The notes under the pieces: generated by a model
Seen by the model: the letters and a program-made list of their open reading frames with translations, nothing else
What the model was told of the DNA's origin: nothing
Database searches by the model: none
Program-made: the position numbers and the translations under genes
Shown here: in pieces, positions 1 through 64,000 of the stretch
Position numbering within the stretch: the first letter of the stretch is position 1
Layout: each line of letters begins with the position of its first letter
Assembly (NCBI RefSeq): GCF_000737315.1
Contig: NZ_JMCB01000029.1
Location: 22,721 to 86,720, forward strand
Reading direction: 5' to 3'
Source: Hyalangium minutum
GTDB taxonomy: Bacteria > Myxococcota > Myxococcia > Myxococcales > Myxococcaceae
DNA length: 64,000 nucleotides

Positions 1-946
1 CAGAGCCGAAGGCGATGAGCAGGCTCTCGGGATCCAGAATCTGCCCCGTGGGCGACACGCGCGTCGCGCGGAGCTCCGCACCGTTGTCCCACACCACGAG
101 GAAGTTCGTGCCGTCCGTGGCCACCGCGGGGCTGCGCTGACGTCCCTGCGCGGGCCAGAGGTCCGAATCATTGAGAGAGCGCTCGGGCGAAAGCACGGGA
201 TCGAGCGTCGCCGGATACCGCGAGCGCTCCAGCACCTCGGCCGGCACCTCGATCACGATGCGTCCGCCCTCGTACCGAGGAGTCAGCCCCGTGCGCGCGC
301 CGTCCGCGTCCACCCACGTCGCCAGTCCGTAGCGCCAGCCGGGCCCTCCCGGAGCCGCGGAGAAGTGAAGCCCCTGGCCGCTCTCGGTGCGGAATGGCTG
401 TCCGCTCACCGATACCTCTACTCGCAGCGCGCCCTCTCCTGAAGGGAGCTCCTCGAAGGTCCAGCTCTGCTCGATGCCCGCCTCCGAGCTGGCAAGCACT
501 TCCCGCACCGCACCGCGCTCGATGTGCACCGCGCCGTCGCCCGCGAGCACCGTCCGGGACGACGTTGCCAATGCCGAGAAGCCTCGCGTCACGCGCACCG
601 TCTCCACCTCGAAAGCCGGGGCGGGCGAGGTAGCGGAACCTGTCACGTTCTCCACGGAAGCGCCGAGCGTGAGACGCCCTGCCTCACTCACTCCCGCGCG
701 GAACACCGACCCCACGTGCTCGTAGCCCTGAGAAGAGGCGTGAAAACGCAGGCTCACGCCGCGAACGACCGCGTTCACATCGAACGGTGCCGGGCGCTCG
801 AGGGGCGGAGCCTCGGCCGGAGCATCGGAGGAGAGCACCGGTACCTGGCAGCGAACGAAGAGGACAGCCACGAGGAGAGCGGTGAAGGAGACGGTGATCA
901 CGCGCTGCCAGCCGCGGGTGGGACACGGCCTCGAAGAAGGGCTCAT
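1..946 (-). CDS. Large secreted or lipid-anchored myxobacterial repeat protein, N-terminal part (runs off the left edge; absent from the ORF track)
   Basis: Hand translation of the minus strand from ATG 946 is open to base 1: [34 protein letters not shown] (signal/lipobox-like), then [35 protein letters not shown] and [31 protein letters not shown], motifs typical of large myxobacterial surface proteins. Confidence 0.8.
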
Positions 947-997
947 GGCGCAAACACACCAGATGAAACGGGTGGAGCACAACGCTCTCCCCGTACC

Positions 998-2974
998 ATG
1001 GATCAGTCCACGGAGCCTTATCGCGTCCTCTACGGTCCCGCCGCCTCTTTTGAAAGGACCGCACGAGTGCGACGTTCTTCCTCCTCCTCTCGGATCTCCG
1101 CTGTCTGTTCCTCTTTGCTGGCGGCCCTGGGCCTGCTGCTCTCGGCTCCCGCCAGTGCTCAGTGGACCCCCGGGACGGCCCTGCCTCACGCCCATACCCA
1201 GGGCGTGATCATCCCCGATGCCACCAGCCGCATCCACGCGATCGGCGGGGGCGACAGCGGCGCCTTCGATACCAACGCCCACGACGAGTTCGATCCCGTC
1301 ACCCACACCTGGATCACCCGCGCGCCCCTTCCCATCAACAACCGCGGCATGGGCGCATCGCTGGGACCGGATGGCCGCATCTACGTCTACGGAGGCTTCG
1401 CGGGCTGGGGCAGCATCGGAGCGGTCTACGCGTACACCCCGAGCACCGACACGTGGGCTCCCCTGGCCTCCATGCCCACGCCGCAGTGGGAGACGCGGGG
1501 CGACTTTGGATCGGACGGCAAGCTCTACGTCTTCGGTGGAGAGACCAATGGGTCCGCGAGCGCCGTGACGCAGATCTACACGCCCTCCACCAACACGTGG
1601 ACAACGGGCGCGAGCATGCCCGGAGGGCGCAGGCAGCATGGGGCCTTCCGGGGCTCGGACGGGCGCTTCTACGTGGTGGGCGGCCAGGACGCCTCCGCCG
1701 CGACCGCGGGGACTTACATCTACAACCCCACCACCAACACGTGGACCACGGGCCCGGCCATGCCGGCGGCAGCGAACTCGTTCGGCCAAGCCGTCTCGAC
1801 GGATCGCAGCCGGTTCTTCGTGCTCGGCGGATCGACTTCCTACAACAACGAGAGCACGCCCCTCTTCGACACCGTCTACATGTTCAACGTGAACACCCAG
1901 GAGTGGACCTCCCTCACGGGGTTCCCCACGGCGCGCCGCGAGCTGGGGGCCACCGTGACCCACTGCCGCCTGCGCACCCTGGGTGGAAGCACGGGCACGT
2001 CCGTCACCACCCATGAGGTGTTCACCCTCACAGGCGCTCCGGACACCAACGGCAACGGCCAGCCGGACTACTGCGAGGATCCGGACATCGACGACGACAA
2101 CGTGCCGAACTCCGCCGACAACTGCCCCACCGTCCCCAATCCGGGCCAGGAGAACCAGGACCATGACGCTCAGGGCGATGCCTGCGACCCCGACGCCGAC
2201 AACGACGCCTTGCCCAATGGCCAGGACAACTGCCCTCTCCACCCCAATGCGGATCAGACCGACTCGGACGCCGACGGCCTGGGCAACGCCTGCGATCCCG
2301 ATAACGATAACGATGGCACGGCGGACCTGTCCGACAACTGCCCGTCCCAATCCAACGCCGACCAGCACGACACCGACGGCGACTCCATTGGCGATGCGTG
2401 CGACTCGGACGACGACAACGACAGCATCGCGGACCCGCAGGACAACTGTCCCCTCGTCGCCAACACCGACCAGCGCGACACCGACGGCGACTCCATCGGC
2501 GATGCCTGCGACAGCGACACCGACAGTGACAACGACACCGTGCCCGACGTCACCGACAACTGCGCTCTCGTCCCCAACCCGGATCAGGCCAACGCTGACA
2601 AAGACGAGCAGGGCGACGCCTGCGACTCGGACGATGACAACGACACCGTGGCCGATGAATGGGACAACTGCCCATTCATTCCCAACACGGACCAGGCTGA
2701 CAGCGACGGGAACGGCAAGGGGGATGTCTGCGACGTGGACAACGACACCGACAAGGACGGCGTCGCCAATGCCACGGACAACTGCCCGCTGGTGGCCAAC
2801 CCCGATCAGCTGGACTCGGATGGCGACGGCGTGGGGGATGCCTGCGACGAAAGTGGAGGGGGAGCTGGCGGCTGCGGCGGCGGCTGCGGCGCAGGACCCA
2901 TCGGCTCCTCGAGCCTGATGCTGTGGGCGCTGGCCGGTCTCGCCCTGCGCGCCCGCCGCCGCTTCGCCCGCTGA
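998..2974 (+). CDS. Kelch-repeat beta-propeller + thrombospondin type-3 repeat surface protein with MYXO-CTERM-like tail
   Basis: Signal peptide ending ASA-QW; Kelch units (IYVYGG, LYVFGG, FYVVGG, FFVLGG ...W); seven DNCP..N.DQ.D.D.DG.GDACD repeats; C-terminal GGCGGGCGAG + hydrophobic stretch + RARRR. Start is uncertain: the ORF-track start at 524 overlaps the opposite gene. Confidence 0.85.
2117..2848 (+). repeat. Intragenic tandem repeat, 7 units of about 108-114 bp encoding Ca-binding TSP3 repeats
   Basis: GACAACTG recurs about every 108 bp and translates to DNCP...GDACD units. Confidence 0.9.
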
Positions 2975-3000
2975 GGCCCCGGGCTCCACTGCCAAGCATG

Positions 3001-3030
3001 AAAAAAGGGGCCTCCTCTCGGAGGCCCCTT
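3001..3030 (-). terminator. Rho-independent terminator between convergent genes
   Basis: Perfect 11-bp stem aaggggcctcc/ggaggcccctt with a tctc loop; the A-run at 3001-3006 gives a U-tract on the minus strand, downstream of the MBL hydrolase. Confidence 0.8.
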
Positions 3031-3078
3031 CGCTTTCAGCGGCCTGCGTGCAGCGCCGTCACAGCGGCGCGCACCGCG

Positions 3079-4056
3079 CTAGAACTTGTTGGTGTAAGGA
3101 GCCGCGAAGTAGACGTAGCCCTTGCCCTCGGGAGCGATGTGGCCGATGCCCGGGAACGGGAGGTGGGCAGCGCCAATCCAGTAGCCATTCTTGGCGGCGT
3201 CCGCGTAGGCCTTCTTGCGCTGGGCCAAGGCGGCCTTCGAGTCGCTGTCGAACTGGATGGTGACCGACGGGTCGGGGAACTGCACGGCGGCGATGTGCAT
3301 CAGGTCGCCCCACAGCACCAGCTTCTGGCCCTTGCTCTCCACGGAGTAGACGCTGTGGCCCGGGGTGTGGCCGGGGGTGTTGAGGGCCTTGATGCCGGGC
3401 ACCAGCTCGGTGTCACCCTCGAAGGGCTTGAGCTTGCCAGCGGTGGAGTACGGGGTGAGCATGGTCGAGGCCTGCTGGAACATCGACTGCGCCTCGGCGG
3501 GGGCCTTCTTCGCATTCTCGGCGTTGGTCCAGAAGTCCGCCTCGGCCTTGGCCAGGTGCAGGGTGGCGTTGGGGAAGGCGAGCTTGTCACCGGCGACCAG
3601 ACCGCCCAGGTGGTCCGGGTGCAGGTGGGTGATGAGCACGGCATCGATCTGTTCCGGCTGGTAGCCGGCCGCCTTCAGGCTGTTCTGGAGCTTGCCCAGC
3701 GTGGGGCCGAAGAGGTTGCCAGCGCCCGTGTCGACCAGCACCAGCTTGGAGCCGGTGTTGATCAGGAAGGCGTTGGTGGAGCTCTCCACGGGCGACTTCA
3801 GGCCCGCACGCGCGAAGGCCTTGTTGAGCGGGTCCGGCTTGATGTTGGTCAGCAGCTTGTCGAACGGCAGGTCGACGGTGCCGTCGAGCAGGGCGGTGAT
3901 CTCGAAGTCACCGAGCATCATGCGGTAGTAGCCCGGAGCCTGGGTCTTGACCTGGGGCGCGGCGGCCAGAGCGGAGGCAGGGACGAGCACGGCGCCGCTC
4001 GCGGCGGTGAGGGCCGCAGCAACCGCGGCGCGCCAAGGGGAGGAACGCATCTTCAT
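3079..4056 (-). CDS. Secreted MBL-fold metallo-hydrolase (methyl-parathion-hydrolase-like)
   Basis: Signal peptide, QAPGYYRMMLGDFEITALLDG, THLHPDHLGG (HxHxDH), TPGHTPGH, WGDLMH, AAHLPFPG; RBS ggaga before ATG 4056. Confidence 0.9.
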   Translation of the reverse strand: MKMRSSPWRAAVAAALTAASGAVLVPASALAAAPQVKTQAPGYYRMMLGDFEITALLDGTVDLPFDKLLTNIKPDPLNKAFARAGLKSPVESSTNAFLINTGSKLVLVDTGAGNLFGPTLGKLQNSLKAAGYQPEQIDAVLITHLHPDHLGGLVAGDKLAFPNATLHLAKAEADFWTNAENAKKAPAEAQSMFQQASTMLTPYSTAGKLKPFEGDTELVPGIKALNTPGHTPGHSVYSVESKGQKLVLWGDLMHIAAVQFPDPSVTIQFDSDSKAALAQRKKAYADAAKNGYWIGAAHLPFPGIGHIAPEGKGYVYFAAPYTNKF

Positions 4057-4129
4057 GGTGAGTCTCCACGGGTGAAGGACTGCGTCCGCGTTATCCTCCA
4101 GTTTTCCGTGGGTGGGACCCAAATTCCGT

Positions 4130-4657
4130 ATGATCCAGGATGTGAACGTGCGGCGGCTCAGCGCCAGCGAGGCCGCCGCCTCTGTGGAGGCGCTGGCGGA
4201 TGTGCTGCTCGACTGCGTCGAGGGCGGCGCGTCCGTGAGCTTCTTGTGGCCGCTGCCTCGCGAGAAGGCCGTGGCGTTCTGGCGAGGTGTCGCCGCTGGC
4301 GTCGCGCGGGGGGAGCGGGTGCTGCTCGTTGCCGAGGACGGAGAGGAGCAGCTCATCGGCACAGTGCAGTTGGTGCTCGCGATGCCGGACAACCAGCCGC
4401 ACCGAGGCGACGTGGCGAAGATGCTCGTGCACCGCAAGGCCCGCCGCCGCGGCGTAGCTCAGCGGCTGATGGAGGCCATCGACGACGAGGCGCGCAAGGA
4501 GGGCAAGACGGTGCTGGTGCTGGACACGGTGACGGGGAGCGACGCGGAGCGGCTCTACGCGCGGGCCGGGTGGCAGCGGGTGGGCGAGATCCCCAAGTAC
4601 GCCCTGCTGCCCACGGGCGAGTTCTGCGGGACGACGGTCTTCTACAAGCACCTCTGA
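4130..4657 (+). CDS. GNAT family N-acetyltransferase
   Basis: GASVSF, NQPHRGDVAKMLVHRKARRRGVA (acetyl-CoA motif A), LVLDTVTGSDAERLY..GW. Confidence 0.9.
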   Translation: MIQDVNVRRLSASEAAASVEALADVLLDCVEGGASVSFLWPLPREKAVAFWRGVAAGVARGERVLLVAEDGEEQLIGTVQLVLAMPDNQPHRGDVAKMLVHRKARRRGVAQRLMEAIDDEARKEGKTVLVLDTVTGSDAERLYARAGWQRVGEIPKYALLPTGEFCGTTVFYKHL

Positions 4658-4675
4658 GCGAAGCGCGGTGGGCCG

Positions 4676-5206
4676 TCAGGGCTTGGGGCCTTCCTCGGTG
4701 AACTCGGCCTCTTCCTCGCCCAGGGCCTTCCGGGGAGGTCTGGAGGCCCCCTCCCCCACCGTCTCCTCCAGCGTGGGGCGCGGCGGCCCGGGGGCACGCT
4801 CCGGGTGGACGGCTCCTCCGAAGGGGGTCACCCGCAGCGTCCCCTGCTGCATGCGGCGCTCGACCCCACGGCGGAAACGCCTGGAGAGCCACCGCCGCGC
4901 CGGAGGCAGCAGCAGGAAGAGCCCCATCGCATCCGTCACGAAGCCCGGGATGATGAGCAGCACCCCACCCACCCAGACGAGTGCGGCACTGACCAGGCCT
5001 TCCTCGGGGACTCGCCCCTCGGCGTGCGCCGTCTGCCACTTGCGCAGCACGCGCAGGCCTTCTTTCTTGGCCAGCCAGCTGCCCATCAGGCCCGCCGCCA
5101 GGAGGAGCCCCAATGTCGGTGCCACGCCGAGCTGCCTGCCCACGGTGAGCAGCAGGTACAGCTCCACGAACGGCAGGGCCAACGCGAGGAAGAGGTATTT
5201 CGACAC
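4676..5206 (-). CDS. fxsA: FxsA family membrane protein
   Basis: LPFVELYLL..VG, GGVLLIIPGFVTDAMGL.LLLP signature. Confidence 0.9.
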   Translation of the reverse strand: MSKYLFLALALPFVELYLLLTVGRQLGVAPTLGLLLAAGLMGSWLAKKEGLRVLRKWQTAHAEGRVPEEGLVSAALVWVGGVLLIIPGFVTDAMGLFLLLPPARRWLSRRFRRGVERRMQQGTLRVTPFGGAVHPERAPGPPRPTLEETVGEGASRPPRKALGEEEAEFTEEGPKP

Positions 5207-5257
5207 GCCCCCTCTTTAATGCGCCGCCGCTGCTTTTTCCGCCCTTACGTCCAGCCT

Positions 5258-5773
5258 CTAGCCTCCCATCTGACTCAGCAGCTTGTCGACCAGCAGGTAC
5301 AGCAGGAAGAACCCTCCGCCAATCACCAGCAGGACCTTGAGCCCCGTGGGCATCCCCTCCGGCGGCGCGGCGTAGCTGGCGGCCACCGCCTCGGACACCC
5401 CCATCATCTCCCCCGCGTAGCGCGCCGTGCGCAGGAACTGGTCCGCCACCGCGCCCGCGTCATTGGCGCTCAGGGCCCGGCCCAGCTGCGGATCCACGAG
5501 GCGCACCTCGGCGGCCGCGGCCAGCGCCGCGCCCTCCTCCACCACCTCGCGGGCCAGATCCATCCGGTCCGACAGCGGGATGCGCAGCTCCGTGGCGACG
5601 AGCTGCCCGCCTTCGCGCAGCTCGCTCACCTCCACGTCCCCGTTCTTGAGGCGCCACACCCGTACCCCGTCGGGGCGAGCGACCGCCCCTTTCTCCCCAA
5701 GGAGGGCGTCCACCCGGGTGCTGTCATACGGCGTCCCGGGAACCATTGTCTGAAGGAGCAGCTCGTATCTCAC
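5258..5773 (-). CDS. Hypothetical protein with C-terminal membrane anchor
   Basis: Good GC3 codon bias; C-terminal hydrophobic segment VLLVIGGGFFLLYLLV. Start uncertain (GTG 5773 or ATG 5746). Confidence 0.7.
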   Translation of the reverse strand: MRYELLLQTMVPGTPYDSTRVDALLGEKGAVARPDGVRVWRLKNGDVEVSELREGGQLVATELRIPLSDRMDLAREVVEEGAALAAAAEVRLVDPQLGRALSANDAGAVADQFLRTARYAGEMMGVSEAVAASYAAPPEGMPTGLKVLLVIGGGFFLLYLLVDKLLSQMGG

Positions 5774-5778
5774 GCGGG

Positions 5779-7032
5779 TTGGCAGTATACGCCGCGCCAC
5801 GACCATGCCCACCACGCCCGGACAGAAGAGCGGAAGGCCCCCCCGCCCCCAGCACGGCCGAGGCCGCCCCCATCCCCCAGGTCCAGCTCCTGCGCCGCGG
5901 CGTCGAGCGCTGGCAGGCTGGCCACCCGTGGATTTACCGCGCCGACCTCAACGGTGACCCTGGCCTCCCCGGCGGCGAGGTGGTGCGCGTCACCGACGGG
6001 CGCGGCTGGTTCATCGGCAAGGCCTTCTATTCGAAGCACTCGAAGATCTCCCTGCGCTGGCTCTCCTACGAGGACATCCCCGTCGACGTGGACTTCTTCC
6101 GCCAGCGCCTGGTCTCGGCCGATGCCCTGCGCCGCAAAGCCCTCCCCGGCGAGCGCACCTACCGCGTGGTGCACGGCGAGGCGGACCAGCTCCCCGGGCT
6201 CGTGGTGGACCGCTACGGGGACTACCTCAGCGTGCAGTTCCTCGTGCCCGCCATGGAGGCCCGCAAGGAGCTCATCACCGATCTGCTCACCGAGCTGTTC
6301 TCCCCCCGCGCTATCGTCAACCGCTCGGATGTAGGGGTGCGCGCCCTGGAGGGCCTGCAGCCCGAGAAGACCGTGCTGCGCGGCGAGCTGCCCGGCCCCG
6401 TCTCCTTCGACGAGGGCCTCGTGCGCATGCGCGCCGATCTGCTCGAGGGCCAGAAGACCGGCGCCTTCCTCGACCAGCGCGAGAACCACGTCATGGCCTC
6501 GCAGTACGCCTTCGGCGAGGCGCTGGACTGCTTCTCCTATGTGGGCGGCTTCGCGCTCCAGCTCGCCACCCGCGCCCAGCGCGTCACCGCCGTGGAGATC
6601 TCCGAGGCCGCCAGCGCCCAGCTGCGCGACAACGCCGCCGCCAACCGCCTCACCAACCTGGACGTCGTCGTCGCCAACGCCTTCGACTTCCTCCGCGACT
6701 CGGTGGACGAGGGCAAGCGCTACGACACCATCGTCCTGGATCCACCCTCGTTCGCGAAGAACAAGGATGCCGTGGCAGCCGCGCTTCGCGGGTACAAAGA
6801 GATCAACCTGCGCGCCATGCAGCTGCTCCGCCCCGGCGGCTACCTCATCTCCGCCAGCTGCACGTACCACGTGGATGAGCAGGCCTTCGAGGACATGTTG
6901 GCCTCCGCTGCGGCCGATGCGCGCCGGCGCGTGCAGATCATCGAGCGCCGGGGTGCGGGCAAGGATCACCCGGTACTCCTGAATTTGCGGGAGACGCGCT
7001 ACCTGAAGTGCTTCGTCCTGCGGGTGCTGTGA
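5779..7032 (+). CDS. rlmI: Class I SAM-dependent rRNA methyltransferase, RlmI/YccW type (PUA + MTase)
   Basis: GHPWIY, GEADQLPGLVVDRYG, GQKTGAFLDQRENH, LDCFSYVGGF, DTIVLDPPSF, DHPVLL..ETRYLK. Start is unclear (see finding on the C7 run). Confidence 0.85.
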   Translation: MAVYAAPRPCPPRPDRRAEGPPAPSTAEAAPIPQVQLLRRGVERWQAGHPWIYRADLNGDPGLPGGEVVRVTDGRGWFIGKAFYSKHSKISLRWLSYEDIPVDVDFFRQRLVSADALRRKALPGERTYRVVHGEADQLPGLVVDRYGDYLSVQFLVPAMEARKELITDLLTELFSPRAIVNRSDVGVRALEGLQPEKTVLRGELPGPVSFDEGLVRMRADLLEGQKTGAFLDQRENHVMASQYAFGEALDCFSYVGGFALQLATRAQRVTAVEISEAASAQLRDNAAANRLTNLDVVVANAFDFLRDSVDEGKRYDTIVLDPPSFAKNKDAVAAALRGYKEINLRAMQLLRPGGYLISASCTYHVDEQAFEDMLASAAADARRRVQIIERRGAGKDHPVLLNLRETRYLKCFVLRVL

Positions 7033-7083
7033 GCCCGCCGCATTCGACCGCGGCCCCCCCGGTGTGAGAAAAAGGGACTGCGG

Positions 7084-7569
7084 ATGCGAGCGCGCGACTG
7101 GGACGATGAGGAGCAGGCCCCTGCCACCTCGGCGATCGCCGAGGCGCGCGCCCTCAGCGAGCTGCGTGCCATCTACCGGCAGGCGGATGCCGCCTACGCC
7201 CCCTTCTCCTGCCCCGCCAGCGGCGAGTGCTGCCAGCTCGCGAAGACTCAGCGCCAGCCGTGGCTTTGGTACCCGGAGTGGAAGCTGCTCTCCGCTCACC
7301 GTCCGCTTCCACCGAAGCGCGCGGATGGGGGCTGCCCGTACCTGGATGCCTCGGGCCTGCGGTGCACCGCCTACGCGGATCGGCCCTTTGGCTGCCGCAC
7401 CTTCTTCTGCGAGCGGATCCGGGGCCCCGCTCGCCAGCCCGTGGAGACGGTCGATGCGCTGCTGCGGCGGCTCGAGGCTGTCTCTCAACGCGTGAGGCCG
7501 GGCCTGACAGGGCCGCGGCCCCTACTGGAGTGGCACACCGAGGCCCTCTCCTCGGAGGAGCAATCATGA
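7084..7569 (+). CDS. YkgJ-family cysteine-cluster (Zn/Fe-S) protein
   Basis: CPASGECC, CPYLD...C.AY..RPFGCRTFFC. Confidence 0.8.
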   Translation: MRARDWDDEEQAPATSAIAEARALSELRAIYRQADAAYAPFSCPASGECCQLAKTQRQPWLWYPEWKLLSAHRPLPPKRADGGCPYLDASGLRCTAYADRPFGCRTFFCERIRGPARQPVETVDALLRRLEAVSQRVRPGLTGPRPLLEWHTEALSSEEQS

Positions 7570-7910
7570 GCCGTCGTTCATGGAAGACGTGGGCTGCAGG
7601 GGCGTTGCTGGCGCTGCTGGCGGGGTGCGCCAGCGGAGGCTCGAACACAGTAGCTGCGGCCATCATCAACACCACCGTGGCGGTGGCTGCCTCGGGCGTG
7701 TCGCGCTCACAGGGCGGGTGCTTCTCAGCGTGTGCCCCGGGCACCACGTGCGATCCCAACACGGGCTACTGCGTCGCCCTGCCTTGCCGCGGCCGGTGCA
7801 AGGACCATGAGCAGTGCGTGGAGGACGGGTTCAAGAGCCAATGTGTCGCCCTGTCCCTGCCCGGACAGGTGACGGTGGAGCCGACCAAGGAAGCGAAGAC
7901 CGACCCGTGA
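7566..7910 (+). CDS. Small Cys-rich lipoprotein
   Basis: Lipobox LLAGC, then 8 further Cys in an EGF-like spacing; ATGA overlap with the upstream stop. Confidence 0.8.
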   Translation: MSRRSWKTWAAGALLALLAGCASGGSNTVAAAIINTTVAVAASGVSRSQGGCFSACAPGTTCDPNTGYCVALPCRGRCKDHEQCVEDGFKSQCVALSLPGQVTVEPTKEAKTDP

Positions 7911-9091
7911 CGCTTCGCTGGCTCGTTGCCCCTCAGGAGTTCAAGGGGACTCTCACCGCCTCCGAGGTGGCCGAGGCTCTCCAGGCCGGGCTCCAGGAAG
8001 CCGCTCCCGAAGTCCTCCTCGATGTCGCGCCGCTCGCGGATGGCGGGCCCGGTACCGTGGACGCGCTGCTCGCGGGAGGCGCTGGAGAGCAACGGGTCCT
8101 CACCGTGCAGGGCCCGCTTGGCGCTCCGGTCCAGGCAGCCTGGGCGCTGCTGGAGTCCGGACGGACGGCGATCATCGAGATGGCCGCGGCCTCGGGGCTG
8201 TCGCTGCTGCGCCCCGAGGAGCGGGATGCCCGGCGCGCGTCCACGTATGGCACGGGGGAGCTGATCCGCGCGGCGCTGGATGCGGGCTGCTCGCGGATCA
8301 TCGTCGGCATGGGTGGCAGCGCGACGAACGACGGCGGGGCCGGGGCGCTCACGGCGCTGGGCTACTGCTTTCTCGATGCGCAGGGCCAGCTGCTGCCTCC
8401 GGGTGGCGCCGCGCTCCGGCAGATGGCGCGCGTGGACATCACCCAGCGGCACCCCCGGCTCACGGAGGTGGAGCTGCTGGCGGCCACGGACGTGACGGCC
8501 CCGCTGCTGGGCCCCAATGGCGCCTCGCAGCTGTTCGGGCCGCAGAAGGGCGCGGATCCTCAGACGGTGGAGCAGCTGGAGGAGGCACTGGCCTGGTTCG
8601 CGCAGGGGCTCGCGCCCGAGTTCATCCGGGTGCCGGGCGCGGGAGCGGCCGGAGGGCTCGGGTACGGGCTGGCGGTGCTGGCGGGGGCGAACATCGCCTC
8701 CGGGTACCGGCTGGTCGCCCATGGGCTCCGGCTGGAGCGGCGAGTGGCGGTGGCGGACGTGGTGCTCACCGGCGAGGGGCGCTTCGATCGGCAGACCACC
8801 CTGGGCAAGGGGCCGGCCGCCCTGGCGCGCACGGCCAAGGAGCTGGGCAAGCCGGTGGTGCTCTTCGTGGGCTCGACCGTCCACGAGGAGGGGCTGGACA
8901 CCACGCTGTTCCAAGAGATCATCGAGCTGGGCAGTCCGCCGTTCGACAAGGAGGCCGCGGTGCGGGCGCTCCGGGAGGCCGCCGCGCGCTGGGCCTCCAC
9001 CGCCCGGCACATGAAGCCGCACGACGAACGGGATCGCGGCCACGACCGGGAAGCCGGGGACGAGCACCTGGGCTCTGGCGGTTCGATGTAG
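7907..9091 (+). CDS. glxK: Glycerate kinase (class I, GlxK/GarK family)
   Basis: PQEFKGTL, ADGGPGT, EMAAASGL, STYGTGELI, GSATNDGG, GAGAAGGLG, TGEGRFDRQT; GTGA overlap. Confidence 0.9.
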   Translation: MTLRWLVAPQEFKGTLTASEVAEALQAGLQEAAPEVLLDVAPLADGGPGTVDALLAGGAGEQRVLTVQGPLGAPVQAAWALLESGRTAIIEMAAASGLSLLRPEERDARRASTYGTGELIRAALDAGCSRIIVGMGGSATNDGGAGALTALGYCFLDAQGQLLPPGGAALRQMARVDITQRHPRLTEVELLAATDVTAPLLGPNGASQLFGPQKGADPQTVEQLEEALAWFAQGLAPEFIRVPGAGAAGGLGYGLAVLAGANIASGYRLVAHGLRLERRVAVADVVLTGEGRFDRQTTLGKGPAALARTAKELGKPVVLFVGSTVHEEGLDTTLFQEIIELGSPPFDKEAAVRALREAAARWASTARHMKPHDERDRGHDREAGDEHLGSGGSM

Positions 9092-9106
9092 CGAGAGGAC
9101 CAGGCC

Positions 9107-10693
9107 TCAGGGGCTGGCACCACCGTTCGCGGCGTCGCGCAGCTGGGCCAGCCGCTCCCGCAAGAGAGGCTCGCTGGGGTACCAGCGCAGCAGGGACTGG
9201 TAGGCACGGACCGCCTCCTCGGGCCGTCCCAGGCGCTCCAGCGCAAGCCCGAGGTTGAAGCCCGCCTCCAGGTAGTCCGGCTTGCGCTCCACGGCGAGCC
9301 GCCACGCCTCCACGGCCCCTGCATCGTCCCCGAGCCGGGCTCGGCGTCCACCCACCGCGTACTGAAGCTCAGCCTCGAAGTTCACGGAGTCCACCGCGAG
9401 CCGCACGGGCCACAGAGAGAGCCCGAGCACCGCCAGCGCCACCCCCACGGGCACAGCGCGCGCAGCCCCGCGCGACTCCCACAGCACGAGGAGCCCCAGC
9501 GCCGCGAGCACGCACAGCATCGGCGCCAGTGGCGCGCGGTAGCGGCCGGAGACGAAGAAGACAATGGACGGAGCCGCCAGCATGAGCGCGGTCCCCGCCA
9601 CGGTGAGCGCTCTGCGGGCCTGCTCGGCGCCCTCCTTCCGCTTGCGCCAGAGCGCCACGCCGCCCACCGCCGCGAGCGGCCACAGCAGCGCATACGGCAG
9701 CGCCACGCCCCCAGGCCTCGCGGTCAGCGCCCAGAGCACCGGGGACTGGGAGCGCACGACATAGAGGTCCTCATTGCGAGGCAGCTCGCGGGCCACGAGC
9801 AGCAGCCGGGCCTTCCATATAAGGTTGCTCACGCAGCGGAGAGGCTGTTCGCGGCAGAAGACGAACACCTTCCGCGTGAAGTAGCGATCCTGGGCGCCGG
9901 GCGTATGGAAGCCCTGGCGCGAGGGCTCATCCACCAGCGCCTCCCAGGCCGCACCCGGACGGATGGCCATGCTCCGGTCCACGTCCGCGTTGTTGCCCAG
10001 CCAGAGGTTGATGCCTCCATTGGCGGAGATGAGCAGCCACTCTCCCGTGCGGGAGTGGTTGAAGGCCGTGGCCCAGAGCACCGGGGCGGCACAGGCCACG
10101 ACACAGAGCGCGGCTCGGATCGGCCGGCTCCGCGCCACCGCCCAGCCCAGCGGAAGCAGGAGCAGCAGCAGCGGCGCCACCGCGAGCGCCCCAAGGCCAA
10201 TGCACGCCCCACACGCCAGCGCCATCCACCCGGAGGGAGGCTCGCGCACGGCGAGCCAGAGCGCCGCGGCGCCCAGGAACGTGCCGAGCGAGGTGGACAG
10301 CAGCTCCCCGTCATAGAAGACGAGCGGCCCATGCAGCGCCACCAGCAGCCCCGCGATCAGCTCCACCGCCGGGCGGCCCGAGAGGCGCCATGCCACCCTC
10401 GCGGCGAGCACGGCGGTGAGAGAGCCCAGCACCGCCTGCAGCAGCCTCGGCCACCACAAGCTGTGCCCACCGAGCCAGTACAGGGCGCCCAGCAGCATCG
10501 GGTACAGCGGCGGCTGCCAGAAGGGCCCCTCGGGAAAGCCCTGCCCGCGCGCCAGCTGCTCGCCCAGGAAGTCGTAGTAGTCCGCGTCGATCAGCGGCGC
10601 TTCGAAGGCCGGGCCGTGCGCGGTGAGCAGGTACGCCCCGCGCACGCAGAGCGCCACAGCCAGCACGATCCCCCAGCGAGGAACCTGGCTCAC
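9107..10693 (-). CDS. Multi-pass membrane glycosyltransferase (GT39/ArnT/PMT-like) with C-terminal TPR
   Basis: DADYYD, FWQPPLYP, many TM helices, C-terminal EAGFNLGLALERLGRPEEA TPR. Confidence 0.75.
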   Translation of the reverse strand: MSQVPRWGIVLAVALCVRGAYLLTAHGPAFEAPLIDADYYDFLGEQLARGQGFPEGPFWQPPLYPMLLGALYWLGGHSLWWPRLLQAVLGSLTAVLAARVAWRLSGRPAVELIAGLLVALHGPLVFYDGELLSTSLGTFLGAAALWLAVREPPSGWMALACGACIGLGALAVAPLLLLLLPLGWAVARSRPIRAALCVVACAAPVLWATAFNHSRTGEWLLISANGGINLWLGNNADVDRSMAIRPGAAWEALVDEPSRQGFHTPGAQDRYFTRKVFVFCREQPLRCVSNLIWKARLLLVARELPRNEDLYVVRSQSPVLWALTARPGGVALPYALLWPLAAVGGVALWRKRKEGAEQARRALTVAGTALMLAAPSIVFFVSGRYRAPLAPMLCVLAALGLLVLWESRGAARAVPVGVALAVLGLSLWPVRLAVDSVNFEAELQYAVGGRRARLGDDAGAVEAWRLAVERKPDYLEAGFNLGLALERLGRPEEAVRAYQSLLRWYPSEPLLRERLAQLRDAANGGASP

Positions 10694-11661
10694 ACGTCGA
10701 GGGGATCCGTGGTCCGCGCCACGCGCATGCCCGCCTGCTGGAACTCGCGGACCGCCTCATCCGCCACGCGCGGGAAGTCGAGCGCGGCCGGCAGCGGATC
10801 CAGCGGCGGCGCGGGCACCGGGCTCATGGCGTCCTCGAGGATGACGACGCGGCCCATCTTCGAGCGATCCGTGCGCTCGATGTGCTGGCGCAGGTCCCTC
10901 AGCGTGGACAGCACGCAGTGGGACTTGGCCTGCCCGAACACGTACACACGATCAAAGGACATGAGGTGGTCGAAGAGGCGGGTGTTGAACTCACCGACCT
11001 TCTGGCCTCGCACCTCGGTCACCTCGGGCGAGAGCACGGAGTAGTTCTCCGTGAGCGGGTGCTCGCCCTTGAGCTCGAACCAGGTGGGCGTGTCGCGCAC
11101 GAGCGCGTGGAACAAGCTGGCCTCGTACATGGCGGGCACCAACGAGTGGCTCAGGCCTCCGAGCAGCGCGTGGAACGGCCACACGGTGAGCACGTACTTG
11201 CCGCTGGTCTCGAGCCGCTCGCAGTAGGCGAGGCTCTCCTCCGGGTGGCGCGTGGGGCGCCAGCGGCCCTGGCGGATGTCATCGGCGGTGATGACCGTGA
11301 GCGGCGGAGGCGGCTGCCCGCCCGCGTCCTGCCACCACGAGGGGTGGAAGATCTGGAACACCCGGTGGGTATCCAGCGAGAACACGAGCTCGGTGACGCG
11401 CCCCAGGTTCGCGTAGAGCCAGCGAAGGGTGCGCTGGGTGTCCTCCACGGCTCCGGGGACGAAGAGGCTGGCGCCGGGGGTGCAGAAAGCCACCTGTACG
11501 TCGATGCCGAAGGCGGCGATGCGGACCTTGTCCTCGCGGGCGGGGCGGATGCGGTTCGCTTCGGCATAGAGCCGGGCCTCCTTGGCCACGTCAGCGGCAC
11601 GTTCGAGGTAGAGCTGCCCCGCGCGAGCGTCCTCATGAAAGCGGGGAATGGGCAGGGACAT
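10690..11661 (-). CDS. pncA: Nicotinamidase-like cysteine hydrolase (isochorismatase family)
   Basis: GIDVQVAFC, SLDTH, WPFHAL, FGQAKSHCV (catalytic Asp/Cys and metal His); GTGA overlap with the downstream gene. Confidence 0.7.
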   Translation of the reverse strand: MSLPIPRFHEDARAGQLYLERAADVAKEARLYAEANRIRPAREDKVRIAAFGIDVQVAFCTPGASLFVPGAVEDTQRTLRWLYANLGRVTELVFSLDTHRVFQIFHPSWWQDAGGQPPPPLTVITADDIRQGRWRPTRHPEESLAYCERLETSGKYVLTVWPFHALLGGLSHSLVPAMYEASLFHALVRDTPTWFELKGEHPLTENYSVLSPEVTEVRGQKVGEFNTRLFDHLMSFDRVYVFGQAKSHCVLSTLRDLRQHIERTDRSKMGRVVILEDAMSPVPAPPLDPLPAALDFPRVADEAVREFQQAGMRVARTTDPLDV

Positions 11662-11724
11662 GGCGTTCTCCGAAGGTGGCTTCCCAAGCGGGCGTTCACT
11701 CCATCATACCGGGCCAGGTGGCCA

Positions 11725-14418
11725 CTACCCGGGGGAAGCCTGCAGAAAGGCCTGAAGCGCCGCCAGCACCTGCCCCAGCTCCTGCTCCACCGCGGGAGTC
11801 CCTGACTTGACGGCGGGCGCGTCTCCCTCCCTCGAGGCCGCCTCCAGCGTCCGGGAGTGGTCCCTCAGGGCCTCGGCGCCAACGCTGGCCGCCAAGCTCT
11901 TCAAGGTGTGGATCGCCCGGGTGGCCGTCTCACGGTCCCCCGCCGCCACCGCTGCCTGGAAGCGCTTCCAGCAGACCTGCGCATCCACCAGGAACAGCCC
12001 CACCACCCGCCGGTACAGGGCCATGTCCCCGTCCAGGTTGGCCAGCGCGTCGTCCAGGTTCACATGCCGCGGATCCGGGCGGTTCATCGTGCGAGACTCC
12101 TCGGCAGGGGATGGCTCCCGCGGCGCCTCGCCTCGCGAGGGCTGCGCGAGCCACCTCGCCAGCGTCTGGTAGAGCCGGCTGGCATCGATCGGCTTGCTCA
12201 GGTGATCGTTCATGCCCGCGTCCAAGCTGCGCTGGCGATCGCCCGCCAGCGCATTGGCCGTCATGGCGATGATGGGCAACTGGGAGCCCTGGGGCATCGC
12301 GCGGATGCTCCGCGTGGCCTCGTATCCATCCATCTCCGGCATCTGGCAGTCCATCAACACCGCGTCGTAACGGCCCTGAGCCACACGCTCCAGGGCCTCA
12401 GCGCCATTTTCCGCCACCACCACCTCCAGCCCCGCCTTCCTCAGGAAGTGCAGCGCCACCTCCTGGTTCAGCGGGTTGTCCTCCACCAGCAGGATCCTCG
12501 CCCCCCGCGGGAGCGAGGGCTCCGGCTCTCCTCTGGGGACTTCGTTGCCGGAGACCCGGGCCAGGGGCAGCTCGAACCAGAAGCAGCTGCCCCTCCCAGA
12601 CGCGCTCTCCGCGCCGATGCGGCCCCCCATCATCTCCACCAGCCGCTTGCTGATGGCCAACCCCAGCCCCGTGCCTCCGTAGCGGCGCGTCACCGAGCTG
12701 TCCGTCTGAAAGAAGGACTGGAAGAGGCGCGGCAGGTGCTCGGCCGCGATGCCGATGCCCGTGTCCTTCACGGTGAACCGGCAGACCACCCGGTCTCCCT
12801 CGGTAGACACCGGCTGCCCTCGCACCACCACCTGGCCGTAGTCGGTGAACTTCAGCGCGTTGCTGATCAAGTTCTGCAGCACCTGCCGCAGCCGCAGCGG
12901 GTCTCCCGACAGGGCATTCGGGAGCTCAGGAGACATCTCGAAGCGCAGCTCCAGCCCCTTGTCTCGCGCCGAGCTGGCAAACACGTCCGCCAGCTCGGCG
13001 GCGAGCTCACTCAAGGACAGCGGCACGCTCTCCAGCTCCAGCTTGCCTGCCTCGATCTTCGAGAAGTCCAGGATGTCGTTGATGATCCCCAGCAGCGACT
13101 GCGCCGAGCGCCGCGCCTTCAGGATGAAGTCCCGCCGCTCCTGGGGAGACTCCGCCTCCAGCGCCAGCTGCGTCATCCCCAGGATGGCGTTCATCGGCGT
13201 GCGGATCTCGTGGCTCATGTTCGCCAGGAACTCGCCCTTGGACCGGTTGGCGCTCTCGGCCGCCTCCTTCGCCTGCCTCAGCTCCTCCTCCGAGCGCCGC
13301 CGCGCGTTCAGGTTGTCCAGGAACGCGTTGAACCAGCTCACCATCTCCGAGATCTCATCCTCCGTGGGCGCCGGTGACAGCGGCCGGACCCGGTCCAGAC
13401 GGTCCTCCTGAATGTCCTGGAAGCCCCCGGAGATGGCGCGGATGGGCTCCACCACCCGCCGCGAGTAGCGCACCGCCACCGCGCCAATCGCGGCGAAGCA
13501 CGCCACCAGGACGGCCCACCACGCGTTGCCAATCTTCGCCATGGGCGCTGTCAGCGTGGCGTGCGGCACGATGCTGATCACCTGCCAGTTCAGCTCCTCC
13601 ACACGCAGGTGGTTGAGCAGCACCTCCTGCCCTCCCAGCTCCAGGGCCACGGTGCCGCTCGCCCCCGCCAGCAGCCTCTGGAACTCGAGCAGCAGGGGTT
13701 CACCGATCAGGCTCTTGTCCGGGTGGAACAGCAGGCGCCCCTCGTTGTCGGCGACCATCAGGTAGCTGCCGACCCCCAGGTCCAGCCCCAGGAAGTGCTC
13801 GTACAGGTGCGAGATGGACGAGTTGATGACGACGATGCCCACCGGCTCGGGCTCCAGGTGCGCCGGATCCACCCGCCGGATCAACCGCGTGGCCACCAGC
13901 ACCTTGCGGTGGGCCGAGGCCGCGTTCACGTTGTCCTTCACCCCGTGCCAGACGATGGACTGCTTCGAGGCCAGCGTCGCCGCGTACAGCCGCTTGCTCA
14001 GCTCCGTGAGCACCGTGGAGGTGTCCAGCGTATCTCCCACGTGGAAGTGCTGGCCCTGCGGGGTGAACAGATCGATGGACACCAGCCCCTTGAGGCTGCT
14101 GTAGCCGCTCAGGATGTAGCCCACCTTCGCTTGCGTCACCAATGCCGAATAGCTGTCGTTCACCTCGGCCGAGGCCAGCGCGTTGCCGATGTCCTCCACG
14201 CCCGCGATGTTGGTGGCCAGACTCGCCAGCTGCTCCGACTGCAGCAGCAGGTAGTCGCGCTGGTCCGCCAGCAGCCGCGCGTTGGACTCGCTGGCCAGCT
14301 GGAGCATGGCCCGCTGCGCCAGCTCGTAGGACGTCACGCCGAAGATGAGCAACGGCGCCACGCTCACGGCCAGCAGGTAGCCGATCAGCTTGAAGGTGAT
14401 GGAGGAGCGGAGCGCCAC
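11725..14418 (-). CDS. Hybrid sensor histidine kinase: TM, periplasmic Cache-like sensor, TM, HAMP, HisKA, HATPase, REC, Hpt
   Basis: H-box [14 protein letters not shown]; N/G1/F/G2 boxes; receiver LLVEDN..LMDCQMP..SKP; Hpt IHTLKSLA. Confidence 0.92.
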
Positions 14419-14435
14419 AGGGAGCCGGGACAGGG

Positions 14436-15431
14436 CTACTTCACCGCCTCCACCGTCACGAGCCGCGTATCGATGAGCGTCACTTCGGGCAGCGACTCGC
14501 CCTCGAGTGCCCGGTGGGCCAGGAGGATGCCCCGATAGCCCTGCTCGGCGGCCTGCTGGTCCACCGTCACCGCCAGCGTCCCCGCCTTCACCGCCGCGCG
14601 CGCCTCGTCGAGCGCGTCATACGCCGCCACCTTCACGCCCTGCTTGCCGGCCTCCTTCAGGTACTTGAGCGCCCCCAGCGCCATCATGTCGTTGGCGCAG
14701 AACACCAGCGTGATGTCCGGGTGGGCCATGAACAGCTTCCGGGACACCTCATAGCCCTCGTCGATCTTCCAGTTCGCCGTCTCCATCGCGACGATGCGAA
14801 TCAGCGGGTTCTCCTTGAACGCCCGCTCCGCGCCCTCCTTGCGCTGGCGTGCGTTGTCCGCGCTGCGAATGCCCTCGAGGATGACCGCCTGCGTGGGCTT
14901 GCTCACCTGCCGCGCGATGAACCGCGCCGACTCGTACGCCGCCTTCGCGTTGTCCACGCTGACGAAGGGGACCCTGATCAGCCCGTGCTTCTTCAGCGCC
15001 TCGGGATCCAGCCGGTTGTCGATGTTGATGATGGGAATCCCCGCGTCCTGCGCGGCCTTCAGCACTGGCACCAGCCGCTGCGAGTCTCCTGGCGCGATGA
15101 CGATGGCCTCCACCTTCATCCGGATCAGCTCCTCGACGATCTGGATCTGCTGCTCGATGGAGGTCTCCTGCGAGGCCGTCTTCACCAGCAGCTCGAGGCC
15201 CAGCTCCTTCTCCGCCCTGCGGGCGCCGCGCTCCATCTCGACGAAGAACGGGTTGGTGAGCGTCTTCATCACCAGCGCCACCTTCCGGACCGTGGGCGCG
15301 GGCGTGGGCGTGGCTTCAACGGCCTTCGAGGGGGCGGCGACCCCCTGCACCGCCAGCTTGCCTGAGTCGCTGCACGCCGCCAGCCCCAGTCCCAGGGCCA
15401 GGAGCCACCACACAAGTCGCGGGAAACGCAA
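14436..15431 (-). CDS. RbsB-like periplasmic sugar-binding lipoprotein
   Basis: TTG start with AGGAGA RBS; lipobox LAAC; LTNPFF, IVIAP, IPIINIDN, VDN, FCANDMMALGA, TVDQQAAEQG. Confidence 0.88.
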   Translation of the reverse strand: MRFPRLVWWLLALGLGLAACSDSGKLAVQGVAAPSKAVEATPTPAPTVRKVALVMKTLTNPFFVEMERGARRAEKELGLELLVKTASQETSIEQQIQIVEELIRMKVEAIVIAPGDSQRLVPVLKAAQDAGIPIINIDNRLDPEALKKHGLIRVPFVSVDNAKAAYESARFIARQVSKPTQAVILEGIRSADNARQRKEGAERAFKENPLIRIVAMETANWKIDEGYEVSRKLFMAHPDITLVFCANDMMALGALKYLKEAGKQGVKVAAYDALDEARAAVKAGTLAVTVDQQAAEQGYRGILLAHRALEGESLPEVTLIDTRLVTVEAVK

Positions 15432-15587
15432 GGCGGTCTCTCCTCGAAGACGCGGGCACAGGGGCGCTGACCCGCGAGTGACGATTCTACGCAACCTTTC
15501 CAGAGAACCGGTAAGGCATACCCTCACGGGTAGGTTTCACTTCTCGTCTTGATACGGCCTAGAGGGAAGAAGCGCCTTCCTTGGGAC

Positions 15588-15596
15588 TGCTATAAT
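15588..15596 (+). promoter_or_regulatory. Extended -10 promoter element (TGnTATAAT)
   Basis: Exact TGCTATAAT just upstream of the REC-kinase gene, an unlikely chance match in such GC-rich DNA; no clear -35. Confidence 0.5.
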
Positions 15597-15604
15597 CCAG
15601 GGAA

Positions 15605-16795
15605 ATGGCTTCAAAGCTGCTCTCCTCTGAGTCCTCTGTGAGCCGCTCCATGTGCGAAACGCCGCGAGTGCTCGTCGTGGATGACGACACCCTCAGCCGC
15701 ACCACGGCCGAGGCCCTGCTGCAACCCATGGACTACCGCCTCCGTGGCTGCGCGAGCGGAGAGGAGGCCTTGGAGGCGGTGGAGGAGGAAGTCCCGGATC
15801 TGGTGCTGCTGGACGTCCTGATGCCCGGGATGGACGGCTTCGAGGTGTGCCGCCGCCTCCGGGAGCGCCTGCACCCGGACTACGTTCCCGTCATCCTCGT
15901 CACGGCGATGGATGATCGGAGAGACCTCGTACAAGGGCTGGAAGTCGGAGCGGACGACTTCCTGCGCAAGCCCGTGCATGGCGCCGAGCTGAGGGCGCGC
16001 GTGTCCAACCTGCTCAAGGTGCGCGCCTACCACCGGCTCCTGGCCTCCGAGCGGGACCACGCGCTCGCCACGGTGGAGCAGCTGCGCCAGCAGGTGCTGC
16101 GGGTGGACCGGCTGGCCATGCTGGGCACCTTCGCCGCGGGCGTCAGCCACGAGCTGAACAACATCGCCCACGTGCTGCGCAGCGCCCTCGAGCTGTCCAG
16201 GCCCGGCATCACGCCGCCTCCCGTGGGAGGAGAGGAGCTGAATCCCCGGGAGCTGTTCACCCACGTGTCCAACCACGTCACGGAGCTGTCGCGCACCCTG
16301 CTGCGCATCGCCCGTCCCGACGAGGGTCCCGTCCCCGAGGCCAACCTCTGCCGCGTGTTGGAGGAAGTCGATCAGATGCTGCGGCTCACGGGGCGCACCC
16401 GCCACGCCCATGTCTCCCTGGTGCTGTCGCGAGAGGACTGTCGCATCCGCGGCAACCCCGTGCATGCGCAGCAGGTGTTCCTCAACCTGCTCGGCAACGC
16501 CGCGGACGCGGTGACGGCCGTGAACGGGCCCACCATCGAGGCCGGCGTGCAGCGCAAGGTGGACGGGCGCATCGAGGCCTGGGTGAAGGACAACGGCCCG
16601 GGCATGACGCAGGAGGTGCTGGCCCGCATCTTCGAGCCCTTCTTCACCACCAAGCCCCCCGGCTCCGGCACCGGCCTGGGGCTGCCTGTCGTCAGGCAAC
16701 TGGTGGAGTCCTGGGGCGGGCACCTCCAGGTGGAGAGCCAGCCCGGGAGCGGCACCCGGATGGTGCTCGATCTCCCAGCGGCTCTCACGCCCTGA
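15605..16795 (+). CDS. Response-regulator/histidine-kinase fusion (REC-HisKA-HATPase)
   Basis: VLVVDDD, LVLLDVLMPGMDG, FLRKP; H-box GVSHELNN; DNGPGM, FEPFFTTK, GTGLGL. The start may be ATG 15650. Confidence 0.9.
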   Translation: MASKLLSSESSVSRSMCETPRVLVVDDDTLSRTTAEALLQPMDYRLRGCASGEEALEAVEEEVPDLVLLDVLMPGMDGFEVCRRLRERLHPDYVPVILVTAMDDRRDLVQGLEVGADDFLRKPVHGAELRARVSNLLKVRAYHRLLASERDHALATVEQLRQQVLRVDRLAMLGTFAAGVSHELNNIAHVLRSALELSRPGITPPPVGGEELNPRELFTHVSNHVTELSRTLLRIARPDEGPVPEANLCRVLEEVDQMLRLTGRTRHAHVSLVLSREDCRIRGNPVHAQQVFLNLLGNAADAVTAVNGPTIEAGVQRKVDGRIEAWVKDNGPGMTQEVLARIFEPFFTTKPPGSGTGLGLPVVRQLVESWGGHLQVESQPGSGTRMVLDLPAALTP

Positions 16796-16831
16796 GCCCG
16801 CCCCTCGCCTCGGAGGCGGGCCCGCGAAGGC

Positions 16832-19800
16832 TCAGCGCAGGTCGTCTTCGGAGACAGACGGGGAGGCGTCCGCGGGGGCGGCCTCCGGGCCACCTGCGCC
16901 CGAGCCAAGCTGCTGGAAGAGCGGCGGAGGCTCGTCCGCGAGGAACTCGGTGAGCGAGGCCAAGGCCTGCTCGCGCAGGGGGCTCTTGGTGGTCTCGTAG
17001 CACTCGTAGCGCTCGGCGAGGAACTGCTCCTGCCACAGCGGGTGCTGCGCGTAGGGCTCGAGCGCCGCCTGACACAGCCCGTGCCAGTCCAGCACCTTGG
17101 CCAGGGCAAGCCGCACCTTGTGGCGCTGCGTCTCCAGGGCGTAGGCGGCGAAGGGCTGCTCGAAGCGGGCATACAGGCGGCGGCCCAGCGAGGGCTCCTT
17201 CTGCGCCAGCTCCTGCGTGGCCTGCATCAGCAGGCTCGTCACCGTGCGCTGGCCCCAGGGCTCGCGGCGGAGCGCGTCGTAGGCCTGATCCAGCGCGTTG
17301 AAGGCCTCCGTCCACCGGCCCTGGCGCAGCCGCAGCTCGCCGAGCAGCACATCCGCCTCCATGGGCGCCAGCGTCCGCAGCTGCTCCAGGAAGGGCATCG
17401 CGGCTTCGTCGGCCGTCTGCGCCAGCGCGCGGCTCACCATCGTCAGCTCCAGCAGGCCCTTGGGCTGCCACCCGGCCTCGCGCCACCTGCGCACAGCGCC
17501 CGCCGCGTCACCCCGGGAGAGCAGCTCCAGGAACTCGCGGCGCTCCTGCACGGAGCGGGTGAACTTCAGCGGCGGCGTCAGCAGCAGGTTCTGGGAGGAG
17601 GCCGCCGCAAGCATGCGCTGCTGCTCCACGCGCTCCCAGTCCACCGAGCCGCGGCTCACCGTGGGCCGGTTCGCCTGCAGGGACGAGGCGCCCGCGCGCA
17701 GCATTACCCGCAGCGACAGGAACTCCCGGCGGCCCACCGTCCGGGCGATGGCGAACTCCATGAAGGAGCGATCGTCCGTGCTGATGAGCGCCTCCTGGCC
17801 CTCGGCCAGGTTCCGGGTGAGCGCGTCGTTGCCCAGGTAGTGGGCCATCACGCCCTCCAGCTCGTCCGTCTGCCACGCCACGAGCGCGGCCTTGCGGAAG
17901 GGCTCCTGGGTCAACCGGGCCCGCATCCGGTCCGCGTCGTAGGAGATCGGCGCCTCGGTGGCGATGAGCAGCAGGTCCGCGCTGTTCGTCTGCCACGTCT
18001 CCACCGCCGGGAACACCGAGGCCAGCGTGGCGTAGGCGCTGCGCATCGTCGTGGCGTCAATCTCATACGCCTGGAGCCACTGGATGAAGATGCCGCCGGG
18101 GGCCAGCCGCTGCCGCGCCGCTTGATAGAAGTCCTGGGTGAAGAGGCTGGAGATGCCGGCGCGGTAGGGGTTGGAGGGCTCGGAGAAGATGATGTCGTAC
18201 TGCTTCTGCGAGGCGAGCAGCACCTCGCGCGCATCTCCGATGAAGGTGTGCACCTTGGGGTTGGAGAGGACGTTCTGGTTCACCGGAGAGCACTGCTCGG
18301 CGAACTTGAGGATGGCGGGCTCGATCTCCACCACGTCCACGCGCTCCATGTCCGGAGCCGAGCCCATCCACCCGGCGGTGCTGCCGGTGCCCAGGCCGAT
18401 GACGAGCGCCTGCTTCGGCTGCGGGTGCAGCAGCATGCCCACCAGGCCGCTCATGACCTGGGTGGAGGCATCGCCGATGCTGTTTCCGTCCGACTTGCCG
18501 TTCACATAGAACGAGGGCCCATCCACGAGACGGACGCCCACGCTGCTCTCGAGGCCCTCGTACTCCCACTTCATCTCCCGGCGAGGCGTCTCCAGGAAGG
18601 TGCGCAGCGTATTGAGGGTGGGCCGCTCCAGCCGGGCCCGGCCCGCGCCGATGGGGTTGTGGCGCCAGCCCGCGGTGGGGCCCTCCTGCATCAGCATGAC
18701 GGCTGCCAGAGCGCCCACAGCGGCGGGCAGCCAGAGCCGGCCGGCCTGCTTCTCCCGCGTCAGCGAGAGCACGAAGGCGCCGCCCCCCAGCACCAGCAGC
18801 AGCGCCACCGCGAGCTTCCACGTTCCGGGCGCCGTCAGCAGCGGCATCAGCCCGAAGCCACCGGCCAGCGAGCCGATGATGGCGCCCACCGTGTTCCACG
18901 CGTACGTGAGGCCCACCTCGCGGCCCACATTCTCCCGGCCGCGGCCCAGCAGTGCCAGGAGCAGAGGGAACTGCACGCCGGAGATGAAGGCCGCCGGGAA
19001 GATGACGAGCGAGGCCACCACGGCCCAGCTCGACACGAGCCCCAGGAAGCCGAATCCCTCGAGCGGCCGGAGCATCATCGCGAGCACCGCCATGCGGTCT
19101 CCCAGCGCATAAGGCAGCGCCATGAAGAGCGCCTCGGCCAGACACGTGAGCGCGAAGCCGCGCAGCGTCGCGGGCCGGTCCTGTCCCCACGCCGCGTAGG
19201 CCGCGCCGCCCAGGCCGATGCCCAGCAGCGCGACGATGAGGATGAGGCCGAAGGTGAAGGTGGAGCCACCCAGCAGCGGGCTCAGCATCCGGTACCAGAC
19301 GAGCTCCATCAGCAGGAAGGCGAAGCCCACCGCCGCCGCGGCGCCCAGCACGAACCGGGGCGGCGCCACCCCCACCTGGGCCTTGGCCACGGAGGCCGCT
19401 GCGGGCTCGGCTCCGGAAGCGGTCTCGGGCGCCACCACGGGGGCGGCGGCGGGGACACTCTGCTCCGGCAGCGAGCGCGAGGCCACGCGGGCGGCCACGG
19501 CCACCAGCCCGTTGACGAGACACGCCAGCCACAGCGTCTGCTGGGTGCCGAAGACTTCGAAGAGGAAGAAGGTGGACAGGGCGGCGCCAGCCACGGCGCC
19601 CAGGGTGTTCACGCCATAGAGCACAGCCAGGGCGCGCCGCCGCACGTCATCGGGGGTCTCCGCCGCGCGGGCTGCCGCGGGCAAGGTGCCCCCCATCAGG
19701 ACCGTAGGCACGGCGAGCAGCAGCGCGGAGAGCACCAGCCGCACGATGCTGCCACCCACCAGCCCCAGCGACACGGTGCCGCCGAGCGCCACATAGACCG

Positions 19801-20086
19801 TGCGGGCCAGCCACACCAGGGCCGGGGTCAGCGCCGCGCTCACGGCGATGAGGGCCTCCAGGTTGCCGTAGAGCTCCAGGGGACGGCGGTGCTTGTCGGC
19901 GCGAGAGCCCAGCAGCGCTCCGCCCAAGCCGAGGCCGGCCATGAAGATGGCGAGCACCGCCGCCGAGGCCGCGGTGGAGGCGCCGAAGATGAGCCGGAGC
20001 TCTCGCTGCCACGCGGTCTGGTAGATCAATGCGCACAGCCCCGAACCGAACAGGAACGGGGCGATCTTCAGGGCACGGGCATTCAT
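16832..20086 (-). CDS. Fused membrane (MFS-like) / spermidine-synthase-like SAM-dependent protein
   Basis: SGLCALIYQTAW, LMGGTLP, LYGVNTLGA, duplicated TM block; ALVIGLGTGST, DVVEIEP, GDAREVL, DIIFSEPSNP. Confidence 0.88.
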   Translation of the reverse strand: MNARALKIAPFLFGSGLCALIYQTAWQRELRLIFGASTAASAAVLAIFMAGLGLGGALLGSRADKHRRPLELYGNLEALIAVSAALTPALVWLARTVYVALGGTVSLGLVGGSIVRLVLSALLLAVPTVLMGGTLPAAARAAETPDDVRRRALAVLYGVNTLGAVAGAALSTFFLFEVFGTQQTLWLACLVNGLVAVAARVASRSLPEQSVPAAAPVVAPETASGAEPAAASVAKAQVGVAPPRFVLGAAAAVGFAFLLMELVWYRMLSPLLGGSTFTFGLILIVALLGIGLGGAAYAAWGQDRPATLRGFALTCLAEALFMALPYALGDRMAVLAMMLRPLEGFGFLGLVSSWAVVASLVIFPAAFISGVQFPLLLALLGRGRENVGREVGLTYAWNTVGAIIGSLAGGFGLMPLLTAPGTWKLAVALLLVLGGGAFVLSLTREKQAGRLWLPAAVGALAAVMLMQEGPTAGWRHNPIGAGRARLERPTLNTLRTFLETPRREMKWEYEGLESSVGVRLVDGPSFYVNGKSDGNSIGDASTQVMSGLVGMLLHPQPKQALVIGLGTGSTAGWMGSAPDMERVDVVEIEPAILKFAEQCSPVNQNVLSNPKVHTFIGDAREVLLASQKQYDIIFSEPSNPYRAGISSLFTQDFYQAARQRLAPGGIFIQWLQAYEIDATTMRSAYATLASVFPAVETWQTNSADLLLIATEAPISYDADRMRARLTQEPFRKAALVAWQTDELEGVMAHYLGNDALTRNLAEGQEALISTDDRSFMEFAIARTVGRREFLSLRVMLRAGASSLQANRPTVSRGSVDWERVEQQRMLAAASSQNLLLTPPLKFTRSVQERREFLELLSRGDAAGAVRRWREAGWQPKGLLELTMVSRALAQTADEAAMPFLEQLRTLAPMEADVLLGELRLRQGRWTEAFNALDQAYDALRREPWGQRTVTSLLMQATQELAQKEPSLGRRLYARFEQPFAAYALETQRHKVRLALAKVLDWHGLCQAALEPYAQHPLWQEQFLAERYECYETTKSPLREQALASLTEFLADEPPPLFQQLGSGAGGPEAAPADASPSVSEDDLR

Positions 20087-20370
20087 ACGGTTCTCTCGTC
20101 TGAGCGCGCCGTCGGGGGCCCCTCCGGGGGGACTCGGGGCGCGCTGGGGCGCGGATTAAACCGCAGCCCCCTCGACTCGGCCATAAACGTCCGCACGCAT
20201 TCCCGGAGGGCACGCGAGCGGCCGGGCCCCCTCCCCTGCTTCCGCTGGCCGAGGTGCGTGCCCCGGCTCCCCCTTGCGGGCTCGGCTCGTCGGCTGCTCT
20301 CCTCTGGACGGGGACGCGGCGCGTGGTTATATGCCGCCCTGTTCGATGGGCTTAGGAGAGCGCATCGGGC

Positions 20371-20413
20371 CCGGACGAGAGGTGCGCCGTACCCGGTCAC
20401 GACAAGACGACGC
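20371..20413 (+). ncRNA. Guanidine-III (ykkC-III) riboswitch
   Basis: CCGGACGAGAGGTGCGCCGTACCCGGTCACGACAAGACGACGC closely follows the ykkC-III pattern as recalled (CCGGACGAGG.GCGCCGUACCCGGUC.G.ACAAGACGGCGC), lies 6 nt upstream of the AAGGAG RBS, and precedes a SugE/Gdx gene. Confidence 0.85.
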
Positions 20414-20432
20414 CTACTGAAGGAGTGCTGTC

Positions 20433-20759
20433 ATGTCGTGGGTTCTCCTGGTCGTCGCCGGGTTGCTGGAGGTCTGCTGGGCCATCGGCCTCAAGTACAC
20501 CGATGGTTTCTCCAAGCTCCTCCCCAGTCTCTTCACCGTCACCGCCCTCATCGCCAGCATCGGCTTGCTTGCGCTCGCAGCCCGAAGCCTGCCCATCGGC
20601 ACCGCCTACGCTGTATGGGTGGGAATCGGGGCCTTGGGCGCGGCCATTCTTGGCATCGTGCTCTTCCGCGAGCCGGTCACCGGGTCGCGCCTCTTCTTCC
20701 TCGCGCTGCTCTTCATCTCCATCGTTGGACTGAAGCTCACCAGCGGTGACGGACGCTGA
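20433..20759 (+). CDS. sugE: SMR-family guanidinium exporter (SugE/Gdx)
   Basis: MSWVLLVVAGLLEVCWAIGLKYTDGF...LPIGTAYAVW.GIGA, near-identical in pattern to SugE; four TM helices. Confidence 0.93.
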   Translation: MSWVLLVVAGLLEVCWAIGLKYTDGFSKLLPSLFTVTALIASIGLLALAARSLPIGTAYAVWVGIGALGAAILGIVLFREPVTGSRLFFLALLFISIVGLKLTSGDGR

Positions 20760-20906
20760 CGGCGTCGCGCATCCCAGCATCCGCCAGGCGCCGGACGTGT
20801 GTCTTCCCCTGACCGGGAACTGACACCTGGCTTATGCGATGCAGGCCTTGGAACAGGACCGCGACGATGGGGCGTTATCTCCTGTCCCGTCTTGCCGCGG
20901 TTGCGT

Positions 20907-21971
20907 TTAGAGGGGAACCGTGGTGCAGCAGCCTGACTTCGCGCAACGCAGGTAGCCCTGGGAGACACAGGCCGAGTCTTCAGTACATGAGGGTCCCTGG
21001 TTCGGGCTGCTGCACTTGCCGCCCGTCCCACTGGAACTGGAGCCGCCGGAGGAGCACTGGCCCGCAGCCTGGATCGTCACGTTCTGGCAATGATTAACGA
21101 AACAGCCGTTGTCGTAAGCGGACTGCGTCGTGTTGTTCGGGCAGGCGGTCCGGACTTGGGATGGGACCGAACCGAGGCCCGTGTTCTTCAGGCAGATGCC
21201 CACCTGCGTGAGGTTGCAGTTCGAGTCGCAACTGAGCACGACGGACTCGGGGGAGCCAAAGGCAGCCCGCAGCTCCGTGGCTGACACCGTGCCGCCCACG
21301 TTTTGCGCCAGCAGCGCCGGGGTCCCCTGGTCACCGGGCAGGGCCTTCAGCTCGGTGATGGCCGAGGAGAAGTAGGTGCCGGAGTCCAGGCCCGTGCAGC
21401 TCCCGTGCTTGGGCCACTCATGGTCCGCCAGGAAGTCGTTATCGGACACGTAGCCGGGACCATAGATTTTCATGGCCTCTGGAATGGTGGAGGGATCCGG
21501 GAAGCAGCCGGACGGAGGGTTCTTCGAGGTGCAGGAGCCGTAGGGGGCGCAGTACTGGGGCCAGGCGTATTGGGACCCTGCCTGCTGGGCTTCCGCATCC
21601 GTGTAGCTCGGCCAGAGGCCGTGGATCGTCAGATGGGTGGCTCCAAAACTGCCACTCAAACCCTGGCACTCCTCCTTGTCCGGGTGGCCACAGCAGAAGT
21701 TGGGAGCCCAGGAAAGTGCCAGCAGATAGAACCCAAAGGGGACCGCCGTGCCGGGGCCGCCGTTGGGGCTGCCCGCGGCGTTCGCCCCGTTGGGCGTGAT
21801 TCCGGACGCAAGGGGACGCAGGTTGAACTCCTCGGCCACCTTGTCAGGAGCCGCGCGGACGGACGAGGCGGCCGGATTCTTCGGCTGTGAGGCCTCGGAG
21901 GGCGCGGGCGTCGTACGGACGCAGGCGGACCACAGGCTGACCAGGACAAGACTTGGGACGATGCGCCGCAT
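20907..21971 (-). CDS. Ribonuclease T2 family lipoprotein with Cys-rich C-terminal extension
   Basis: Lipobox WSAC; FYLLALSWAPNFC, CAS I TIHGLWP, CAS II HEWPKHGSC. Confidence 0.9.
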   Translation of the reverse strand: MRRIVPSLVLVSLWSACVRTTPAPSEASQPKNPAASSVRAAPDKVAEEFNLRPLASGITPNGANAAGSPNGGPGTAVPFGFYLLALSWAPNFCCGHPDKEECQGLSGSFGATHLTIHGLWPSYTDAEAQQAGSQYAWPQYCAPYGSCTSKNPPSGCFPDPSTIPEAMKIYGPGYVSDNDFLADHEWPKHGSCTGLDSGTYFSSAITELKALPGDQGTPALLAQNVGGTVSATELRAAFGSPESVVLSCDSNCNLTQVGICLKNTGLGSVPSQVRTACPNNTTQSAYDNGCFVNHCQNVTIQAAGQCSSGGSSSSGTGGKCSSPNQGPSCTEDSACVSQGYLRCAKSGCCTTVPL

Positions 21972-22110
21972 GGGAGGCCCCCAGAGGTGAAAGCGCGGTC
22001 ACCGTGACGGGTCCGCGCGGAAGTGAGACTCTTGGCAAAACCAGGCCATACAGGCAATTGATTTGTTGAAAAAGCACCACTAATGTCCCGCCCTTTTCAT
22101 CGAGGACTTC

Positions 22111-25100
22111 ATGGCCAAGCAAGTGTCGTTTTTCCTCAATGGCAGGCCCGTCACCATCGAGGACCCGTCACCGGAGCTGCTGCTGATTGATTATCTGCGC
22201 TCTCCCGAGGTCGCGCTGGCGGGCCCGAAGAAGCCCTGCGGACAGGGCGGATGCGGTGGCTGTACCGTCATCCTCTCGAATTGGAACGAGAAGGAGCGCC
22301 ACGCCGAGCATCGCGCCATCAACTCCTGCCTGCGCCCGGTGCTGGCGCTGGAAGGCCTGGTGGTGACGACGGTGGAGGGCACGGGCGCCGCGCGGCGGCC
22401 GAACCCCAGGAACCTGTCCCACTCCGCCCTCTACTCCCGCGGGGGCGCGCTGCCAGAGCTGCAGACCCTACCCCAGCCGGCGGTGGTGGAAGCTCAGCAG
22501 GCGGCCAACAAAAAGCGCCTGGAGGTGATCGCCCGCGTCAACAAGGCCCAGCCCCAGACCCTGACCGCGGAGCTTCGGCAGGAGGTGCCGATCCACCCCA
22601 CGGAGTTCTCGCACGAGGGCATGAACCCGGTGGCCCACCGGCTGGCGATGAACAACGGCACGCAGTGCGGCTACTGCACCGTGGGCTTCGTGATGAACAT
22701 GTCGGAGTTCATCACCAACCACCCCAAGGCCACCAAGCGCGAGATCGAGGAGATCTTCGACGGCAATCTGTGCCGCTGCACGGGCTACCGCTCCATCCTC
22801 ACCGGGATGAAGACCTTCGCCTCCGACTGGACGAAGGAGGACGCAGAGAACCGGATGGAGTGCCTGCCGGATGACTACGCCGCGCACCAGGTCCCCGCCC
22901 CACGCGTCGTGATTCCGTTCCCGCCCGCGGCGCAGGTGGCTGCCAGCGGCGTGTCACTGGACGACGGCGCGCGCGTGTGGCGCACCCCCACCAGCCTGGT
23001 GGAGCTGGCCCGCCTCATGCGCCAGTTCCAGGGAAAGAAGGTGCGCCTGGTCCACTCCAACACCGCCTACGGCATCTACAAAGAAGAGTACCTGGAGGCG
23101 GATATCTACCTGGACATCCGGTCCATCCCGGAGCTGAACGCGGAGCCCAAGGAGACGGAGGGCGGGCTGCGCGTCGGGGCTGGAATGAACTACAGCGAGT
23201 TCATCCGGGTGCTGGAGCGCACGATGCTCTCCGTGGGCGAGGCCCAGGCCCGGAAGCACGAGGAGACGGACTACCCGGAGACGACGCGGCTGGGGGCCAC
23301 GCGCTTCATGGCGCGTCGGACCGCCGGGCGGATCGTCCGCAACGCGGCGTCGCTGGGCGGCAACACGATGCTGGTGCTCAAGCACATGGCCGAGGGCACC
23401 GGCGAGCCGTTCCCGTCGGATGTGTTCACGGTGCTGGCCGCCATCGACGCGCAGATCGAGTACCTGGACACGCAGGAAGGCGAGGCAGCCCAGCCGCGGC
23501 GCGCCACGGCCCTGGAGCTGGTGGAGCAGGTCATCGCCAACCCCAAGCTGGCGGACAGCATCGTGCTGCTGGCCTACCACGTGCCGTTCGGCAAGGAGAA
23601 CGAAGTCGTCCTGGCGCAGAAGGTGGCGCTGCGAGACGTGAATGCGCACAGCATCCTCAACGGGGCCAGCCGGCTGCAGCTGTCGAAGTCGCTGGAAGTA
23701 GAAGAGGCGGTGGTGGTGTTCGGAGGCATTGCTCCCTACCCGTGGCGCGCCCGGAAGACGGAGCAAGCGCTGAAGGGCAAGACACTGTCATTGGCGGCCG
23801 TCCCAGCGCTGGCCAAGAGCTTGGCCGACGAGGTGGGCGTGGAGCTGACGCGCTGGTCCCTGCGCATGCAGGGGCTGCCGTCGGAGGGCTTCACGAATGA
23901 GTACCGGATGCAGCTGGCCACGGCGTTCCTCTACAAGGCCGTGGTGAAGACGCTGCTGGAGCGGGGCGGCGAGGTCCCTCATGCGCTCCAATCGGCGGGG
24001 GAGATCAAATGGGGCAATTGGGGAGTCAGCGACGGCACGCAGGATTACAAGCCCCAGCCCTACAAGGCGCCCGTCGCGCAGCCCTACATCAAGGACACGG
24101 CGATGCAGCAGGCCTCCGGGCAGTTGCACTACACCCATGAGCTGCCGGTCCCTCCGAGGACCCTCAACGCCTCCTTCGTCCTGAGCCGGCGGGCTCTGGC
24201 CACCTTCCACTTCATCATCCCTGGCAGTGACGAGGCTGCCAGCGCGGGCGATCTGCGCAAGCACCTCTCGAGCCGCTACGGTGGCTTCGTCGATCTCATC
24301 ACCGCCGAGGTCTTCAAGGACGGTGGGATCAACAATCAGGGCATGGGGGCCGACCAGCCGCTCTTCGCCGCTGGCGAGGTGAATTATGTGGGCCAGTCCA
24401 TCGCGCTGGTGTTGGCGAGAACGGAGCAGGAGGCCGAGCGCATCGCCGGGTACGTCACCGAGCGCTGCATCGGCTACGCTCCGGTCAAGCCCGAGTCGAG
24501 GCTGCAGCTTCGCTCGCTGAAGCAGTCCCCGACTTGGTGGTCGGAGCCGGTGTTGACCCTCGATGATGCCATCCGCCTGGGGAGCGTCTACCCGGACTAC
24601 CCCACCCAGTCACCCTCCGTGTCACACATCTGGAAGGTGACGCGAAACGGGAGCCGGTTCGACTGGGTCACTCCCAAGGACACACCGGAGCAGCGGATCG
24701 ACCGGACGATCGTCAACCGGACAGGGACGCTGGACGGCATCTCCTGCCAGATCGTCGAGAGCACGCAGACGTGCGGGGGCCAGGCGCACTTCTACATGGA
24801 GACGCAGGCAGCGATCGCCGAGCCCCTGGACAACCATCGCATGCTCATCCGGCCCTCCTCGCAGAGCCCCAGTTCCATGCACCAGACCACTGCCATGGCG
24901 CTGGGCGCGAGCTACAACAGCATCGAAGTGCAGGTCCCTCCGGTGGGCGGTGGCTTCGGCGGCAAGACGGAGCAGGCCCGCTTCGTGGCGGGGGCGGCGG
25001 CCATCGCCGCGCAGGCCACCAAGCGGCCGGTGCGCCTGGTCCTGTCTCGCGAGCAGGATACGGCGATGATTGGCAAGCGCCACGCCTACTTCGCCCAGTA

Positions 25101-26733
25101 CCAGATCGCCATCGACCGGGGCGAGGTGAACCCGAAGGACAAGGGCCTCATCCGCGGGTTGCTCAACAAGATGTGGGGCGATGGCGGCGCTTTCTACGAC
25201 TGCTCCTTCGTCGTCTCCAACTGCATCCAGACGCGCTCGGATAACGCCTACCGGATCGCCAACTTCGAGTCGCAGATCGACGTGTGCCGGACGAACACTG
25301 CGCCGAGCACCGCGTTCCGATCATTCGGAGACGTGCAGGGCAAGCTGATGCTGGAGAACGCGGTGGACGACGCGGCCTTCTCCATCGGCATGCTGCCGGA
25401 GGACGTGCGCGAGAAGAACCTCTACGAGCGAGGGGATGTAACGCCGTTCGGGCAGCCGCTGTCGTACTGCTACATGCGCCAGGTCTGGGCGTACCTGAAG
25501 CAGAAGAGCCATTACGAGGCGAAGCGCCAGCAAGTGGACGCGTTCAACGCGGCCAACCGCTGGCGCAAGCAGGGGCTGGCGATGATGCCCGTGAAGTACG
25601 GCTCGGGCTACAACCTGGCGATGCTGGAGCAGGCAGCCGCGGTCGTCTCGGTGTACCACGGCGACGGCACCATCATCATCCACCAGGGCGGCGTAGAGAT
25701 GGGGCAAGGCCTGCTGACGCAGGTCCGTCAGATCGCCTCCTACGTGCTCAACGTGCCCATGGACAAGATCCAGGTCGAGGCGGCCAGGACGGCCGTCGTT
25801 CCCAATCCCACCGGCACCGGGGCGTCGACGGGAACGGCCTATAACGGCGAGGCGGTCAAGCGCACGTGCCAGGATCTGGCCTCGCGGCTGATGGCCTTCG
25901 GCTACGAGCTGCTGAAGGAGCAAGGCAACGATTGGTGCCACAGCCGGAACATCGACTTCTGGAACTACGGTGAGGCGGGCTGGAGCACCGAGGTGGACAA
26001 CAACGGGACCAAGAAGCTCATCTGGCAGAACCTGGTGGCCATGGCCTACCAGTACCGCGTGGGCCTGACGGCCACCTTCACCGCGCCCATCCCGGGAGGC
26101 GAGACGCCCATGCCGGCGCTCACCTACAAGCCGCTCGAGCTGCAGCCGGAGCTCCCCGGCTACAAGGCGAGCTCGACGGGCAAGCCCGGCGGATACGACT
26201 CGTTCCCGGGCTTTACCTACTCGGCCGCGTGCTCGGTGGTGGAGGTGGACATCCTGACGGGCGAGGTGAAGGTGTTGAGCGCGGACATCGTCTACGACAT
26301 GGGCTGGAGCCTGAACCCGGCCATTGACGTGGGCCAGGTGGAGGGCGCCTTCGTCCAGGGGCTCGGCTACGTGCTGTCCGAGAAGCTGGCCTTCGAGCCG
26401 AGTGGGCCGGAGGCCGGACGCCTCAACTCGGTGAACACCTGGCGCTACAAGCCACCGGCCGTGACCAGCATCCCGCTGGAGCTGAACGTGTCCCTGTTCC
26501 CGCGCGACTCAGTGGACGTGCCGGCGAGCCCCACCGAAGGCATCTTCTCCTCGAAGGAGATTGGCGAGCCGCCGCTGGTACTGGCCACCAGTGTGTTTCT
26601 GGCGGTGAAGGCGGCCATCCGCGCCTCGCGCCTGGAGCGCAAACTCGACGGCCTGTTCCGCTTCGACGCTCCGGCCACTGTGCAGGAGGTGCGCAGGGCC
26701 TGCGAGGTGAGTGAGAACGATCTCAAGGTGTAA
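22111..26733 (+). CDS. Single-chain xanthine oxidoreductase / aldehyde oxidase family molybdo-flavoprotein (2x[2Fe-2S]-FAD-Moco)
   Basis: CGQGGCGGC..NSCL and CGYC..GNLCRCTG (Fe-S); RNAASLGGN (FAD); GGQAHFYMET, GGGFGGK, TAFRSFG, GVEMGQGL, GQVEGAFVQG, SKEIGEPPL (Moco). Confidence 0.92.
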   Translation: MAKQVSFFLNGRPVTIEDPSPELLLIDYLRSPEVALAGPKKPCGQGGCGGCTVILSNWNEKERHAEHRAINSCLRPVLALEGLVVTTVEGTGAARRPNPRNLSHSALYSRGGALPELQTLPQPAVVEAQQAANKKRLEVIARVNKAQPQTLTAELRQEVPIHPTEFSHEGMNPVAHRLAMNNGTQCGYCTVGFVMNMSEFITNHPKATKREIEEIFDGNLCRCTGYRSILTGMKTFASDWTKEDAENRMECLPDDYAAHQVPAPRVVIPFPPAAQVAASGVSLDDGARVWRTPTSLVELARLMRQFQGKKVRLVHSNTAYGIYKEEYLEADIYLDIRSIPELNAEPKETEGGLRVGAGMNYSEFIRVLERTMLSVGEAQARKHEETDYPETTRLGATRFMARRTAGRIVRNAASLGGNTMLVLKHMAEGTGEPFPSDVFTVLAAIDAQIEYLDTQEGEAAQPRRATALELVEQVIANPKLADSIVLLAYHVPFGKENEVVLAQKVALRDVNAHSILNGASRLQLSKSLEVEEAVVVFGGIAPYPWRARKTEQALKGKTLSLAAVPALAKSLADEVGVELTRWSLRMQGLPSEGFTNEYRMQLATAFLYKAVVKTLLERGGEVPHALQSAGEIKWGNWGVSDGTQDYKPQPYKAPVAQPYIKDTAMQQASGQLHYTHELPVPPRTLNASFVLSRRALATFHFIIPGSDEAASAGDLRKHLSSRYGGFVDLITAEVFKDGGINNQGMGADQPLFAAGEVNYVGQSIALVLARTEQEAERIAGYVTERCIGYAPVKPESRLQLRSLKQSPTWWSEPVLTLDDAIRLGSVYPDYPTQSPSVSHIWKVTRNGSRFDWVTPKDTPEQRIDRTIVNRTGTLDGISCQIVESTQTCGGQAHFYMETQAAIAEPLDNHRMLIRPSSQSPSSMHQTTAMALGASYNSIEVQVPPVGGGFGGKTEQARFVAGAAAIAAQATKRPVRLVLSREQDTAMIGKRHAYFAQYQIAIDRGEVNPKDKGLIRGLLNKMWGDGGAFYDCSFVVSNCIQTRSDNAYRIANFESQIDVCRTNTAPSTAFRSFGDVQGKLMLENAVDDAAFSIGMLPEDVREKNLYERGDVTPFGQPLSYCYMRQVWAYLKQKSHYEAKRQQVDAFNAANRWRKQGLAMMPVKYGSGYNLAMLEQAAAVVSVYHGDGTIIIHQGGVEMGQGLLTQVRQIASYVLNVPMDKIQVEAARTAVVPNPTGTGASTGTAYNGEAVKRTCQDLASRLMAFGYELLKEQGNDWCHSRNIDFWNYGEAGWSTEVDNNGTKKLIWQNLVAMAYQYRVGLTATFTAPIPGGETPMPALTYKPLELQPELPGYKASSTGKPGGYDSFPGFTYSAACSVVEVDILTGEVKVLSADIVYDMGWSLNPAIDVGQVEGAFVQGLGYVLSEKLAFEPSGPEAGRLNSVNTWRYKPPAVTSIPLELNVSLFPRDSVDVPASPTEGIFSSKEIGEPPLVLATSVFLAVKAAIRASRLERKLDGLFRFDAPATVQEVRRACEVSENDLKV

Positions 26734-26767
26734 CGCAGCCATCCGCTACAACTCAGGAAGATACAAC

Positions 26768-28252
26768 ATGAACGCTAAAACCCTCACTGCCCGGCTTCGC
26801 CGGCGCAGCCTCTCGAAGTCTGTCTTGTTGGGCGCCTCGATGGCGCTGTCCGCGGTGTCCACTGGGGCCCTCGCCCAGACCACCGCGCCCGCTCCGGCGG
26901 CCGTGGCCAAGGATCCCGCCGAGGCTGCGGCCCTGCTGCGCAAGCCCGAGGGCTACAAGCTCCAGCAGAACCCCTTCCCGGACTTTGGCTACATGGTCAC
27001 CGTCGATGAGTACATGCAGAAGTACTCGGACCAGCCGCTCTTCCGGCTGAAGACGGACTTCCCCACCGCCAAGCCGAAGCAGCAGCCGGACTTCGTCCAG
27101 AAACTCGACTTCCGGAAGAACCCGCTGGACTACCTGCTCGCCGTGCGGGACTACGCCTTCGACGGCAACCTGCCGGATTGGGACCCCTTCAAGAACGCCA
27201 AGCGCAGCTGGTACCACATCCCTTGGCTCCACCCGTCCGCGCGGGGGCCGAATGCCTATCCTCCGAACGGCGGCACCGAGGGTTTCCACGGGCTGATCAA
27301 GGAGGCTCAGCTCAGCCCGCTGCAGCTCGGGCCGGGCCAGAAGGGGAAGGCGAAGGGCGGCTACTCCGTCTACGCCATCACCCTGGTCAATGACATGGCA
27401 GGGTACACGCTGGGGCAGATGTGGAAGGACCCCTCGAACCCGGACCCCAGGGCAACGGACGCACGCTACGGCGGCGGCTTCCCGCCGGGCACCGTGTTCG
27501 CCAAGCTGCTGTTCACCGACGCGCCCCAGGGGACTGACAAGCTCCCCTTCCTCGAGAACCCCCTGCAGTGGACGGCATACATCACCGAGAATTTCACCTC
27601 CAAGAAGCGTGTGGTGGGCAAGGTGAACCTGCTGCAGATGGACATCGCCGTGCGCGACGTGCGCGCCGAGGGGCCAGACGGGACGGGCTGGGTGTTTGGG
27701 ACGTTCGCGTACAACGGCCAGGTGAACAACCCCAACAAGTTCCTGAACCTCGTCCCGGTGGGGATCACATGGGGCAATGATCCCCAGAACACGGTGAACA
27801 CCACCAACCCGTTCCCGCCCACGGAGACAAAGGTCAACCCGGAGCTGAAGCAGACCATCATCTTCCCCTCCCCGCAGCTGCCGCCGCAGCACCTGGGGTG
27901 GAACGGGCGGCTGAACGGGCCCGCGGACCTGAACACCACCTCGTGCCTGAGCTGCCACATCGCGGCGCAGTACCCCGCGGTGACGGCGCTGGTGCCGCCG
28001 AGCGCGGCTCCGGCGGGCGGCAAGGAGCCGCCCAAGGACGGAGGCACGAAGGAGTGGATGCAGTGGTTCCAGAACGTGCCGGCGGCCACCTCCATGGATC
28101 CGCGCGTCTACTCGACGGACTTCTCGTTCCAGGTGGCCATCAGCCTGGAGAACTTCTACGAGGCGAAGAGGCGGCTGCAGGAGGGCTCTTACGCGAGCGA
28201 CTACCAGTTGGACCGCGTGCCGCTCGTCCGCGACGGCCTGCCCCGGCAGTAG
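26768..28252 (+). CDS. Exported monohaem c-type cytochrome-like protein of unknown function
   Basis: Signal peptide (..GALA-QT); one C-terminal-half CLSCH haem motif; PPGTVFAKLLF, MDIAVRD, GWVFGTF, resembling the cytochrome P460/c-prime-beta fold (inferred); AGGAAG RBS; starts 34 bp after the Mo enzyme. Confidence 0.7.
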   Translation: MNAKTLTARLRRRSLSKSVLLGASMALSAVSTGALAQTTAPAPAAVAKDPAEAAALLRKPEGYKLQQNPFPDFGYMVTVDEYMQKYSDQPLFRLKTDFPTAKPKQQPDFVQKLDFRKNPLDYLLAVRDYAFDGNLPDWDPFKNAKRSWYHIPWLHPSARGPNAYPPNGGTEGFHGLIKEAQLSPLQLGPGQKGKAKGGYSVYAITLVNDMAGYTLGQMWKDPSNPDPRATDARYGGGFPPGTVFAKLLFTDAPQGTDKLPFLENPLQWTAYITENFTSKKRVVGKVNLLQMDIAVRDVRAEGPDGTGWVFGTFAYNGQVNNPNKFLNLVPVGITWGNDPQNTVNTTNPFPPTETKVNPELKQTIIFPSPQLPPQHLGWNGRLNGPADLNTTSCLSCHIAAQYPAVTALVPPSAAPAGGKEPPKDGGTKEWMQWFQNVPAATSMDPRVYSTDFSFQVAISLENFYEAKRRLQEGSYASDYQLDRVPLVRDGLPRQ

Positions 28253-28264
28253 AAGCACCGCTAC

Positions 28265-28293
28265 GCGGGGGAGGCCGCAGCGGCTTCCCCCGC
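28265..28293. terminator. GC-rich hairpin, probable terminator or mRNA-stabilising stem
   Basis: 13-bp stem gcgggggaggccg / cggcttcccccgc (one G-U pair), 12 nt after the cytochrome stop; no U-tract. Confidence 0.55.
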
Positions 28294-28442
28294 ATGTGAG
28301 AGCGCAGGCGAAACGCTCCGAAGATTCAGCGGGCTCGCTGACTCGGTCGCACGGATTGACAAAGCAGCGCTCTGTGCGGCGCAGGCTGTCGCTTGCCTGC
28401 CCCTTGCACGCCTGCGCGCGCCCTCCAGCCCCAAGCGCGGAT

Positions 28443-29819
28443 TCAGGACTCCCGAACGGCGTTGCCCTCACGGCCCGGCGCCGCCAGCACCATGCCCAGC
28501 GCCGCCGTGGCGGTGAGCAGCGCGGCCACGGCGAACTGCGTGGCGAAGTGGCCTCGGGCCAGTGACAGCGCCGCCACCGCCAGCGAGCCCCCCAGCAGCC
28601 GCGTCGCGTAGAGGCTGCTGGTGACGATGCCCCGGTGGTGCCACGGCGCACGCGACTGCGGCCCGAGGATCGAGGTGCTCGCCGCGGGCCCCAGCCCCAC
28701 CCCCAGCACGGCCAGCGAGGCGAAAGCCCCTCCGATGCCCCACCCCTGTGCTGCTGCCAGCGCCAGCAACCCGGCGCCACAGGCCGCCAGCACGAAGCCC
28801 GCCCCTGCGCTCGCGCGCATGCCTCCGCGCACCAGCACCTTCACCCCCAGGGTGGAGCCCACCGACCAGCCCAGCAGCATTGGCACCAATGCCAGGCCCG
28901 CTCCAATCGGGGTGTGCCCGCCCTGCTCCGTCATCCACAGCGGCACCCACGTGGACATCGTGTAGAGCAACGCTCCGGCGAACAGGCCTCCTGCGATGCC
29001 GCTGAGCACGGTGCGGTCCCGCAGCAACTCCGGCGGAATCACCGGCGAGGCGCTCACCCGCTGCTGGCGCACCAGCCCCACGCCCACCGCCACCGCGCCC
29101 AGTGCGCACAGCCCCCGCACCACCACCGCCGAGCCCGGCTCCAGCGCGAAGAGCAGCAACGCCACGCACGTGCCCACCAGCAACGGCCCCCATGCGCCCA
29201 TGGGCCCCTGCGCGCGCTTCGGCGGATCCCGGTACGACAGGTGCAGCAGCCCCGCCGCGAGCAGCCCCACCGGGAGGTTCACCAGGAACACCCATCGCCA
29301 CGACGTGTGCATCACCAGCCACCCCCCAATGAGCGGTCCGAGCGCATTCGCGGCCCCCCACGCTCCGGTGAAGAGCCCTTGGATCGCCGCGCGCTCGCGC
29401 AGGGTGTAGAGGTCCGAGCTGATCGTCAGCGTCGTGGGTTGAAGCGCTCCGGCGCCCAGGCCCTGAGCCACGCGGAAGGCAATCAGCGCGGGCACCGAAG
29501 TGGCCAGTCCGCACAGCGCCGAGCCCGCCAGGAACAGCCCCATCCCCGCCAGGAACACCGGCTTGCGCCCCAGCCGGTCTGCCAGCTTGCCGGAGACGAG
29601 CACGCCCACGGTCGAAGCGAAGAGGAAGGCCGAGAACACCCACGAGTAGAGCTCCTGGCCGCCCAGCTCCCGGGTGATGACGGGCATGGCGCTCGTCACC
29701 ACCGTGCCCTCGAAGGCGCTGACCACCAGGGCCAGCAGCACCGCGCCCGTGGCCACCCGCCGCGCCGCTCCCGAGTTGACGCGAACCTCGCTCTCCACCG
29801 TCATCCCGCTTCCATCCAT
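28443..29819 (-). CDS. MFS drug/H+ antiporter (DHA2-like)
   Basis: FEGTVVTSAMP, GKLADRLGRK (motif A), RVAQGLGAG, WRWVFLVNLP; about 13-14 TM segments. Confidence 0.9.
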   Translation of the reverse strand: MDGSGMTVESEVRVNSGAARRVATGAVLLALVVSAFEGTVVTSAMPVITRELGGQELYSWVFSAFLFASTVGVLVSGKLADRLGRKPVFLAGMGLFLAGSALCGLATSVPALIAFRVAQGLGAGALQPTTLTISSDLYTLRERAAIQGLFTGAWGAANALGPLIGGWLVMHTSWRWVFLVNLPVGLLAAGLLHLSYRDPPKRAQGPMGAWGPLLVGTCVALLLFALEPGSAVVVRGLCALGAVAVGVGLVRQQRVSASPVIPPELLRDRTVLSGIAGGLFAGALLYTMSTWVPLWMTEQGGHTPIGAGLALVPMLLGWSVGSTLGVKVLVRGGMRASAGAGFVLAACGAGLLALAAAQGWGIGGAFASLAVLGVGLGPAASTSILGPQSRAPWHHRGIVTSSLYATRLLGGSLAVAALSLARGHFATQFAVAALLTATAALGMVLAAPGREGNAVRES

Positions 29820-29845
29820 GCTCTCCCTATAAGCGGGCGCGTTCC

Positions 29846-29869
29846 ATGCGGAAATCGCATCTTCCGCAT
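29846..29869. promoter_or_regulatory. LysR-type operator between divergent MFS and lysR genes
   Basis: ATGCG-gaaat-CGCAT (palindromic T-N11-A box) nested in an 8-bp inverted repeat atgcggaa...ttccgcat. Confidence 0.65.
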
Positions 29870-29889
29870 AGAGTCCTTGCGAGAACCGC

Positions 29890-30807
29890 ATGACCTCCGA
29901 ACAGCTCCGAGCATTCCTCCAGGTGGCCCAGGAGGGCCGCTTCTCCACCGCCGCGAAAGGACTGGGCCTGTCCCAGTCTGGACTCTCGCGCCAGCTCCAG
30001 TCCCTGGAGACCGAGCTCGGAGTCCGCCTGCTGGTACGCACGCCCGCCGGCGCGGTGCTCACGGACGCGGGGGAGCGCTTCCTGCCCCATGCCCGGCGGG
30101 CCCTCGAGGCGCTGTTCGCCGGCACGGCCGAGCTGGAGCAGCTCTCGGGCATACCCCACGGCCCGCTGGCGCTCGGCTCCCTGCACACCGTGGGGGCGTA
30201 CCTGCTGCCGGACCTCATCGCCGCCTTCGCCCGGAGCTACCCGGAGGTGCGGCTCCGGCTGAGCGAGAGCCTCGCCCCCGAGCTGGAGGAAGGCGTCTCC
30301 CGAGGCGTGCTGGATCTGGCCATCCTCTCCCTGCCCGTGCGCCGAGCGGACCTTGTAGCGCAGAAGCTGTGGGAAGAACCCCTGGTGCTCGCCGTGCCCC
30401 GAGGCCATCCGCTGACGAAGCTGGGCCGGGCCGTGGCGCTCACCGAAGTCGTGGAGGAGCCCTGGGTCGTCATCCCCGGGATGACGGGCACCCGAGCGCT
30501 GGAGGCCGCCTGCGAGGCGCGGGGCGTGACACCTCGGGTGGTACTGGAGACGGACAACTCGGAGGCCATGCGCCGCATGGTGGAGCGCGGGCTGGGCGTG
30601 GCGCTGGTGCCGGAGCTCATGACGCGCGACCACCCCGCCCGGGAGTTCGACATCGTCCAGGTGGTCCCGGGTGGACCGCGCCGCCAGGTGGCGCTCGTGC
30701 ACCGGGGAGAAGGCTATCTCACCGCCGCCGCCCGGGCCTTCAAGAAGTTCATTGTGGAGCACGTGCGCAAACAGCCTGCAATACGAAGTGCAGAGGCGCA
30801 GCGCTGA
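29890..30807 (+). CDS. LysR family transcriptional regulator
   Basis: QLRAFLQVAQEGRFSTAA..LGLSQSGLSRQLQSLE.ELG..LL.R..LTDAG. Confidence 0.93.
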   Translation: MTSEQLRAFLQVAQEGRFSTAAKGLGLSQSGLSRQLQSLETELGVRLLVRTPAGAVLTDAGERFLPHARRALEALFAGTAELEQLSGIPHGPLALGSLHTVGAYLLPDLIAAFARSYPEVRLRLSESLAPELEEGVSRGVLDLAILSLPVRRADLVAQKLWEEPLVLAVPRGHPLTKLGRAVALTEVVEEPWVVIPGMTGTRALEAACEARGVTPRVVLETDNSEAMRRMVERGLGVALVPELMTRDHPAREFDIVQVVPGGPRRQVALVHRGEGYLTAAARAFKKFIVEHVRKQPAIRSAEAQR

Positions 30808-30897
30808 GAGTATATGCTGACGTCATGGCGGGTGGCGGACCTCGCAGCAAGACGTGAACCCCATTCGTCTCCCTGAGACAACGACGAGAGGCGTGGC

Positions 30898-31365
30898 ATG
30901 GGAATGAAGCTCGACATCAATGGCTCGGTCCGCGAGGTGGAAGCCAGCGGCGACATGCCGCTGCTGTGGGTCCTGCGTGACCTTCTGCAACTGAGCGGGA
31001 CGAAGTACGGCTGCGGAATGGCGCAGTGTGGGGCGTGCACGGTGCACCTCGACGGCAAGCCCGTTCGCTCCTGCGTCACCCCCGTCTCGAGCGTTGGTGC
31101 GCGCAAGGTCACCACGATCGAGGGGCTGTCACCGGACGGTTCGCACCCCGTGCAGCGCGCATGGTCCGAGGCGGATGTCGTGCAATGTGGCTACTGCCAG
31201 TCCGGTCAGATCATGACGGCCGTGGCGCTGCTCGAGAAGAAGCCCGATCCGACGGACTCCGACATCGACGCCGCGCTGTCGGGCAACATCTGCCGCTGCG
31301 GGACGTACGAGCGCGTGCGCGAAGCGGTCCGGCTCGCCGCGAAGCTGAAGCGAGGTGCGAAGTGA
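30898..31365 (+). CDS. [2Fe-2S] small subunit of isoquinoline-1-oxidoreductase-like molybdoenzyme (IorA-like)
   Basis: [36 protein letters not shown]. Confidence 0.92.
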
Positions 31366-33494
31366 CAGTCTCTCGACGAGGATTCCTCACGGGTGCGGCG
31401 GCGAGCACGGCGGGGCTGGTGATCAGCTTCTATGTGCCGAAGATCGTGCACGCCGCGCCCAAGGCCGCGCAGCCGCTGCCGTCCCCGAACGCGTTCCTGC
31501 GGATCGGCAGTGATGACTCGATCACCGTCCTGCTCGCGCACTCCGAGATGGGCCAGGGAATCTGGACCGGCCTGGCGATGCTGATCGCGGAAGAGCTCGA
31601 CTGTGACTGGTCGAAGGTGCGCTGCGAGCACGCCCCCGCGGCGCCGGTCTACGGCCACCCCGCCATGGGCATCCAGATGACGGGCGGGTCCACGTCCACG
31701 CATGGCGAGTTCGACCGGTACCGCAACGTGGGCGCGACGGCGAAGGCGCTGCTCCTGCGCGCAGCCGCGGAGCGATGGAAGACCACGCCAGCGAAGCTCT
31801 CCGCCGCGAACGGGGTGATCACCTTCGGTGGAGAAAGGCTGACGTACGGCGCGGTCGCCGAGGCGGCGATGAAGCTGTCCCCTCCGAAGACGGTGAAGCT
31901 CAAGGAGCCGAAGGAGTGGAAGCTGATCGGCACCAAGGTGCGCCGGCTCGACACGCCCGAGAAGATCAACGGCAAGGCACAGTTCGGGATCGACGTCTCG
32001 TTCCCCGGGCTGCGCACCGCTGTCGTGCTGCGGCCGCCGGCGTTCGGCGCGAAGCTCGTGAAGTTCGATGCCGCCGATGCGCTGAAGGTCCCTGGCGTCG
32101 AGAAGGTCGTCCAGACCGCGAACGGTGTCGCGGTGGTCGCCAGCCACTTCTGGGCGGCGAAGCTCGGCCGTGATGCCGTGCGCGCGGAGTGGTCGACGCC
32201 CGAGGGCGGCGGTGCCAGCTCCGAGAAGATCCTCGCCGAGTTCCGCCAGCTCTCGCTCGGCGAGGGCTCGACCGTGGCCGACACCGGCAAGGTGAAGGAA
32301 GCGCTCAACCTCTCCGCCAGCAAGCTCGAGGCGTCGTACGAGGTGCCGTACCTCGCGCACGCCATGATGGAGCCGCTCAACTGCACCGTGAAGATCGACG
32401 GTGATCGCTGCGAGATCTGGACGGGGACCCAGTTCCAGACCGTTGATCAGGGCACCGCGGCGCACATCCTGGGCACGACGCCCGACAAGGTCACGATCCA
32501 CACCACGTTCCTCGGCGGTGGCTTCGGCCGCCGCGCGAACCCGGCGTCGGACTTCGTCTCCGAGGCCGTGATCGTCGCGAAGGCGGCCGGCGTCCCGGTC
32601 AAGGTCGTCTGGACGCGCGAGGACGACATGCGCGGTGGGTACTACCGCCCCGCCTACGTCCACCGCGTCAACGTCGGCATCGACAAGGCGGGCCTGCCCG
32701 CAGCGTGGCATCACGTCATCGTCGGGCAGTCGATCCTCGCTGGCACTCCGTTCGAGAAGTTCATGGTCCACAACGGCATCGACGCGACGTCAGTCGAAGG
32801 CGTCGCCGACTCGCCTTATCTCGAGACCACGAAGTCCAAGCACGTCTCGCTGCACTCCCCGAAGACCCCGGTCACCGTGCTGTGGTGGCGCTCCGTGGGC
32901 CACACGCATACCGCGTTCGCGATGGAGAGCATGATCGACGAGCTGGCACACGCCGCCGGCAAGGATCCGCTCGCGTACCGCCTGGAGCTTCTGAAGGGGA
33001 AGCCTCGGTTCGCGCGCGCACTCGAGACGGCCGCAGCCAAGGCGGGCTGGGGAACGCCCGCCCCCGAGGGCCGGGCGCGGGGCCTCGCGGTGCACGAGTC
33101 GTTTGGCTCGATCATCGCCGAGGTCGCGGAGGTCTCGGTCGAGGGGGGACGCATCAAGGTCCACGCGGTGACGGCGGCGGTCGACTGCGGAACCGCGGTC
33201 AACCCGCTCGGAATCGAGGCTCAGGTCCAGGGCTCGATCGCGTTCGGGCTGACTGCGGCGCTCCACGGCAAGCTGACCATCGAGGACGGCAGGGTCATCG
33301 AGAGCAACTTCCACGACTATCCCGCGCTTCGCATGTTCGAGATGCCGAAGATCAGTGTTCACCTGATCCCCAGTGACGCGAAGATGGGTGGCATTGGCGA
33401 GCCAGCGACCGCGCCCGTCGCTCCCGCCGTTGCGAACGCGGTGTTCGCGCTTACCAAGCAACGGCTGCGCACGCTGCCGCTGCGCCTCGCATAG
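31362..33494 (+). CDS. Tat-exported molybdopterin-binding subunit (IorB-like)
   Basis: GTG start overlapping the upstream stop; twin-arginine SRRGFL; [37 protein letters not shown]. Confidence 0.9.
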
Positions 33495-33505
33495 GACTTC
33501 CTCCG

Positions 33506-34087
33506 ATGATGCGTACCTTCGTGACGCTTGTGCTCGTTCTCGCCGGATGCGGCGGCAAGATGACGACGCCCCCCACGGGCGAGAAGCCAGACCCGGCCAC
33601 CGGTGTGGCTGCATTTGCGACCGTGCGCGCGGTGCTCCAGCACCCGCGCTGCCAGAACTGCCATCCCGCGGGCGATGCGCCTCTGCAAGGCACCGAGGGC
33701 CGCGTGCACGCGATGAACGTGCAGCGTGGGCCCACGGGGCACGGCATGGCGGGGGCCGAGTGCACCACGTGCCACGGCCCGGCGAATCCTCCGAGCAACT
33801 ATGGCCTCCATGTCCCGCCCGGCTCGATCAAGGGCTGGCACATGCCGAAGCCCGAGGAAAAGCTCGTGTTCGTCGGCCTCACGCCGCGCGCCCTGTGCGA
33901 ACAGGTCAAGGACCCGGCGCGCAACGGCGGCATGGACATGGCTGCGCTCCGCGTTCACCTCGAGGATCCGCTCGTGAAGTGGGGGTGGGATCCGGGCTTC
34001 GGCCGCGAGCCGGTGTCCACGCCGTACGCGACGTTCATCGCCGCGTGGGAGACCTGGGCTGCCGCTGGCGCCCCGTGCCCCAACTGA
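33506..34087 (+). CDS. Dihaem c-type cytochrome lipoprotein (Ior-associated subunit)
   Basis: Lipobox LAGC; two haem motifs CQNCH and CTTCH; HPRC.NCHP.GD.P.Q pattern. Confidence 0.8.
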   Translation: MMRTFVTLVLVLAGCGGKMTTPPTGEKPDPATGVAAFATVRAVLQHPRCQNCHPAGDAPLQGTEGRVHAMNVQRGPTGHGMAGAECTTCHGPANPPSNYGLHVPPGSIKGWHMPKPEEKLVFVGLTPRALCEQVKDPARNGGMDMAALRVHLEDPLVKWGWDPGFGREPVSTPYATFIAAWETWAAAGAPCPN

Positions 34088-34162
34088 TCGGGGTTTGGGG
34101 CCCCCGTCTTCGTGGACTTGAGGCAAGCTCGCAGCATCTCGATTCAGGAGGCACAGCCCTCG

Positions 34163-35119
34163 ATGGCGGACCCAGTTCAAGAGGCAGTCGATGCCATGGA
34201 GAAGCACACCGGCACGGTGCAGGGGTACCGCCGGGCCCATCCCAGAGGGCTGGTGTTCCACGCGACCTTTACTCCGACGCCTGAAGCCCGGCCGCTGACG
34301 GCCGCGGAGCACTTCCAGGGTCCTCCTGTGCATACGCTCGTGCGGTTCTCGAACGCCTCGGGGAGCCCCCATGCTCCAGACCGGGGCTCGGATCGCCAGG
34401 GGGCAGTGCTGGGCCTGGCGGTGCGGTTCGATCTGCCCTCCGGGAAGCACGCCACGTGGGCCGCCGCGAACATCCCGGCCTTCGTCGCCCGCACTCCCGA
34501 GGAGTTCCTCCAGGTCACCCGGGCGCAGCGGCCGAACGCCTCGCCCCATCCCCTGCGCATGCTCGGGTACATCCTGACGCATCTCCATGCGCTCCCGGGC
34601 ATCCGGGGGATTGTCGGCACCAAGCCAGCGCCCAGCTTTGCCCACTGCCAGTACAACAGTGTCCACGCCTACCATCTGGTGGATGCGCAGGGGCAGCGCA
34701 GGGCCTTTCGCTACCGCTGGGTGCCCTCGGCGGGAGCCGCCACCTTGAGCCCGGCGGAGGCTCGAAAGCGCCCGGAGCAGTACCTGCTCGACGAGCTCCG
34801 GGAGCGTGTCAGCCGCGAGCGCGTCACGTTCAACCTCGTCTTCCAGCTGGCCAACCCAGGTGATCCGACCCACGACGCCACCCGGCCATGGCCCGAGGAT
34901 CGGCAGAAAATCCCGGCGGGGCAGCTGGTGATCGACTCGCTGTACGAGGATCAGCGGGAGTCCGAGCGGTTCGTCTTCGATCCCACCGGAGTGGTGCCAG
35001 GCATCGAGCTGTCCGATGATCCGATCCTGCACTTCCGCGCGAAGGTGTACTCAGAGTCCTACAACCGCCGCTCTTCCGAAACGAAGCCGGAGCCCAAGCC
35101 CGCTGACCTGCGGCAATGA
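34163..35119 (+). CDS. Catalase-related haem peroxidase (small SrpA-like catalase domain)
   Basis: RRAHPRG (distal His), VRFSNASG, LAVRF, FVFDP, SDDPILHFRAKVYSES (proximal Tyr). Confidence 0.85.
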   Translation: MADPVQEAVDAMEKHTGTVQGYRRAHPRGLVFHATFTPTPEARPLTAAEHFQGPPVHTLVRFSNASGSPHAPDRGSDRQGAVLGLAVRFDLPSGKHATWAAANIPAFVARTPEEFLQVTRAQRPNASPHPLRMLGYILTHLHALPGIRGIVGTKPAPSFAHCQYNSVHAYHLVDAQGQRRAFRYRWVPSAGAATLSPAEARKRPEQYLLDELRERVSRERVTFNLVFQLANPGDPTHDATRPWPEDRQKIPAGQLVIDSLYEDQRESERFVFDPTGVVPGIELSDDPILHFRAKVYSESYNRRSSETKPEPKPADLRQ

Positions 35120-35230
35120 GCGTCCTTCCAAGCCTGGCCATCGCTGTGTTCTGGCGCCGCGAACTTCGGCGAGCAGCTCACGTTTGATGGCCGCGGCTGG
35201 GGCTGGACCGCGCTCGAACCTTCGCTTCCG

Positions 35231-36676
35231 CTAGCGCGCCTGGGGGAAGTGGCGGCGGCGCAGCTGGTCCACCAGTTCCTGGGTGGCGGGGGTATAGGCC
35301 ACCCGCCCCTCCTGGGACTCGGGCGCCTGCGCCCCAACGAACGAGGGCGCTTCGGCGGCGCTGTCCGTGAGCTGGAAGTAGCCCTCGGGCGGCTGCTCGC
35401 CCTCCTGGCCGATGAGCCCGATGGGCCCGGAGCCATGGCGCCGCCGGAAGAGGATGGGGGCGCCCGGCACGCTCTGCTTGCCCTCGGCGGCCTCGTTGCC
35501 GAACTTCATGGTCGGCGTGTGGCCCGTAAGGGACAGCTTGTAGATGGCCGCCACCCGGTCGCGCGTGAAGGGGCACTCCATGGTGCGCGCGACGATGTGG
35601 CCGCCGTAGCCGTAGAACTGCGCGGAGGGCTCCCAGCCCACCTGGCGGCGCAGCTCCTCGAACTCGCGGGTGGCGGCGGCGTCCAGGCCGTCCTCGAGGA
35701 TGTTCACGGGGCGCACGCCGAGGTCCCGCGCCTGGGTGACGGCGTAGAGGTACTGGAGCTTCTTGTTGCCCGAGTCGAAGCGGATGGAGTCCCCTCGGTT
35801 CGGCTCCTCGCGCATCAGCCGGTAGGCGGCGGGCAGGCCCGAGGCCAGCGTGTCATAGGTGTCCAGCAGGTAGCTGGAGCGCTGGGGCCGGCGCTCGCGC
35901 ATGGCGCGGAAGGCGGCCTCGTCCGAGCCGTAGCGCTGGATGTGCTCGTGGCCCATGGTGCCCACCGGGATCATCCCCAGCTTGCGAGCGCCCTCCACGT
36001 TGGAGGTGCGCGCCACGCCCGCCTCCTTGCAGGCGCGCAGGGCAAGCTCATGCTGCTCCAGGCAAGTGGCGGCGCGCAGGCCCACCTCGAAGATGCGGTT
36101 CGGATCCTCGACGATCTCCACCAGCTCGCGCACCTGGGCCAGCACGCGCTGGGAGTAGGCCTCGGGGTCGGCGCGCATGGGCACGGGCTTGACGCCCACG
36201 GCGTCCAGCGTCTCCAGCGCGATGCGCTTCTGCTCCTCGCAGGTGAGCACGGCGAGGGCTCGGGCCAGCGTGTCCCGATCCGCGAGCGCCTGGGTGGCCA
36301 CCTGGATGCGGAAGTTGAGCTGGATCAGCAGCGGCTCGATCCAGGAGACCAGGGCCGAGGGTCCGCAGAGCGAGAGCACGGGCTCCTTCGGGTAGAAGAG
36401 CGCGCCGCGAGGCAAGGCGTGGATGACGAGCCTTTCCTTGTTCTGGATGGCGGCCTTGAAGCCGACGCCCATCTCGTAGTCATTGCGCGAGAGGAACTCA
36501 TAGTCCTCGGGCTTGGGATCGGGCAGCAGGCCACGCACGAAGGCAGGGATGTCCAGAGGTACGATCTGGAGACCGCCCTTGCGGTGCGTGTAATAGAAGG
36601 TCTCCTTGCGAAGTGGCCACCCCGCCTCCGCCATGCTGAACTTGTAGCCGTCCGTCGCGAGCAGCGATGTCCCCAT
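35231..36676 (-). CDS. pncB: Nicotinate phosphoribosyltransferase
   Basis: LLATDGYKFSM, FEVGLRA, TSNV, VGTMGHE (phospho-His), LLDTYD, IRFDSG. Confidence 0.88.
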   Translation of the reverse strand: MGTSLLATDGYKFSMAEAGWPLRKETFYYTHRKGGLQIVPLDIPAFVRGLLPDPKPEDYEFLSRNDYEMGVGFKAAIQNKERLVIHALPRGALFYPKEPVLSLCGPSALVSWIEPLLIQLNFRIQVATQALADRDTLARALAVLTCEEQKRIALETLDAVGVKPVPMRADPEAYSQRVLAQVRELVEIVEDPNRIFEVGLRAATCLEQHELALRACKEAGVARTSNVEGARKLGMIPVGTMGHEHIQRYGSDEAAFRAMRERRPQRSSYLLDTYDTLASGLPAAYRLMREEPNRGDSIRFDSGNKKLQYLYAVTQARDLGVRPVNILEDGLDAAATREFEELRRQVGWEPSAQFYGYGGHIVARTMECPFTRDRVAAIYKLSLTGHTPTMKFGNEAAEGKQSVPGAPILFRRRHGSGPIGLIGQEGEQPPEGYFQLTDSAAEAPSFVGAQAPESQEGRVAYTPATQELVDQLRRRHFPQAR

Positions 36677-36780
36677 CCAGTCTCTCTGCCTCCTGAAGGA
36701 GAGCGTATCAGGGGTTCCTCTGGGTTGTTCGGGAGATCCACGAGATGCGAGGCGGTGTCGCTCCCTGATGGAGGAGCCCC

Positions 36781-37300
36781 TTGCATCGGAGGACGTGTCT
36801 CACTCCGGGAAGCATCCCGTGGGCCTGTATGCTTGTGCTGCTCACCCTCCTGCTCGCTGGGTGCTCGGGCACGCCGCCAGGCGTGCGCCTGGTCCGGCCC
36901 GCTCCCGATGCCACCGTGGCCACCGCCTGGGAGGCGCGCTCATGTTCGACACGCAGGGGCGCCCCATCGCCTCCGGGAGTGGAGGCTTCCGCCGCTACAT
37001 CGCCCGGCGGGAGACGGACGGCACCTGGACGGATCTGATCACCGGGGATGCGCTCGAGTCTTGCCTGAGCACCGGTGTCTCGAGCCAGATCATCACCCAG
37101 GCCCCGGATGGGATGACCTACGCCCTGTGTGGCGCCAACGGACAGCTGGTCCGGCGCGAGAGCAACGGGTGGACGGCCGCTGGGGGCTCCGCTGTCGGCT
37201 TCCTCCTCCCCGTTGAGCCTCATGCTCGTCCTGGACGGGCTGGGCCGTCCGGTGGCCCTGGCCACGTACCCGCTGACGAAGGAACACGAGGCCGTGACTC
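36781..37300 (+). pseudogene. Frameshifted, 3'-truncated lipoprotein remnant
   Basis: Lipobox LLAGC in one frame; continues (GALMFDTQGRP..GTWTDL) after a frameshift near 36930 and again (LVLDGLGRPVALA) after one near 37205; ends at the lectin gene. Confidence 0.6.
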
Positions 37301-37317
37301 ATTATCCGCACGGATGC

Positions 37318-37806
37318 TCAACGCCAGCGCTGGAAATTGCCGCCGTTGCACCCCAACGTATAAACGTCGCCGCTGGTATTGCTGTCCAGACAGTATCCGG
37401 TGGCCACGTTTCTCATTTCGTATCCGAAAGCCCCCTTGTAGGTCACGACCCACTGCTGGTAACTGCCACCATTGCAGGGCAAAGTGTAGACATTGCCGTT
37501 GTTATTACTGTCCAGACACCATCCGGTTGCTTGATTGCGAATCTGGTCCCCGAATGTGAGCGGAGTGTTCGTCCAGTTCTGATACGCCCCCCTGTTACAG
37601 CCCAGCGTGTAAACGTTCCCGTTGCTGTTACTGTCGAGACAGCGCAGCGTGGCAGTATTTACCCAGGGCAATGGTCCCCTTCTTATCTCCGATGCCACCT
37701 CCGCGAGGGGCTCGCCATTGCTCAGTTCGTCGCTCGGGGCAGCTGAACAGGCGGAGAGCGAGAGAATCCAACCCAGCAGCGAAATACCAGCGATCTTTCT
37801 GTTCAT
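37318..37806 (-). CDS. Ricin-B (beta-trefoil) lectin lipoprotein, actinohivin-like
   Basis: Lipobox LSAC; three repeats RN.ATG.CLDSN.NG.VYTL.CNGG.YQ.W. Confidence 0.9.
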   Translation of the reverse strand: [162 protein letters not shown]

Positions 37807-37866
37807 GACAACTCCATGTCCATGAAGGCCGCTCGCTGTAGCGCCAGAGGCCGCCCCGTGTGCAGG

Positions 37867-37924
37867 ACTGTTCGGAAATGTCGGGATTTCTCAGGCTCCA
37901 AAACCCCCGACATTTTCGAACAGT
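37867..37924. repeat. 19-bp inverted repeat with 20-nt spacer
   Basis: actgttcggaaatgtcggg ... cccgacattttcgaacagt, one mismatch, in the divergent intergenic region. Confidence 0.85.
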
Positions 37925-38080
37925 GGGCCAGCGGACCCGACCGGCCGGACCAATGCCCCCGCTGTACTCAGGGCCCTCCGCACCTACGGATCGGGTGCAC
38001 GAGAAACCTTGCTGACGCTCCCCTTATGATGCGCCGAGCTTCCTCCCGCCAATTGCCTGCCCTCGCCTGTCCAGGACTCC

Positions 38081-39241
38081 ATGCCCCCGGCCTCATCCCG
38101 CCGCCTGCTGTTCGCTCTCGCCCTCAGCCTCGGCGTGCATGCAGCGGTGTGGCTCGTGCTGGCGGCCCGCGGCCGGGAGTCCTCGGAGCAGCGCCCGGTC
38201 CCTCCTCCTACTCCGGGGATGCTCCAGTTCGTCGAGGTAGAGGTCTCGCCTCCCCCCAAGCCTCCGGAGCCTCCACCGCCTCCTCCCAAGCCGGAGCCCG
38301 CGCGTCCTCCTCGCGCCGCACCGAAGCCCCTTGCCGCGGTAACGCCTCCTGTTCCGCCTCCACCTGCGTCCGAGGCTCCCGCTCCTCCCGCGCCCGCCCC
38401 CGTGACGGATGCGCCCCGAGCCGATGCGCCCCTCTCAGCAGATACGCCTCGACTCGGAGGGCCGCGCCTCGCCCCTTCACTCTCGCTCACACCCGGCGGC
38501 GAGGTCGCCGTCTCGCCCTCTGCCACGGGAGTGCCCCAAGGACTCCCGGCCCAATCCGCGCAGCAGGTGGTGGACACGCTCACCCAGGAGACGCTCGGCA
38601 AGGGCAAGGTGCAGCGCGGTCTGGTGCACCCCTACTTCACCCAACTCGGAAAGAGCCTGCTCAAATCGTGGGACGCCGAGCGCGCCGTCACCTCGCACGG
38701 CCTCAAGGGCTTCCTGGAGCAGGCCCAGGAGAACAGCAAGGCGTGGAACTCCATCTGGAGAGACCGGGCCGCGGCCTACGGAGCCTCGGGCTCGCCGCTG
38801 GAGGCGGACCCCGCGCTGAAGCCGGACCGCAGGCCCCCGAACGCGCTCTCCAATCCCAACCTGGAGGCGCGTCGCACCATGCGCCAGCAGATGCGCGAGG
38901 AGTTCCAGTCCACCCGCCGCGCCGTCATCCGCGTGGTGCAGGACGCGCAGGGGCGGCTCTTGGAGGTGACGCTCGTGTCTCCCAGCAACAATGCTCAGGT
39001 GGACAAGGAGGCCATGAAGGACGTGCGCACCGCCGCCGAGCAGCTCCCGCCCCCGCCTCCTGAGGCGCTCGCGGGCAAGCAGACGCTCACAAGCCTCTGG
39101 CAGTTCGAGCTGATCATCTCCATCACCCCACCGGTGCCCACGCTCAGCTTCGAGTTCGACGAGGCGCTGAAGTTCGTGGACATGCGGCTGCCGCTGGACC
39201 GGCGCATCTACAAGCGTGTGCGGCTGCTCTCGGTCCAGTGA
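38081..39241 (+). CDS. TonB-like protein (TM anchor, Pro-rich linker, TonB C-terminal-like domain)
   Basis: N-terminal ALALSLGVHAAV TM with His; long Pro-rich tract; C-terminal VIRVVQDAQGRLLEV.LVSPSNNAQVDKEA. Confidence 0.65.
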   Translation: MPPASSRRLLFALALSLGVHAAVWLVLAARGRESSEQRPVPPPTPGMLQFVEVEVSPPPKPPEPPPPPPKPEPARPPRAAPKPLAAVTPPVPPPPASEAPAPPAPAPVTDAPRADAPLSADTPRLGGPRLAPSLSLTPGGEVAVSPSATGVPQGLPAQSAQQVVDTLTQETLGKGKVQRGLVHPYFTQLGKSLLKSWDAERAVTSHGLKGFLEQAQENSKAWNSIWRDRAAAYGASGSPLEADPALKPDRRPPNALSNPNLEARRTMRQQMREEFQSTRRAVIRVVQDAQGRLLEVTLVSPSNNAQVDKEAMKDVRTAAEQLPPPPPEALAGKQTLTSLWQFELIISITPPVPTLSFEFDEALKFVDMRLPLDRRIYKRVRLLSVQ

Positions 39242-39252
39242 GGTGGGCCAAG

Positions 39253-39815
39253 AAGCCCCGCGTTCCAGGCTTCAGGAACGCAGGGCCGCGACTCACGAAT
39301 GAGACGTCAGGACGGTTCCGGCGACTTCGCTCCGTCGCTCACGCCGGGCAGCTGGGCGGTGAGCGCCTCGGCCAGCAGCAGCATCTGCTCCAGGGGGATG
39401 CCTTGGATGTCCACCACGGCCTTGCCCTTCTGGTTGCGAAGCGCGAGCTTCACCAGCGTGCCCTTGCCCTTGGGGAAGCGCTGCGCCACCGCCTCGGAGT
39501 ACTGCTCGGCCAGCGCCACCTTCTCCGGCTACAGCGGCTTGCTGGAGGTGGGCCGATGCTTGCGCTGCAGAGCCCGGCGCATCTGGTCCACGCTGCACGC
39601 TCCGAACGGCTGCTCGGTGACATTCCCGTTCTCATCCGGCACCTCGATAGGCGTGGGGCCCGGCTCCTCGTGGTTCAGCTCCAGCCCGGCCGCCTCCGCG
39701 TACATCAGCAGCACGGAGAGGCACGTGACGCCGAAGCGCCGCGCCACCGGCTCGCTGAAGTTCTCCGCCACCGTCCCGTACACCTTCAGCGTCGGCAGGG
39801 ACAGGTCCGCCAGGT
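39253..39815. repeat. Dispersed repeat of about 560 bp; second copy at 63439-64000
   Basis: Near-identical sequence by eye, from aagccccgcgt.ccaggcttcaggaacgcaggg to gacaggtccgccaggt, same orientation. Confidence 0.93.
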
Positions 39816-39850
39816 GCTGGCTGAAGTACTCCGCCACGTCCTTGTAGCCC
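39307..39850 (-). pseudogene. 5'-truncated, amber-interrupted copy of a multicopy myxobacterial hypothetical gene
   Basis: GYKDVAEYFSQHL...GIPLEQ matches the ORF at 63492; TAG at 39529-39531 replaces CCC; no recognisable N-terminus. Confidence 0.85.
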
Positions 39851-39977
39851 GAAAATAGTCCCCCTCCCTGCGGCGGTGGGGGTTCTCTAACCTGTTGAAT
39901 GAACAGGCGAGCACGGGGAGCTCCTGGGTGGAACGGACCTGGACGGGGTGCGTCTGTTCGAGGGATTGCCGCACGAC

Positions 39978-40250
39978 CGCCGCCCCGAGTGCACTCCCAG
40001 ACGGGTTCCTCCCAACCGTCACGAGGCTGCCAGCGCTCAAGCTCCCAGAGTCTCTGCGCTCGCCAGAGATTCCGTATCACCTGGGTTGGCTGAACTACGG
40101 GTCAGCCGCTACCGCAGAAGCCATCGGGTTCCCTGACCCTGCCCGCGACTTGGAACTGCTCTCGCGGGCGCGGCGCACGTCGTCGGGCGGATGGGTCGTG
40201 CAGCTCACCGATGCGCCGCTCGATCTCGACAACCCCGCGCACCTGGACCC
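39978..40250 (+). pseudogene. Deleted remnant of a toxin/immunity pair like 53525-55214
   Basis: RRPECTPRR (matches the toxin) joined to LPALKLP..SPEIPYHLGWLNY..GFPDPARD.ELLSRARRT.SGGWVVQLTDAPLDLDNPAHLD (matches the immunity C-terminus). Confidence 0.8.
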
Positions 40251-40342
40251 GAGGCGGCGGGAATCAACCCCGCCGCTTGGAACTTCTGCTGAGAGCGCTC
40301 CGACTCGGTCGATCAAGGAGCCCAGGCCCGGAACGGGTGGAT

Positions 40343-41320
40343 TCATTCCATCTGGCGCAGTGCTTCCTCCATCGCGGTGCGCAGCTCCGAGCCGTGCAGA
40401 TGGGCCAGCTCGGCCAGGGGCCGCGTACGCGCCAACTCTCTCGCCACCAGGTAGCCCACGAAGTAGCCGCTCCGAGCGGGGATGTCCTGGCGGGGGGAGT
40501 TTCCCAGGAAGAACGCCTGGTAGTCCTCGGGGGACTTCGAGTCGAGCTTCACGCGCAGCTCCGCGGCCAGCTTCGGCAGCAACGCCCGGGCCCGCGCCGG
40601 CATTTCCTCGGGCAGCCCGAAGACCATGCGCTCGGAGACTCCTGGATTGAGCGCCTGCGCCACGTATGTCGCCAGCCCCTCGTGCCACAAGGCCCCCGCC
40701 ACCGTATCCTCTGTCCCAAGGTCAGAAAACTGCTCCTGGTAGATGTGGAAGAGCTCGTGATCGAAGAAGGACTCCGCGTCCGCCGTGGGGCCGTAGATGG
40801 CGGCGATCACATCCACCCCGAACAGCAGCGCCGTCCTGCCCTTCACCTGACGGGTCGCCCCGTCGAACGCGCCCAGCGAGTTGAGGAAGTAGATCTCGCC
40901 CGTGTAGTTCAGGTCCGGGAAGGTCTGGCGGAAGCGTGCCTCGTAGAATGGGAGCTTCTGGCGCAGCTCCTCGGACAGCCGCCGCATCGTGTCGAAGTGG
41001 GGCGACACCCACTGCCAGTACTTCGGATAGCGCCTCGCCAGCTCCGCCTCGAAGGGCTGCTTCGCGTCGAAGCCCAGCACCTCGGCGGTGTAGAGCGCCG
41101 GGTGCGCCGCCACCACCTGCTCCCGGAAGAGTCGCACCTGCTCGGCCTGTTCCAGCCCCTGTGCCTGCTCCCAGTACTGCCAGAACGTGGGCATGGCGTC
41201 CACCACGCGATAGGTGGACGGAGAAGCCCTGGCCGGGACAGTGGCAGACGGCACGCAGCAGAGCATGGCCAGGCAGACGACTTGAGGAAGGGCACGGAGC
41301 AGCGCGCGCTGTGGGAGCAT
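40343..41320 (-). CDS. Secreted putative zinc metallopeptidase (gluzincin, DUF2268-like)
   Basis: Signal peptide; HELFH (HExxH) followed by HEGLATY; GYFVGY. Confidence 0.7.
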   Translation of the reverse strand: MLPQRALLRALPQVVCLAMLCCVPSATVPARASPSTYRVVDAMPTFWQYWEQAQGLEQAEQVRLFREQVVAAHPALYTAEVLGFDAKQPFEAELARRYPKYWQWVSPHFDTMRRLSEELRQKLPFYEARFRQTFPDLNYTGEIYFLNSLGAFDGATRQVKGRTALLFGVDVIAAIYGPTADAESFFDHELFHIYQEQFSDLGTEDTVAGALWHEGLATYVAQALNPGVSERMVFGLPEEMPARARALLPKLAAELRVKLDSKSPEDYQAFFLGNSPRQDIPARSGYFVGYLVARELARTRPLAELAHLHGSELRTAMEEALRQME

Positions 41321-41359
41321 GCCTTTCTCTACGCAGGCAAGGGCCCACGACTCAACGAG

Positions 41360-41570
41360 GAACTGCCTCGAGCGGCGCAACGTGGTGCGCCGCGCCCTGC
41401 TCGAGCGCAAGGGCCCCAAACTGGATGCCAACGACATCAGCTTCGAGGAGGCCTACCCGGGCGCGCCCGAAGACACGGCCACTCCGGCCCTGGAGCTGCC
41501 CGCCGGTGTCACCCTGGAGCAGATGATGGAGCGGCTGGAGCGCCAGCTCCTCCCTGTCCTACGACGTCTG
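41360..41570 (+). pseudogene. Fragment of a sigma54-dependent enhancer-binding protein (end of the AAA+ domain and linker)
   Basis: ERRNVVRRALLERKGPKLDANDISF...LEQMMERLERQLL resembles the ELRNVV.RA segment of NtrC-family activators; both ends are missing. Confidence 0.55.
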
Positions 41571-41631
41571 CTCTTCGGTGGTACTCCTGGATTCCATACG
41601 TGCGCACGAATTGAGAGCGCGGGGCGTCTGG

Positions 41632-43035
41632 TTATCGCTGGTAGCCGATTGCGATGATTTGGCCTGACGCGTCGCTGCTCACAAACAACTCGCCATTGGG
41701 GCCCACACCCAACCCCACCGGCCGATGCGGCCAGCCGGCTGCGGTGTCGCTGGCGCTGTCGAACTCGAAGAACGGCTCGTAGCGAACCGGCAGCCCGTTC
41801 TCGAACACCACCCGCACCACCTCGTAGCCCTGGGCGGGCTGTCGATTCCAGGAACCGTGGAAGCTGACGAAGGCGTCGCCGACCACCTCGGGCGGGAAGG
41901 ACGCGCCGTCGTAGAAGACGATGTCGAGCGGCGCAACGTGAGCGGGCATCGCCAACATCGGAGGCACCACATTGTTGACATTGCGGCACCACGCATCGGA
42001 GTGGGTGCCATCATTCATGAAGCCCGGATCTGCCCACTGCGTCGTCGGGCCCATTCCCACACCCGACGGAAGCAGAAACTCACTGAAGCAATAGGGGTAG
42101 CCATAGAACCGCCCGGCTTCGGCGAAGAGGTTCAGCTCTTCAGCGGGATTGTCGGTGTGAATGTCGCCCCCGAGGTCGGCACGATTAAGATTGTCTCGCC
42201 CGTTCTCCACGCCCCACAGCCGGCCCTGACTGTCGAAACGCAGGCCTACTTCGTTCCGAAGGCCATCGGCAAACACCTCGCCGTCCGTGAAAGCCACGTT
42301 GCCCGCCTGAGCCTGGGTTGCGGTGAAGCGACGGATGCGAGCGCGCGTCGAATCGCTGTCCACGTTCGCGGCTGAACCGACGCTCACGTAGAGGCGGCCT
42401 TGGGCGTCAAAGATGATCGTCCGGGTGACATGGCCGCCCGCAGGGCCGCCCGAAGGGATGCCGGTCACCACTTCTTCCTGGCCGCTCAGCGCTGCTCTCG
42501 TTCCGGTTGCGAACGGCCAACGGAGGACGCGCGTCGCGGAAGAGGCATAGAGATATCCGTCGTGCAGTGTGATGCCATGGTTGAGCCCGCTGACCTCGAC
42601 CAGCGTCGCCCGTTCGGATGAATCCGAAACGCCGTCACCGTTCGAATCGTAGAGCGCGGTGATTCGACCCGCGGTGCGCTCGACCACCAGAACGTCTCCG
42701 TTCGGAGCGACGATCAACCCTCGCGGATTGGCAACGGTCGCCCAGGTCCATGCACAGTACCCCGCTGGCAACCTCGCATTGGCCACGTTGGCGCTCGAAG
42801 GCCCCAGGCAGCTGTTCTTGAGAGAAGTCCCAGCATCGGAAGTGCCGGCATCGGAACTCCCGCCGCCGTCGGCCACACCGGCGTCATTCGTTGGGTTTTG
42901 AGCTCCGGCATCGGTCCGACTCCCGGCATCCATTTCGACGCCGGCATCGCTCTCGGTGGAGGGCCGGTCTGAACAAGCCAGGAGGGCAGAGGCACAGAGC
43001 GCTGCGACGAGCCCAAGTCGTTGGTGAAGCGGCAT
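41632..43035 (-). CDS. PQQ-dependent glucose/sorbosone dehydrogenase family lipoprotein
   Basis: Lipobox LLAC; NPRGL, GGHVTRTI.FD..GRLYVSVGS, GLRNEVG, ENGRD, PAEELN, YGYPYC, AHVAPL, SFHGSWN, RPVGL. Confidence 0.88.
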   Translation of the reverse strand: MPLHQRLGLVAALCASALLACSDRPSTESDAGVEMDAGSRTDAGAQNPTNDAGVADGGGSSDAGTSDAGTSLKNSCLGPSSANVANARLPAGYCAWTWATVANPRGLIVAPNGDVLVVERTAGRITALYDSNGDGVSDSSERATLVEVSGLNHGITLHDGYLYASSATRVLRWPFATGTRAALSGQEEVVTGIPSGGPAGGHVTRTIIFDAQGRLYVSVGSAANVDSDSTRARIRRFTATQAQAGNVAFTDGEVFADGLRNEVGLRFDSQGRLWGVENGRDNLNRADLGGDIHTDNPAEELNLFAEAGRFYGYPYCFSEFLLPSGVGMGPTTQWADPGFMNDGTHSDAWCRNVNNVVPPMLAMPAHVAPLDIVFYDGASFPPEVVGDAFVSFHGSWNRQPAQGYEVVRVVFENGLPVRYEPFFEFDSASDTAAGWPHRPVGLGVGPNGELFVSSDASGQIIAIGYQR

Positions 43036-43186
43036 GGCTCCGCAACGGGCCGACCTCTTGACGCCGTTGCCGAGCGGGAGGGAGAAGCGTCTTCCAGTCA
43101 TGGTGTGATTGCCTCAAAGAAAGAGGGGTTTGCTGCCCTGCGAGGAGTGATGGGGCTGCCCAAGGGTTGCACCATCATGAAGATCC

Positions 43187-43999
43187 TCATTTCTTTTCGA
43201 AGACCTCTTTGGCCACGGTCACTGCGGTGATGGCACTCGGCCAGCCGGCATAAAAGGCGAGGTGCGTGATCGTCTCGACCAGCTCCTCCTGCGTCACGCC
43301 GTTATCGCGGGCGAGGGCTAGGTGTGAGCGGAGCTGCTCGGGACGGTTCATGGCGATCAGCGCGCTGACGGTCACGAGGCTGCGGTCGCGAGGCGAGAGC
43401 TGCGGGCGCGTCCACACATCGCCGAAGAGCACTTCGTCGGTGAGCTCGACCAGCTTCGGGGAGAACTCGCCGATCAGTTTCTGGGCGCGCGTCGGTTGCG
43501 CGGTTTGCGTCAGTGCATTGGGAGCGGATTGGCCGCGTAAGGGCATGCCGTATTGCTCCTCGGTGACCTTCTCCAGCCAGTCGGCGCTCTTGCCATCGAG
43601 CTGTTCCACGATGGCGATATGCGCCATCGACGTCTTCGGCGCCGCTCCATGCCAGTGCTTTACGTTCGGCGGAATGCGGACGACATCCCCCTGCCGGATC
43701 TCATCGACCGGTCCGCCCCACTGCTGCACGCGCCCAGTTCCGGCTGTGACGATGAGGGTCTGGCCGAGCGGGTGGCTGTGCCATGCGGTTCTCGCGCCCG
43801 CCTCGAACGTGACGAGCGCGCCCGTCGCCCGCGCCGGACCGCTGGCCTCAAACAACGGGTCGACGCGGACGGAGCCGGTGAAGTTTTCGGCCGGCCCCTG
43901 CCGCGACGGCTGCGTGCCGCGCCGAGCGATGGTGATGGTTTGAGCGGATGCGGAAGCAGCGAAAAGCAGAGAGAGGACGGCCGCAGCGAGCACGTTCAT
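43187..43999 (-). CDS. Cupin (hydroxynitrile-lyase-like) / carboxymuconolactone-decarboxylase fusion with signal peptide
   Basis: [28 protein letters not shown] (cupin); [28 protein letters not shown] (CMD). Confidence 0.85.
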
Positions 44000-44018
44000 G
44001 GGAGCTCCTCCTGGAGGT

Positions 44019-45116
44019 TCAATCCAGCCCCTTCTGCGTGAGAAACTGCGACAGAAGGTCAGCGATCTGGACATTGTTGAGATCCGACATGGGGAAGTGC
44101 GTATTGCCGCGAATCCCGATCTCGGGCAGGTGCACGACGGTCACGTCACCGCCGTGGCGGTTCACCGCATCGCGGAACTGCCTGGCCATGGCGAGCGTGA
44201 CGCGCCACTGGTCCTGGCCCGGATTCGTGGTGGGATTCTCGGCAATGGAGTCGCCGTAGTACATGACGATCGGCATCTTCGTGAGCTGGAGGAAGTCCGA
44301 CAGCGGCACCTCGACGCCTCTTGCCGTGCCTCCGGCGTACGTCATCGGCTCAGGTGCTTCGCCCTGCGGGAAGACGAAGCCAGCACCCGGTTCGTAGGAA
44401 ACGATGGCTCGCACATTTCTGTTCTTGATCGCCGTGCGCCAGCCGAGTCCACCGCTCTGTGAGTGCGTGACGAGAATGCCGGAGCCGATTCGGTCGAAGA
44501 GTGCGGAAACCCCGTTGGTATTGACCTCCGCGTCGTAGGGGCCCGTGTTGGGCACCATCTGCCGGAAGAACTGGTTGAGTGCCTCTGGATCGCTCGAGAA
44601 CTGCACGCCTGGGTAGAAGTCCGGCCACAGGCCCAAGCGGAAGATGCCAAACCAGAGCTGTTCGTCAGGAGCCGCCGTCATCGTCACGGGCTGAGTGCTG
44701 CGTGCTGCGCGGCCGCGTCGGGGTTGATCGATCAAATACACCGGGAAGCGACGGCGCAGGAAAATGTTCTGGAAGCCCTCTCGGCCGTCCGGCGTGCTCT
44801 CCCACGTCTTCGCGGACTGGCCATGGCCGTGCCAGAACACGAGCGGGAGCTTTCTGGCATTGGCCGGGGTCTCATAGGACACGTAAACGTGATCGCCGTG
44901 CAACGTCTGCCCCGCGGAATCGGGCCCCGCAGGGTTGTAACTGCCCTGTTTGATGGGGTCGAACGTTCCGGGCGCGGTGATGACCGTTCCGCCGACTGCA
45001 AAGCTGCCTTGCTCCTGAATGAGCAGCGGCCCGGGTTCATTGTTTCCAGCCGTGGTTGCACACGCGGCGGCGCTGAGCGCGACGGTGATCAGAGCAAAGG
45101 CAGTCAGGTGTTTCAT
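44019..45116 (-). CDS. Alpha/beta hydrolase lipoprotein
   Basis: Lipobox AAAC; [29 protein letters not shown], nucleophile THSQSG, GNTHFP. Confidence 0.85.
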
Positions 45117-45208
45117 CCGTCCAATCCCTTCTTTGCTAGAGAATCTGACAGCAGGTCTCCAGTTGCGGATCGGGGGCGTTCCGTCATGTCTCTTCGTCCT
45201 CGTGACCT

Positions 45209-46081
<873 letters not shown>

Positions 46082-46093
46082 CTACACGCGCGG

Positions 46094-46222
46094 TCATGGC
46101 CTACTTGCCCACGCGCGCCGCAAGGCGGTGCCGCACCCATGGTTGAGTCCCATGAAGCCGAAGCCGAGGGCCGAGACCTCGAGTTCACTGTTGCCGAGCT
46201 GCCGCTTCGTCATCTCGCTCAT
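46094..46222 (-). pseudogene. N-terminal remnant of a second aldo/keto reductase
   Basis: MSEMTKRQLGNSELEVSALGFGFMGLNHG is a canonical AKR start; it stops after 42 codons. Confidence 0.75.
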
Positions 46223-46253
46223 GCCAGCAAGATACGTCCGGCCCTCTGACCAC

Positions 46254-46289
46254 GAAACCAGCATGAACTGCATGCGGGGTTTAGAAAAA
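46254..46289 (-). promoter_or_regulatory. Putative LysR operator/promoter, copy 1 (upstream of the AKR operon)
   Basis: 36-bp element matching the reverse complement of 47279-47314 at 27/36 positions, including an exact tttttctaaac. Confidence 0.55.
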
Positions 46290-46291
46290 CT

Positions 46292-47212
46292 TCACGTTGC
46301 TCCGCCCGCCCGGTCAGCCTTCACCTGCTCGCGGGCGACCTCGACGAACGCCTTGAGCGCGGGCGAGACCTGCGACCGCTTCGGGAAGTACAGGTAGAGC
46401 CCCGGCACCTCGGGTGTGTACGGCTCGAGGACGACGCGCAGGCGCCCGGTCGTGAGATCGCTCTCGACGCGGCGCTCGAGTGAGTAGAACAATCCCACGC
46501 CCGCGACAGCCATAGTGCGCATCAGCTCGGCATCGTTCGTCGTCACCGGTCCGCGAACCGGTACGCGGTAGGTCTTCTTGCCACGCTCGAGCTCCCACGC
46601 CCACGGCTCTCCGCTGGGGGACCGGCGGATGCAGATGCAGTCGTGCTGGAGGAGATCCTGGGGCTTCTGTGGCACGCCCTTTCGCTCGAAGTACGACGGC
46701 GCGCCGACCACCACCAAGCGCGTCGGGCCCGACAGGCGGACGTGGACCATGTCGCGATCGATCGACTCGATGAGCCGCATGCCGGCGTCGAACTCGCCGG
46801 CCACGGTGTTCACGAAGCGGTCGTCGACATGGACCTCCACGCCCACCTTCGGGTAGCGCGCGATGAAGCGCGGGAGGAGATCCGCGAGGACCATCGAGAC
46901 CGATGCGCTGGGTACGCTGAGGCGCACGCGGCCCGTCACCTCGCCTCGCTTGGCCCGCACGGTCTTCAGCGACTCGAGCGCTTGATCGACGGCAGGTCCG
47001 GCGTTGTCGAGCAGGCGATGGCCGGCGTCGGTCAGGGCGACACTGCGCGAGGTGCGCGTCAGCAACGCGACGCCGAGCCGCTCCTCGAGCTGTCGGACCG
47101 ACTGGCTGAGCGCCGACGTCGACACGCCGAGGTCTCGCGCCGCCGCCGCGTAGCTGAGGCGCCGAGCGACGACGATGAAGGCGTTAAGCGGGTTGAGCAG
47201 CGTGAAGGCCAT
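46292..47212 (-). CDS. LysR family regulator (DmlR/PgrR-like)
   Basis: LNAFIVVARRLSYAAAARDLGVS.SALSQ..R.LE..LG..LL.RTSRSVALT; FDAGMR; LYFP.R. Confidence 0.92.
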   Translation of the reverse strand: MAFTLLNPLNAFIVVARRLSYAAAARDLGVSTSALSQSVRQLEERLGVALLTRTSRSVALTDAGHRLLDNAGPAVDQALESLKTVRAKRGEVTGRVRLSVPSASVSMVLADLLPRFIARYPKVGVEVHVDDRFVNTVAGEFDAGMRLIESIDRDMVHVRLSGPTRLVVVGAPSYFERKGVPQKPQDLLQHDCICIRRSPSGEPWAWELERGKKTYRVPVRGPVTTNDAELMRTMAVAGVGLFYSLERRVESDLTTGRLRVVLEPYTPEVPGLYLYFPKRSQVSPALKAFVEVAREQVKADRAGGAT

Positions 47213-47278
47213 CGTGAAGGTTCTCTACACGGGAGCTCCGCACAGAGCCAGCGCCACATGTTCGAGCGAACGTCCGCT

Positions 47279-47314
47279 TTTTTCTAAACAGCCCATACCG
47301 ATCGTGCAGCTTTC
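47279..47314 (+). promoter_or_regulatory. Putative LysR operator/promoter, copy 2 (divergent from lysR)
   Basis: Inverted counterpart of 46254-46289; both copies are followed by cgtatct and an ATG 31-33 nt later. Confidence 0.5.
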
Positions 47315-47391
47315 GCGGAGATGCTGCATGCCGTATCTCTGGGTGACATGGTGGCCCGACGAGCCGTAGAAAGGGATGAGCACTCCGGGCT

Positions 47392-48549
47392 TCATCTCTC
47401 CAAAGCGGCGGGGTTCGTCTTCACCCAGGTATCAATCGCCTTGATGGCTGCGGCGGCGCGTGACTCGCGGGGACCCGAGATCAGCACGGGCGTCCTGCCC
47501 TCGGCGCGCACAGCCTCCATGCAGGACTGGACGAAGGCTTGACGCGCAGCGGGCTCGTCCCGATGGGCGGGCCCAGCCCACGGCGCGTCATCGAGCACAA
47601 GGTACAGATCTCCGAGCTCCGAGGGCGACAGCAGGGAGCGCTCTCTGACTCCGTAGAGCCGCTCTTTCCAGAGCATCAGCGAGATCAGATCCGTGTCGGC
47701 CACGAAAAAACGCTTCGTGTTGCCCTGTGCGGTCGCGAGAACCGCGCGCTGTGCTCTCGCCAGTTCATCGAAGTCACCCTGAGCCGGAGTCTTGCCCATG
47801 TTCTTGGACGACCAGTACGCCACGTACTCGGGGGCTCGCGAGACGTTGTAGTGCTTGGCCAGCGTCTGGGACAGCGTTGTCTTGCCGGCGCCTTCCGGAC
47901 CTAGCAGCACCACCGAGCAGGTGAAGTGCCGCCGCGCGTCGGGGTGAACGAAGGACCAGTGCTCCCACGGCGCCTTGCGGATCATCGTCGCGCTGATCGG
48001 GACGTTGCGGCGCTCGGGATCGACCAGGACGAAGTCCAGCTTCAGCCGGGAGGCGAGCTCTTGCGCCTGGGGATCCGACGCGACGAGCGTCCGGATCTCC
48101 GGGTGCAGGTTCCGGCTGCTGAGATAATTGGCCCATGCTTGCCAGAACTCGGGCTGATCGGGCGATCCGGTGATGGGCACATCGAGCGCCGTCGTCGCGT
48201 GGCTGAATGGACGACCGTGCAGCAAGGTTTGAATCACGTCCCTCCGAGTCGGGACGGGGAGCGGGTCCTGTCTCTTGCCGACCACGAAGACGATGAGCGG
48301 CCCCTGCACGGCCTGCTCCGCTGCCTGGAGCAGAAAGGAATGCCCCAGGTGCGGAGGGTTGAAGCGCCCCAGCACCAGCGCGCCGCCCGCGCGCTTGGAG
48401 GGCTGCGGGGTCACGAGGCTGCGAGTCCGGTGGTGCCAGAACGCGACCGACTCCTGCGAGCCCAGGTCGTCACGTGACGCGCCGATGAAGCGATCGGATT
48501 CGGAGGGCTCCCACCCGGAGCCGTACCACGCGTCGATCTCAAGTCCCAT
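47392..48549 (-). CDS. NadR-like bifunctional HxGH nucleotidyltransferase / P-loop kinase (no HTH)
   Basis: GRFNPPHLGH; ISAT.IR; Walker A GPEGAGKTTL; EYV; DTD; DLYLVL. Confidence 0.8.
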   Translation of the reverse strand: MGLEIDAWYGSGWEPSESDRFIGASRDDLGSQESVAFWHHRTRSLVTPQPSKRAGGALVLGRFNPPHLGHSFLLQAAEQAVQGPLIVFVVGKRQDPLPVPTRRDVIQTLLHGRPFSHATTALDVPITGSPDQPEFWQAWANYLSSRNLHPEIRTLVASDPQAQELASRLKLDFVLVDPERRNVPISATMIRKAPWEHWSFVHPDARRHFTCSVVLLGPEGAGKTTLSQTLAKHYNVSRAPEYVAYWSSKNMGKTPAQGDFDELARAQRAVLATAQGNTKRFFVADTDLISLMLWKERLYGVRERSLLSPSELGDLYLVLDDAPWAGPAHRDEPAARQAFVQSCMEAVRAEGRTPVLISGPRESRAAAAIKAIDTWVKTNPAALER

Positions 48550-48886
48550 GGGTGCCTCCTGGCGTGGCTGCAGGTGTACCGTGAGCCAGCACTTCCTTGG
48601 ATCTCTACATGCTCTGGGGGCTCTCGGCGAGCGGGGGGAGCCCTCCGCGCTCGCGCTCCTCGTTTCGAGTCGTGGTAAGCACTTGGGCCAATATCCATTG
48701 ACTGACGCTCTGGGTAGAGAGTGCCGTATCCTGAGGGCTTTCAAAGAGCGCCTGATGCGTCGATTCCTATCCAAAGCCGTTGTCATGTCCGCGTCGGGGA
48801 GCGGTTTCACCTCGGCGTGGGCGCGGGGGCGGGCCTGCAGCGCCATCCGGGCACCCCGACGTTCCGCCTGCTTGTCCGCATGTCCT

Positions 48887-50173
48887 ATGACGCCCTCCGC
48901 GCCAGCCCCCCGCCCCCGCCGCCCGCCGACGCACGCGTCCGCCTGGAGCGTCCTCCCGAAAAGCCTGCTCTGCGTGGGAGTCCACCTCATGCTCCTGCTT
49001 GTGGCGAGCGCGTGTGGCTCCGCATCCCCAGGCTGCGAAGCCGCTTCCTTCAGGGGAGCGGAGCTGCAGCGCTGCGCCAGCCCTCGCTGGGAGCCTGTTC
49101 CTCAGCACGGAGACCTCCCTCCCTCCCTCTGGGAGGCGGGCGCCTCGTTCGCCCGGACAGAGGGTGACCGCGAGGTCGTCTATCGCTTCGGCGGCCAGCG
49201 TGAGAACTTCCCCAACGACTTCACCGTCAACGACTTCTATGCCTTGGACGTCTCCACGGCCACGTGGACGAAGCTGACCACACCGGAGACGCCCGCCGCG
49301 CGTGCCGACACCCTGCTGATGCCCGGCCCGTGCAGTGAATGCGTAAGCATCGTGGGCGGGCGGGGCCGGTTCCGGACGGGCTCGGACCTGATGTTCCCCG
49401 AGATGTGGACCTACGACACGCAGGGACAGCGCTGGCACAGCGTGCCGGCGGAAGCGCTGGGAGACACGTTCGCCGTCCGGCGCTCCTCCGCCCTGGTGGT
49501 GGAAGTGCCGGAGGCAGGCTCTTCCAAGAAGACGGCCATCTACGCGGTGGGGGGGGTGGGCAACACGCTCTCACGCTTCGCCACGACGTCCACCGGCCTT
49601 CGCAATGATGTCGCCGTCTATGGCCAGGACACGGGCTGGAGGCTCGTCCCCACTTCCGGAGAAAAGCCAGCCCCTCGGGCCTGGGTCGTCGGTGGATACG
49701 ATCCCGACAGCCACGCGCTGCTGGTGTTCGGCGGCTACCGGCTTGGGGCTGATCAGGGGCCCTCGACACCGGCCGGGGAGCTGTTCGGTCCGACGAATTA
49801 TGAGAACGACCTGTGGTCCTTGAGCCTGGAGACGCTCACGTGGACCCAGCTCCACCCCACGGGTCCCCTGCCCGCACCGCGCGACAACGCCGTGGCTTTC
49901 TTCGACACCCTCCGGGGTGGCTTGGTCGTCTTCGGGGGCCAGCGCTTCGACGGCCTCTCCAGCGACCTGTGGTTCTACTCGGTGCGGGACAATCAATGGA
50001 CCGAAGTGGCCCTGGACCCCGCTTCCGTTCCTCCGGCGCGCGTCGGAGGCATCGCGTTCCTGCGAGAGACGTCCGCCGCCTACGAGCTCTACTTGAACGG
50101 GGGGGCCACGTCCGACGGCGGCCAGAGCGCGTTCCTCGACGATCTCTGGAAGCTGTCCTGGGCGAAGCCCTGA
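48887..50173 (+). CDS. Kelch-repeat beta-propeller lipoprotein
   Basis: Lipobox ASAC; VYRFGG, IVGG, YAVGG, LVFGG, VVFGG repeats with following W; start 48887 or 48989. Confidence 0.8.
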   Translation: MTPSAPAPRPRRPPTHASAWSVLPKSLLCVGVHLMLLLVASACGSASPGCEAASFRGAELQRCASPRWEPVPQHGDLPPSLWEAGASFARTEGDREVVYRFGGQRENFPNDFTVNDFYALDVSTATWTKLTTPETPAARADTLLMPGPCSECVSIVGGRGRFRTGSDLMFPEMWTYDTQGQRWHSVPAEALGDTFAVRRSSALVVEVPEAGSSKKTAIYAVGGVGNTLSRFATTSTGLRNDVAVYGQDTGWRLVPTSGEKPAPRAWVVGGYDPDSHALLVFGGYRLGADQGPSTPAGELFGPTNYENDLWSLSLETLTWTQLHPTGPLPAPRDNAVAFFDTLRGGLVVFGGQRFDGLSSDLWFYSVRDNQWTEVALDPASVPPARVGGIAFLRETSAAYELYLNGGATSDGGQSAFLDDLWKLSWAKP

Positions 50174-50224
50174 TCCGCGGCGCACTCGGTCCCATATCCA
50201 CTGCCGCACGTTCCCGTGCGGCCA

Positions 50225-50239
50225 TGGCCCAAATCGTGC
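50225..50239 (+). promoter_or_regulatory. Possible sigma54 promoter (-24/-12)
   Basis: TGGCCCAAATCGTGC has correct GG-N10-GC spacing, about 33 nt upstream of ATG 50272. Confidence 0.35.
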
Positions 50240-50271
50240 GGTTCCAACACAACGCAATACAGGGAGTAAGT

Positions 50272-51888
50272 ATGAGTGATTTGGGGAAGCCGTTTTCACA
50301 AGCAGTGGTCGGATTGCTTGCGACAGTGCTCAGCACGGGCGTCGCACACGCACAAGTCAATGCCTATGTCGCCAATTCAGGCAACAGCTCGGTGCGGATT
50401 ATCGACACGGTCACCCATACCGAGACAGGTAGCATCTCAGGGACGGGCTCCCGGAATCTCCGGCTGAGCGCCGACAGCAGGCGCCTGTTCTCGGTGTCCT
50501 CCAACGCGGTGCAGATCATCGACACGACAACGAACACGGTGCTCGCCAGCGTTCCCACGGGCAACATCGTGACGGCGGTGGCTGCCACCAACAGGGGGAC
50601 CCTCTATGCGTGCAACAACGGTAGCGGCACCGTCTCTGTCATCGATCTGGCCACCAACACGGTCGTCTCGACGATCTCGATGTCTTGCTCAGCCTTGGAG
50701 AGCACCCCGGACGGGGAATCCGTCTGGGTCGCGACCGCCGGTCCTTCGATCGCTGTCTTTGACACAGCCACGAACACGGTGGTGGCGACCTTCAACCTGC
50801 CCGGGCATGGGGCCAATTCTCCCACCTGGCTCGCGTTCTCACCTGATGGGGACTTCGCGTACGCGGCGTTCTTTAGCGACAACGTCGTGACGGTGATGGA
50901 CACGGCGACTAAAACGGAGATAGCCGCCGTGACGGTAGGTTCGGCCCCTGTCTACGTCGCCGTCAAACCGGGCGGGGACGAGCTCTACGTGCCCAACCTG
51001 TTGGCCAACACCGTGTCAGTGATCAACTCGGCAACGCTGAGCGTGGTGGCCACGGTGCCGGTGGGCACGCAGCCGCGAGTCGTGGCGTTCTCGTCGGACG
51101 GGGCTCGCGCGTATGTGACGAACTACAACAGCAACAACATCTCGGTGATCGACACGGCGACACGCACGGTGACGACGATCTCGGCCTCGTCTCGGCCTTG
51201 GGGCATTGCCATCATGGGCGACAACGACCATGACGGCATCGGGCAGACCATCGACAACTGTCCATCCGTGGCGAACGCCGATCAGGCGGACACGGACAAT
51301 GACCAACTCGGCGACGCGTGCGACCCAGACGACGACAACGACAGCGTGCTGGATGCCAGCGACAACTGCCCGCTGGTGGCCAACGCGGATCAGGCCAACA
51401 ATGACCAGGACGCGAGCGGCGATGTCTGTGACACGGACGACGACAACGACAGCGTGTTGGACGCCAGCGACAACTGCCCGCGGGTGGCCAACGCGGATCA
51501 GGCCAACAGCGACCAGGACACCAGCGGCGACGCGTGTGACGCGGACGACGACAACGACAGCGTGCTCGACGGGACGGACAACTGCCCGCGGGTGGCCAAC
51601 GCGGATCAGGCCAACGCCGACAGTGACAGCGAGGGCGATGCCTGCGATCTCGACGACGACAACGACGGCGTGGCGGACGCCAGCGACAACTGCCCGCGGG
51701 TGGCCAACACGGATCAGGCTGACAAGGATGGTGACGGCGTGGGCAACGCCTGCGACAGCGACTTCCCGGGGCATACACCTCCCGGCGAGCCCGACAGCGG
51801 GTGCGGTTGCTCCACGGGTTCGGTGCCGAGCGCGCTGTTGTTCTGGTTGGCGGGGCTCGTCCTGGTCCGGCGCCGGCGTCAGCAGTAA
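50272..51888 (+). CDS. YVTN/YncE beta-propeller + TSP3 repeats + MYXO-CTERM surface protein
   Basis: Signal ..AHA-QV; AYVANSG, LYVPNL, AYVTNY..SVID..T repeats; five DNCP units; tail GCGCSTGS..LLFWLAGLVLVRRRRQQ. Confidence 0.88.
   Translation: MSDLGKPFSQAVVGLLATVLSTGVAHAQVNAYVANSGNSSVRIIDTVTHTETGSISGTGSRNLRLSADSRRLFSVSSNAVQIIDTTTNTVLASVPTGNIVTAVAATNRGTLYACNNGSGTVSVIDLATNTVVSTISMSCSALESTPDGESVWVATAGPSIAVFDTATNTVVATFNLPGHGANSPTWLAFSPDGDFAYAAFFSDNVVTVMDTATKTEIAAVTVGSAPVYVAVKPGGDELYVPNLLANTVSVINSATLSVVATVPVGTQPRVVAFSSDGARAYVTNYNSNNISVIDTATRTVTTISASSRPWGIAIMGDNDHDGIGQTIDNCPSVANADQADTDNDQLGDACDPDDDNDSVLDASDNCPLVANADQANNDQDASGDVCDTDDDNDSVLDASDNCPRVANADQANSDQDTSGDACDADDDNDSVLDGTDNCPRVANADQANADSDSEGDACDLDDDNDGVADASDNCPRVANTDQADKDGDGVGNACDSDFPGHTPPGEPDSGCGCSTGSVPSALLFWLAGLVLVRRRRQQ
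51253..51756 (+). repeat. Intragenic tandem repeat, 5 x 108 bp (TSP3)
   Basis: GACAACTG at 51253, 51361, 51469, 51577 and 51685. Confidence 0.93.
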
Positions 51889-52061
51889 GGGCCATGCCTC
51901 TCGGGAGGGAGGCCAGGCACATGTCGCGTTTGGTAGGGGCTCCGGTGCGGTGACGTTCACCCAACTGGGCCCCCATCCCTCTCTATGCGTCGCGCGAGGC
52001 GGGTGCCGTGTCCGGAGAACGTGCGGCGAGGGAGCGCGGTTTCCGGTCGAACATGAACATT

Positions 52062-53207
52062 TCAGGTAAAGAACGAGCCGGATCCTCCTCCTCCGCCCTT
52101 CGGATCAAAGGGCGGCTTGCCGAAGGGCGGCTTGCCGAAGGACGGCCCACCGAAGAGCGGCTTCTTACTCCCAGTCTTCCTCGAGGAGCTGTTGAGGTGG
52201 AGGCCCAAGCTGCTGCTCGATTGGACCATGCCATGGAACGGATTTCCGCCGATGAAAAGGATGAGTTCGTCGGCCAGGTGATAATTTCCACCAAAGGTAT
52301 CATACGAGACTTCGCGCTCGAAAAACGACACGTCCGCCGAGGTGTTCTCCGAGGTTGAGTTGACCAGGAAATCTTCCCAGTCGACCACGTACGAGCCCGG
52401 AGGGATCAGGATGAGCACGATGGTGGGAGCCCACATGTGCGCGTACTGCTGCTGCAAGACCTGCGGCATGTGGCTGGCGCCGAAGAAGATGGGCACGACC
52501 TGGCCGCCCGGCGTGCACGCGTAGCGCCCCGCCGAGGAGCGAACCAGGTTTCGAAGCGAGCAGGTCGTCGAGACGACGTCGGAGTTGTGGGAGCCCTCCT
52601 CCTGCTTCTTCTTCCCTCGCTGGTGTTCCCGCGACGCTTTGGTCGTGGTGCCCCGCCCGCGGTCCGGTGTCCAGCACTCCTCCAGGCAATCCTCGTGACC
52701 GATGGAGCCCTGGCACGCGGCGGCGAGCCCCCCCCGCCTCCCGTTGCAGAAGCGGAAGACGAGCAGGGGACTCGCATTGCTCAGGACTCCCTTCGTGGTT
52801 GAATCGATGACGGAGTTGTTGAGCGCTTGGAAGAGCATCCGCCTTTGCCAGGGTCCCACCCTCCCGAGCAGGAGGAGGAGGGCCGACGCCATCTGGTTCT
52901 CGAGCTGTGTGATGGCAGGCTCGAGGGCGTTTGTCCCGACATAGGGCCTCATGCCGAACCCAGAAGACCCACGGCTGCTCATGAGCTCATCGGCTCTGCG
53001 CATCCGCCTCAACCATTGGGAGACCGCGCCAAGGTCCTCCTGGAAGGCCTGCTGGCGATCCTCCTCTCTGCCAACCAGGTTGAGCTTGGTAATGAGCGTT
53101 CCGCACTTCGGGCATCCGCCGTAGACACCGCTGGCGACGTCCCCGTATCGCTCGTTTGTCACGAACTCTTTCCCGCAACGGAAACACTTGTATCGATAGA
53201 GCGGCAT
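52062..53207 (-). CDS. Zinc-ribbon + putative R-S-E-class ADP-ribosyltransferase domain protein
   Basis: N-terminal MPLYRYKCFRC...CPKC (FmdB-like ribbon); VFR, EHQRG, VVSTT and FEREV in cholera-toxin-like order; FG/GP-rich tail. Function is inferred from motifs only. Confidence 0.6.
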   Translation of the reverse strand: MPLYRYKCFRCGKEFVTNERYGDVASGVYGGCPKCGTLITKLNLVGREEDRQQAFQEDLGAVSQWLRRMRRADELMSSRGSSGFGMRPYVGTNALEPAITQLENQMASALLLLLGRVGPWQRRMLFQALNNSVIDSTTKGVLSNASPLLVFRFCNGRRGGLAAACQGSIGHEDCLEECWTPDRGRGTTTKASREHQRGKKKQEEGSHNSDVVSTTCSLRNLVRSSAGRYACTPGGQVVPIFFGASHMPQVLQQQYAHMWAPTIVLILIPPGSYVVDWEDFLVNSTSENTSADVSFFEREVSYDTFGGNYHLADELILFIGGNPFHGMVQSSSSLGLHLNSSSRKTGSKKPLFGGPSFGKPPFGKPPFDPKGGGGGSGSFFT

Positions 53208-53524
53208 GACGTATCGCCTCACGAGCTGGGCATCGACTGCGCCTCACTCGGCGAGGGCTCTCTGGGACAATGGGGATGATGCCTGGCGAGAACAGCAGCA
53301 CCATCCCTGTCTGTCAAAATCTTGGCTCGCGCGCTTCGCCTTTCATGGCGAGCGTCACAGACTCCAGGCATTCGTGGGGGCTAGGTTCCTCGCTCGCGAC
53401 GAATGGAACACTGCATACATACGAGTTCGGCTTTGAGCCGATGCCGGCTGCGGCAGAGGAGTGACCCTCTACACACTCGGGGGCGAGCGCAAGCTGCTCG
53501 CGGCTGGGAGCGCCCCGGCCTCGC

Positions 53525-54289
53525 TCAAGAGGCAGAGCGCCCACCAATCTCCGGGAATCGCTCATAGGCTCGCTTCAACGCGTCGAGGTGTGCGGGGATG
53601 TCGAGTTCGAGCGGTGCCTCAGTGAGATGAACCACCCACCCGCCCGACGCCGTGCGCCGCGAGCGTGAGAGCAGTTCGGCATCGCGCGCCGGGTCTGGAA
53701 ACCCGATGGCTCGTGCGGCAGCGGCAGACCAATAGTTCAGCCACCCAAGCCGATGCGGAATCTCTGGCGAGCGCATGGCACTCGGGGACTTGAGCACCGG
53801 CAATCCGCGAGGAGGGGGCTCCAGGTCGTCTGGCCGGCTCTTCGTCTGGCGTGCGATGTCCACCCCTGCGCTGAAGGGCGTCGCGAGCCCCCAGCACGCG
53901 CGAGCCCCCTCCGCGACGGCCTCCAGCACCTCCGCTGCCGCCGCGATGCCCTTGGCCGCAAGTGGCAGCACGGCATGGACTTCAAACTGGGCCTGACCGC
54001 CCGGGGCGAGCTGCGTCGGCTTCTCCCAGCCTGTCACCGTGACTCGAAAACCATCATCCTCGTTGCGAAGGAGCGGAAAGCCACGCCCGTTGGGCCTCCC
54101 TCGGGCGAGAAATGCCTCGCGCTGCGGCACAGGGATGCGCTTCCCCTCGCTCGAAATCGTCCACTCCAGGCGCAAGCCAGGGAGCGCGCGCTCCATTCCA
54201 TGAACCACAGCCGAAGGGCGGCCATCGTTGCCCTCGAGTCCAGGCGCGTAGACGGCCAGGGCGATTTCATTGGGACGCGTGGCAGGCAT
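53525..54289 (-). CDS. Putative immunity protein (DUF5953-like myxobacterial paralog family)
   Basis: AVYAP, RLEWTIS, HRLGWLNYWSAAAA.AIGFPDPARDAELL..GGWVV.LT.APL.LD.PAHLDAL..AYERFPEIGGR; starts 1 nt after the toxin stop. Confidence 0.75.
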   Translation of the reverse strand: MPATRPNEIALAVYAPGLEGNDGRPSAVVHGMERALPGLRLEWTISSEGKRIPVPQREAFLARGRPNGRGFPLLRNEDDGFRVTVTGWEKPTQLAPGGQAQFEVHAVLPLAAKGIAAAAEVLEAVAEGARACWGLATPFSAGVDIARQTKSRPDDLEPPPRGLPVLKSPSAMRSPEIPHRLGWLNYWSAAAARAIGFPDPARDAELLSRSRRTASGGWVVHLTEAPLELDIPAHLDALKRAYERFPEIGGRSAS

Positions 54290-54290
54290 T

Positions 54291-55214
54291 TCAACACCAG
54301 TCCATGACTTCGATGAGGCCCCGGAGATCTGGATCCGCGAGTTCCAGCGCGGCTTTGTGCGCAAGGCTCCGCACACCGACCCGGAAGTGAAATCCGCAAG
54401 CCAGAGCGAGGCCACGCTCAATCCGCAACTTCTCTACCTGGCTGTCGACCACAATTTCTCGAAGGTCGGGCGAGTACGTATCGAAGTTGTCGGTCTTGAC
54501 CTCCCACAACGTGCGGGTGGCCAGTTGCAGCGCGTCGAAGTGCTTTCCGTTGACGAGCACATCCCAGCCGGGGAAGCCGTTATTCGGAACTTTGTCGGCG
54601 CATGCATTGTGCGGGTCATTGCCGCCACGATGGAAAGCCCGCCTGGGCGTGCACTCGGGGCGGCGATGACTCGGGTCTGAGGAGATGGGCGGATCCGGCG
54701 GGAACCAGTCCCGCCCCAATCCACTGGGTGTGGGCTCGCGGTTCGCCTCGGGTTCCTCCTCATGGGATGGCCGTGTCTGAGTCGTCGGCCTGCCACGCTC
54801 ACGGGACGCACTTCTCTCGTACGCCTCCAACTCTTCTTGAATGGCAACCGCCACCACCACGACGCCCATCACCACCACGGCTCCAATGAGGATCTCCGGT
54901 GCCGCGAAGACGCAGAGACCCACGCCCACGGCAGCCGCACCCGCGGAGGCGACAGAGCATCTTCTGGTAAGATCGCGAAACTCGACCCGGTTGCGGTCGA
55001 GGGCGGGATAACACCGCTCCGCCAGGACAGGCCATTCGTTGGAGGCTTCTCTCACCACGCAGTGTCCGTCATCCATCCAGGGGTACTGCGCCGCCCGCTG
55101 AAGGTTGGCGACTCTGAGGTTTGGGGCCACTCGCTCTCCCGGACTCGGCTCCGTCGTGGCGCAGGCCGAGAGCAGGAACAGGAGCAGGGAGGCAATACAG
55201 GTGCGAGAGAGCAT
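54291..55214 (-). CDS. Lipoprotein with C-terminal PD-(D/E)xK-like nuclease domain (DUF6310-like; SitA-style polymorphic toxin candidate)
   Basis: Lipobox LLSAC; PWMDDGHCVVREAS; hydrophobic GxxxG-rich helix; VLVNGKHFDAL...LWEVKT. Confidence 0.75.
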   Translation of the reverse strand: MLSRTCIASLLLFLLSACATTEPSPGERVAPNLRVANLQRAAQYPWMDDGHCVVREASNEWPVLAERCYPALDRNRVEFRDLTRRCSVASAGAAAVGVGLCVFAAPEILIGAVVVMGVVVVAVAIQEELEAYERSASRERGRPTTQTRPSHEEEPEANREPTPSGLGRDWFPPDPPISSDPSHRRPECTPRRAFHRGGNDPHNACADKVPNNGFPGWDVLVNGKHFDALQLATRTLWEVKTDNFDTYSPDLREIVVDSQVEKLRIERGLALACGFHFRVGVRSLAHKAALELADPDLRGLIEVMDWC

Positions 55215-55331
55215 GGCCACGTCCTTCTCAATCCAGCGTGGGGGCCGCGCGGGTCAAGGCGGAGCCGTTCGGGAGTAGGCCAGCATCCTCTTTCCTGGCA
55301 GCTCTCGTGGATGAGGGTGTGTACCACAGCC

Positions 55332-55460
55332 CCCAACAACCTCGACGGAGACAACGACGGCATTGCGTGCGAGTCCAACCCCGCCCCCTTCGACCGGTAC
55401 AAGGTGCTCCGGCCGACGGCCACGGCAGCCCCGAAGCGTGCCCTCCAGGGGATGCGCTGA
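55332..55460 (+). pseudogene. Excalibur Ca-binding-domain fragment
   Basis: PNNLDGDNDGIACES (DxDxDGxxCE) without a plausible start. Confidence 0.5.
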
Positions 55461-55698
55461 GGCAGAAAGCCCCCGGCAAGCCCCTGCCACGAGCCGACCG
55501 CTCCTCGACGCTCACGAAGTAGCTCCCTCCGTGTTCGCCGTGGGGCTCGCACGTCTTCACGAAGCCCCACGGCGAGGACGGCCGCGTCAACCACGGGCGG
55601 CGCCCCGGCGCGTGTGTTCGCCTTCCTCCCCTCCTGGGCCGGTGCCGGGAGCGGGGGCGCGTCCAGGTTCTGCTTGCCGGGGGGGACGCGCCGTCAGG

Positions 55699-57162
55699 CT
55701 ACTGCGCAATGGCGTTGCAGACGCCAGCCGACACCTCCCTGCGGTAGACGGGGATGCCATTCCACGTGCAGTAGAAGCTACGGCTGGGGTTGTTGCTGGC
55801 GTTGAGCAAGCAATTGTCTCGGGCGTACTGGCACGAGATGTTCTGCGTCGAAATGAAGTTCAGGTTGGAGTCGCAGATGTACCCCTTGTACGTGCCGGTT
55901 CCGACCGTCGCGGCGCAGGGGTCATCCGGGGAGACGGAGGCCAGACGGTTGGGCGAGCCAACGCCCGGGTTGATGACCTTGTTGCGGGTGGCGTTGGTCA
56001 TCACAACCCAGCTCGCCACCGTGGCCGGAGTGGCCGCGGGGGCGCCCTCCAGGTACTGGGCCGCAAGGCCCGCGACGTTCGGCGCGGCCATGGAGGTGCC
56101 ATGATCCAAGCGGTAGGACGCGGCCCCAGTGTTGGCCGCAGACCAGATGCCCACGCCCGGGGCGAACAGGTCCACGCAGGAGCCGTAGTTGGAAAAGCCC
56201 GCCCGGGTGTCCGTGTTGTCGGTGGCCCCGACGGTGATGGCCGCGGGTACGGCCGCCGGAGTGACGTTGCAGGCCAGCACGTTGCTGTTGCCGGCTGCAA
56301 CCACCGCGGTGACGCCCGAGTTGATGAGGTTGGTCAACGCGGTCTCCACCGTGGCGACCCGGCCGGAGAAGCCCAGGCTCATGTTGGCGACCGCCGGCTT
56401 GGTGGCGTTGAGCCGGACCCAGTCAAGCCCAGCGATGAAGTCCGAGGCCATGCCCGTGCCGTTGCAGCCCAGCACGCGCACCGCGTACAGGCGCGTATCC
56501 TTCGCCACGCCAGCGAGGTAGCCACCGATGGTGCCGGCCACGTGGGTGCCATGGCCATGGCAGTCATTCGTGCCGTTGCCGTCAGCCACCGCGGAGTATG
56601 CCCCGAAGGCGCGCGCCCCCGCGACAGTGGTGCCGTAGTTGAAATCCTGGTGGGCAGTGTAGATGCCGGTGTCGAGGACGTAGACATTCACCCCACGGCC
56701 TGTGCGGGTGTAGGTGAACGTGTTGCTCAGCGGCAGCGAGGGCTGGTCGACGCGGTCCAACCCCCAGAAGTCGATGGGGGCGTAGGCCACGGTGTTCTGC
56801 GTCCACGCGTCGGCGCGCATGACAGCATCCTCCTCCACCCGCGCCACATTCGGGTTGCGGGTCAGAGCCAGCGCGACCGACTCCGGCAGCCTCGCCGCGA
56901 AGCCACGCAGTGCATGCTCGTAGACGTGCAGCACCTCGCCGCCGTGCGCGGCCGCCAGCGCCTGGGCCTGGGCGCCCACGTTCTTCTTCATGCTCTCATT
57001 GAAGGTGATGATGTACTGCCCCCGCACGGGCTCGCTCGCGCGCAGCAGGCCCTCCGAAGTGCCGAGCTCCTCCTGACTGACCGCCCCCTCCAACTGCTCA
57101 GTGGGACCACAGGCGCCCAGGCACAGCAGACCCAATCCCAGCACCATCTTGGAAAAACGCAT
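55699..57162 (-). CDS. S8 subtilase (proteinase K/aqualysin-like) lipoprotein with I9 propeptide and Cys-rich C-terminal domain
   Basis: Lipobox LGAC; propeptide YIITF..VYEHALRGFAA; triad VLDTG, HGHGTHVAG, GTSMAAP; oxyanion AAGN. Confidence 0.93.
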   Translation of the reverse strand: MRFSKMVLGLGLLCLGACGPTEQLEGAVSQEELGTSEGLLRASEPVRGQYIITFNESMKKNVGAQAQALAAAHGGEVLHVYEHALRGFAARLPESVALALTRNPNVARVEEDAVMRADAWTQNTVAYAPIDFWGLDRVDQPSLPLSNTFTYTRTGRGVNVYVLDTGIYTAHQDFNYGTTVAGARAFGAYSAVADGNGTNDCHGHGTHVAGTIGGYLAGVAKDTRLYAVRVLGCNGTGMASDFIAGLDWVRLNATKPAVANMSLGFSGRVATVETALTNLINSGVTAVVAAGNSNVLACNVTPAAVPAAITVGATDNTDTRAGFSNYGSCVDLFAPGVGIWSAANTGAASYRLDHGTSMAAPNVAGLAAQYLEGAPAATPATVASWVVMTNATRNKVINPGVGSPNRLASVSPDDPCAATVGTGTYKGYICDSNLNFISTQNISCQYARDNCLLNASNNPSRSFYCTWNGIPVYRREVSAGVCNAIAQ

Positions 57163-57612
57163 GACGTTGTTTACCAGCCTTTCCTGGCTTCAAGGGGATT
57201 CGCAACTCCCCAGCTATTACAACTACAAAAGTCAGGACTGGAGCACTCACCCAAAGGGGTGATCCCCCTTGGGAGGGGCTTTTGTTAGGCGCCCTTACAT
57301 CGCGACTGGGCTGGGCTGGCGTGTGTCTGCTGGAGATGAATGGCTTCTGCGCCAGCCCAGAGTGCGGCTCATGGGCTCCCCGTCAGGAAGATCGTTTCCG
57401 TCGTCCTGCGACTAAAGTGGTACAGGCAAGCGTCAAGCACTGATCTATCTCTCTGTTGACTCAACTCGTATCCCCAGAGAGACAGCTCATGCCCCTGCGC
57501 CGTTCCCACTCCAGGAGATTCCCTCCATCGCCCGGTGGAAGGGACAAGGCCTGATCCCTCACCTCCCGCTCTGCTCCCGCCCGCTACGCACAAGAGGGCT
57601 CCTGTCCTTCCT

Positions 57613-57795
57613 ATGTGCCGCAAGCTGTTCGGTGCCTCGGCGGCCGCGCTCGCTGGTAACTCGCAGGTGACCAACGACGGCGCTGAGTCCAACCAGAACC
57701 TGAACCAGAAGACGATGAAGACCTTCGGCGAGAACAACGCCTACCAGTCTTCACCTTTTACCCCTCCGCCTCTCAACCCTCAGGAGTTTCAATGA
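57613..57795 (+). pseudogene. Headless Flp pilin paralog (C-terminal half only, stop codon lost)
   Basis: RKLFGASAAALAGNSQVTNDGAESNQNLNQKTMKTFGENNAY duplicates the next gene 299 bp downstream; TAG has become CAG; no prepilin N-terminus. Confidence 0.8.
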
Positions 57796-58046
57796 AGGCC
57801 GTCTCGGAGAAGCCGCTGCGCAAGGCTCGTGGTCAAGGCATGACCGAGTACATCATCATCGTCGCCCTGATCGCGATCGCCTCCATCGGCGTGATCACGC
57901 TGTTCGGTGACAACATCCGCAAGCTGTTCGGCGCCTCGGCCGCAGCTCTCGCTGGTAACGCGCAGGTGGCCAACGACGGCGCTGAGTCCAACGAGCAACT
58001 GAACAAGAAGACGATGAAGAACTTCGGCCAGAACAACGCCTACTAG
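57792..58046 (+). CDS. Flp/Tad type IVb prepilin
   Basis: Basic leader, RG|QGMTEYIIIVALIAIA (E+5, Y+6 Flp motif), hydrophobic helix. Confidence 0.88.
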   Translation: MKAVSEKPLRKARGQGMTEYIIIVALIAIASIGVITLFGDNIRKLFGASAAALAGNAQVANDGAESNEQLNKKTMKNFGQNNAY

Positions 58047-58154
58047 TCTTCGCGCTTCACCCATGAGGAAGGCGGCTCGGGCCCGAGAGGGAAACCCCAG
58101 CCGCCTTTCTTCGTTACTGCCCTCAGCGGCCTGCCCTGGTACGTGGAGCGAGAC

Positions 58155-58445
58155 GCACGCTACCGGCAGTGGACGCTGTCCTTTCCGCAGCGGGTGCGGT
58201 GGGTGCTGCTCAAGGACGTGGGGCTCGTCTTGGACGTCCTCACCCTCTTCCTGCGCGCGGTGTTCGCCTTGCAGCGCCGGAGGGCACGGCGGCAGGGCCT
58301 ACGTGGTGGGCAGGTTGTTGCCAGCAGCGACTGCGCGGCTTCTCCCTGCACGCCAACACGCACCTTCACGCCAACGACAGGCAGGGTCTGGAGCGGCCAT
58401 GCCACTACAGGGGCACGCGGTGCGCTGGCGCTGGAGCGGGTCGTT
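58155..58445 (+). mobile_element. Internally deleted, frameshifted IS91-family (Y2/HUH) transposase remnant
   Basis: YRQWTLSFP.RVRWVLLKD...RRRARRQG joined to GFSLHANTHLHANDRQGLER and GARGALALER in other frames; the catalytic HUH segment is missing. Confidence 0.75.
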
Positions 58446-58503
58446 GGCTTGTTCTGGAGAAAATGCTGGCATTTCTTCGCCGATGGTAGTGTCGTGAACT
58501 CAA

Positions 58504-58533
58504 TACTCCAGAGGTAACTACTCCAGAGATAAC
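58504..58533 (+). repeat. Tandem 15-bp direct repeat just upstream of the three-gene operon
   Basis: tactccagaggtaac / tactccagagataac (1 mismatch), 12 nt before ATG 58546. Confidence 0.8.
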
Positions 58534-58545
58534 TGAGAGGGCTCC

Positions 58546-60402
58546 ATGGGCGTGGCGATCGTTGTTCTGGCCTGGACCACCTTGGCGGGAGCCACGGTGG
58601 ATCCGAAATGTGACGCGAGCCGCTTCGCAAAGCCGCCGGGCAGCGCGGCACGATGGACGGTCAACGTGGATGGGACCGTCGACGTAGGACCGTCTCCAGA
58701 GCCGCTGATCCGATTCGAGGCTGATGGACCGGCCCCCCTCACCGTGAGCGTCGAGGCCACGGGGGAGCGCCAATTGCTGTGCGGCCAAGTGACACCCGGA
58801 ACGCTCTACCAGCTCCCGCTCAAGCCGGACGATAAATCACCGCAGACCGTGCTAACCATCAAGCTGAGCGGGAACGCGCGCAATCCGCTGGAACAGCAGC
58901 GGTGGGACGAACAGGCAGAGGCCGTACGGTCGGAAAACCTGCTGCGAACCACCTTGATCGAAGCACAGGCAGTGGACGACGCGCTCGACCTGAAGCCGCT
59001 CCGTGAACAGATGCGGGACTACGGCCAGGACGTGAGTCAGCCTCCTCCCAGGAAACTCTCGACCGATGTCGCGGCCGTGCTCAAGGAAGCACAAGCGCGC
59101 GCGTCCTGTGGCCCCGGCTACCTCGGCTCTCCAGTTCTTGCTCGGTGCGCGCGTGCCCAAGAAGTCGCCTCAGCCTTGTACAGCTTGACGCAGCAGATGA
59201 GCCGCTATGGCACGGCGCCAGCGGATGACTCGGAAACAGCGCGCAGAGAGTTCGAACTCCAAGTCGCGTGGTTGAGGCTCAAACCGCTGACGGAGGGCAC
59301 GTTTACGCCCAAGGAGATCCAGTCCTACTGCGCGGAGATTGCTCCGAAGCTCCTGTGGTTTGACGCTCCCGAGCAGGTCTTGCTCAATGTCATCCAGGTT
59401 CCTTTTGGAGGGCCCGACACGACGGTGCACCACATTGTCTGGAAGCGAGGAAAGCACACCGTCAAGAATCAGAAGCCGGAGCGTGCGGTCTCTTTTGTCA
59501 TCTCGAGCGCGCCGCATGGCACCGACATCACGGTCGAGGCCAAGGAGCGCACAGGCGAGAAGAGGGATATCGCCCAGATCCTTTCTGGTTTTGCGGCGAT
59601 CATTCTACGGACGCTTCCGGCCGGGCCTCCTCTGAAGGGTTATGCGGCTGATAAGGAGTGGACCGAGGCCGAAGGATTCTCGGAAGCATGCAAGGATCTC
59701 AAGCCCAAGCCACCCTCCAACATCGCTCCGCTCGAACCCTTGACGAGCCACGCGTACGTCCTGGCTGAGATGCCTGACGCCACCGTGGACATCTTGTTCT
59801 GCGAAGGAAAGACGTGTCCCAAGGACGTCAGCACCATCACCCGCGCCGAGGTGAAGCCCAGGCCGAGCGCCTCCTGGGCGCTCCTGGCCGAATTCGGGCT
59901 CAACAGTGCATTGGCGAAGTCGGACGCTGGCTGGGCCATGGGAGCCCCTCGGTTCGAGTCCACTGGCGGTGCCTCCGGTCCCGAGACCCTCTTCGAGCTG
60001 CGCTACCCGTTCGATGCCCGGCGCCTGGTGACGGGCTCTCTGCTCCTTGGCTCCCGGTTCTGCGATGACACGTGGTTCGTGGGGGCTGGCCCGACGCTGC
60101 TCGTTGGCTCTGGCGGCGGCGCATTGACCCAGCTGAATGTGCGCGCGGGCGTTCGTCTCCGCAGGGGGCTCTATTTCACGTTCGGCGGGGGCATGCGGTT
60201 CGTCACCGTTGCCACGGACTATTCTCCAGGCGACCTCATCGCGATGCCAGGGGCGGCAGGCACGGCAAAGGCTCCGGAGGGCTTCAGGACAGCACAGACC
60301 GTCGTGCCCGTCGTGTCCGCGGGACTGAGCTTCGATCTCGCGGTGCTTGGGACGGCCGCCGATTCACTGGTGTCTGTCATTGGAGCGGGAGCGAAAAACT
60401 AA
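58546..60402 (+). CDS. Secreted hypothetical protein; C-terminal region of amphipathic beta-strands
   Basis: Hydrophobic N-terminus; paired Cys; C-terminal alternating hydrophobic strands (WFVGAGPTLL, LNVRAGVRL, LYFTFGGG, VSAGLSFDL). Confidence 0.7.
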   Translation: MGVAIVVLAWTTLAGATVDPKCDASRFAKPPGSAARWTVNVDGTVDVGPSPEPLIRFEADGPAPLTVSVEATGERQLLCGQVTPGTLYQLPLKPDDKSPQTVLTIKLSGNARNPLEQQRWDEQAEAVRSENLLRTTLIEAQAVDDALDLKPLREQMRDYGQDVSQPPPRKLSTDVAAVLKEAQARASCGPGYLGSPVLARCARAQEVASALYSLTQQMSRYGTAPADDSETARREFELQVAWLRLKPLTEGTFTPKEIQSYCAEIAPKLLWFDAPEQVLLNVIQVPFGGPDTTVHHIVWKRGKHTVKNQKPERAVSFVISSAPHGTDITVEAKERTGEKRDIAQILSGFAAIILRTLPAGPPLKGYAADKEWTEAEGFSEACKDLKPKPPSNIAPLEPLTSHAYVLAEMPDATVDILFCEGKTCPKDVSTITRAEVKPRPSASWALLAEFGLNSALAKSDAGWAMGAPRFESTGGASGPETLFELRYPFDARRLVTGSLLLGSRFCDDTWFVGAGPTLLVGSGGGALTQLNVRAGVRLRRGLYFTFGGGMRFVTVATDYSPGDLIAMPGAAGTAKAPEGFRTAQTVVPVVSAGLSFDLAVLGTAADSLVSVIGAGAKN

Positions 60403-61391
60403 TGCGCGCACTCATGAAGGTGTGTCTCGCAGGCCTCTTGGCCTTGAGCTGTGTTCCCGAGGAGCGGCGAACGCTCTCCCCGGAGGTCAACATCCGTGCC
60501 TCCGACGGGCTCCAGACCCTACCGTGGGTTCCGGGAGGGAAGTTCACGGTCAAGGTCAGCGTCCCCAAGCCGGAGAACGGCCAGCTCTGCGGGCCGCTCA
60601 ACGCGCGGGCGGACATCACCACGCCAACGCTGGATACCGGTGCGGTGGTCACCTCGACCTTCGCGTTGAAGCAGGAGGGCAATTGCGGCGCCTACGCAGG
60701 GCTCACCGAGCTCGCTTGGCCGACGGGCGGTCACTTCCAAGCCCGCGTGAGCGTCGTGGGCGAGGAGCAGGTGTTCGACCTCCACATGGACGAGCCGAAG
60801 GTCGAGCTCGTGCGTGGGAACCCGACACGTAAAGGCGGGCAGCTGACCGTTCCTCTGTGCATCGTCAGCTCAGCAGCCCGCGGAGCGGTGAACCTCACGG
60901 TGGAGGGGGGCACCCTGGATGATGGGCAGACTGCCCGCCGGATCAACCTCGGGACGATCCCCTGCGATGATCAGGGTGTCCTGGAGGGCCCGAGGAAGAG
61001 CTGGGCCAGCGCCGTGCTTTTCACCATGGCCGAGCGCGCCATCATGCGAGCCGACCTCGAGGGACGCGCGAACGATGTGCTCCCCGTCGAACTGCTTCCC
61101 GATCTCGAGTCGCTCGAGCTGGACCTGACATTCCAACCAAGCACGCTGCCGCCTCCGGGCTCTGTCTTCGCGGTCACCGTCACCGCCACCGTCGCCGGAG
61201 GTATCGCCGACGGCGTGCCCGTGCGCATCGAGACGACGCCGGAGGCCGAGATCCTCCCCGTGAACGGCGTCACGGATGAGCAAGGCACCTTCACCGCGTA
61301 CATCACCGTGCCCGAGGGCATCGTGTCGATGCGGATCGATGCCACCAGCGGAGCGCTCCGCAGAGGCAAGACCCTTGCTGATTCCCCGTGA
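60402..61391 (+). CDS. Lipoprotein with probable Ig-like beta-sandwich domains
   Basis: TAATG overlap with the upstream stop; lipobox ALSC; C-terminal VTVTATVAGG.ADGVPV..GVTDEQGTFTA (Big-1-like). Confidence 0.7.
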   Translation: MRALMKVCLAGLLALSCVPEERRTLSPEVNIRASDGLQTLPWVPGGKFTVKVSVPKPENGQLCGPLNARADITTPTLDTGAVVTSTFALKQEGNCGAYAGLTELAWPTGGHFQARVSVVGEEQVFDLHMDEPKVELVRGNPTRKGGQLTVPLCIVSSAARGAVNLTVEGGTLDDGQTARRINLGTIPCDDQGVLEGPRKSWASAVLFTMAERAIMRADLEGRANDVLPVELLPDLESLELDLTFQPSTLPPPGSVFAVTVTATVAGGIADGVPVRIETTPEAEILPVNGVTDEQGTFTAYITVPEGIVSMRIDATSGALRRGKTLADSP

Positions 61392-61403
61392 GGTACCTCG
61401 GCC

Positions 61404-62426
61404 ATGGAACTCGCTAGCGCACGTGCCTTGAAGGAGGAGCTGTCCGCGGAGTTGGACAGGATTGCGGCGGGGGAAGTCACCCCGCTCATGGAGATGATGT
61501 CCGCGACGATGGACTCACGCACCAAGGCCCTGGCCCCTTATCACCTCGTGCCCCACGGCGTGGCCCTTGGAGTGGCGGTGGGTTCCGAAATCGACGACTA
61601 CCGCCTCGCGCTCCGGATCCAGGTGCAGAGCCCGGCCTCCACTTCCTTCACCAGCTATGCCGTGGGACTTGCTCGGAACGAAGCAGACGTCCGGTCCATC
61701 GGACTGCTCACCTTGGGCAGGGATGCATCGGCGGGGATGCCCCCATACTGCGAGGAAGTCCGTCCCATCAAGCCAGGCTATTCCATCGGCCATCCCATCG
61801 TGGGAGCGGGCACGATCGGCGCCCTGGTCGAGGACCAAAACGGGAGGCACGGAATCCTGTCCAACAGCCACATCCTGGCCGTGGCGGGGCTCGCGACAAA
61901 GCGAGACAACATCCTGCAGCCTGGAGCGCTGGACGGGGGCCGGGAGCCCGCGAACGTCGTCGCATCGCTCGAACGTTTCGTCAGCCTCGAGCGCGGGCGA
62001 GGAGGTAGCAACGTGGTGGACGCGGCCTATGCACTCCTCAAGAACGGCGTCCGCCTGGACCCCACCTATGACGGAAAGCCCATGCAGCGCGTAGTCCCCG
62101 CGAGGGAGCTCGCGGAGAACATGAATGTCTGGAAGCTCGGCCGGAGCACGGGGAAGACCAGGGGCAAGGTGTCCGTCGTGAACTGTGACAATCTCCAAGT
62201 GCGGCTCGGGGGCGTCATCTACTCGTTCGATGATCAGCTCGAGGTGGAGAGCGATTCGCCCTTCTCCCAAGAGGGTGACTCCGGCGCCGTCGTGCTTAAT
62301 GACAAAGATGAGGGGATCGGGCTGCTGCTTACGGGCTCCGAGCGCGGCGGAAGTAACGGCAAAGGCCTGACGTATGCCAACCCGCTGGAGACCGTGCTGA
62401 AGAACCTCAAGCTCAAGCCCCTGTAG
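61404..62426 (+). CDS. Cytoplasmic trypsin-like (S1, NAL1-like) serine protease
   Basis: GTIGALV, LSNSHIL (His), VDAA (Asp), KLGRSTGKT.G, FSQEGDSGAVV (Ser); no signal peptide; N-terminal prodomain-like region. Confidence 0.85.
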   Translation: MELASARALKEELSAELDRIAAGEVTPLMEMMSATMDSRTKALAPYHLVPHGVALGVAVGSEIDDYRLALRIQVQSPASTSFTSYAVGLARNEADVRSIGLLTLGRDASAGMPPYCEEVRPIKPGYSIGHPIVGAGTIGALVEDQNGRHGILSNSHILAVAGLATKRDNILQPGALDGGREPANVVASLERFVSLERGRGGSNVVDAAYALLKNGVRLDPTYDGKPMQRVVPARELAENMNVWKLGRSTGKTRGKVSVVNCDNLQVRLGGVIYSFDDQLEVESDSPFSQEGDSGAVVLNDKDEGIGLLLTGSERGGSNGKGLTYANPLETVLKNLKLKPL

Positions 62427-62760
62427 TCCTCCCAGATGCCGAAGCCTGGCGGGAGGCGGGTTGAAAGTTTGCCCTGCAGCGTCGAAGGGCACAGCGACAG
62501 GGGCTGTACGGTGCTCCCAGTCCTCGCATGCTCGACTCCCCTCGCCCCTCTTCCTCGCTCGTGGCGGAGCGGGGCATTGGGGGGGATGGGGCTCGCCGGC
62601 CCCATATTTGGCTCACCTGATAGATGAAGGGATACTCGCGGGGCACGCGGACCTCAGCACAGAGGGTGCGTGGGAATACGGCCATTCATGATATCGACCG
62701 GCGCTCCACTCCTTTCGCCCATCCCCGCGATCTGTCTACTCCATCCCAAAGGTACCCGAC

Positions 62761-63159
62761 ATGTCCAAGCGTGACGCGATCTTCCCGGCAAACCGCCATG
62801 GGCTGTACGAAGCGCATCGCTACTCTGCCGCCATCCGCTCCGGCGATCTTCTCTTCGTATCCGGGCAGGTCGGCAGCCGTGAGGACGGCTCGCCTGAGCC
62901 GGTTTTCGCGGATCAGGTCCGGCGAGCCTTCGCCAACCTGCGCGCGGTCCTGTCGGCAGCGGGATGCACCTTCGACGACGTGATCGACGTCACCACCTTC
63001 CACACCGACCCGGAGGCTCAGTTCGAAACGATCATGGCCGTACGCGGCGAGGAAATCGGCGAGCCGCCCTACCCAAACTGGACTGCGGTTGGCGTGAACT
63101 GGCTTGCCGGCTTTGACTTCGAGATCAAGGTCATCGCCCGCATTCCTGCGGCCGAGTGA
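62761..63159 (+). CDS. RidA/YjgF family protein (YjgH-like, lacks the catalytic Arg)
   Basis: YSAA.RSGDLLFVSGQVG, AFANL..VL.AAG, PNWTAVGV (W where RidA has R), FEIKV. Confidence 0.88.
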   Translation: MSKRDAIFPANRHGLYEAHRYSAAIRSGDLLFVSGQVGSREDGSPEPVFADQVRRAFANLRAVLSAAGCTFDDVIDVTTFHTDPEAQFETIMAVRGEEIGEPPYPNWTAVGVNWLAGFDFEIKVIARIPAAE

Positions 63160-63491
63160 GGCCGCTGGAATCCCGAAGGTCGAGAATGCCCGCTTCCTTG
63201 ATCTTTCGGCGACGTGACGTCGCACGTCTCCTCTTCGATTGCACGCCGCGAGCAAGCTTCTTGGCCTGGCGGTCGATGGACGGCGAGTCTCCTTCACCGA
63301 GAACGTCAGCCGGAAGAGGCAAGTGAGCCGCCTGAGGCAGCGGCGAGGCAGGAGCCGCCCCGATGACCGTGAACCTGCCCACTGAGTGGAGTGTCAGGAC
63401 AACGGCGGGGCGCGTTGCGATATGCCGAGGTGGAATCAAAGCCCCGCGTCCAGGCTTCAGGAACGCAGGGCCGTGACTCACGAAGGGGACG

Positions 63492-64000
63492 TCAGGACGG
63501 TGACGGCGACTTCGCTTCGTCGCTCACGCCGGGCAGCTGGGCGGTGAGCGCCTCGGCCAGCAGCAGCAGTTGCTCCAGGGGGATGCCCTTGATGTCCACC
63601 ACCGCCCTGCCCTTCTGGTTGCGAAGCGCGAGCTTCACCAGCGTGCCCTTGCCCTTGGGGAAGCGCTGCGCCACCGCTTCGGAGTACTGCTCGGCCAGCG
63701 CCACCTTCTCCGGGGGCAGCGGCTTGCTGGAGGTGGGCCGGCGCTTGCGCTGCAGCGCCCGGCGCATTTGGTCCACGCTGCATGCGCCGAACGGCTGCTC
63801 GGTGACATTCCCGTTCTCGTCCGGCACCTCGATGGGCGTGGGGCCCGGGTCCTCGTGGTTCAGCTCCAGCCCGGCCGCCTCCGCGTACGTCAGCAGCACC
63901 GACAGGCATGTGACGCCGAAGCGCCGCGCCACTGGCTCGCTGAAGTTCTCCGCCACCGTCCCGTACACCTTCAGCGTCGGCAGGGACAGGTCCGCCAGGT
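63492..64000 (-). CDS. Multicopy myxobacterial hypothetical protein, C-terminal part (runs off the right edge)
   Basis: Open frame LADLSLPTLKVYGTVA...KPLPPEKVAL...GIPLEQLLLLAEALTAQLP; intact counterpart of 39307-39850. Confidence 0.8.
   Translation of the reverse strand, partial: LADLSLPTLKVYGTVAENFSEPVARRFGVTCLSVLLTYAEAAGLELNHEDPGPTPIEVPDENGNVTEQPFGACSVDQMRRALQRKRRPTSSKPLPPEKVALAEQYSEAVAQRFPKGKGTLVKLALRNQKGRAVVDIKGIPLEQLLLLAEALTAQLPGVSDEAKSPSPS

Follow-up and report, generated by a model that had tools for sequence, protein, structure and literature searches.

A single-chain bacterial molybdenum hydroxylase with an altered substrate pocket is encoded beside an exported, putative haem protein

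Results

The X and P Genes of Hyalangium minutum

The window analyzed here is a 64-kb stretch of DNA (64,000 nucleotides of contig NZ_JMCB01000029.1), and features are on its forward strand unless stated otherwise. One ATG-to-stop open reading frame, spanning exactly 22111–26733, encodes X, a single-chain molybdenum hydroxylase of the xanthine oxidoreductase (XOR) family with 1540 amino acids and seven Pfam domains. The gene of its conserved partner P (494 aa; 26768–28252) starts 34 bp past X, with AGGAAG placed 8 nt ahead of the ATG. P is predicted to be exported and has one c-type haem motif and distant similarity to cytochrome P460. The sequence-only reading of this DNA had overlooked P, although no other feature of the locus is as informative. 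An RNase T2-family lipoprotein gene (20907–21971, reverse strand; Pfam E = 1e-14) is divergent from X, a linkage confined to the Hyalangium lineage, with the same arrangement in loci L001, L056 and L084. No gene for XdhC, DNase II, a phosphoesterase or a multicopper oxidase was found elsewhere in the 64-kb window. The presence, 1.3 kb upstream, of a guanidine-III riboswitch and an SMR exporter suggested a guanidine link (guanine to 8-oxoguanine to guanidine), which was ruled out, as no SMR gene or riboswitch occurs in ~90 other loci.

Domain Architecture of X

Pfam places Fer2 at residues 8–74, Fer2_2 at 170–233, FAD_binding_5 at 290–456, CO_deh_flav_C at 504–611, Ald_Xan_dh_C at 670–782, MoCoBD_1 at 880–1104 and MoCoBD_2 at 1129–1455, with E-values down to 2e-67. 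These correspond to [2Fe-2S] domain I (22132–22332; Cys43, 48, 51 and 73), [2Fe-2S] domain II (22618–22809; E = 4e-21; Cys186, 189, 221 and 223), the FAD domain (22978–23943; Pfam and motif alignment), an a/b hammerhead domain (24118–24456) and the two Moco-binding domains (24748–26475; E = 2e-60 and 2e-67), in agreement with the earlier claim that Fe-S, FAD and Moco domains lie in one 1540-residue chain. All eight Fe-S cysteine ligands are invariant (121/121 homologues), and the FAD motif ASxGGN is retained as ASLGGN, aligning with ASIGGN of rat XOR. Together with the catalytic residues described below, these domains place X in the xanthine oxidase family (XDH/AOX-type).

The order of domains is that of mammalian XOR (bovine 1FO4/3AMZ, rat 1WYG and human 2CKJ), namely two [2Fe-2S] domains, FAD and Moco in a single chain, and rat, human and bovine XOR are the nearest solved structures (E of about 1e-163), with ~32% identity over the Moco part. 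An AlphaFold model of residues 640–1540 superimposes on bovine XO chain C with a TM-score of 0.82–0.86 (Foldseek E = 1e-61), the active-site loops that contact the cofactor having pLDDT below 50. X differs from mammalian XOR in the pocket changes described below, three insertions totalling ~185 aa, the lack of the FFxGYR motif, its bacterial host and the neighbouring gene for a putative haem protein. Insertion 1 (residues 96–169; 22396–22617), between the Fe-S domains, is unaligned against rat XOR in HMMER; its presence had been recognized, but its length is 74 aa and not the 80–90 aa suggested. It is poorly conserved (mean 0.50) and variable in length, being 60–75 aa long in the main subfamily versus 2–6 aa in a second subfamily (B) and in most related fused clades. 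Two further insertions, both in the Moco part, had been missed. Insertion 2 (residues 783–879, ~55 aa beyond XOR; 24457–24747) is predicted to be structured, with pLDDT mostly 64–94 in the model, and insertion 3 (residues 1264–1362, ~55 aa extra; 25900–26196) lies within the Moco-binding domains.

The NAD-site motif FFxGYR, found in one column block in 15 of 29 canonical XDH representatives, is absent from the X clade, in a region that is poorly aligned. The acceptor of X is thus probably not NAD+, and may be O2. No signal peptide was found in any X family member checked.

The Substrate Pocket of X Is Altered and Invariant

Residues were mapped by HMMER alignment to rat XOR, whose numbering here equals the bovine one, and to bovine XO chain C. 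Judged from these alignments, the catalytic core of X is intact, including the eight Fe-S cysteines, ASxGGN and the equivalents of Gln767, Arg912, Phe914 and Glu1261, all of which are common to X and mammalian XOR apart from the variable position of the FAD motif. Glu1486 in GEPP (26566–26568) is the counterpart of catalytic Glu1261 in the alignment to bovine XO chain C and is invariant, as are Arg1070 (Arg912) and Phe1072 (Phe914). The retention of Phe914 and Glu1261 had been proposed, as had that of Gln767; the glutamine of GGQAH, to which Gln767 had been assigned, aligns instead with rat Gln739, and the Gln767 equivalent is the invariant Gln918 in PSSQSPS (24862–24864). The retained Arg912 had gone unnoticed. 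The complete set of catalytic and cofactor residues bears out the earlier expectation of a competent core, and X is presumably catalytically competent.

Other pocket residues differ. Thr953-Glu954 (GGKTEQ; 24967–24972) occupies the position of Glu802-Thr803, with Thr in 121/121 homologues. The pocket helix (25201–25236) has Cys1031 for Leu873, Val1034 for Ser876, Cys1038 for Arg880 and Arg1042 for His884, and Tyr1167-Asn1168 (25609–25614), invariant in both subfamilies, replaces Phe1009-Thr1010. The exchanges of Glu802, Arg880 and Phe1009/Thr1010, first read by manual alignment, are therefore upheld by the HMMER alignment, and no Glu802 or Arg880 equivalent is restored by it; the changes at Leu873 and His884 are added here. 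Glu954 as a displaced Glu802 was ruled out, since this residue is Thr in subfamily B.

This pocket is invariant across 121 homologues from Myxococcota, Acidobacteriota, Bacteroidota, Verrucomicrobiota and Proteobacteria. Its core (Thr, Cys, Cys and Tyr-Asn, including both Cys1031 and Cys1038) is also found in subfamily B, which is only 38%–42% identical to X. The invariance of the replacements in both groups argues that they define specificity rather than reflect decay, and that X belongs to a distinct clade with a non-xanthine specificity. Both residues of purine turnover are replaced in every one of the 121 members, in line with the earlier description of the pocket as rewired.

X Is Probably Distinct from Xanthine Dehydrogenase and Aldehyde Oxidase

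Could X still be an ordinary, fused xanthine dehydrogenase of purine catabolism that tolerates these substitutions? Its top similarities in the PDB and NCBIfam are to XOR, XdhA and XdhB, its homologues are annotated by JGI as "xanthine dehydrogenase/oxidase", and nucleases adjoin the X gene in many loci. Nevertheless, X lies far below the NCBIfam equivalog cut-offs (TIGR02963/TIGR02965) for xdhB (486 versus 849) and xdhA (231 versus 467), and the score and the Glu802/Arg880 pair, and with moderate weight FFxGYR, separate it from xanthine dehydrogenase proper (EC 1.17.1.4). The R. capsulatus XdhAB enzyme (1JRO) has the same fold (TM 0.82, 29%–30% identity; 322 bits, versus 391 bits for a eukaryotic Moco fragment) but is split into two subunits and retains Glu232 and Arg310, whereas X is a single chain with both replaced. 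Indeed, exchange of these same two residues in the R. capsulatus enzyme (E232V/R310M) abolishes all purine activity (PMC2671166). Furthermore, no uricase, allantoinase, guanine deaminase or adenine deaminase gene recurs beside X in the loci surveyed, while purine-catabolism genes do adjoin a different fused clade. Together, these observations make an ordinary xanthine dehydrogenase highly unlikely.

X had also been described as eukaryote-style. Among 1.8 billion cluster representatives searched, there are many fused bacterial relatives of 1300–1530 aa, and because many environmental bacteria carry such proteins, the single chain is not specific to eukaryotes. In a rough neighbour-joining tree, X falls inside this fused bacterial radiation and outside the canonical XDH clade, which holds both XdhB-length and eukaryote-length proteins. 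The term therefore suits the architecture of X but not its kinship. The X clade covers at least eight phyla, typically with ~60% identity between phyla. Other fused bacterial XOR-type proteins found in metagenomes (e.g., P0393 and P0397; Pyrinomonadaceae and Eremiobacterota; 1340–1450 aa) share a superclade with X in the same tree but have other pockets (e.g., QETVPLS and QQFCPLN), no insertion 1 and no P; one such locus encodes a nucleoside hydrolase, an adenosine deaminase, XdhC and a molybdate transporter. We found no prior work on the X family in the literature on fused bacterial XDH, P460 and XDH, DNase II and XDH, or the Flavobacterium phosphate response.

The comparison with aldehyde oxidases is closer in some respects. 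Mammalian AOX (human AOX1, 4UHW; mouse AOX3, 3ZYV) is likewise a single chain that has lost the Glu802/Arg880 equivalents and the NAD site, and X is nearly as similar to AOX1/AOX3 as to XOR. AOX and X also share a cationic residue four positions past the Arg880 site, Arg1042 in X and Lys893 in human AOX1. These likenesses would suit a broad, detoxifying oxidase that uses O2, with P either unrelated or only clearing its reactive oxygen species. The AOX pocket is hydrophobic, with Val806 and Met884 at the two sites in mouse AOX1 (PMC2671166), whereas that of X contains Thr and two Cys. The strict invariance of this polar pocket (Thr, two Cys and Tyr-Asn) in different phyla speaks for a single defined substrate and against broad specificity. 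X reaches 566 bits where the cut-off of TIGR02969 (mam_aldehyde_ox) is 1912, and in the tree it groups apart from the eukaryote-length clades. A general detoxifier would also not be expected to be linked so tightly in operons with P, DNase II and a phosphoesterase. We consider such an enzyme unlikely, and the earlier label of aldehyde-oxidase-like holds as a partial analogy that fails at the pocket and the score.

P Is an Exported Protein with Distant Similarity to Cytochrome P460

The signal peptide of P, read from the sequence, comprises residues 1–36 (26768–26875; RRR n-region, ending in GALA/Q), and the haem c attachment motif CLSCH comprises residues 393–397 (27944–27958). Every P examined carries a signal peptide, and the CxxCH is invariant among them and extends to distant homologues, from which we infer that P binds haem. 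The family holds ~770 sequence clusters, all annotated as hypothetical.

P resembles cytochrome P460 and c'-beta (2JE2, 6AMG and 7ZS4) in being exported and in having one CxxCH, located towards the end of a beta-sheet domain. Of six P proteins, five match Pfam Cytochrome_P460 (PF16694; E = 2e-5 to 8e-4), with no hit to any other Pfam family, at 20.3–25.2 bits, under the gathering cut-off of 27. In a Foldseek search of the PDB with the model of P, the top 19 targets are all cytochrome P460 or c'-beta (E = 0.01–0.4, target TM 0.29–0.37), and a Variovorax homologue (37% identical) is named "cytochrome P460 family protein" by PGAP. Lys246 (27503–27505; GTVFAKLLFTD) is invariant in 60/60 sequences and also in distant homologues at 30% identity, its register fitting the endpoints of the Pfam matches. 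It sits in G-T-V-x-x-K, resembling the cross-link site of P460, and we treat it as a candidate haem-cross-linking residue and a lead. A profile of P found no match among PDB sequences, and hhalign and hmmsearch against an approximate P460 sequence paired only the CxxCH and did not reproduce the register of Lys246; the P460 assignment therefore stays weak. P is also ~2.7 times larger than P460 (~458 aa mature versus ~160), with large N-terminal and internal additions, and it is encoded beside cytoplasmic oxidoreductases or hydrolases and not beside nitrification genes. P appears to represent a new branch within the P460 superfamily.

The inner membrane would thus separate X from P, so that no direct electron transfer between them is expected and any role for P is a guess. 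One way around this arrangement would be export of folded X by hitch-hiking on the signal of P, with P as its periplasmic cytochrome electron acceptor. Some periplasmic enzymes of the XO family are known to have a small subunit with a Tat signal or to include cytochrome subunits, as in PaoABC (5g5g) and ALDH (8gy3). The X and P genes are tightly coupled, and the n-region of P is Tat-like in Myxococcota, though only there (RLRRRSLSK here, SRRGFPK in Hyalangium gracile). In most phyla the P signals are plain Sec or lipobox type (MKRTFFLQALFSCLCLGSLASAQ; several lipoboxes), so the twin-arginine feature is not general, and Tat hitch-hiking was rejected as a general mechanism for X export. Furthermore, covalent attachment of haem c requires Sec export of the unfolded protein, and X keeps its own FAD exit site. 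We regard co-export as highly improbable.

X and P Form a Conserved Gene Pair

Among 80 species loci collected with P as bait, a full, co-oriented X adjoins P in 63, the median distance between the two genes being 45 bp. Contig ends cut about 10 further loci, which brings X-P adjacency to ~73/80, and it spans at least eight bacterial phyla. P is missing from related fused clades with other pockets, which lie in ordinary purine or nucleoside contexts. Accessory genes include NPC/AcpA-type phosphoesterases (23 + 4), a DNase II without signal peptide (18) and the Moco chaperone XdhC (18, a likeness to the R. capsulatus system); their order differs between phyla, and just ~40% of loci have the nuclease and phosphoesterase genes. 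The accessory DNase II of these loci matches Burkholderia thailandensis DNase II (5I3E) over its full length (E = 5e-156), and that enzyme likewise lacks a secretion signal (PMC5449587). The same paper makes no mention of a linkage to the XOR family ("xanthine" occurs 0 times; PMC5449587). None of X, P, DNase II and the phosphoesterase matched a PADLOC defence model, and a reading as a defence system was dropped.

P-family members also recur with laccase-like, GMC and amidohydrolase enzymes; for distant homologues of P, the partners are amidohydrolases and a GMC oxidoreductase. The laccase-like oxidase and the GMC oxidoreductase are typical of oxidative attack systems, and many of the host taxa are predators or polymer degraders. 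By analogy with the milk xanthine oxidase-lactoperoxidase pair, X might make H2O2, which crosses membranes, and P might use it as an extracellular haem peroxidase in antagonism or polymer oxidation; the missing NAD motif of X would fit. Production of H2O2 in the cytoplasm would be costly for the cell itself, peroxidase activity is not known from the P460 fold, and amidohydrolase partners do not fit, which makes this scheme very unlikely.

A small uncharged molecule would also resolve the paradox of membrane topology if the pair handled nitrogen oxides, with X acting reductively at Mo (on nitrite to give NO, on N-oxides or on N-hydroxy compounds) and P binding or oxidizing the diffusible NO or hydroxylamine in the periplasm. 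Characterized cytochromes P460 and c'-beta bind NO and hydroxylamine, and the Foldseek targets of P include such complexes. XO-family enzymes can reportedly abstract oxygen atoms from nitrite, and the two invariant pocket cysteines could be proton donors or nitrosation sites. On the other hand, nitrogen-cycle genes do not recur beside X in the loci surveyed, the linked multicopper oxidase is of the three-domain laccase/CueO type, which ruled it out as NirK, the distant partners of P have no tie to nitrogen oxides, and the P460 similarity is itself weak. A role in nitrogen-oxide handling thus seems quite improbable.

Discussion

The reading that we favour, with a probability of roughly 55%, is that X is a functional cytoplasmic Mo hydroxylase with a non-xanthine substrate, and that X and P form a two-gene module in an as yet unassigned oxidation route. 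By homology, Mo-OH activated by Glu1486 would attack the substrate, while Gln918, Arg1070 and Phe1072 would hold the cofactor and the ring, and both [2Fe-2S] clusters would then relay electrons to FAD. With Glu802, Leu873, Arg880, His884 and Phe1009-Thr1010 all replaced, X should not turn over xanthine or hypoxanthine, and another polar heterocycle or an aldehyde is the expected substrate. The loss of both xanthine and NAD+ use is deduced here from sequence. Our best guess is that the module oxidizes a compound freed by nucleic-acid or phosphoester breakdown, perhaps a nucleic-acid-derived heterocycle other than xanthine. X would act in the cytoplasm; in the periplasm, P would handle a precursor or product of the route, or a small by-product able to diffuse.

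A bolder form of this proposal, which we offer as tentative and hold to be rather doubtful, is that X and P constitute an undescribed oxidative pathway spanning the inner membrane, in which a cytoplasmic, oxidase-type Mo hydroxylase with a Thr/Cys/Cys pocket and an exported protein from a new, enlarged branch of P460 act on a non-xanthine base derived from nucleic acid, and which has spread horizontally with DNase II and NPC-type phosphoesterases among soil and marine bacteria.

In the XO family, specificity can be read from few pocket residues, and the invariant alternative pocket of X with its two cysteines implies a defined reaction. If the pathway reading is true, the link to DNase II would give a long-unexplained bacterial enzyme its first functional context. 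The label "xanthine dehydrogenase/oxidase" on X-type genes is probably mistaken, and purine-metabolism reconstructions that rely on it would go astray in Acidobacteriota, Bacteroidota, Verrucomicrobiota and Myxococcota.

Sequence, Fold, and Relatives of X

The open reading frame of X, the single-chain molybdenum hydroxylase of the xanthine oxidoreductase (XOR) family, was borne out exactly as proposed in the sequence-only reading, with its ATG at 22111 and its stop at 26733 (+ strand, 1540 aa), in a window of ~67% G+C whose closest relatives in a homology search are Hyalangium and Archangium, which assigns it to a myxobacterium of this group. X cannot be a chance high-GC reading frame: Pfam recovers the complete set of xanthine-oxidase-family domains in their proper order (E-values down to 2e-67). 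Among the sequences of solved structures, the top matches of X, along its full length, are rat, human, and bovine XOR (~E 1e-163), followed by AOX1/AOX3 (1e-151) and R. capsulatus XdhB (5e-95), and an AlphaFold model of residues 640–1540 (pLDDT 76.6) can be superimposed on chain C of bovine XO (TM scores of 0.82–0.86). X stays below the cut-off of every NCBIfam model for XDH, AOX, or another named Mo-hydroxylase. The extra length of X lies in three insertions: residues 96–169 (74 aa) between the two Fe-S domains, residues 783–879 (adding about 55 aa), and residues 1264–1362 (adding about 56 aa). The first is the least conserved stretch of X; it shrinks to 15–46 aa in two other related fused proteins or clades and is absent (only 2–6 aa) in a divergent X subfamily and in most related fused proteins, and is thus a linker particular to the clade rather than a defining feature.

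The single chain itself is nothing unusual. In a homology search, more than 120 full-length homologues (1500–1560 aa, 60–96% identity) were recovered from Myxococcota, Acidobacteriota, Bacteroidota, Verrucomicrobiota, Alpha-, Beta-, and Gammaproteobacteria, and further groups. Furthermore, a search of 1.84 billion cluster representatives gave 15,283 relatives of the Moco part, among which fused proteins of 1300–1530 aa form a continuum with many different pockets; the fused relatives looked up are bacterial or metagenomic. In a rough neighbor-joining tree without support values, X is placed within a superclade of environmental fused enzymes, and canonical XDHs, with the signature QE[TS]L.RH..FFTE, make up a clade of their own in which XdhB-length and eukaryote-length members fall together. 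The description of X as "eukaryote-style" therefore holds for its architecture only, given the abundance of fused bacterial relatives and this placement.

A Conserved Thr/Cys/Cys/Tyr-Asn Pocket

Active-site residues were mapped with a HMMER alignment of X to rat XOR (numbered as bovine in this region), which is gap-free through the relevant motifs; Glu1261 was placed by alignment to bovine chain C. Bovine Gln767 corresponds to Gln918 of X (motif PSSQSPS), Glu802 to Thr953 (GGKTEQ), Thr803 to Glu954, Leu873 to Cys1031, Ser876 to Val1034, Arg880 to Cys1038, His884 to Arg1042, Arg912 to Arg1070, Phe914 to Phe1072, Phe1009 to Tyr1167, Thr1010 to Asn1168, and Glu1261 to Glu1486. The Glu802 column is fixed independently by the structure of the human E803V mutant (2E1Q), whose Val aligns with Thr953. 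Every residue call behind the earlier proposal of a rewired pocket thus stands, but the motif assigned to Gln767 does not: GGQAH aligns with rat Gln739, and the true motif is PSSQSPS.

All 121 homologues retain Gln918, Thr953, Glu954, Cys1031, Arg1042, Arg1070, Phe1072, Tyr1167, Asn1168, and Glu1486, as well as the eight Fe-S cysteines, and Cys1038 is present in 117 of the 121 (Ser in the remainder). In the second subfamily, 38–42% identical to X, the Thr (replaced by Cys in one member), both Cys, and Tyr-Asn are retained, with Thr in place of Glu954 and Gly in place of Arg1042. Since these residues survive at such divergence, the core pocket signature of the clade, as read from the alignments, is Thr/Cys/Cys/Tyr-Asn. 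Glu954 was considered as a shifted Glu802 and was ruled out by the Thr found at its position in the second subfamily. Cys1031 and Cys1038 lie seven residues apart (window 25201–25224) at the Leu873 and Arg880 sites, and both subfamilies keep both. In R. capsulatus XDH, exchange of the Glu802 and Arg880 equivalents abolished purine oxidation (PMC2671166).

The FAD-domain motif ASxGGN is retained in X, and FFxGYR was not found in the X clade, in a region of the FAD domain that aligns poorly. FFxGYR, a motif of NAD-dependent XDHs, relates to NAD+ use in XDH-NAD structures, and its absence, subject to that poor alignment, suggests that the acceptor of X is not NAD+.

A Predicted Exported, P460-like Partner

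The partner gene P (26768–28252, + strand, 494 aa) starts 34 bp after the X stop, with an AGGAAG ribosome-binding site upstream, and its product carries a signal peptide (...GALA, followed by Q) and a single CLSCH motif. Around 770 sequence clusters are homologous to P, all annotated as "hypothetical" or, once, as "cytochrome c domain-containing." Conservation in the family is very high: roughly 160 positions do not vary among 60 sequences. Cytochrome_P460 is the sole Pfam family detected, below threshold, in five of six homologues; the top 19 PDB matches of the AlphaFold model of P (pLDDT 73.8) are all cytochrome P460/c'-beta, with weak scores; and a Variovorax homologue, 37% identical, bears the PGAP name "cytochrome P460 family protein." Lys246 (GTVFAKLLFTD) is invariant, even in homologues at 30% identity, and is a candidate site of the haem cross-link of P460 proteins, in a register that the automated alignments of P did not reproduce. 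With moderate confidence, we place P in the P460 superfamily as a new, enlarged member. N-termini in the family are Sec or lipoprotein signals. An RR-rich, Tat-like n-region occurs in Myxococcota only (RLRRRSLSK here, window 26768–26875; SRRGFPK in Hyalangium gracile) and is unexpected in a protein that carries a c-type haem motif.

With P as bait and one genome per species (80 loci), full-length X adjoins P in the same orientation in 63 loci (55 X-P and 8 P-X; median gap 45 bp). X is cut by the contig end in about ten more, and the few remaining X-less loci lie at contig ends or contain fragments only. Conversely, P is adjacent in 6 of 7 X-baited loci from different phyla, and the linkage extends to the divergent X subfamily. 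P was not found near related fused clades with other pockets, one of which adjoins nucleoside hydrolase, adenosine deaminase, XdhC, and molybdate transport, an ordinary purine context, so the X-P pairing goes specifically with the Thr/Cys/Cys pocket. Distant P homologues (30–37% identity) on Variovorax, Rhizobium, and Agrobacterium plasmids (L092 7887–10775, L094 6261–12456, L093 7839–10832) keep the signal peptide, CxxCH, and conserved Lys; their neighbors are cytoplasmic amidohydrolases, a GMC oxidoreductase, and a ferritin-like protein, so the P superfamily pairs with several kinds of cytoplasmic enzyme.

Genomic Neighborhood

Clustering of all reading frames neighboring X-P loci identified a PF04185 phosphoesterase (E) of ~508 aa in 23 loci, with a longer form (~690 aa) in four roseobacter loci, as well as DNase II (D) and XdhC (C), each in 18 loci. 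Among solved structures, the phosphoesterase is closest to plant NPC4 (3e-51), with Francisella AcpA as a more distant relative, and by family the DNase II is all but identical to the B. thailandensis enzyme (5I3E, E 5e-156). No signal peptides were found on the X-P-linked phosphoesterase or DNase II; Burkholderia DNase II is likewise reported without one (PMC5449587). Gene order is X-P-D-E-C in Flavobacterium, D-X-P-E in Chthoniobacterales, P-X-D-E in Pyrinomonadaceae, C-X-E-P in Colwellia, and E2-X-P in roseobacters, and this difference between phyla argues that the linkage is selected rather than inherited synteny. DNase II and the NPC4/AcpA-type phosphoesterase share an operon with X-P in Bacteroidota, Verrucomicrobiota, Pyrinomonadaceae, and Colwellia (L039 11525–14145; L031 4255–5379 and 11517–13064; 18–23 other loci). 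A laccase/CueO-type multicopper oxidase with a Tat signal was found in 11 loci and is often accompanied by a second P paralogue that shares about 31% identity with P (L009 6840–10086, L084 11131–14776); the pair adjoins or diverges from X-P in Myxococcota and Bryobacterales and lies upstream of X in L018, L027, and L033.

Of these linked genes, the window holds only the minimal X-P pair, together with a divergent RNase T2 lipoprotein gene that other Hyalangium genomes share. Upstream of X are a hybrid response-regulator/HATPase protein (15605–16795, +), a 1084-aa protein with a spermidine-synthase-like domain (16832–20086, −), and a sugar-type periplasmic binding protein (14436–15527, −). A guanidine-III riboswitch (20355–20416, +; RF01763, 48.5 bits; gathering score 36) directly precedes a 108-aa SMR-family gene (20433–20759, +; PF00893, E 2e-27), together probably a guanidinium exporter unit; no other X-P locus has this unit nearby. 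An MFS transporter gene (28443–30218, −) converges on P and is not conserved in other loci. A LysR regulator (29890–30807, +) precedes the [2Fe-2S] small subunit (30898–31365, +) and the Moco subunit (within the reading frame 31026–33494, +) of a second, split Mo-hydroxylase (whole region 29890–33494); this subunit pair lacks an FAD subunit and is of the IorAB/aldehyde dehydrogenase type.

Proposed Function

The data support X as a predicted cytoplasmic, catalytically competent Mo-hydroxylase with a defined non-xanthine specificity, probably using an acceptor other than NAD+. X (predicted cytoplasmic) is encoded together with a predicted exported haem protein, and direct electron transfer from X to P is unlikely because the products are expected on opposite sides of the membrane. 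More probably, P acts on a precursor, product, or small diffusible by-product. Since nuclease, RNase, and phosphoesterase neighbors recur, the most economical guess for the X substrate, from association, would be a nucleic-acid-derived heterocycle. Less probable alternatives are AOX-like detoxification by X, nitrogen-oxide chemistry by X and P, H2O2 production by X coupled to a peroxidase, and Tat hitch-hiking, in which X would itself be exported. The sequence-only reading was essentially correct in its observation and in the core of its interpretation, which was nevertheless too narrow. The X locus belongs to a large, uncharacterised and probably mis-annotated clade of the XO family, whose defining marks are the Thr/Cys/Cys/Tyr-Asn pocket and the obligate P460-like partner, and its X-P operons may give bacterial DNase II a first genomic context.

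Follow-up and report, generated by a model that had tools for sequence, protein, structure and literature searches.

A predicted exported haem c protein, remotely related to cytochrome P460, encoded beside a fused molybdenum enzyme in heterotrophic bacteria

In Hyalangium minutum, a gene for a predicted exported mono-haem c protein directly follows a gene for a fused XOR-family molybdenum (Mo) enzyme, and orthologues of this haem protein are almost always encoded next to such a Mo enzyme. The haem protein appears to be a remote relative of cytochrome P460/c'-beta. We propose that the haem enzyme and the Mo hydroxylase make up a metabolite-coupled module in nucleic-acid or nucleobase breakdown, with a P460-type catalytic haem, an interpretation to which we give an even chance of being right.

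P460 chemistry, in which a Lys-cross-linked haem turns hydroxylamine into NO or N2O, has been studied almost solely in nitrifiers and methanotrophs. Here, the determinants of the P460 cofactor are kept in a protein three times larger that is common in soil and marine heterotrophs, and in one clade of its superfamily the gene is locked to an uncharacterised bacterial Mo enzyme with a eukaryote-like XOR/AOX architecture and a remodelled pocket.

The two genes and their linkage

The window, that is the whole stretch of DNA analysed, comprises 64,000 nucleotides of H. minutum contig NZ_JMCB01000029.1 (positions 22,721 to 86,720). Within it, the haem-protein open reading frame runs from an ATG at 26768 to a TAG at 28250-28252 (Table 1). 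A gap of 34 bp (26734-26767) separates this ATG from the end of the XOR-family gene at 26733 and contains a Shine-Dalgarno-like motif. Beyond the stop codon lies a GC-rich hairpin, whose 66-nt window has a folding energy of -34.8 kcal/mol (z = -3.1) that none of 200 shuffles equalled in stability. The hairpin was missing from a simple terminator scan because it lacks a T-tract, but it likely marks the transcript end of the haem-protein gene. The gap, ribosome-binding site and hairpin, as well as the signal peptide and single CxxCH described below, are all as the original prediction had them. On the other side of the XOR gene, an exported RNase T2 is encoded divergently, an arrangement found again in Hyalangium gracile (locus L085).

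Table 1. Features of the haem-protein locus (window coordinates)
Feature	Position	Strand	Basis or remark
Exported RNase T2 gene, lipobox LWSAC, divergent from XOR gene	20907..21971	-	Pfam, translation
Fused XOR-family Mo-flavoenzyme gene	22111..26733	+	1540 aa; Pfam domains
Shine-Dalgarno-like AGGAAG, inside the 34-bp gap	26755..26760	+	7 nt 5' of ATG; read from sequence
Haem-protein gene (predicted exported mono-haem c protein, expanded P460-superfamily member)	26768..28252	+	494 aa (ORF translation)
Signal peptide, ~aa 1-36 (...GALA/QT), with RRRSLSK	26768..26875	+	Sequence; comparison of orthologue N-termini
P460-like beta-sheet core (predicted), ~aa 163-400, with two large insertions	27254..27967	+	Pfam, hhalign, Foldseek
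Lys246 codon AAG, opposite haem cross-linking Lys70 of N. europaea P460	27503..27505	+	hhalign register
Asp292 codon, opposite second-sphere Glu96/97 of NeP460	27641..27643	+	hhalign register
CLSCH haem-c attachment motif, C393/C396/H397	27944..27958	+	Sequence; orthologue and superfamily alignments
GC-rich hairpin, perfect 13-bp stem	28265..28293	+	Starts 12 nt past haem-gene stop

Linkage was counted at the loci of haem-protein orthologues with at least 54% identity, 78 of them in genomes and 45 in metagenomes. A fused XOR gene is adjacent and on the same strand in 73 of the genome loci and 37 of the metagenome loci (110 of 123 in total). All 13 loci without an adjacent XOR gene are interrupted by contig ends and there is no assessable exception; the apparent exceptions that we inspected (L007, L062, L039 and L065) turned out to be contig ends, scaffold gaps or fragments. 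Both gene orders occur, the gaps between the two gene calls range from 25 to 91 bp, and the pairing spans at least eight bacterial phyla. The pairing with a fused XOR gene, which had been put forward as a candidate two-gene redox system, is thus conserved well beyond Hyalangium, and the lack of conserved linkage that would have refuted the original prediction did not materialise. Our literature searches retrieved no paper in which P460-like proteins are tied to nucleases or to an XOR or other Mo enzyme.

The haem gene has over 770 homologues of full length. Its product is part of a large superfamily, as yet without a name, of 944 clusters at 50% identity, with members typically 420-530 aa long. 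The protein is common among heterotrophs of soil and sea in the Acidobacteriota, Verrucomicrobiota, Bacteroidota, Planctomycetota, Myxococcota and Proteobacteria. Hosts of the pair are mostly aerobic heterotrophs. Culturable genera carrying the two-gene module include Flavobacterium, Niveispirillum, Archangium and Hyalangium. A check for phage origin yielded a single IMG/VR contig, which carries a 37%-identical relative.

The haem protein and its relationship to cytochrome P460

The N-terminus of the haem protein (cleavage written MNAKTLTARLRRRSLSKSVLLGASMALSAVSTGALA/QT) is a signal peptide. The Tat-like character that the original prediction saw in this leader is present in the window protein as RRRSLSK, but such twin-arginine-like motifs are confined to the Hyalangium clade (RRGFPK or RRGFLQ in clade relatives) and are not a feature of the family; Tat-exported proteins carry the conserved motif S/T-R-R-x-F-L-K. 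Orthologues from Archangium and most other phyla have plain Sec or lipobox-Cys lipoprotein signals, the lipobox Cys being found in Bacteroidota and Acidobacteriota when N-termini are compared. The haem protein is thus predicted to be Sec-exported and often a lipoprotein.

Only two cysteines occur in the protein, both in C393-L-S-C396-H397. The other motifs from which a P460-like protein had been suspected are located at residues 241-248 (GTVFAKLL), 291-297 (MDIAVRD) and 307-313 (GWVFGTF). C393, C396 and H397 are invariant among 30 orthologues and are kept in 95-96% of 110 superfamily members sharing less than 50% identity, while CxxCH is absent from 5 of the 105 full-length superfamily representatives. 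K246 is likewise invariant in the 30 orthologues and present in 106 of the 110 superfamily members, D292 is found in all 110, and four other polar residues (E171, E179, Q290 and R381) are conserved in at least 96% of them. Such conservation of CxxCH below 50% identity, together with the number of homologues, indicates that the haem motif is not there by chance.

The sole Pfam family matched by the window protein is PF16694 (Cytochrome_P460), at 20.3 bits (E = 7.6e-4, aa 232-318), which is below the gathering score of 27 bits. The same family is matched by 27 of the 30 orthologues and, at E <= 0.01, by 60 of 101 diverse superfamily members (best E = 1.8e-9), three of which exceed the gathering score (P0253, 33.2 bits; P0246, 28.8; P0290, 28.0). 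As orthologues and diverse relatives match only PF16694, three of them above its gathering score, P460 homology can be deduced by transitivity. Pfam gave no match to any cytochrome c family for the haem protein or its relatives, only to P460, and PGAP names one plasmid paralogue 'cytochrome P460 family protein'. NCBIfam gave no match, and neither the protein sequence nor a profile of the orthologue alignment matched anything in the PDB. An HMM built from Nitrosomonas-type P460 sequences alone did not detect the family against decoys.

At the residue level, hhalign places residues 163-416 of the haem protein against residues 38-187 of the N. europaea protein (NeP460), with a probability of 12-18% against the Nitrosomonas-type P460 alignment. 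In this register K246, D292, W308 and C393/C396/H397 are paired with the invariant P460 residues K96, E122, W138 and C162/C165/H166, and the residues so paired, all invariant in the family, are the most conserved of the superfamily. Around the Lys, GGFPPGTVFAKLL in the haem protein is aligned with GEFRDGTVTVKEL in NeP460, and around the acidic residue QMDIAVRD is aligned with GLEASVKD. The NeP460 sequence was checked against PDB 2je2, K70 in mature numbering being K96 in precursor numbering; it is this Lys70 that cross-links the haem in N. europaea P460 (PMC11928373). In P460 of the NH2OH-oxidising type, the second-sphere carboxylate aligned with D292 belongs to a polar distal pocket.

An AF2 model of the haem protein, computed from a 117-sequence alignment that includes 50%-cluster representatives, reached a pLDDT of 93.5 and a pTM of 0.93, whereas a model from the 30 close orthologues alone was poor (pLDDT 57.7). 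The comparison of a predicted structure with P460, proposed earlier as a check, gave a divided answer: the 17 best PDB matches of the model in Foldseek are all P460/c'-beta structures and no other fold was matched, but the scores are weak (E 0.016-0.34, TM (target) 0.31-0.35, RMSD 4.4-10 A). Given the low hhalign probability and the failure of the narrow HMM, the case for homology is built on Foldseek, on the residue register and on Pfam's broader model. On these grounds, the P460/c'-beta relationship anticipated by the original prediction, including a Lys at the cross-link position, holds as remote homology, and the haem protein would be a non-canonical member of the group.

The molybdenum enzyme, gene neighbourhoods and the role of the pair

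The Mo enzyme comprises two 2Fe-2S domains, an FAD domain, CO_deh_flav_C, a hammerhead domain and MoCoBD_1/2, as defined by Pfam. In the PDB it is matched best by XDH (rat, bovine and human; E of about 1e-163) and by AOX (about 1e-151). The catalytic residues Q891 and E1486 (bovine Q767 and E1261) are invariant in 62 aligned XOR orthologues. T953 stands in place of bovine E802 in 61 of these 62 sequences and C1038 in place of bovine R880 in all of them, and the xanthine-binding Glu and Arg are thus absent. An Arg is found four residues after C1038, at a position where AOX carries a Lys. The E, R and H of XDH are thus represented here by T, C and R, a pattern that we take to be AOX-like. Judging from these residues, the enzyme is a member of the XOR family that is not of the xanthine type and its pocket appears aldehyde-oxidase-like. 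No export signal was seen on any XOR orthologue examined (62 aligned, N-termini compared), which suggests that the Mo enzyme is cytoplasmic. With a Sec-exported haem protein as its partner, direct electron transfer is indeed not obvious, as had been remarked.

The XOR-haem pair is the sole universal element among the loci. Among recurrent neighbours, a DNase II-like gene neighbours the pair at 17 genome and 11 metagenome loci and a phosphoesterase gene at 22 genome and 13 metagenome loci, both being absent from the window and from most loci, while a multicopper oxidase is encoded near the pair at 9 genome and 5 metagenome loci. No conserved transporter accompanies the pair. In one Opitutaceae locus, a gene for a MOSC-domain protein lies upstream of it. 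Paralogues of the haem protein are found fused to Endonuclease I, to S1/P1 nuclease and to EEP nuclease, one paralogue lies inside a cluster of degradative-enzyme genes, and plasmid paralogues adjoin amidohydrolases that weakly resemble guanine or 8-oxoguanine deaminases. Two other fusion partners of paralogues, a Mo domain of the sulfite-oxidase family and a DoxX membrane domain, suit electron relay and catalysis equally. The gene contexts of distant paralogues share no neighbour. Taken together, the neighbours and the nuclease-fused paralogues point to a tie between the pair and nucleic-acid or nucleobase catabolism. As the DNase II-like and phosphoesterase neighbours carry no signal peptide, the picture of an attack on extracellular nucleic acid is incomplete. 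A reading of the locus as a defence system was dropped, since PADLOC recognised neither the XOR-haem pair nor the DNase II-like and phosphoesterase proteins.

From the CxxCH motif, the Lys at the cross-link position and the acidic residue at the catalytic-Glu site, we infer a five-coordinate, probably Lys-cross-linked catalytic haem. The protein would be a haem-c enzyme that is exported by Sec to the periplasm, carries a lipid anchor in many taxa and is built on a much-expanded P460-type beta-sheet core. Its haem would bind and oxidise a small nitrogenous substrate instead of simply shuttling electrons. Its gene would form an obligate two-gene module with that of the cytoplasmic, FAD-containing Mo hydroxylase of eukaryote-like fused architecture. 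Since the two enzymes would lie on opposite sides of the inner membrane, they would be coupled by a shared metabolite, either membrane-permeant or transported. Both would work on one family of metabolites, the haem enzyme on the periplasmic side and the Mo enzyme on the cytoplasmic side, catalysing successive steps and exchanging no electrons. Judging from the predicted locations, coupling is probably through the metabolite and not through electrons. A more specific version, which we consider unlikely, would make the haem protein the founding example of a large family of periplasmic P460-type Lys-cross-linked haem enzymes in heterotrophs, oxidising nitrogen compounds that arise when nucleic acids are degraded (for instance aminopurines, bases that are oxidised or N-hydroxylated, or hydroxylamine set free), with an obligate AOX-like Mo partner acting on the same metabolite. 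If true, the pair would represent a previously unrecognised redox branch of nucleobase catabolism and could be a heterotrophic source of NO or N2O.

The link to nitrite, NO or N-oxides advanced by the original prediction finds no support here. Under that scheme, the Mo enzyme would reduce nitrite to NO in the cytoplasm, and the periplasmic P460-like protein would bind this NO, or would oxidise NO or hydroxylamine, for detoxification or signalling. XOR enzymes are able to reduce nitrite, and since NO passes through membranes it could couple the two compartments. Moreover, the conserved Lys, acidic residue and CxxCH are features required for NH2OH oxidation in NeP460 (PMC11928373). However, about 160 loci show no recurrent NO-responsive regulator and no recurrent transporter or reductase for nitrite or nitrate, and most of the hosts are heterotrophs living aerobically. 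What does recur, as neighbour or fusion partner, is nucleases, a phosphoesterase, a multicopper oxidase and amidohydrolases resembling deaminases. Nitrite reduction is also a side activity of XOR, and would leave the invariant remodelled pocket, devoid of the xanthine-binding Glu and Arg, unexplained; we therefore judge the scheme quite unlikely. There is a similarly slim chance that the haem protein is an electron-accepting or -donating subunit of the Mo enzyme, in a complex on one side of the membrane as in IorAB-type enzymes, SorAB and NicAB. Strict adjacency, short gaps and the occurrence of both gene orders would agree with such a complex, as would the paralogue fusions to the sulfite-oxidase-family Mo domain and the DoxX domain, and the Tat-like leaders of the Hyalangium clade (RRRSLSK, RRGFPK) could in principle permit hitch-hiking. 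Covalent attachment of haem c happens outside the cytoplasm, however, and hitch-hiking of the Mo enzyme was rejected, given that haem c matures in the periplasm and that only one clade has the RR motif. In addition, the leaders of most haem-protein orthologues are of the plain Sec or lipoprotein kind, the XOR orthologues examined have no export signal, the Mo enzyme has an FAD exit site of its own, and the conserved residues match the catalytic P460 pocket, not a His/Met electron carrier.

Coupling through peroxide has equally little likelihood in our estimation. Here an AOX-like Mo enzyme would use O2 and release H2O2 or superoxide, and the haem protein would be a peroxidase or peroxygenase, or would need H2O2 for maturation of its cross-link. 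The pocket pattern that we presume to be AOX-like would suit this chemistry, H2O2 passes membranes, and the recurrent multicopper oxidase points to oxidative chemistry. A c'-beta member has peroxidase-like activity, and treatment with peroxide (Li2O2) can form the cross-link (PMC11928373). Yet deliberate production of H2O2 in the cytoplasm would be self-damaging, and the nuclease associations would be left unexplained. Those associations would be united with P460 hydroxylamine chemistry and the non-xanthine Mo pocket if the pair served the detoxification or turnover of N-hydroxylated or oxidised nucleobases (e.g. 6-N-hydroxylaminopurine), the periplasmic haem oxidising R-NHOH or NH2OH and the Mo enzyme converting the base analogue. 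Mo-dependent handling of N-hydroxylated bases is known for MOSC proteins and xanthine oxidase, and the MOSC-domain gene of the Opitutaceae locus and the deaminase-like amidohydrolases beside plasmid paralogues are consistent with it. The evidence is nevertheless circumstantial throughout, the MOSC adjacency having been seen once, and this route is rather unlikely. Finally, the few superfamily representatives devoid of CxxCH might suggest a non-haem structural or binding protein with a vestigial motif, or co-inheritance of the genes without functional coupling. Such an explanation is very improbable in view of a linkage that holds across phyla and in both gene orders with no assessable exception, and of the 95-100% conservation of CxxCH, K246 and D292 at less than 50% identity.

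The metabolite-coupled module that we favour is small, occurs in culturable genera and is directly testable. Solving it would assign functions to two large 'hypothetical' families, would test whether P460-type haems have roles outside nitrification, and might bring to light an oxidative step by which nitrogen from environmental DNA and RNA is recycled.

Comparison with known systems

Like cytochrome P460 (NeP460, PDB 2je2; the protein of Nitrosomonas sp. AL212; McP460 of Methylococcus capsulatus; PF16694), the haem protein is a predicted exported mono-haem c protein with a putative beta-sheet core, and the two share their order of motifs, namely G-T-V-x-x-K, the acidic residue in h-h-E/D-h-x-V-K/R-D, G-x-W-x-F and CxxCH. 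In P460/c'-beta proteins the single CxxCH lies close to the C-terminal end of the domain and its His is the proximal ligand of the haem. These proteins are typically small homodimers (about 150-200 aa), and canonical P460 has about 160-170 aa, whereas the mature haem protein has about 458. The additional sequence includes some 100 conserved residues at the N-terminal side, some 70 inserted ahead of CxxCH and about 97 that follow it. The haem protein also differs in having an Asp at the position of the NeP460 Glu and a distal-loop motif (G-T/R-E-G-x-H/R-G-L-x-x-E) unrelated in sequence to that of P460, in often being a lipoprotein, and in its setting, as its hosts are heterotrophs instead of nitrifiers and its gene has those of a Mo enzyme and of nucleases for neighbours. 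Cytochromes c'-beta (M. capsulatus, N. europaea, Thermus thermophilus) would have the same superfamily fold as the haem protein, 7s5o and 7zs4 being among the Foldseek matches. In these proteins the cross-linking Lys is replaced by Phe, Met or other, mostly hydrophobic, residues and the gas-binding pockets are mostly hydrophobic (PMC11928373). In contrast, the haem-protein superfamily retains the Lys in 96% of its members, along with many conserved polar residues.

The Mo enzyme resembles eukaryotic XOR/AOX in its single-chain 2Fe-2S/FAD/Moco architecture and its catalytic Gln and Glu. It is about 200 aa longer, however, has Thr and Cys for Glu802 and Arg880, and is a bacterial enzyme strictly paired with a predicted exported haem protein. 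Pairs of a Mo enzyme and a cytochrome c subunit are found in the IorAB-type membrane aldehyde/deoxyribose dehydrogenases, NicAB and SorAB, and PuuD, a cytochrome-c urate oxidase, sets a precedent in which a purine catabolite is oxidised with haem c, at the membrane or in the periplasm. Our pair is like all of these in that a Mo enzyme or a purine pathway is genetically paired with a c-type haem protein. The cytochromes of the IorAB-type enzymes, NicAB and SorAB are class-I c-type electron carriers located in the same compartment as their Mo partner, whereas here a P460-like haem protein is paired with a Mo enzyme that carries an FAD of its own, and the partners are predicted to reside in different compartments. 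Lastly, in the tynA/feaB-type arrangement of E. coli, a periplasmic amine oxidase is encoded beside a cytoplasmic aldehyde-oxidising enzyme and a diffusible product links the two. Families and cofactors are unrelated, and the analogy with the module proposed here is one of logic alone: a periplasmic oxidase is encoded next to an oxidoreductase of the cytoplasm.

The haem-protein gene and its molybdenum-enzyme partner

The gene was recovered just as the original prediction had described it, with a short gap behind the fused xanthine-oxidase-family gene (XOR), an AGGAAG motif, a hairpin, a signal peptide (MNAKTLTARLRRRSLSKSVLLGASMALSAVSTGALA/QT), a single CxxCH and the quoted motifs GTVFAKLL, MDIAVRD and GWVFGTF. 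Together with the full XOR-family domain set encoded upstream, these features confirm the initial observation. The two cysteines of the haem protein both lie within C393-LS-C396-H397. The hairpin folds at -34.8 kcal/mol (z = -3.1; 0 of 200 shuffles of the 66-nt folding window were as stable), and was missed by a simple terminator scan because it lacks a T-tract. Further downstream, the second XOR-family enzyme and the catalase-related protein form another neighbourhood of a Mo enzyme and a haem protein.

Coordinates of the haem-protein gene and of other features of the window
Feature	Position	Strand	Remarks
Fused MFS/spermidine-synthase-like protein	16832-20086	-	1084 aa; C-terminal TPR repeats (NF037959)
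RNase T2	20907-21971	-	Lipoprotein-type signal (LWSAC); Cys-rich C-terminal tail; divergent from XOR
XOR ORF	22111-26733		1540 aa; full XOR-family domain set, eukaryote-like single-chain order
Region of the finding	26734-28293	+	34-bp gap, 494-codon ORF, 12-nt spacer, hairpin
Haem-protein ORF	26768-28252		ATG to TAG; 494 codons; AGGAAG 7 nt 5' of ATG
Hairpin	28265-28293		Perfect 13-bp GC-rich stem, 12 nt past the haem-gene stop
Second XOR-family enzyme	30898-35119 (neighbourhood)	+	Two-subunit IorAB type
2Fe-2S subunit of second enzyme	30898-31365	+	155 aa
MoCoBD large subunit of second enzyme	31026-33494	+	ORF; true start probably near 31362
Catalase-related haem protein	34112-35119	+	335 aa; one unassigned ORF between it and the MoCoBD subunit

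Scanning one genome per GTDB species, we found 80 loci with the haem gene, in Myxococcota, Acidobacteriota, Verrucomicrobiota, Bacteroidota, Planctomycetota and Alpha-, Beta- and Gammaproteobacteria. In essentially all loci with enough flank, tblastn with the window XOR places an orthologue of 1400-1600 aa next to the haem gene on the same strand, mostly upstream and sometimes downstream (gaps between gene calls: 25-91 bp). Contig ends, a scaffold gap or fragments account for the four apparent exceptions, and linkage was the same in an independent metagenome scan. Among orthologues with at least 54% identity, XOR is adjacent in 73 of 78 genome loci and 37 of 45 metagenome loci, and in all 13 remaining loci the flank is shorter than 2 kb on one side or both. 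The conserved linkage put forward in the original prediction is thus decisively borne out. No metagenome paralogue below 49% identity has an adjacent XOR (0/32, of which 17 are assessable), and both loci of a divergent Pyrinomonadaceae clade (46-47% identity) are linked to a 42%-identical XOR. XOR linkage thus defines one clade of the haem-protein superfamily. Mere XOR fragments lie upstream of the haem gene at L039 (9368-9794), a locus with a scaffold gap, and at L065 (5740-6018), where the haem gene is truncated as well; these may reflect assembly problems or module decay.

The best PDB relatives of XOR are mammalian XDH (E ~1e-163) and AOX (E ~1e-151). Across 62 XOR orthologues, the catalytic residues Gln (bovine Q767) and Glu (E1261) never vary, the xanthine-binding Glu802 is replaced by Thr in 61 and Arg880 by Cys in all 62, and an Arg lies four residues past this Cys in 56. 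We take this pocket pattern to be nearer that of human AOX1 (Val/Met/Lys) than that of XDH. Judged from its sequence, the partner Mo enzyme is not a xanthine dehydrogenase.

None of the XOR orthologue N-termini inspected carries a signal peptide, all beginning directly at the 2Fe-2S domain, while signal peptides occur throughout the haem-protein orthologues (lipobox-Cys lipoprotein signals in Bacteroidota and many Acidobacteriota, type-I signals elsewhere). The two proteins are therefore predicted to be separated by the inner membrane. The doubt already voiced over direct electron transfer between them is upheld by these predicted compartments, and such transfer appears unlikely. The Tat-like leader noticed at the outset does exist in the window and the rest of the Hyalangium clade (RR-x-F/L-x-K), but it is absent elsewhere in the family, which rules out Tat hitch-hiking as a family property.

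Probable remote kinship with cytochrome P460

A word-indexed search returned more than 770 homologues of the haem protein. The best 120, all annotated 'hypothetical', cover 80-100% of the query at 61-96% identity and come from Myxococcota, Acidobacteriota, Vicinamibacteria and Niveispirillum. About one third of positions, including K246, C393, C396 and H397, are invariant across 30 orthologues. When 1.84 billion 50%-identity representatives were searched exhaustively by profile, 944 superfamily clusters emerged at E <= 1e-3, of which 657 remained at 1e-10 and 280 at 1e-30; most are 420-530 aa long. In an alignment of 110 superfamily sequences with pairwise identity below 50%, D292 and W308 are conserved in 100%, Q290 and R381 in 98%, K246, E171 and E179 in 96%, and C393, C396 and H397 in 95-96%; exactly one CxxCH is present in 100 of 105 full-length representatives. 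As far as sequence can tell, the haem gene is genuine and conserved, and it belongs to a large family.

Four independent lines (Pfam, annotation, structure and alignment register) lead to the same family and register. Cytochrome_P460 (PF16694) is the sole Pfam family matched by the window protein, at 20.3 bits (E = 7.6e-4) and thus below the cut-off of 27 bits. It is matched by 27 of 30 orthologues and, at E <= 0.01, by 60 of 101 diverse relatives (best 1.8e-9), among which no second Pfam family recurs; three relatives pass the cut-off. A Variovorax plasmid paralogue is named 'cytochrome P460 family protein' by PGAP. An AlphaFold2 model built from a diverse 117-sequence alignment (pLDDT 93.5, pTM 0.93) retrieved cytochromes P460 or c'-beta as all of its 17 best PDB matches, which are weak (E 0.016-0.34, TM 0.31-0.35); no other PDB fold rose above noise in this structure search, and an earlier low-confidence model had retrieved the same list. 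The conserved N- and C-terminal regions gave no structural match.

To set the register, the sequence of Nitrosomonas europaea cytochrome P460 (NeP460) was checked against PDB 2je2, a P460 alignment was built, and the two families were aligned by hhalign. Window GGFPPGTVFAKLL falls on NeP460 GEFRDGTVTVKEL, with K246 opposite the cross-link Lys70; LLQMDIAVRD falls on YIGLEASVKD, with D292 opposite Glu96/97; TGWVFGTF falls on GNWAFYIF, with W308 opposite W138 (precursor numbering); and the CxxCH of TSCLSCH falls on that of AECAACH. P460-invariant residues thus coincide with superfamily-invariant ones, and the Lys and Asp occupy the P460 cross-link and proton-relay positions in this register. The hhalign probability is 12-18%, a narrow Nitrosomonas-type P460 HMM did not detect the haem-protein family, and PDB sequence searches with the haem protein returned no match. 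The initial structural hunch is borne out: the haem protein is very probably a remote, expanded branch of the P460 superfamily, though it lies outside the characterised family. According to a 2025 review (PMC11928373), the Lys cross-link is what sets P460 apart from c'-beta, which has Phe, Met, Leu, Val, Ile or Glu instead, and a polar pocket enables NH2OH oxidation.

Neighbouring genes, fusions and paralogues

Recurrent neighbours were identified from clustered locus ORFs in genomes and from tblastn seeds in metagenome loci. They are a PF04185 phosphoesterase of the PLC/acid-phosphatase family (22 genome and 13 metagenome loci), a DNase II-like protein (PF03265; 17 and 11), XdhC (17 and 12) and a Tat-signal multicopper oxidase (9 and 5). 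In the Flavobacterium-type operon, the order is XOR, haem protein, DNase II-like protein, phosphoesterase and, in several loci, XdhC. The DNase II-like (PLD-superfamily) and PF04185 proteins have no signal peptides (L035, L037, L041, L045, L047 and further extended-operon loci including L050, L056, L075, L084 and L086). DNase II homologues would not be expected in the cytoplasm, and these proteins may therefore act on small phosphodiesters instead of DNA. Neither gene is present in the window. The multicopper oxidase is usually accompanied by a second P460-like gene, a paralogue that shares about 27-30% identity with the window protein and retains K, D and CxxCH. In Acidobacteriota and Myxococcota, both adjoin the pair of XOR and haem genes (L005, L011, L014, L023, L029, L085, L093, L102 and L116). 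This pairing suggests that the P460-like family works with periplasmic O2-reducing oxidases. Hyalangium gracile (L085) repeats the RNase T2/XOR/haem-protein arrangement, followed by the multicopper oxidase. PADLOC gave no match. At one locus, in an Opitutaceae MAG, a paralogue/phosphoesterase/XOR/haem-protein cluster is directly preceded by a gene for a MOSC-domain protein (L087 293-1114), whose family is implicated in handling N-hydroxylated bases.

The superfamily is repeatedly associated with nucleases. P460-like domains are fused to S1/P1 nuclease and Endonuclease I (P0253), to Endonuclease I (P0246), to S1/P1 nuclease (P0353) and to an EEP nuclease/phosphatase (P0291). P0253 (L088 8001-11147) has as neighbours Endonuclease_NS, a 1410-aa patatin-like protein, an M6 peptidase, trypsin-like proteases and a RoxA-like cytochrome c, and the cluster seems to encode an assortment of degradative enzymes. 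Fusions to a sulfite-oxidase-family Mo domain (P0340, L089) and to a DoxX/MauE-type membrane domain (P0272) hint at electron transfer, in either direction, between some members and a Mo centre or the quinone pool. Plasmid paralogues in Variovorax (L173) and Rhizobium johnstonii (L175) adjoin 500-550-aa amidohydrolases, which bear a weak resemblance to guanine deaminase, 8-oxoguanine deaminase and TRZ/ATZ deaminases as their best matches; the Rhizobium paralogue also adjoins a GMC oxidoreductase and a ferritin-like protein. A lone viral-collection contig (IMG/VR UViG of 113 kb, L172 10001-11188) carries a relative with 37% identity, and on some paralogue-bearing marine metagenome contigs (L147-L149) there is also a thymidylate-synthase-like gene, together with small acidic ORFs. 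A few paralogues may reside in phages or prophages.

Candidate role and comparison with known systems

We propose that the haem protein binds one covalent haem with an open, polar distal face, which would form a P460-type catalytic site for the periplasmic oxidation of a small N-containing substrate. On the cytoplasmic side, the Mo enzyme would handle the same metabolite family, coupling being through a metabolite rather than electrons, in a putative pathway for oxidative processing of nucleic-acid-derived N-heterocycles. We give this whole package about an even chance. Its structural and genomic part, in which adjacency appears obligate and the Mo/FAD hydroxylase is predicted to be cytoplasmic with a remodelled pocket, we hold with high confidence; the nucleobase-metabolite part is tentative. 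Two weak points arise from the DNase II-like and phosphoesterase proteins, which lack signal peptides and are missing from the window.

The original prediction had suggested a nitrite/NO axis, which we consider unlikely, as no nitrite- or NO-related gene, transporter or regulator recurs among the pair loci; that mechanism, left without support, is displaced by the link to nucleic-acid and nucleobase catabolism. Equally doubtful is a direct redox-partner role of the haem protein, given the predicted separation by the inner membrane, and we give as little credence to coupling of the two enzymes through H2O2. Handling of N-hydroxylated bases is also improbable, and a complete lack of functional coupling is very improbable.

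A full-text literature search returned no paper tying P460-like proteins to XOR/Mo enzymes or nucleases, and molybdenum and xanthine both go unmentioned in the 2025 P460 review (PMC11928373). We regard the haem proteins as a large, expanded family that is new within the P460 superfamily and has a previously undescribed obligate Mo partner. The two-gene system is widespread and experimentally tractable, and could extend P460 chemistry past nitrifiers and define a bacterial AOX-like enzyme.

In known pairs of Mo enzymes and cytochromes (IorAB-type dehydrogenases, SorAB, NicAB), the Mo subunit shares its compartment with a class-I cytochrome c, an arrangement that the window pair does not show. 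The partner Mo enzyme is closest to eukaryotic XOR/AOX, yet its pocket is distinct. With cytochromes P460 and c'-beta (17-20 kDa), its closest characterised relatives, the haem protein has in common the motif order, the Lys, the acidic residue and CxxCH, but it differs in extra domains, lipid anchoring, host range, genomic partners and size, being about three times as large as any characterised member.

Follow-up and report, generated by a model that had tools for sequence, protein, structure and literature searches.

Introduction

The closest known system to the gene described here is actinohivin (UniProt Q9KWN0; PDB 3A07, 4DEN, 4END, 4G1R, 4P6A), a lectin of Longispora albida. To our knowledge, no other protein of its subfamily has been characterised, and actinohivin itself has been studied only as an inhibitor of HIV entry. 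In the complex with mannobiose the pocket residues are Asp91, Tyr99, Leu101, Asn104 and Tyr108 together with their equivalents, and the protein has a single disulfide, C51-C65, while the equivalent residues in the other lobes are in contact (PMC3498932). The actinohivin-type site has its aromatic residue on a helical turn before the last strand and not on strand 3, from which the stacking aromatic of the classical CBM13 domains, with xylan, lactose and galactose as ligands, is derived (PMC11039641).

Among the papers searched, none links actinohivin with myxobacteria beyond incidental mention. A myxobacterial lectin of another kind, the hemagglutinin MBHA of Myxococcus xanthus, reportedly binds high-mannose glycans, as Koharudin et al. 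are said to have described in 2012. The Oscillatoria agardhii agglutinin-homologue family, to which MBHA belongs, has been studied as a source of antiviral lectins. It is named in PMC8166773 and PMC5577609.

Here, an actinohivin-like gene of Hyalangium minutum is analysed. It lies in a stretch of 64,000 nucleotides, which is called the window throughout. The favoured interpretation, to which a probability of about 0.65 is assigned, is that the gene product is a lectin of the actinohivin type with a lipid anchor and with alpha-1,2-mannosyl glycans as its ligands.

Results

The lectin gene

The gene and the elements in its 5' region are located as follows:

37318..37806, minus strand: lectin gene, intact, 162 codons plus TGA, with an ATG start (list of open reading frames)
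37812..37815, minus strand: GGAG Shine-Dalgarno sequence, 5 nt before the lectin ATG (read from the sequence)
37867..37924, no strand assigned: 19-bp inverted repeat (hairpin), 61-118 nt upstream of the lectin ATG

A sequence-only reading of this DNA had placed an open reading frame at exactly these coordinates, and it was verified that it lies on the minus strand and encodes 162 amino acids. A Pfam profile search yielded a match to Ricin_B_lectin (PF00652; 5.1e-15, 56 bits). The three 23-residue repeats that had been quoted are indeed present, at residues 56-78, 97-119 and 139-161, but the description "near-perfect" was too strong; compared with one another, the repeat cores are 70-78% identical on the protein level and 70-75% on the DNA level.

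An orthologue is present at one other locus, L078. Between the two genes the dN/dS ratio amounts to 0.20, and for the domain alone to 0.11; the lectin gene is under purifying selection. The sole upstream stretch shared with L078 is ATGGAGT-GTCATG, which spans the Shine-Dalgarno sequence. A scan for promoters and terminators at the lectin gene found neither, including no promoter-like site. The arms of the hairpin are 95% complementary, its RNA fold has a calculated energy of -37.5 kcal/mol (z-score -4.2), and it is unique in the window and absent from L078. In Rfam, the hairpin matched only a miRNA family with a score below the threshold, which was taken as noise.

The domain is an actinohivin-type trefoil

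The domain consists of three lobes, each with one predicted sugar pocket and one pair of cysteines:

37546..37659, minus strand: trefoil lobe 1, residues 50-87, pocket D58/Y66/L68/N71/Y75, Cys56-Cys70
37420..37545, minus strand: trefoil lobe 2, residues 88-129, pocket D99/Y107/L109/N112/Y116, Cys97-Cys111
37321..37419, minus strand: trefoil lobe 3, residues 130-162, pocket D141/Y149/L151/N154/F158, Cys139-Cys153

Comparison with proteins of known structure gave a uniform result. In a phmmer search of the PDB, actinohivin matched residues 50-161 with an E-value of 6.5e-32, and the next match, CEL-III, reached only 1.6e-3. BLASTP against actinohivin revealed 65 identities in 113 positions (58%, 2e-36). 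When the AlphaFold2 model, which has mean pLDDT values of 97-99 in all 10-residue blocks of the trefoil domain, was compared with the PDB using Foldseek, all matches were trefoils and the best four were actinohivin chains (target TM-score 0.89-0.91, rmsd 1.6-2.0 A, identity 55-56%). Thus, sequence search and structure alignment both put actinohivin first. Because the closest solved relative is actinohivin, a kinship with galactose-type ricin-B domains, which the sequence-only reading had named as the contrary outcome, was not what was found. Each lobe is closed by a QxW motif (Q76-x-W78, Q117-x-W119, Q159-x-W161), and actinohivin is placed within the tree that was built from the homologues. 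Judged from these features, the window protein is an actinohivin-subtype CBM13/ricin-B beta-trefoil.

Sugar pockets and ligand specificity

The pockets of lobes 1, 2 and 3 align to actinohivin residues D15/Y23/L25/N28/Y32, D53/Y61/L63/N66/Y70 and D91/Y99/L101/N104/Y108, respectively. The actinohivin sequence and pocket residues on which the sequence-only reading had relied, from recall, agree with the published ones (PMC3498932). Its claim that all three pockets are intact also held, since 14 of the 15 residues are identical to those of actinohivin and the only difference is a Tyr to Phe replacement in lobe 3. In actinohivin the Tyr at this position touches C5 and C6 of the sugar only hydrophobically (PMC3498932), and Phe is the majority state of the family at this wedge position (85 of 120 homologues). 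The pocket residues are conserved in 98-119 of the 120 homologues. In the AlphaFold2 model, DSSP assigned helix to residues 74-76, 115-117 and 157-159, which would put each wedge aromatic on a short turn before the last strand.

These features make it fairly probable that the lectin is specific for alpha-1,2-mannobiose or high-mannose glycans. It is conceivable, though rather doubtful, that the same fold and anchoring serve another ligand with equatorial O3 and O4, for example a glucose-type sugar, a bacterial exopolysaccharide or a peptidoglycan-linked glycan, in which case "high-mannose lectin" would be the wrong label. The one scaffold of CBM13/ricin-B trefoils serves for ligands as different as xylan, lactose, galactose, arabinose and mannose (PMC11039641), and the Foldseek matches include 1knl, 1knm, 3vsf and 1vcl. 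Furthermore, actinohivin is the only family member that has ever been assayed, and the flanking "open space" residues of lobe 3 are N143/S145/D147, compared with the Asn-rich N93/N95/N97 of actinohivin. At 58% identity, loop differences could shift the specificity from that of actinohivin. However, 14 of the 15 first-shell residues are those of actinohivin, the fifteenth is a conservative replacement at a purely hydrophobic contact, and the similarity to non-mannose CBM13 domains is weaker by about 30 orders of magnitude in E-value. A mannose-type specificity is therefore preferred.

It had also been claimed that each repeat has a Cys pair. This was verified, and each pair is homologous to Cys51-Cys65 of actinohivin. 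Three Cys pairs are the norm among the homologues, and actinohivin is the exception. Three disulfides would be the ancestral state of the family. Each lobe of the window protein is thus probably locked by one disulfide.

Lipoprotein signal and tether

In front of the trefoil domain the protein has two further segments:

37747..37806, minus strand: lipoprotein signal peptide, residues 1-20, with MNRK, a hydrophobic core and the lipobox LSAC with Cys20
37660..37746, minus strand: tether, residues 21-49 ([29 protein letters not shown]), delimited from the AlphaFold2 model and the spacing in homologues

The positively charged MNRK is followed by a 14-residue hydrophobic run ([14 protein letters not shown]), which ends with L17-S18-A19-C20. 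The lipobox proposed in the sequence-only reading is thus canonical, and LSAC matches the consensus L-[A/S/T]-[G/A]-C (PMC3222651). A Cys at the equivalent position, mostly residue 20, is found in 61 of the 120 homologues. All named carriers are Sorangium, and homologues that are named as Actinomycetota or Chloroflexia are devoid of the lipobox Cys.

About half of the closest 120 members bear a lipobox, and the other half have plain signal peptides. In addition, two paralogues of Cystobacter fuscus have lost the lipid Cys and have Gly instead; they are presumably soluble, and because of them anchoring is not essential to the family. Both points would fit a cut by signal peptidase I and release of the window protein as a soluble lectin like actinohivin. 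Against this, LSAC, which closes a hydrophobic core of 14 residues, agrees with the lipobox consensus, and the Cys has the same place in 61 homologues, with variable residues behind it. A soluble product is thus very unlikely, and there is high confidence that the window protein is an actinohivin-family lipoprotein.

In M. xanthus, Lys at position +2 directs lipoproteins to the inner membrane and Ala at +7 to the matrix, and a FibA A27D mutant stays in the outer membrane (PMC3222651). None of the 62 lipobox-bearing sequences (61 homologues and the window protein) has Lys at +2 or Ala at +7; position +7 is Asp or Glu in 46 of the 62. The window protein has Ser at +2 and Asp at +7, and these residues would be compatible with sorting to the outer membrane. 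The tether of about 29 residues is predicted to be disordered, with AlphaFold2 pLDDT values below 50 at residues 21-24 and 28-38 and mean values of 46-49 up to residue 40. In lipobox-bearing homologues, the first domain Cys follows the lipid Cys at a distance of 28-44 residues.

In the best-studied proteobacteria, outer-membrane lipoproteins are periplasmic by default. The lectin might accordingly face the periplasm and act on the cell's own envelope or an exported polysaccharide, for example by holding or chaperoning a mannose-containing polymer, with no contact to prey or other outside surfaces. No recognisable surface-export signal and no partner genes indicating an external role were found, which would agree with this orientation. 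However, actinobacterial and Chloroflexia homologues carry ordinary secretion signal peptides and are plainly secreted to the outside, the long, disordered and acidic tether, whose length is kept at 28-44 residues, suits display off the membrane, and there is no linkage to polysaccharide-export genes (none among the neighbouring genes scanned with Pfam). Taken together, a purely periplasmic role is somewhat unlikely, and the chances that the lectin is exposed on the cell surface are about even.

Insertion of the gene between conserved neighbours

The lectin gene is contained in a segment that is bordered by two genes used as synteny anchors:

35231..36676, minus strand: conserved 481-aa gene, left synteny anchor (77 Myxococcota loci, 48-88% identity)
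36715..38070, no strand assigned: lineage-specific inserted segment of about 1.35 kb with the lectin gene (synteny comparison)
36743..37303, plus strand: segment of 560 bp that is specific to this strain, downstream of the lectin gene and with a decayed lipoprotein-like reading frame
38081..39241, plus strand: TonB C-terminal-domain protein, right synteny anchor (Pfam TonB_2, 4.7e-8)

The homology with the loci Hyalangium versicolor L036, L005 and L033 ends at 36714 and resumes at about 38070-38093. At these loci the distance from the 481-aa gene to the TonB-like gene is only 55-160 bp, in contrast to 1.4 kb here. The TonB-like gene, which is divergent from the lectin gene, directly adjoins the 481-aa gene in relatives, and according to tblastn coordinates the anchors are likewise close in Archangium and at some Myxococcus loci. 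The segment of about 1.35 kb is missing between the anchors in about 30 related genomes, and a lectin gene within 10 kb was found at none of 77 syntenic loci. Only L078 has the lectin at the same spot, and there the neighbouring gene has 95% nucleotide identity. It can be concluded that the lectin gene entered a Hyalangium-like lineage by insertion at a variable intergenic spot.

Searches for the vehicle of the insertion revealed no marks of a mobile element. The window contains no tRNA, no integrase or transposase families were present among the open reading frames scanned with Pfam within about 9 kb, and a repeat search found no convincing flanking repeats of the inserted segment. Searching phages with the lectin gave no match, and searching plasmids gave only matches of at most 40% identity. 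An 11-nt direct repeat with 10 of 11 positions matching was observed at 37811-37821 and 38076-38086; it could be due to chance.

No conserved neighbours of the lectin gene were found in any genome examined, and thus the genomic context yields no clue to the function of the lectin. For the 481-aa neighbour a motif-based assignment as nicotinate phosphoribosyltransferase was dropped, as Pfam gave no match. In the 560-bp segment the high-GC3 frame changes twice, and the segment is not homologous to L078, where an intact 151-aa gene sits; a tblastx comparison with all loci under study yielded low-complexity noise only, and a Pfam search with the central frame yielded nothing.

Base composition and relatedness

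The sequence-only reading had noted a GC content lower than that of the flanks, and the lectin gene indeed has 55.8% GC, compared with 66.7-70.5% in the neighbouring genes and 67.3% in the window. Its GC3 of 0.687 is below the lowest value of 49 gene-like open reading frames of the window (0.692; median 0.83). About 60% of the GC drop comes from the amino-acid composition (GC1 0.47) and the remainder from synonymous sites, and an equal dip was observed at all four other myxobacterial loci examined. For both reasons, the dip on its own is weak evidence of recent transfer. The proposed horizontal acquisition is supported by the lineage-specific insertion between genes that are adjacent in relatives. 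The dS value against the L078 orthologue is 0.215; it is similar in magnitude to the value for the neighbouring gene (0.136) and fits a residence of the lectin gene since before the two strains split.

The family is large; at E<=1e-30 it comprises 65 clusters, and when the limit is relaxed to E<=1e-10 their number rises to about 800. In a neighbour-joining tree without support values, the window protein groups with the lipobox-bearing homologues P0001-P0003 and P0006 in a large lipoprotein clade that includes Sorangium, and the proteins closest to it likewise bear a lipobox, those of Sorangium and of metagenomic origin among them. Due to the lack of support values, only a tentative direction of transfer can be given.

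It was also considered that the gene might have come recently and directly from an actinomycete instead of residing in a myxobacterial gene pool. The deepest diversity of the family is in Sec-type proteins, without a lipobox, of Actinomycetota and Chloroflexia, Frankia proteins of at most 74% identity have the pre-domain motif SALSGGPWTW in common with the lipoprotein clade, and the depressed GC3 would suit a foreign origin. However, the window protein falls within the lipobox-bearing clade, and possible donors among the actinomycetes match the GC richness of the recipient and would therefore leave the low GC unexplained. The dip at the four other myxobacterial loci and the similarity of the two dS values also argue against such an import, which is considered very improbable; a direct actinomycete donor is not indicated.

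Discussion

A model for the lectin

In the model favoured here, that of a lipid-anchored lectin for alpha-1,2-mannosyl glycans, the precursor would be exported by Sec, Cys20 of the LSAC motif would be lipidated, and signal peptidase II would cleave. With Ser instead of Lys at +2 and Asp instead of Ala at +7, the M. xanthus rule would send the product to the outer membrane, where the flexible acidic tether of about 29 residues would carry the 113-residue trefoil, and one disulfide per lobe would have been formed in the periplasm. In each pocket the Asp would accept the equatorial O3 and O4 hydroxyls of mannose, Asn and Tyr would contribute hydrogen bonds, and Leu together with Tyr or Phe on the short helical turn would wedge against the sugar. 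This arrangement is the one by which actinohivin holds Man-alpha(1-2)-Man (PMC3498932). Three equivalent pockets on one face would provide avidity for clustered alpha-1,2-mannosyl termini.

The likeliest use of such a protein would be the adhesion of the cell, of vesicles or of the matrix to mannosylated material, and candidate targets are fungal mannoproteins, actinobacterial lipomannan or glycoproteins, and the cell's own polysaccharide. That the lectin serves adhesion to prey is a tentative and rather unlikely proposal. It is tempting to speculate further that the whole actinohivin clade with a lipobox (60 or more sequences, for the most part myxobacterial) is a surface or vesicle adhesin that grips alpha-1,2-mannosylated neighbours, but this is improbable at present. 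The neighbours would be yeasts, filamentous fungi, and actinobacteria with lipomannan or O-mannosyl proteins. If true, this would be the first lectin-based prey-recognition device in predatory myxobacteria. By analogy with actinohivin, the lectin may also have antiviral activity, and three disulfides could then make it a sturdier scaffold for antiviral lectins than actinohivin.

Several consequences follow at different levels. The actinohivin subfamily is broad, and, as predicted from the sequences, about half of its closest 120 members are of the lipid-anchored type, from diderm soil bacteria. This leads to a testable ecological hypothesis, namely that predatory bacteria recognise alpha-1,2-mannosyl glycans at the cell surface, and it provides natural variants on which the engineering of lectins could draw.

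Comparison with known systems

Several known proteins resemble the lectin in fold or in ligand and yet differ from it clearly. The fold of MBHA, with beta-barrel repeats of about 66 residues, is unrelated, and the high-mannose epitope that it recognises is another one; MBHA is not a lipoprotein and has no sequence relationship to the window protein. The A and C subunits of cytolethal distending toxin (PF03498) likewise have a ricin-type trefoil, and the lectin scored 29 bits against a cut-off of 22. This match lies beneath the stronger Ricin_B_lectin match, and a Pfam scan that covered part of the neighbouring genes revealed no nuclease-subunit or other toxin families, so that the assignment as a toxin subunit was rejected. 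Lectins of the Rv1419 (sMTL-13) family (NCBIfam NF052302) are also ricin-type trefoils, and membership was discarded at 23 bits against a cut-off of 200.

The classical CBM13/ricin-B domains, such as the CBM13 of Streptomyces lividans xylanase 10A (PDB 1KNL/1KNM) and CEL-III (1VCL), share PF00652, the (QxW)3 trefoil, the strand-2 Asp of each site and, commonly, one disulfide per lobe. However, the sequence similarity is marginal (CEL-III 1.6e-3, compared with 6.5e-32 for actinohivin), and in the model the aromatic of the window protein is on the helical turn before strand 4, as in actinohivin. Moreover, classical CBM13 domains are mostly appended to enzymes or toxins, while the window protein stands alone.

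With actinohivin the window protein has in common the three-lobed beta-trefoil of about 113 residues with LD...VYTL..N..(Y/F)QxW in every lobe, the pocket of Asp, Tyr, Leu, Asn and an aromatic residue, the Cys pair at the site of the lobe-2 disulfide, and the standalone architecture without an enzyme. Actinohivin is soluble, is secreted by a Gram-positive actinomycete and has one disulfide, whereas in the window protein a lipobox and a tether of about 29 residues precede the domain, all three lobes have a Cys pair, pocket 3 contains a Phe and the inter-lobe linkers are 4-5 residues longer. Domain, fold and likely chemistry were already known, and no established concept is changed. Taken together, the window protein is a variant of a known lectin type, with a predicted lipid anchor and probably three disulfides.

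Kinship of the lectin to actinohivin

The candidate lectin is encoded by a single gene copy in the window, with the following features:

37318-37806, minus strand: lectin ORF, 162 codons, ATG start, TGA stop
37812-37815, minus strand: GGAG, 5 nt 5' of the lectin ATG
Residues 56-78, 97-119 and 139-161 of the product: 23-residue repeat cores

The product consists of an N-terminus extending to residue 20, a 29-residue acidic, Pro/Ser-rich stretch and three modules. A sequence-only reading had called the repeats near-perfect. The threefold repeat is unmistakable, but the adjective was generous, as the cores share pairwise 70-78% identity at the protein and 70-75% at the DNA level.

Residues 50-161 matched the Pfam family Ricin_B_lectin (5.1e-15). 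A sequence search against all PDB entries yielded strong matches only to two actinohivin entries (6.5e-32 and 7.8e-32), with CEL-III as the next sequence (1.6e-3), and thus the closest homologue in the PDB is actinohivin, as had been proposed, and not a galactose-binding ricin-B domain. A BLASTP comparison with mature actinohivin, the sequence of which was confirmed in the literature (PMC11669158), gave 65/113 identities (58%, E=2e-36). An AlphaFold2 model was built from an input alignment of 101 sequences. Beyond about residue 50, as far as the C-terminus, the mean pLDDT of 10-residue blocks was 97-99; values below 50 were obtained at residues 21-24 and 28-38. In a Foldseek comparison of the model with the PDB the best four hits were actinohivin chains (target TM-score 0.89-0.91, rmsd 1.6-2.0 Å, 55-56% identity), followed by designed symmetric trefoils and classical CBM13 modules.

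Sugar pockets

In the crystallographic complex of actinohivin and alpha(1-2)mannobiose, Asp91 binds the second mannose through O3 and O4, further hydrogen bonds come from Asn104 and Tyr99, Leu101 stops the sugar from moving, and Tyr108 forms a hydrophobic wedge between both mannoses; the equivalent residues of the remaining two lobes do likewise (PMC3498932). The aligned pockets of the lectin are:

Lobe 1: D58, Y66, L68, N71, Y75
Lobe 2: D99, Y107, L109, N112, Y116
Lobe 3: D141, Y149, L151, N154, F158

The sole change is Tyr to Phe at the wedge of lobe 3, which the first reading had also noted. Phe at the wedge position is the commoner residue among 120 homologues in lobe 2 (71/120) and lobe 3 (85/120). 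In the model the wedge aromatic lies on a short helical turn preceding the last strand, a geometry that marks actinohivin off from other CBM13 modules (PMC11039641). The secondary Asn/Asp patch of actinohivin has its counterparts in N60/N62/N64, N101/N103/N105 and N143/S145/D147. With conserved pockets and wedge geometry, the same chemistry as that of actinohivin, i.e., trivalent recognition of alpha-1,2-linked mannose termini, is the default expectation from homology. That this scaffold has come to bind a different sugar, at pockets that differ from those of actinohivin in one residue, is considered unlikely.

Lipoprotein features

The N-terminal sequence agrees with the lipobox consensus L-[A/S/T]-[G/A]-C, and the lipobox had been noted from the sequence before. 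Of the 120 closest homologues, 61 share such a Cys, which is almost invariably residue 20; those of the 61 that carry an organism name are from Sorangium. Ordinary signal peptides are present in homologues named Frankia, Streptomyces, Actinokineospora, Kineococcus, Krasilnikovia and Chloroflexia. That the lectin, with its lipobox, is likewise a soluble, non-lipidated product is very improbable.

In Myxococcus xanthus lipoproteins Lys at position +2 goes with an inner-membrane location, export to the matrix requires Ala at +7, and replacement of the +7 Ala of FibA by Asp led to retention in the outer membrane (PMC3222651). In the lectin, +2 is Ser and +7 is Asp. When it is counted together with the 61 homologues, none of the 62 sequences with a lipobox has Lys at +2 or Ala at +7, and 46 have Asp or Glu at +7. 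From these residues an outer-membrane lipoprotein with a flexible tether is predicted, which may face outward; a role facing the periplasm is rather doubtful.

The chromosome of Cystobacter fuscus Cbf 10 encodes two actinohivin-like paralogues 1.3 kb apart (6001-6477 and 7824-8309 of the fetched locus L080), both of which have Gly instead of the lipobox Cys (LSLSAG). A metagenomic relative, P0047, retains LSLSAC. They adjoin a lanthipeptide-synthetase-like gene (RamC_N/Pkinase/LANC_like).

The lectin gene lies in a variable locus

The genes on both sides of the lectin gene served as synteny anchors:

35231-36676, minus strand: gene for a 481-aa protein, used as synteny probe
38081-39241, plus strand: gene with a TonB C-terminal domain

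With the probe, 77 syntenic loci were fetched from species-representative genomes; the best matches were from Hyalangium (85-88% identity), which marks the window as that of a Hyalangium-like myxobacterium. The 481-aa protein matches no Pfam family at E<=1e-3, although its homologues (48-88% identity) are present in at least 77 genomes of Myxococcota. By tblastn coordinates, its gene is near and divergent from the TonB-like gene in Hyalangium versicolor, in Archangium, in several MAGs of Myxococcaceae and in some Myxococcus loci. A lectin homologue within 10 kb is absent from all 77 loci. Nucleotide homology with relatives ends at 36714 and restarts at about 38070-38093, and the matching gap in three other loci (L036, L005, L033) is only 55-160 bp, and the lectin gene thus lies in an insertion of about 1.35 kb. 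Relatives carry different cargo in this gap, namely an enoyl-CoA hydratase-like gene, a DUF6310 lipoprotein and a DUF5953 gene (L002, 6740-10000) or a chemoreceptor-like (MCP) gene (L004, 7955-10000), and therefore it is a variable spot and appears to be a local hot spot for gene gain. The corresponding spot in L003 (3278-5230) also differs in cargo. Synteny with relatives breaks also directly past the TonB-like gene. At 40024-40260 (plus strand) lies a DUF5953 C-terminal fragment (profile positions 142-220 of 233, E=6e-42), probably the remnant of a truncated gene of which the rest is absent; it begins inside the opposite-strand ORF 39529-40080, sharing about 57 bp with the 5' end of that ORF.

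The metagenomic contig L078, whose 481-aa gene has 95% nucleotide identity, contains the lectin gene at the same position (92.6% nucleotide, 92% protein identity). The common ancestor of both strains probably had the gene already, and the gene is under purifying selection (dN/dS 0.20 for the gene, 0.11 for the domain; dS 0.215 versus 0.136 for the neighbouring gene). Homology between the two extends only from 11 nt 5' of the ATG to 14 nt 3' of the stop codon (37304-37817 versus 729-1242 in L078), and the 165-bp 5' and 560-700 bp 3' regions are unrelated. The coding sequence is thus cassette-like, a 92.6% identical core between unrelated flanks and outer genes that are 89-95% identical.

The 560 bp between the lectin stop codon and the 481-aa gene (36743-37303, plus strand) correspond in position to an unrelated stretch of 700 bp in L078, which holds an intact 151-aa gene without a Pfam match. 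The window segment opens with a lipoprotein-like start at 36781, MHRRTCLTPGSIPWACMLVLLTLLLAGCSG..., and its high-GC3 frame changes twice, near 36900 and near 37120, and is stop-free until it enters the lectin gene in antisense; it looks like a decayed or truncated gene. On the other side, 61-118 nt 5' of the lectin start, a 19-bp inverted repeat (37867-37924, ACTGTTCGGAAATGTCGGG / CCCGACATTTTCGAACAGT, 20-nt loop) has no second copy in the window and is missing from L078. As RNA it would fold with -37.5 kcal/mol (z-score -4.2), and a function as operator or as 5'-UTR hairpin is conceivable.

The window contains no tRNA gene, and the ORFs scanned with Pfam within about 9 kb of the lectin gene include no integrase or transposase. 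Convincing flanking repeats were not found, nor were close copies on plasmids or phages. Its window neighbours, a catalase-family protein, a molybdopterin enzyme, LysR regulators, an MFS transporter and an aldo-keto reductase, gave no pathway hint.

Composition and origin

The lower GC content observed at first sight was borne out, with 55.8% for the lectin gene versus 66.7-70.5% for neighbouring genes and 67.3% for the window. GC1/GC2/GC3 are 0.47/0.52/0.69 compared with about 0.70/0.50/0.78-0.94 in the neighbours, and therefore the Asn/Thr/Tyr/Ser-rich protein accounts for roughly three fifths of the dip and synonymous sites for the other two fifths. At 0.687, GC3 is below the minimum (0.692) of 49 gene-like ORFs in the window (median 0.83). 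A low GC content (58-61%, flanks 68-72%) recurs in the lectin genes at all four other myxobacterial loci that were examined (L078, L079, C. fuscus, Sorangium), and the dip therefore appears to be a family trait rather than a mark of fresh import.

All sequences of a library of 1.84 billion proteins were read, and at thresholds of E<=1e-30, E<=1e-10 and E<=1e-3 the family comprised 65, 798 and 2,061 clusters, respectively, multidomain proteins among them. Five long relatives (P0121, P0122, P0130, P0141, P0204; 470-790 aa) contain two to eight actinohivin-like stretches or one C-terminal module; the module therefore also serves as an appended domain. Gene neighbourhoods differ entirely from one genome to the next, and in most cases the gene is a solitary one with long intergenic regions on either side.

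In a midpoint-rooted neighbour-joining tree of the domain, which carries no support values, actinohivin is found among Sec-type sequences near the base. The window protein groups with the library homologues P0001-P0003 and P0006 in a large lipobox clade that holds the Sorangium proteins, and several Sec-type groups, Frankia included, are nested inside this clade. The tree suggests that Actinomycetota and Myxococcota exchanged the gene long ago and that it then spread among myxobacteria, with the direction of transfer not secure. A direct actinomycete origin of the Hyalangium gene, which groups with lipobox proteins, is highly unlikely.

Proposed role and comparison with actinohivin

The best-supported picture is that of a lipid-anchored, tethered, trivalent lectin, through which the cell envelope would bind clustered alpha-1,2-mannosyl termini with avidity. 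From general glycobiology, plausible targets in soil would be mannoproteins of fungi, lipomannan and O-mannosyl proteins of actinobacteria, or the cell's own polysaccharide. In the papers searched only incidental links between actinohivin and myxobacteria were found, and the databases label the relatives "RICIN domain-containing protein". The result is sound and moderately interesting, and would not surprise a lectin specialist; it gives a concrete starting point for finding out what the actinohivin family does in nature.

The domain itself is of a known type, and what varies is the lipobox with its tether and the presence of a Cys pair in each of the three lobes. The single disulfide of actinohivin, C51-C65, is in lobe 2, and at the equivalent sites Leu13/Ala27 (lobe 1) and Val89/Ala103 (lobe 3) are in mutual contact (PMC3498932). 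In contrast, the lectin has, as the sequence-only reading had stated, a Cys pair in every lobe (56/70, 97/111 and 139/153). These six positions are Cys in 111-120 of the 120 homologues, so that three pairs are the family norm and actinohivin is the outlier.
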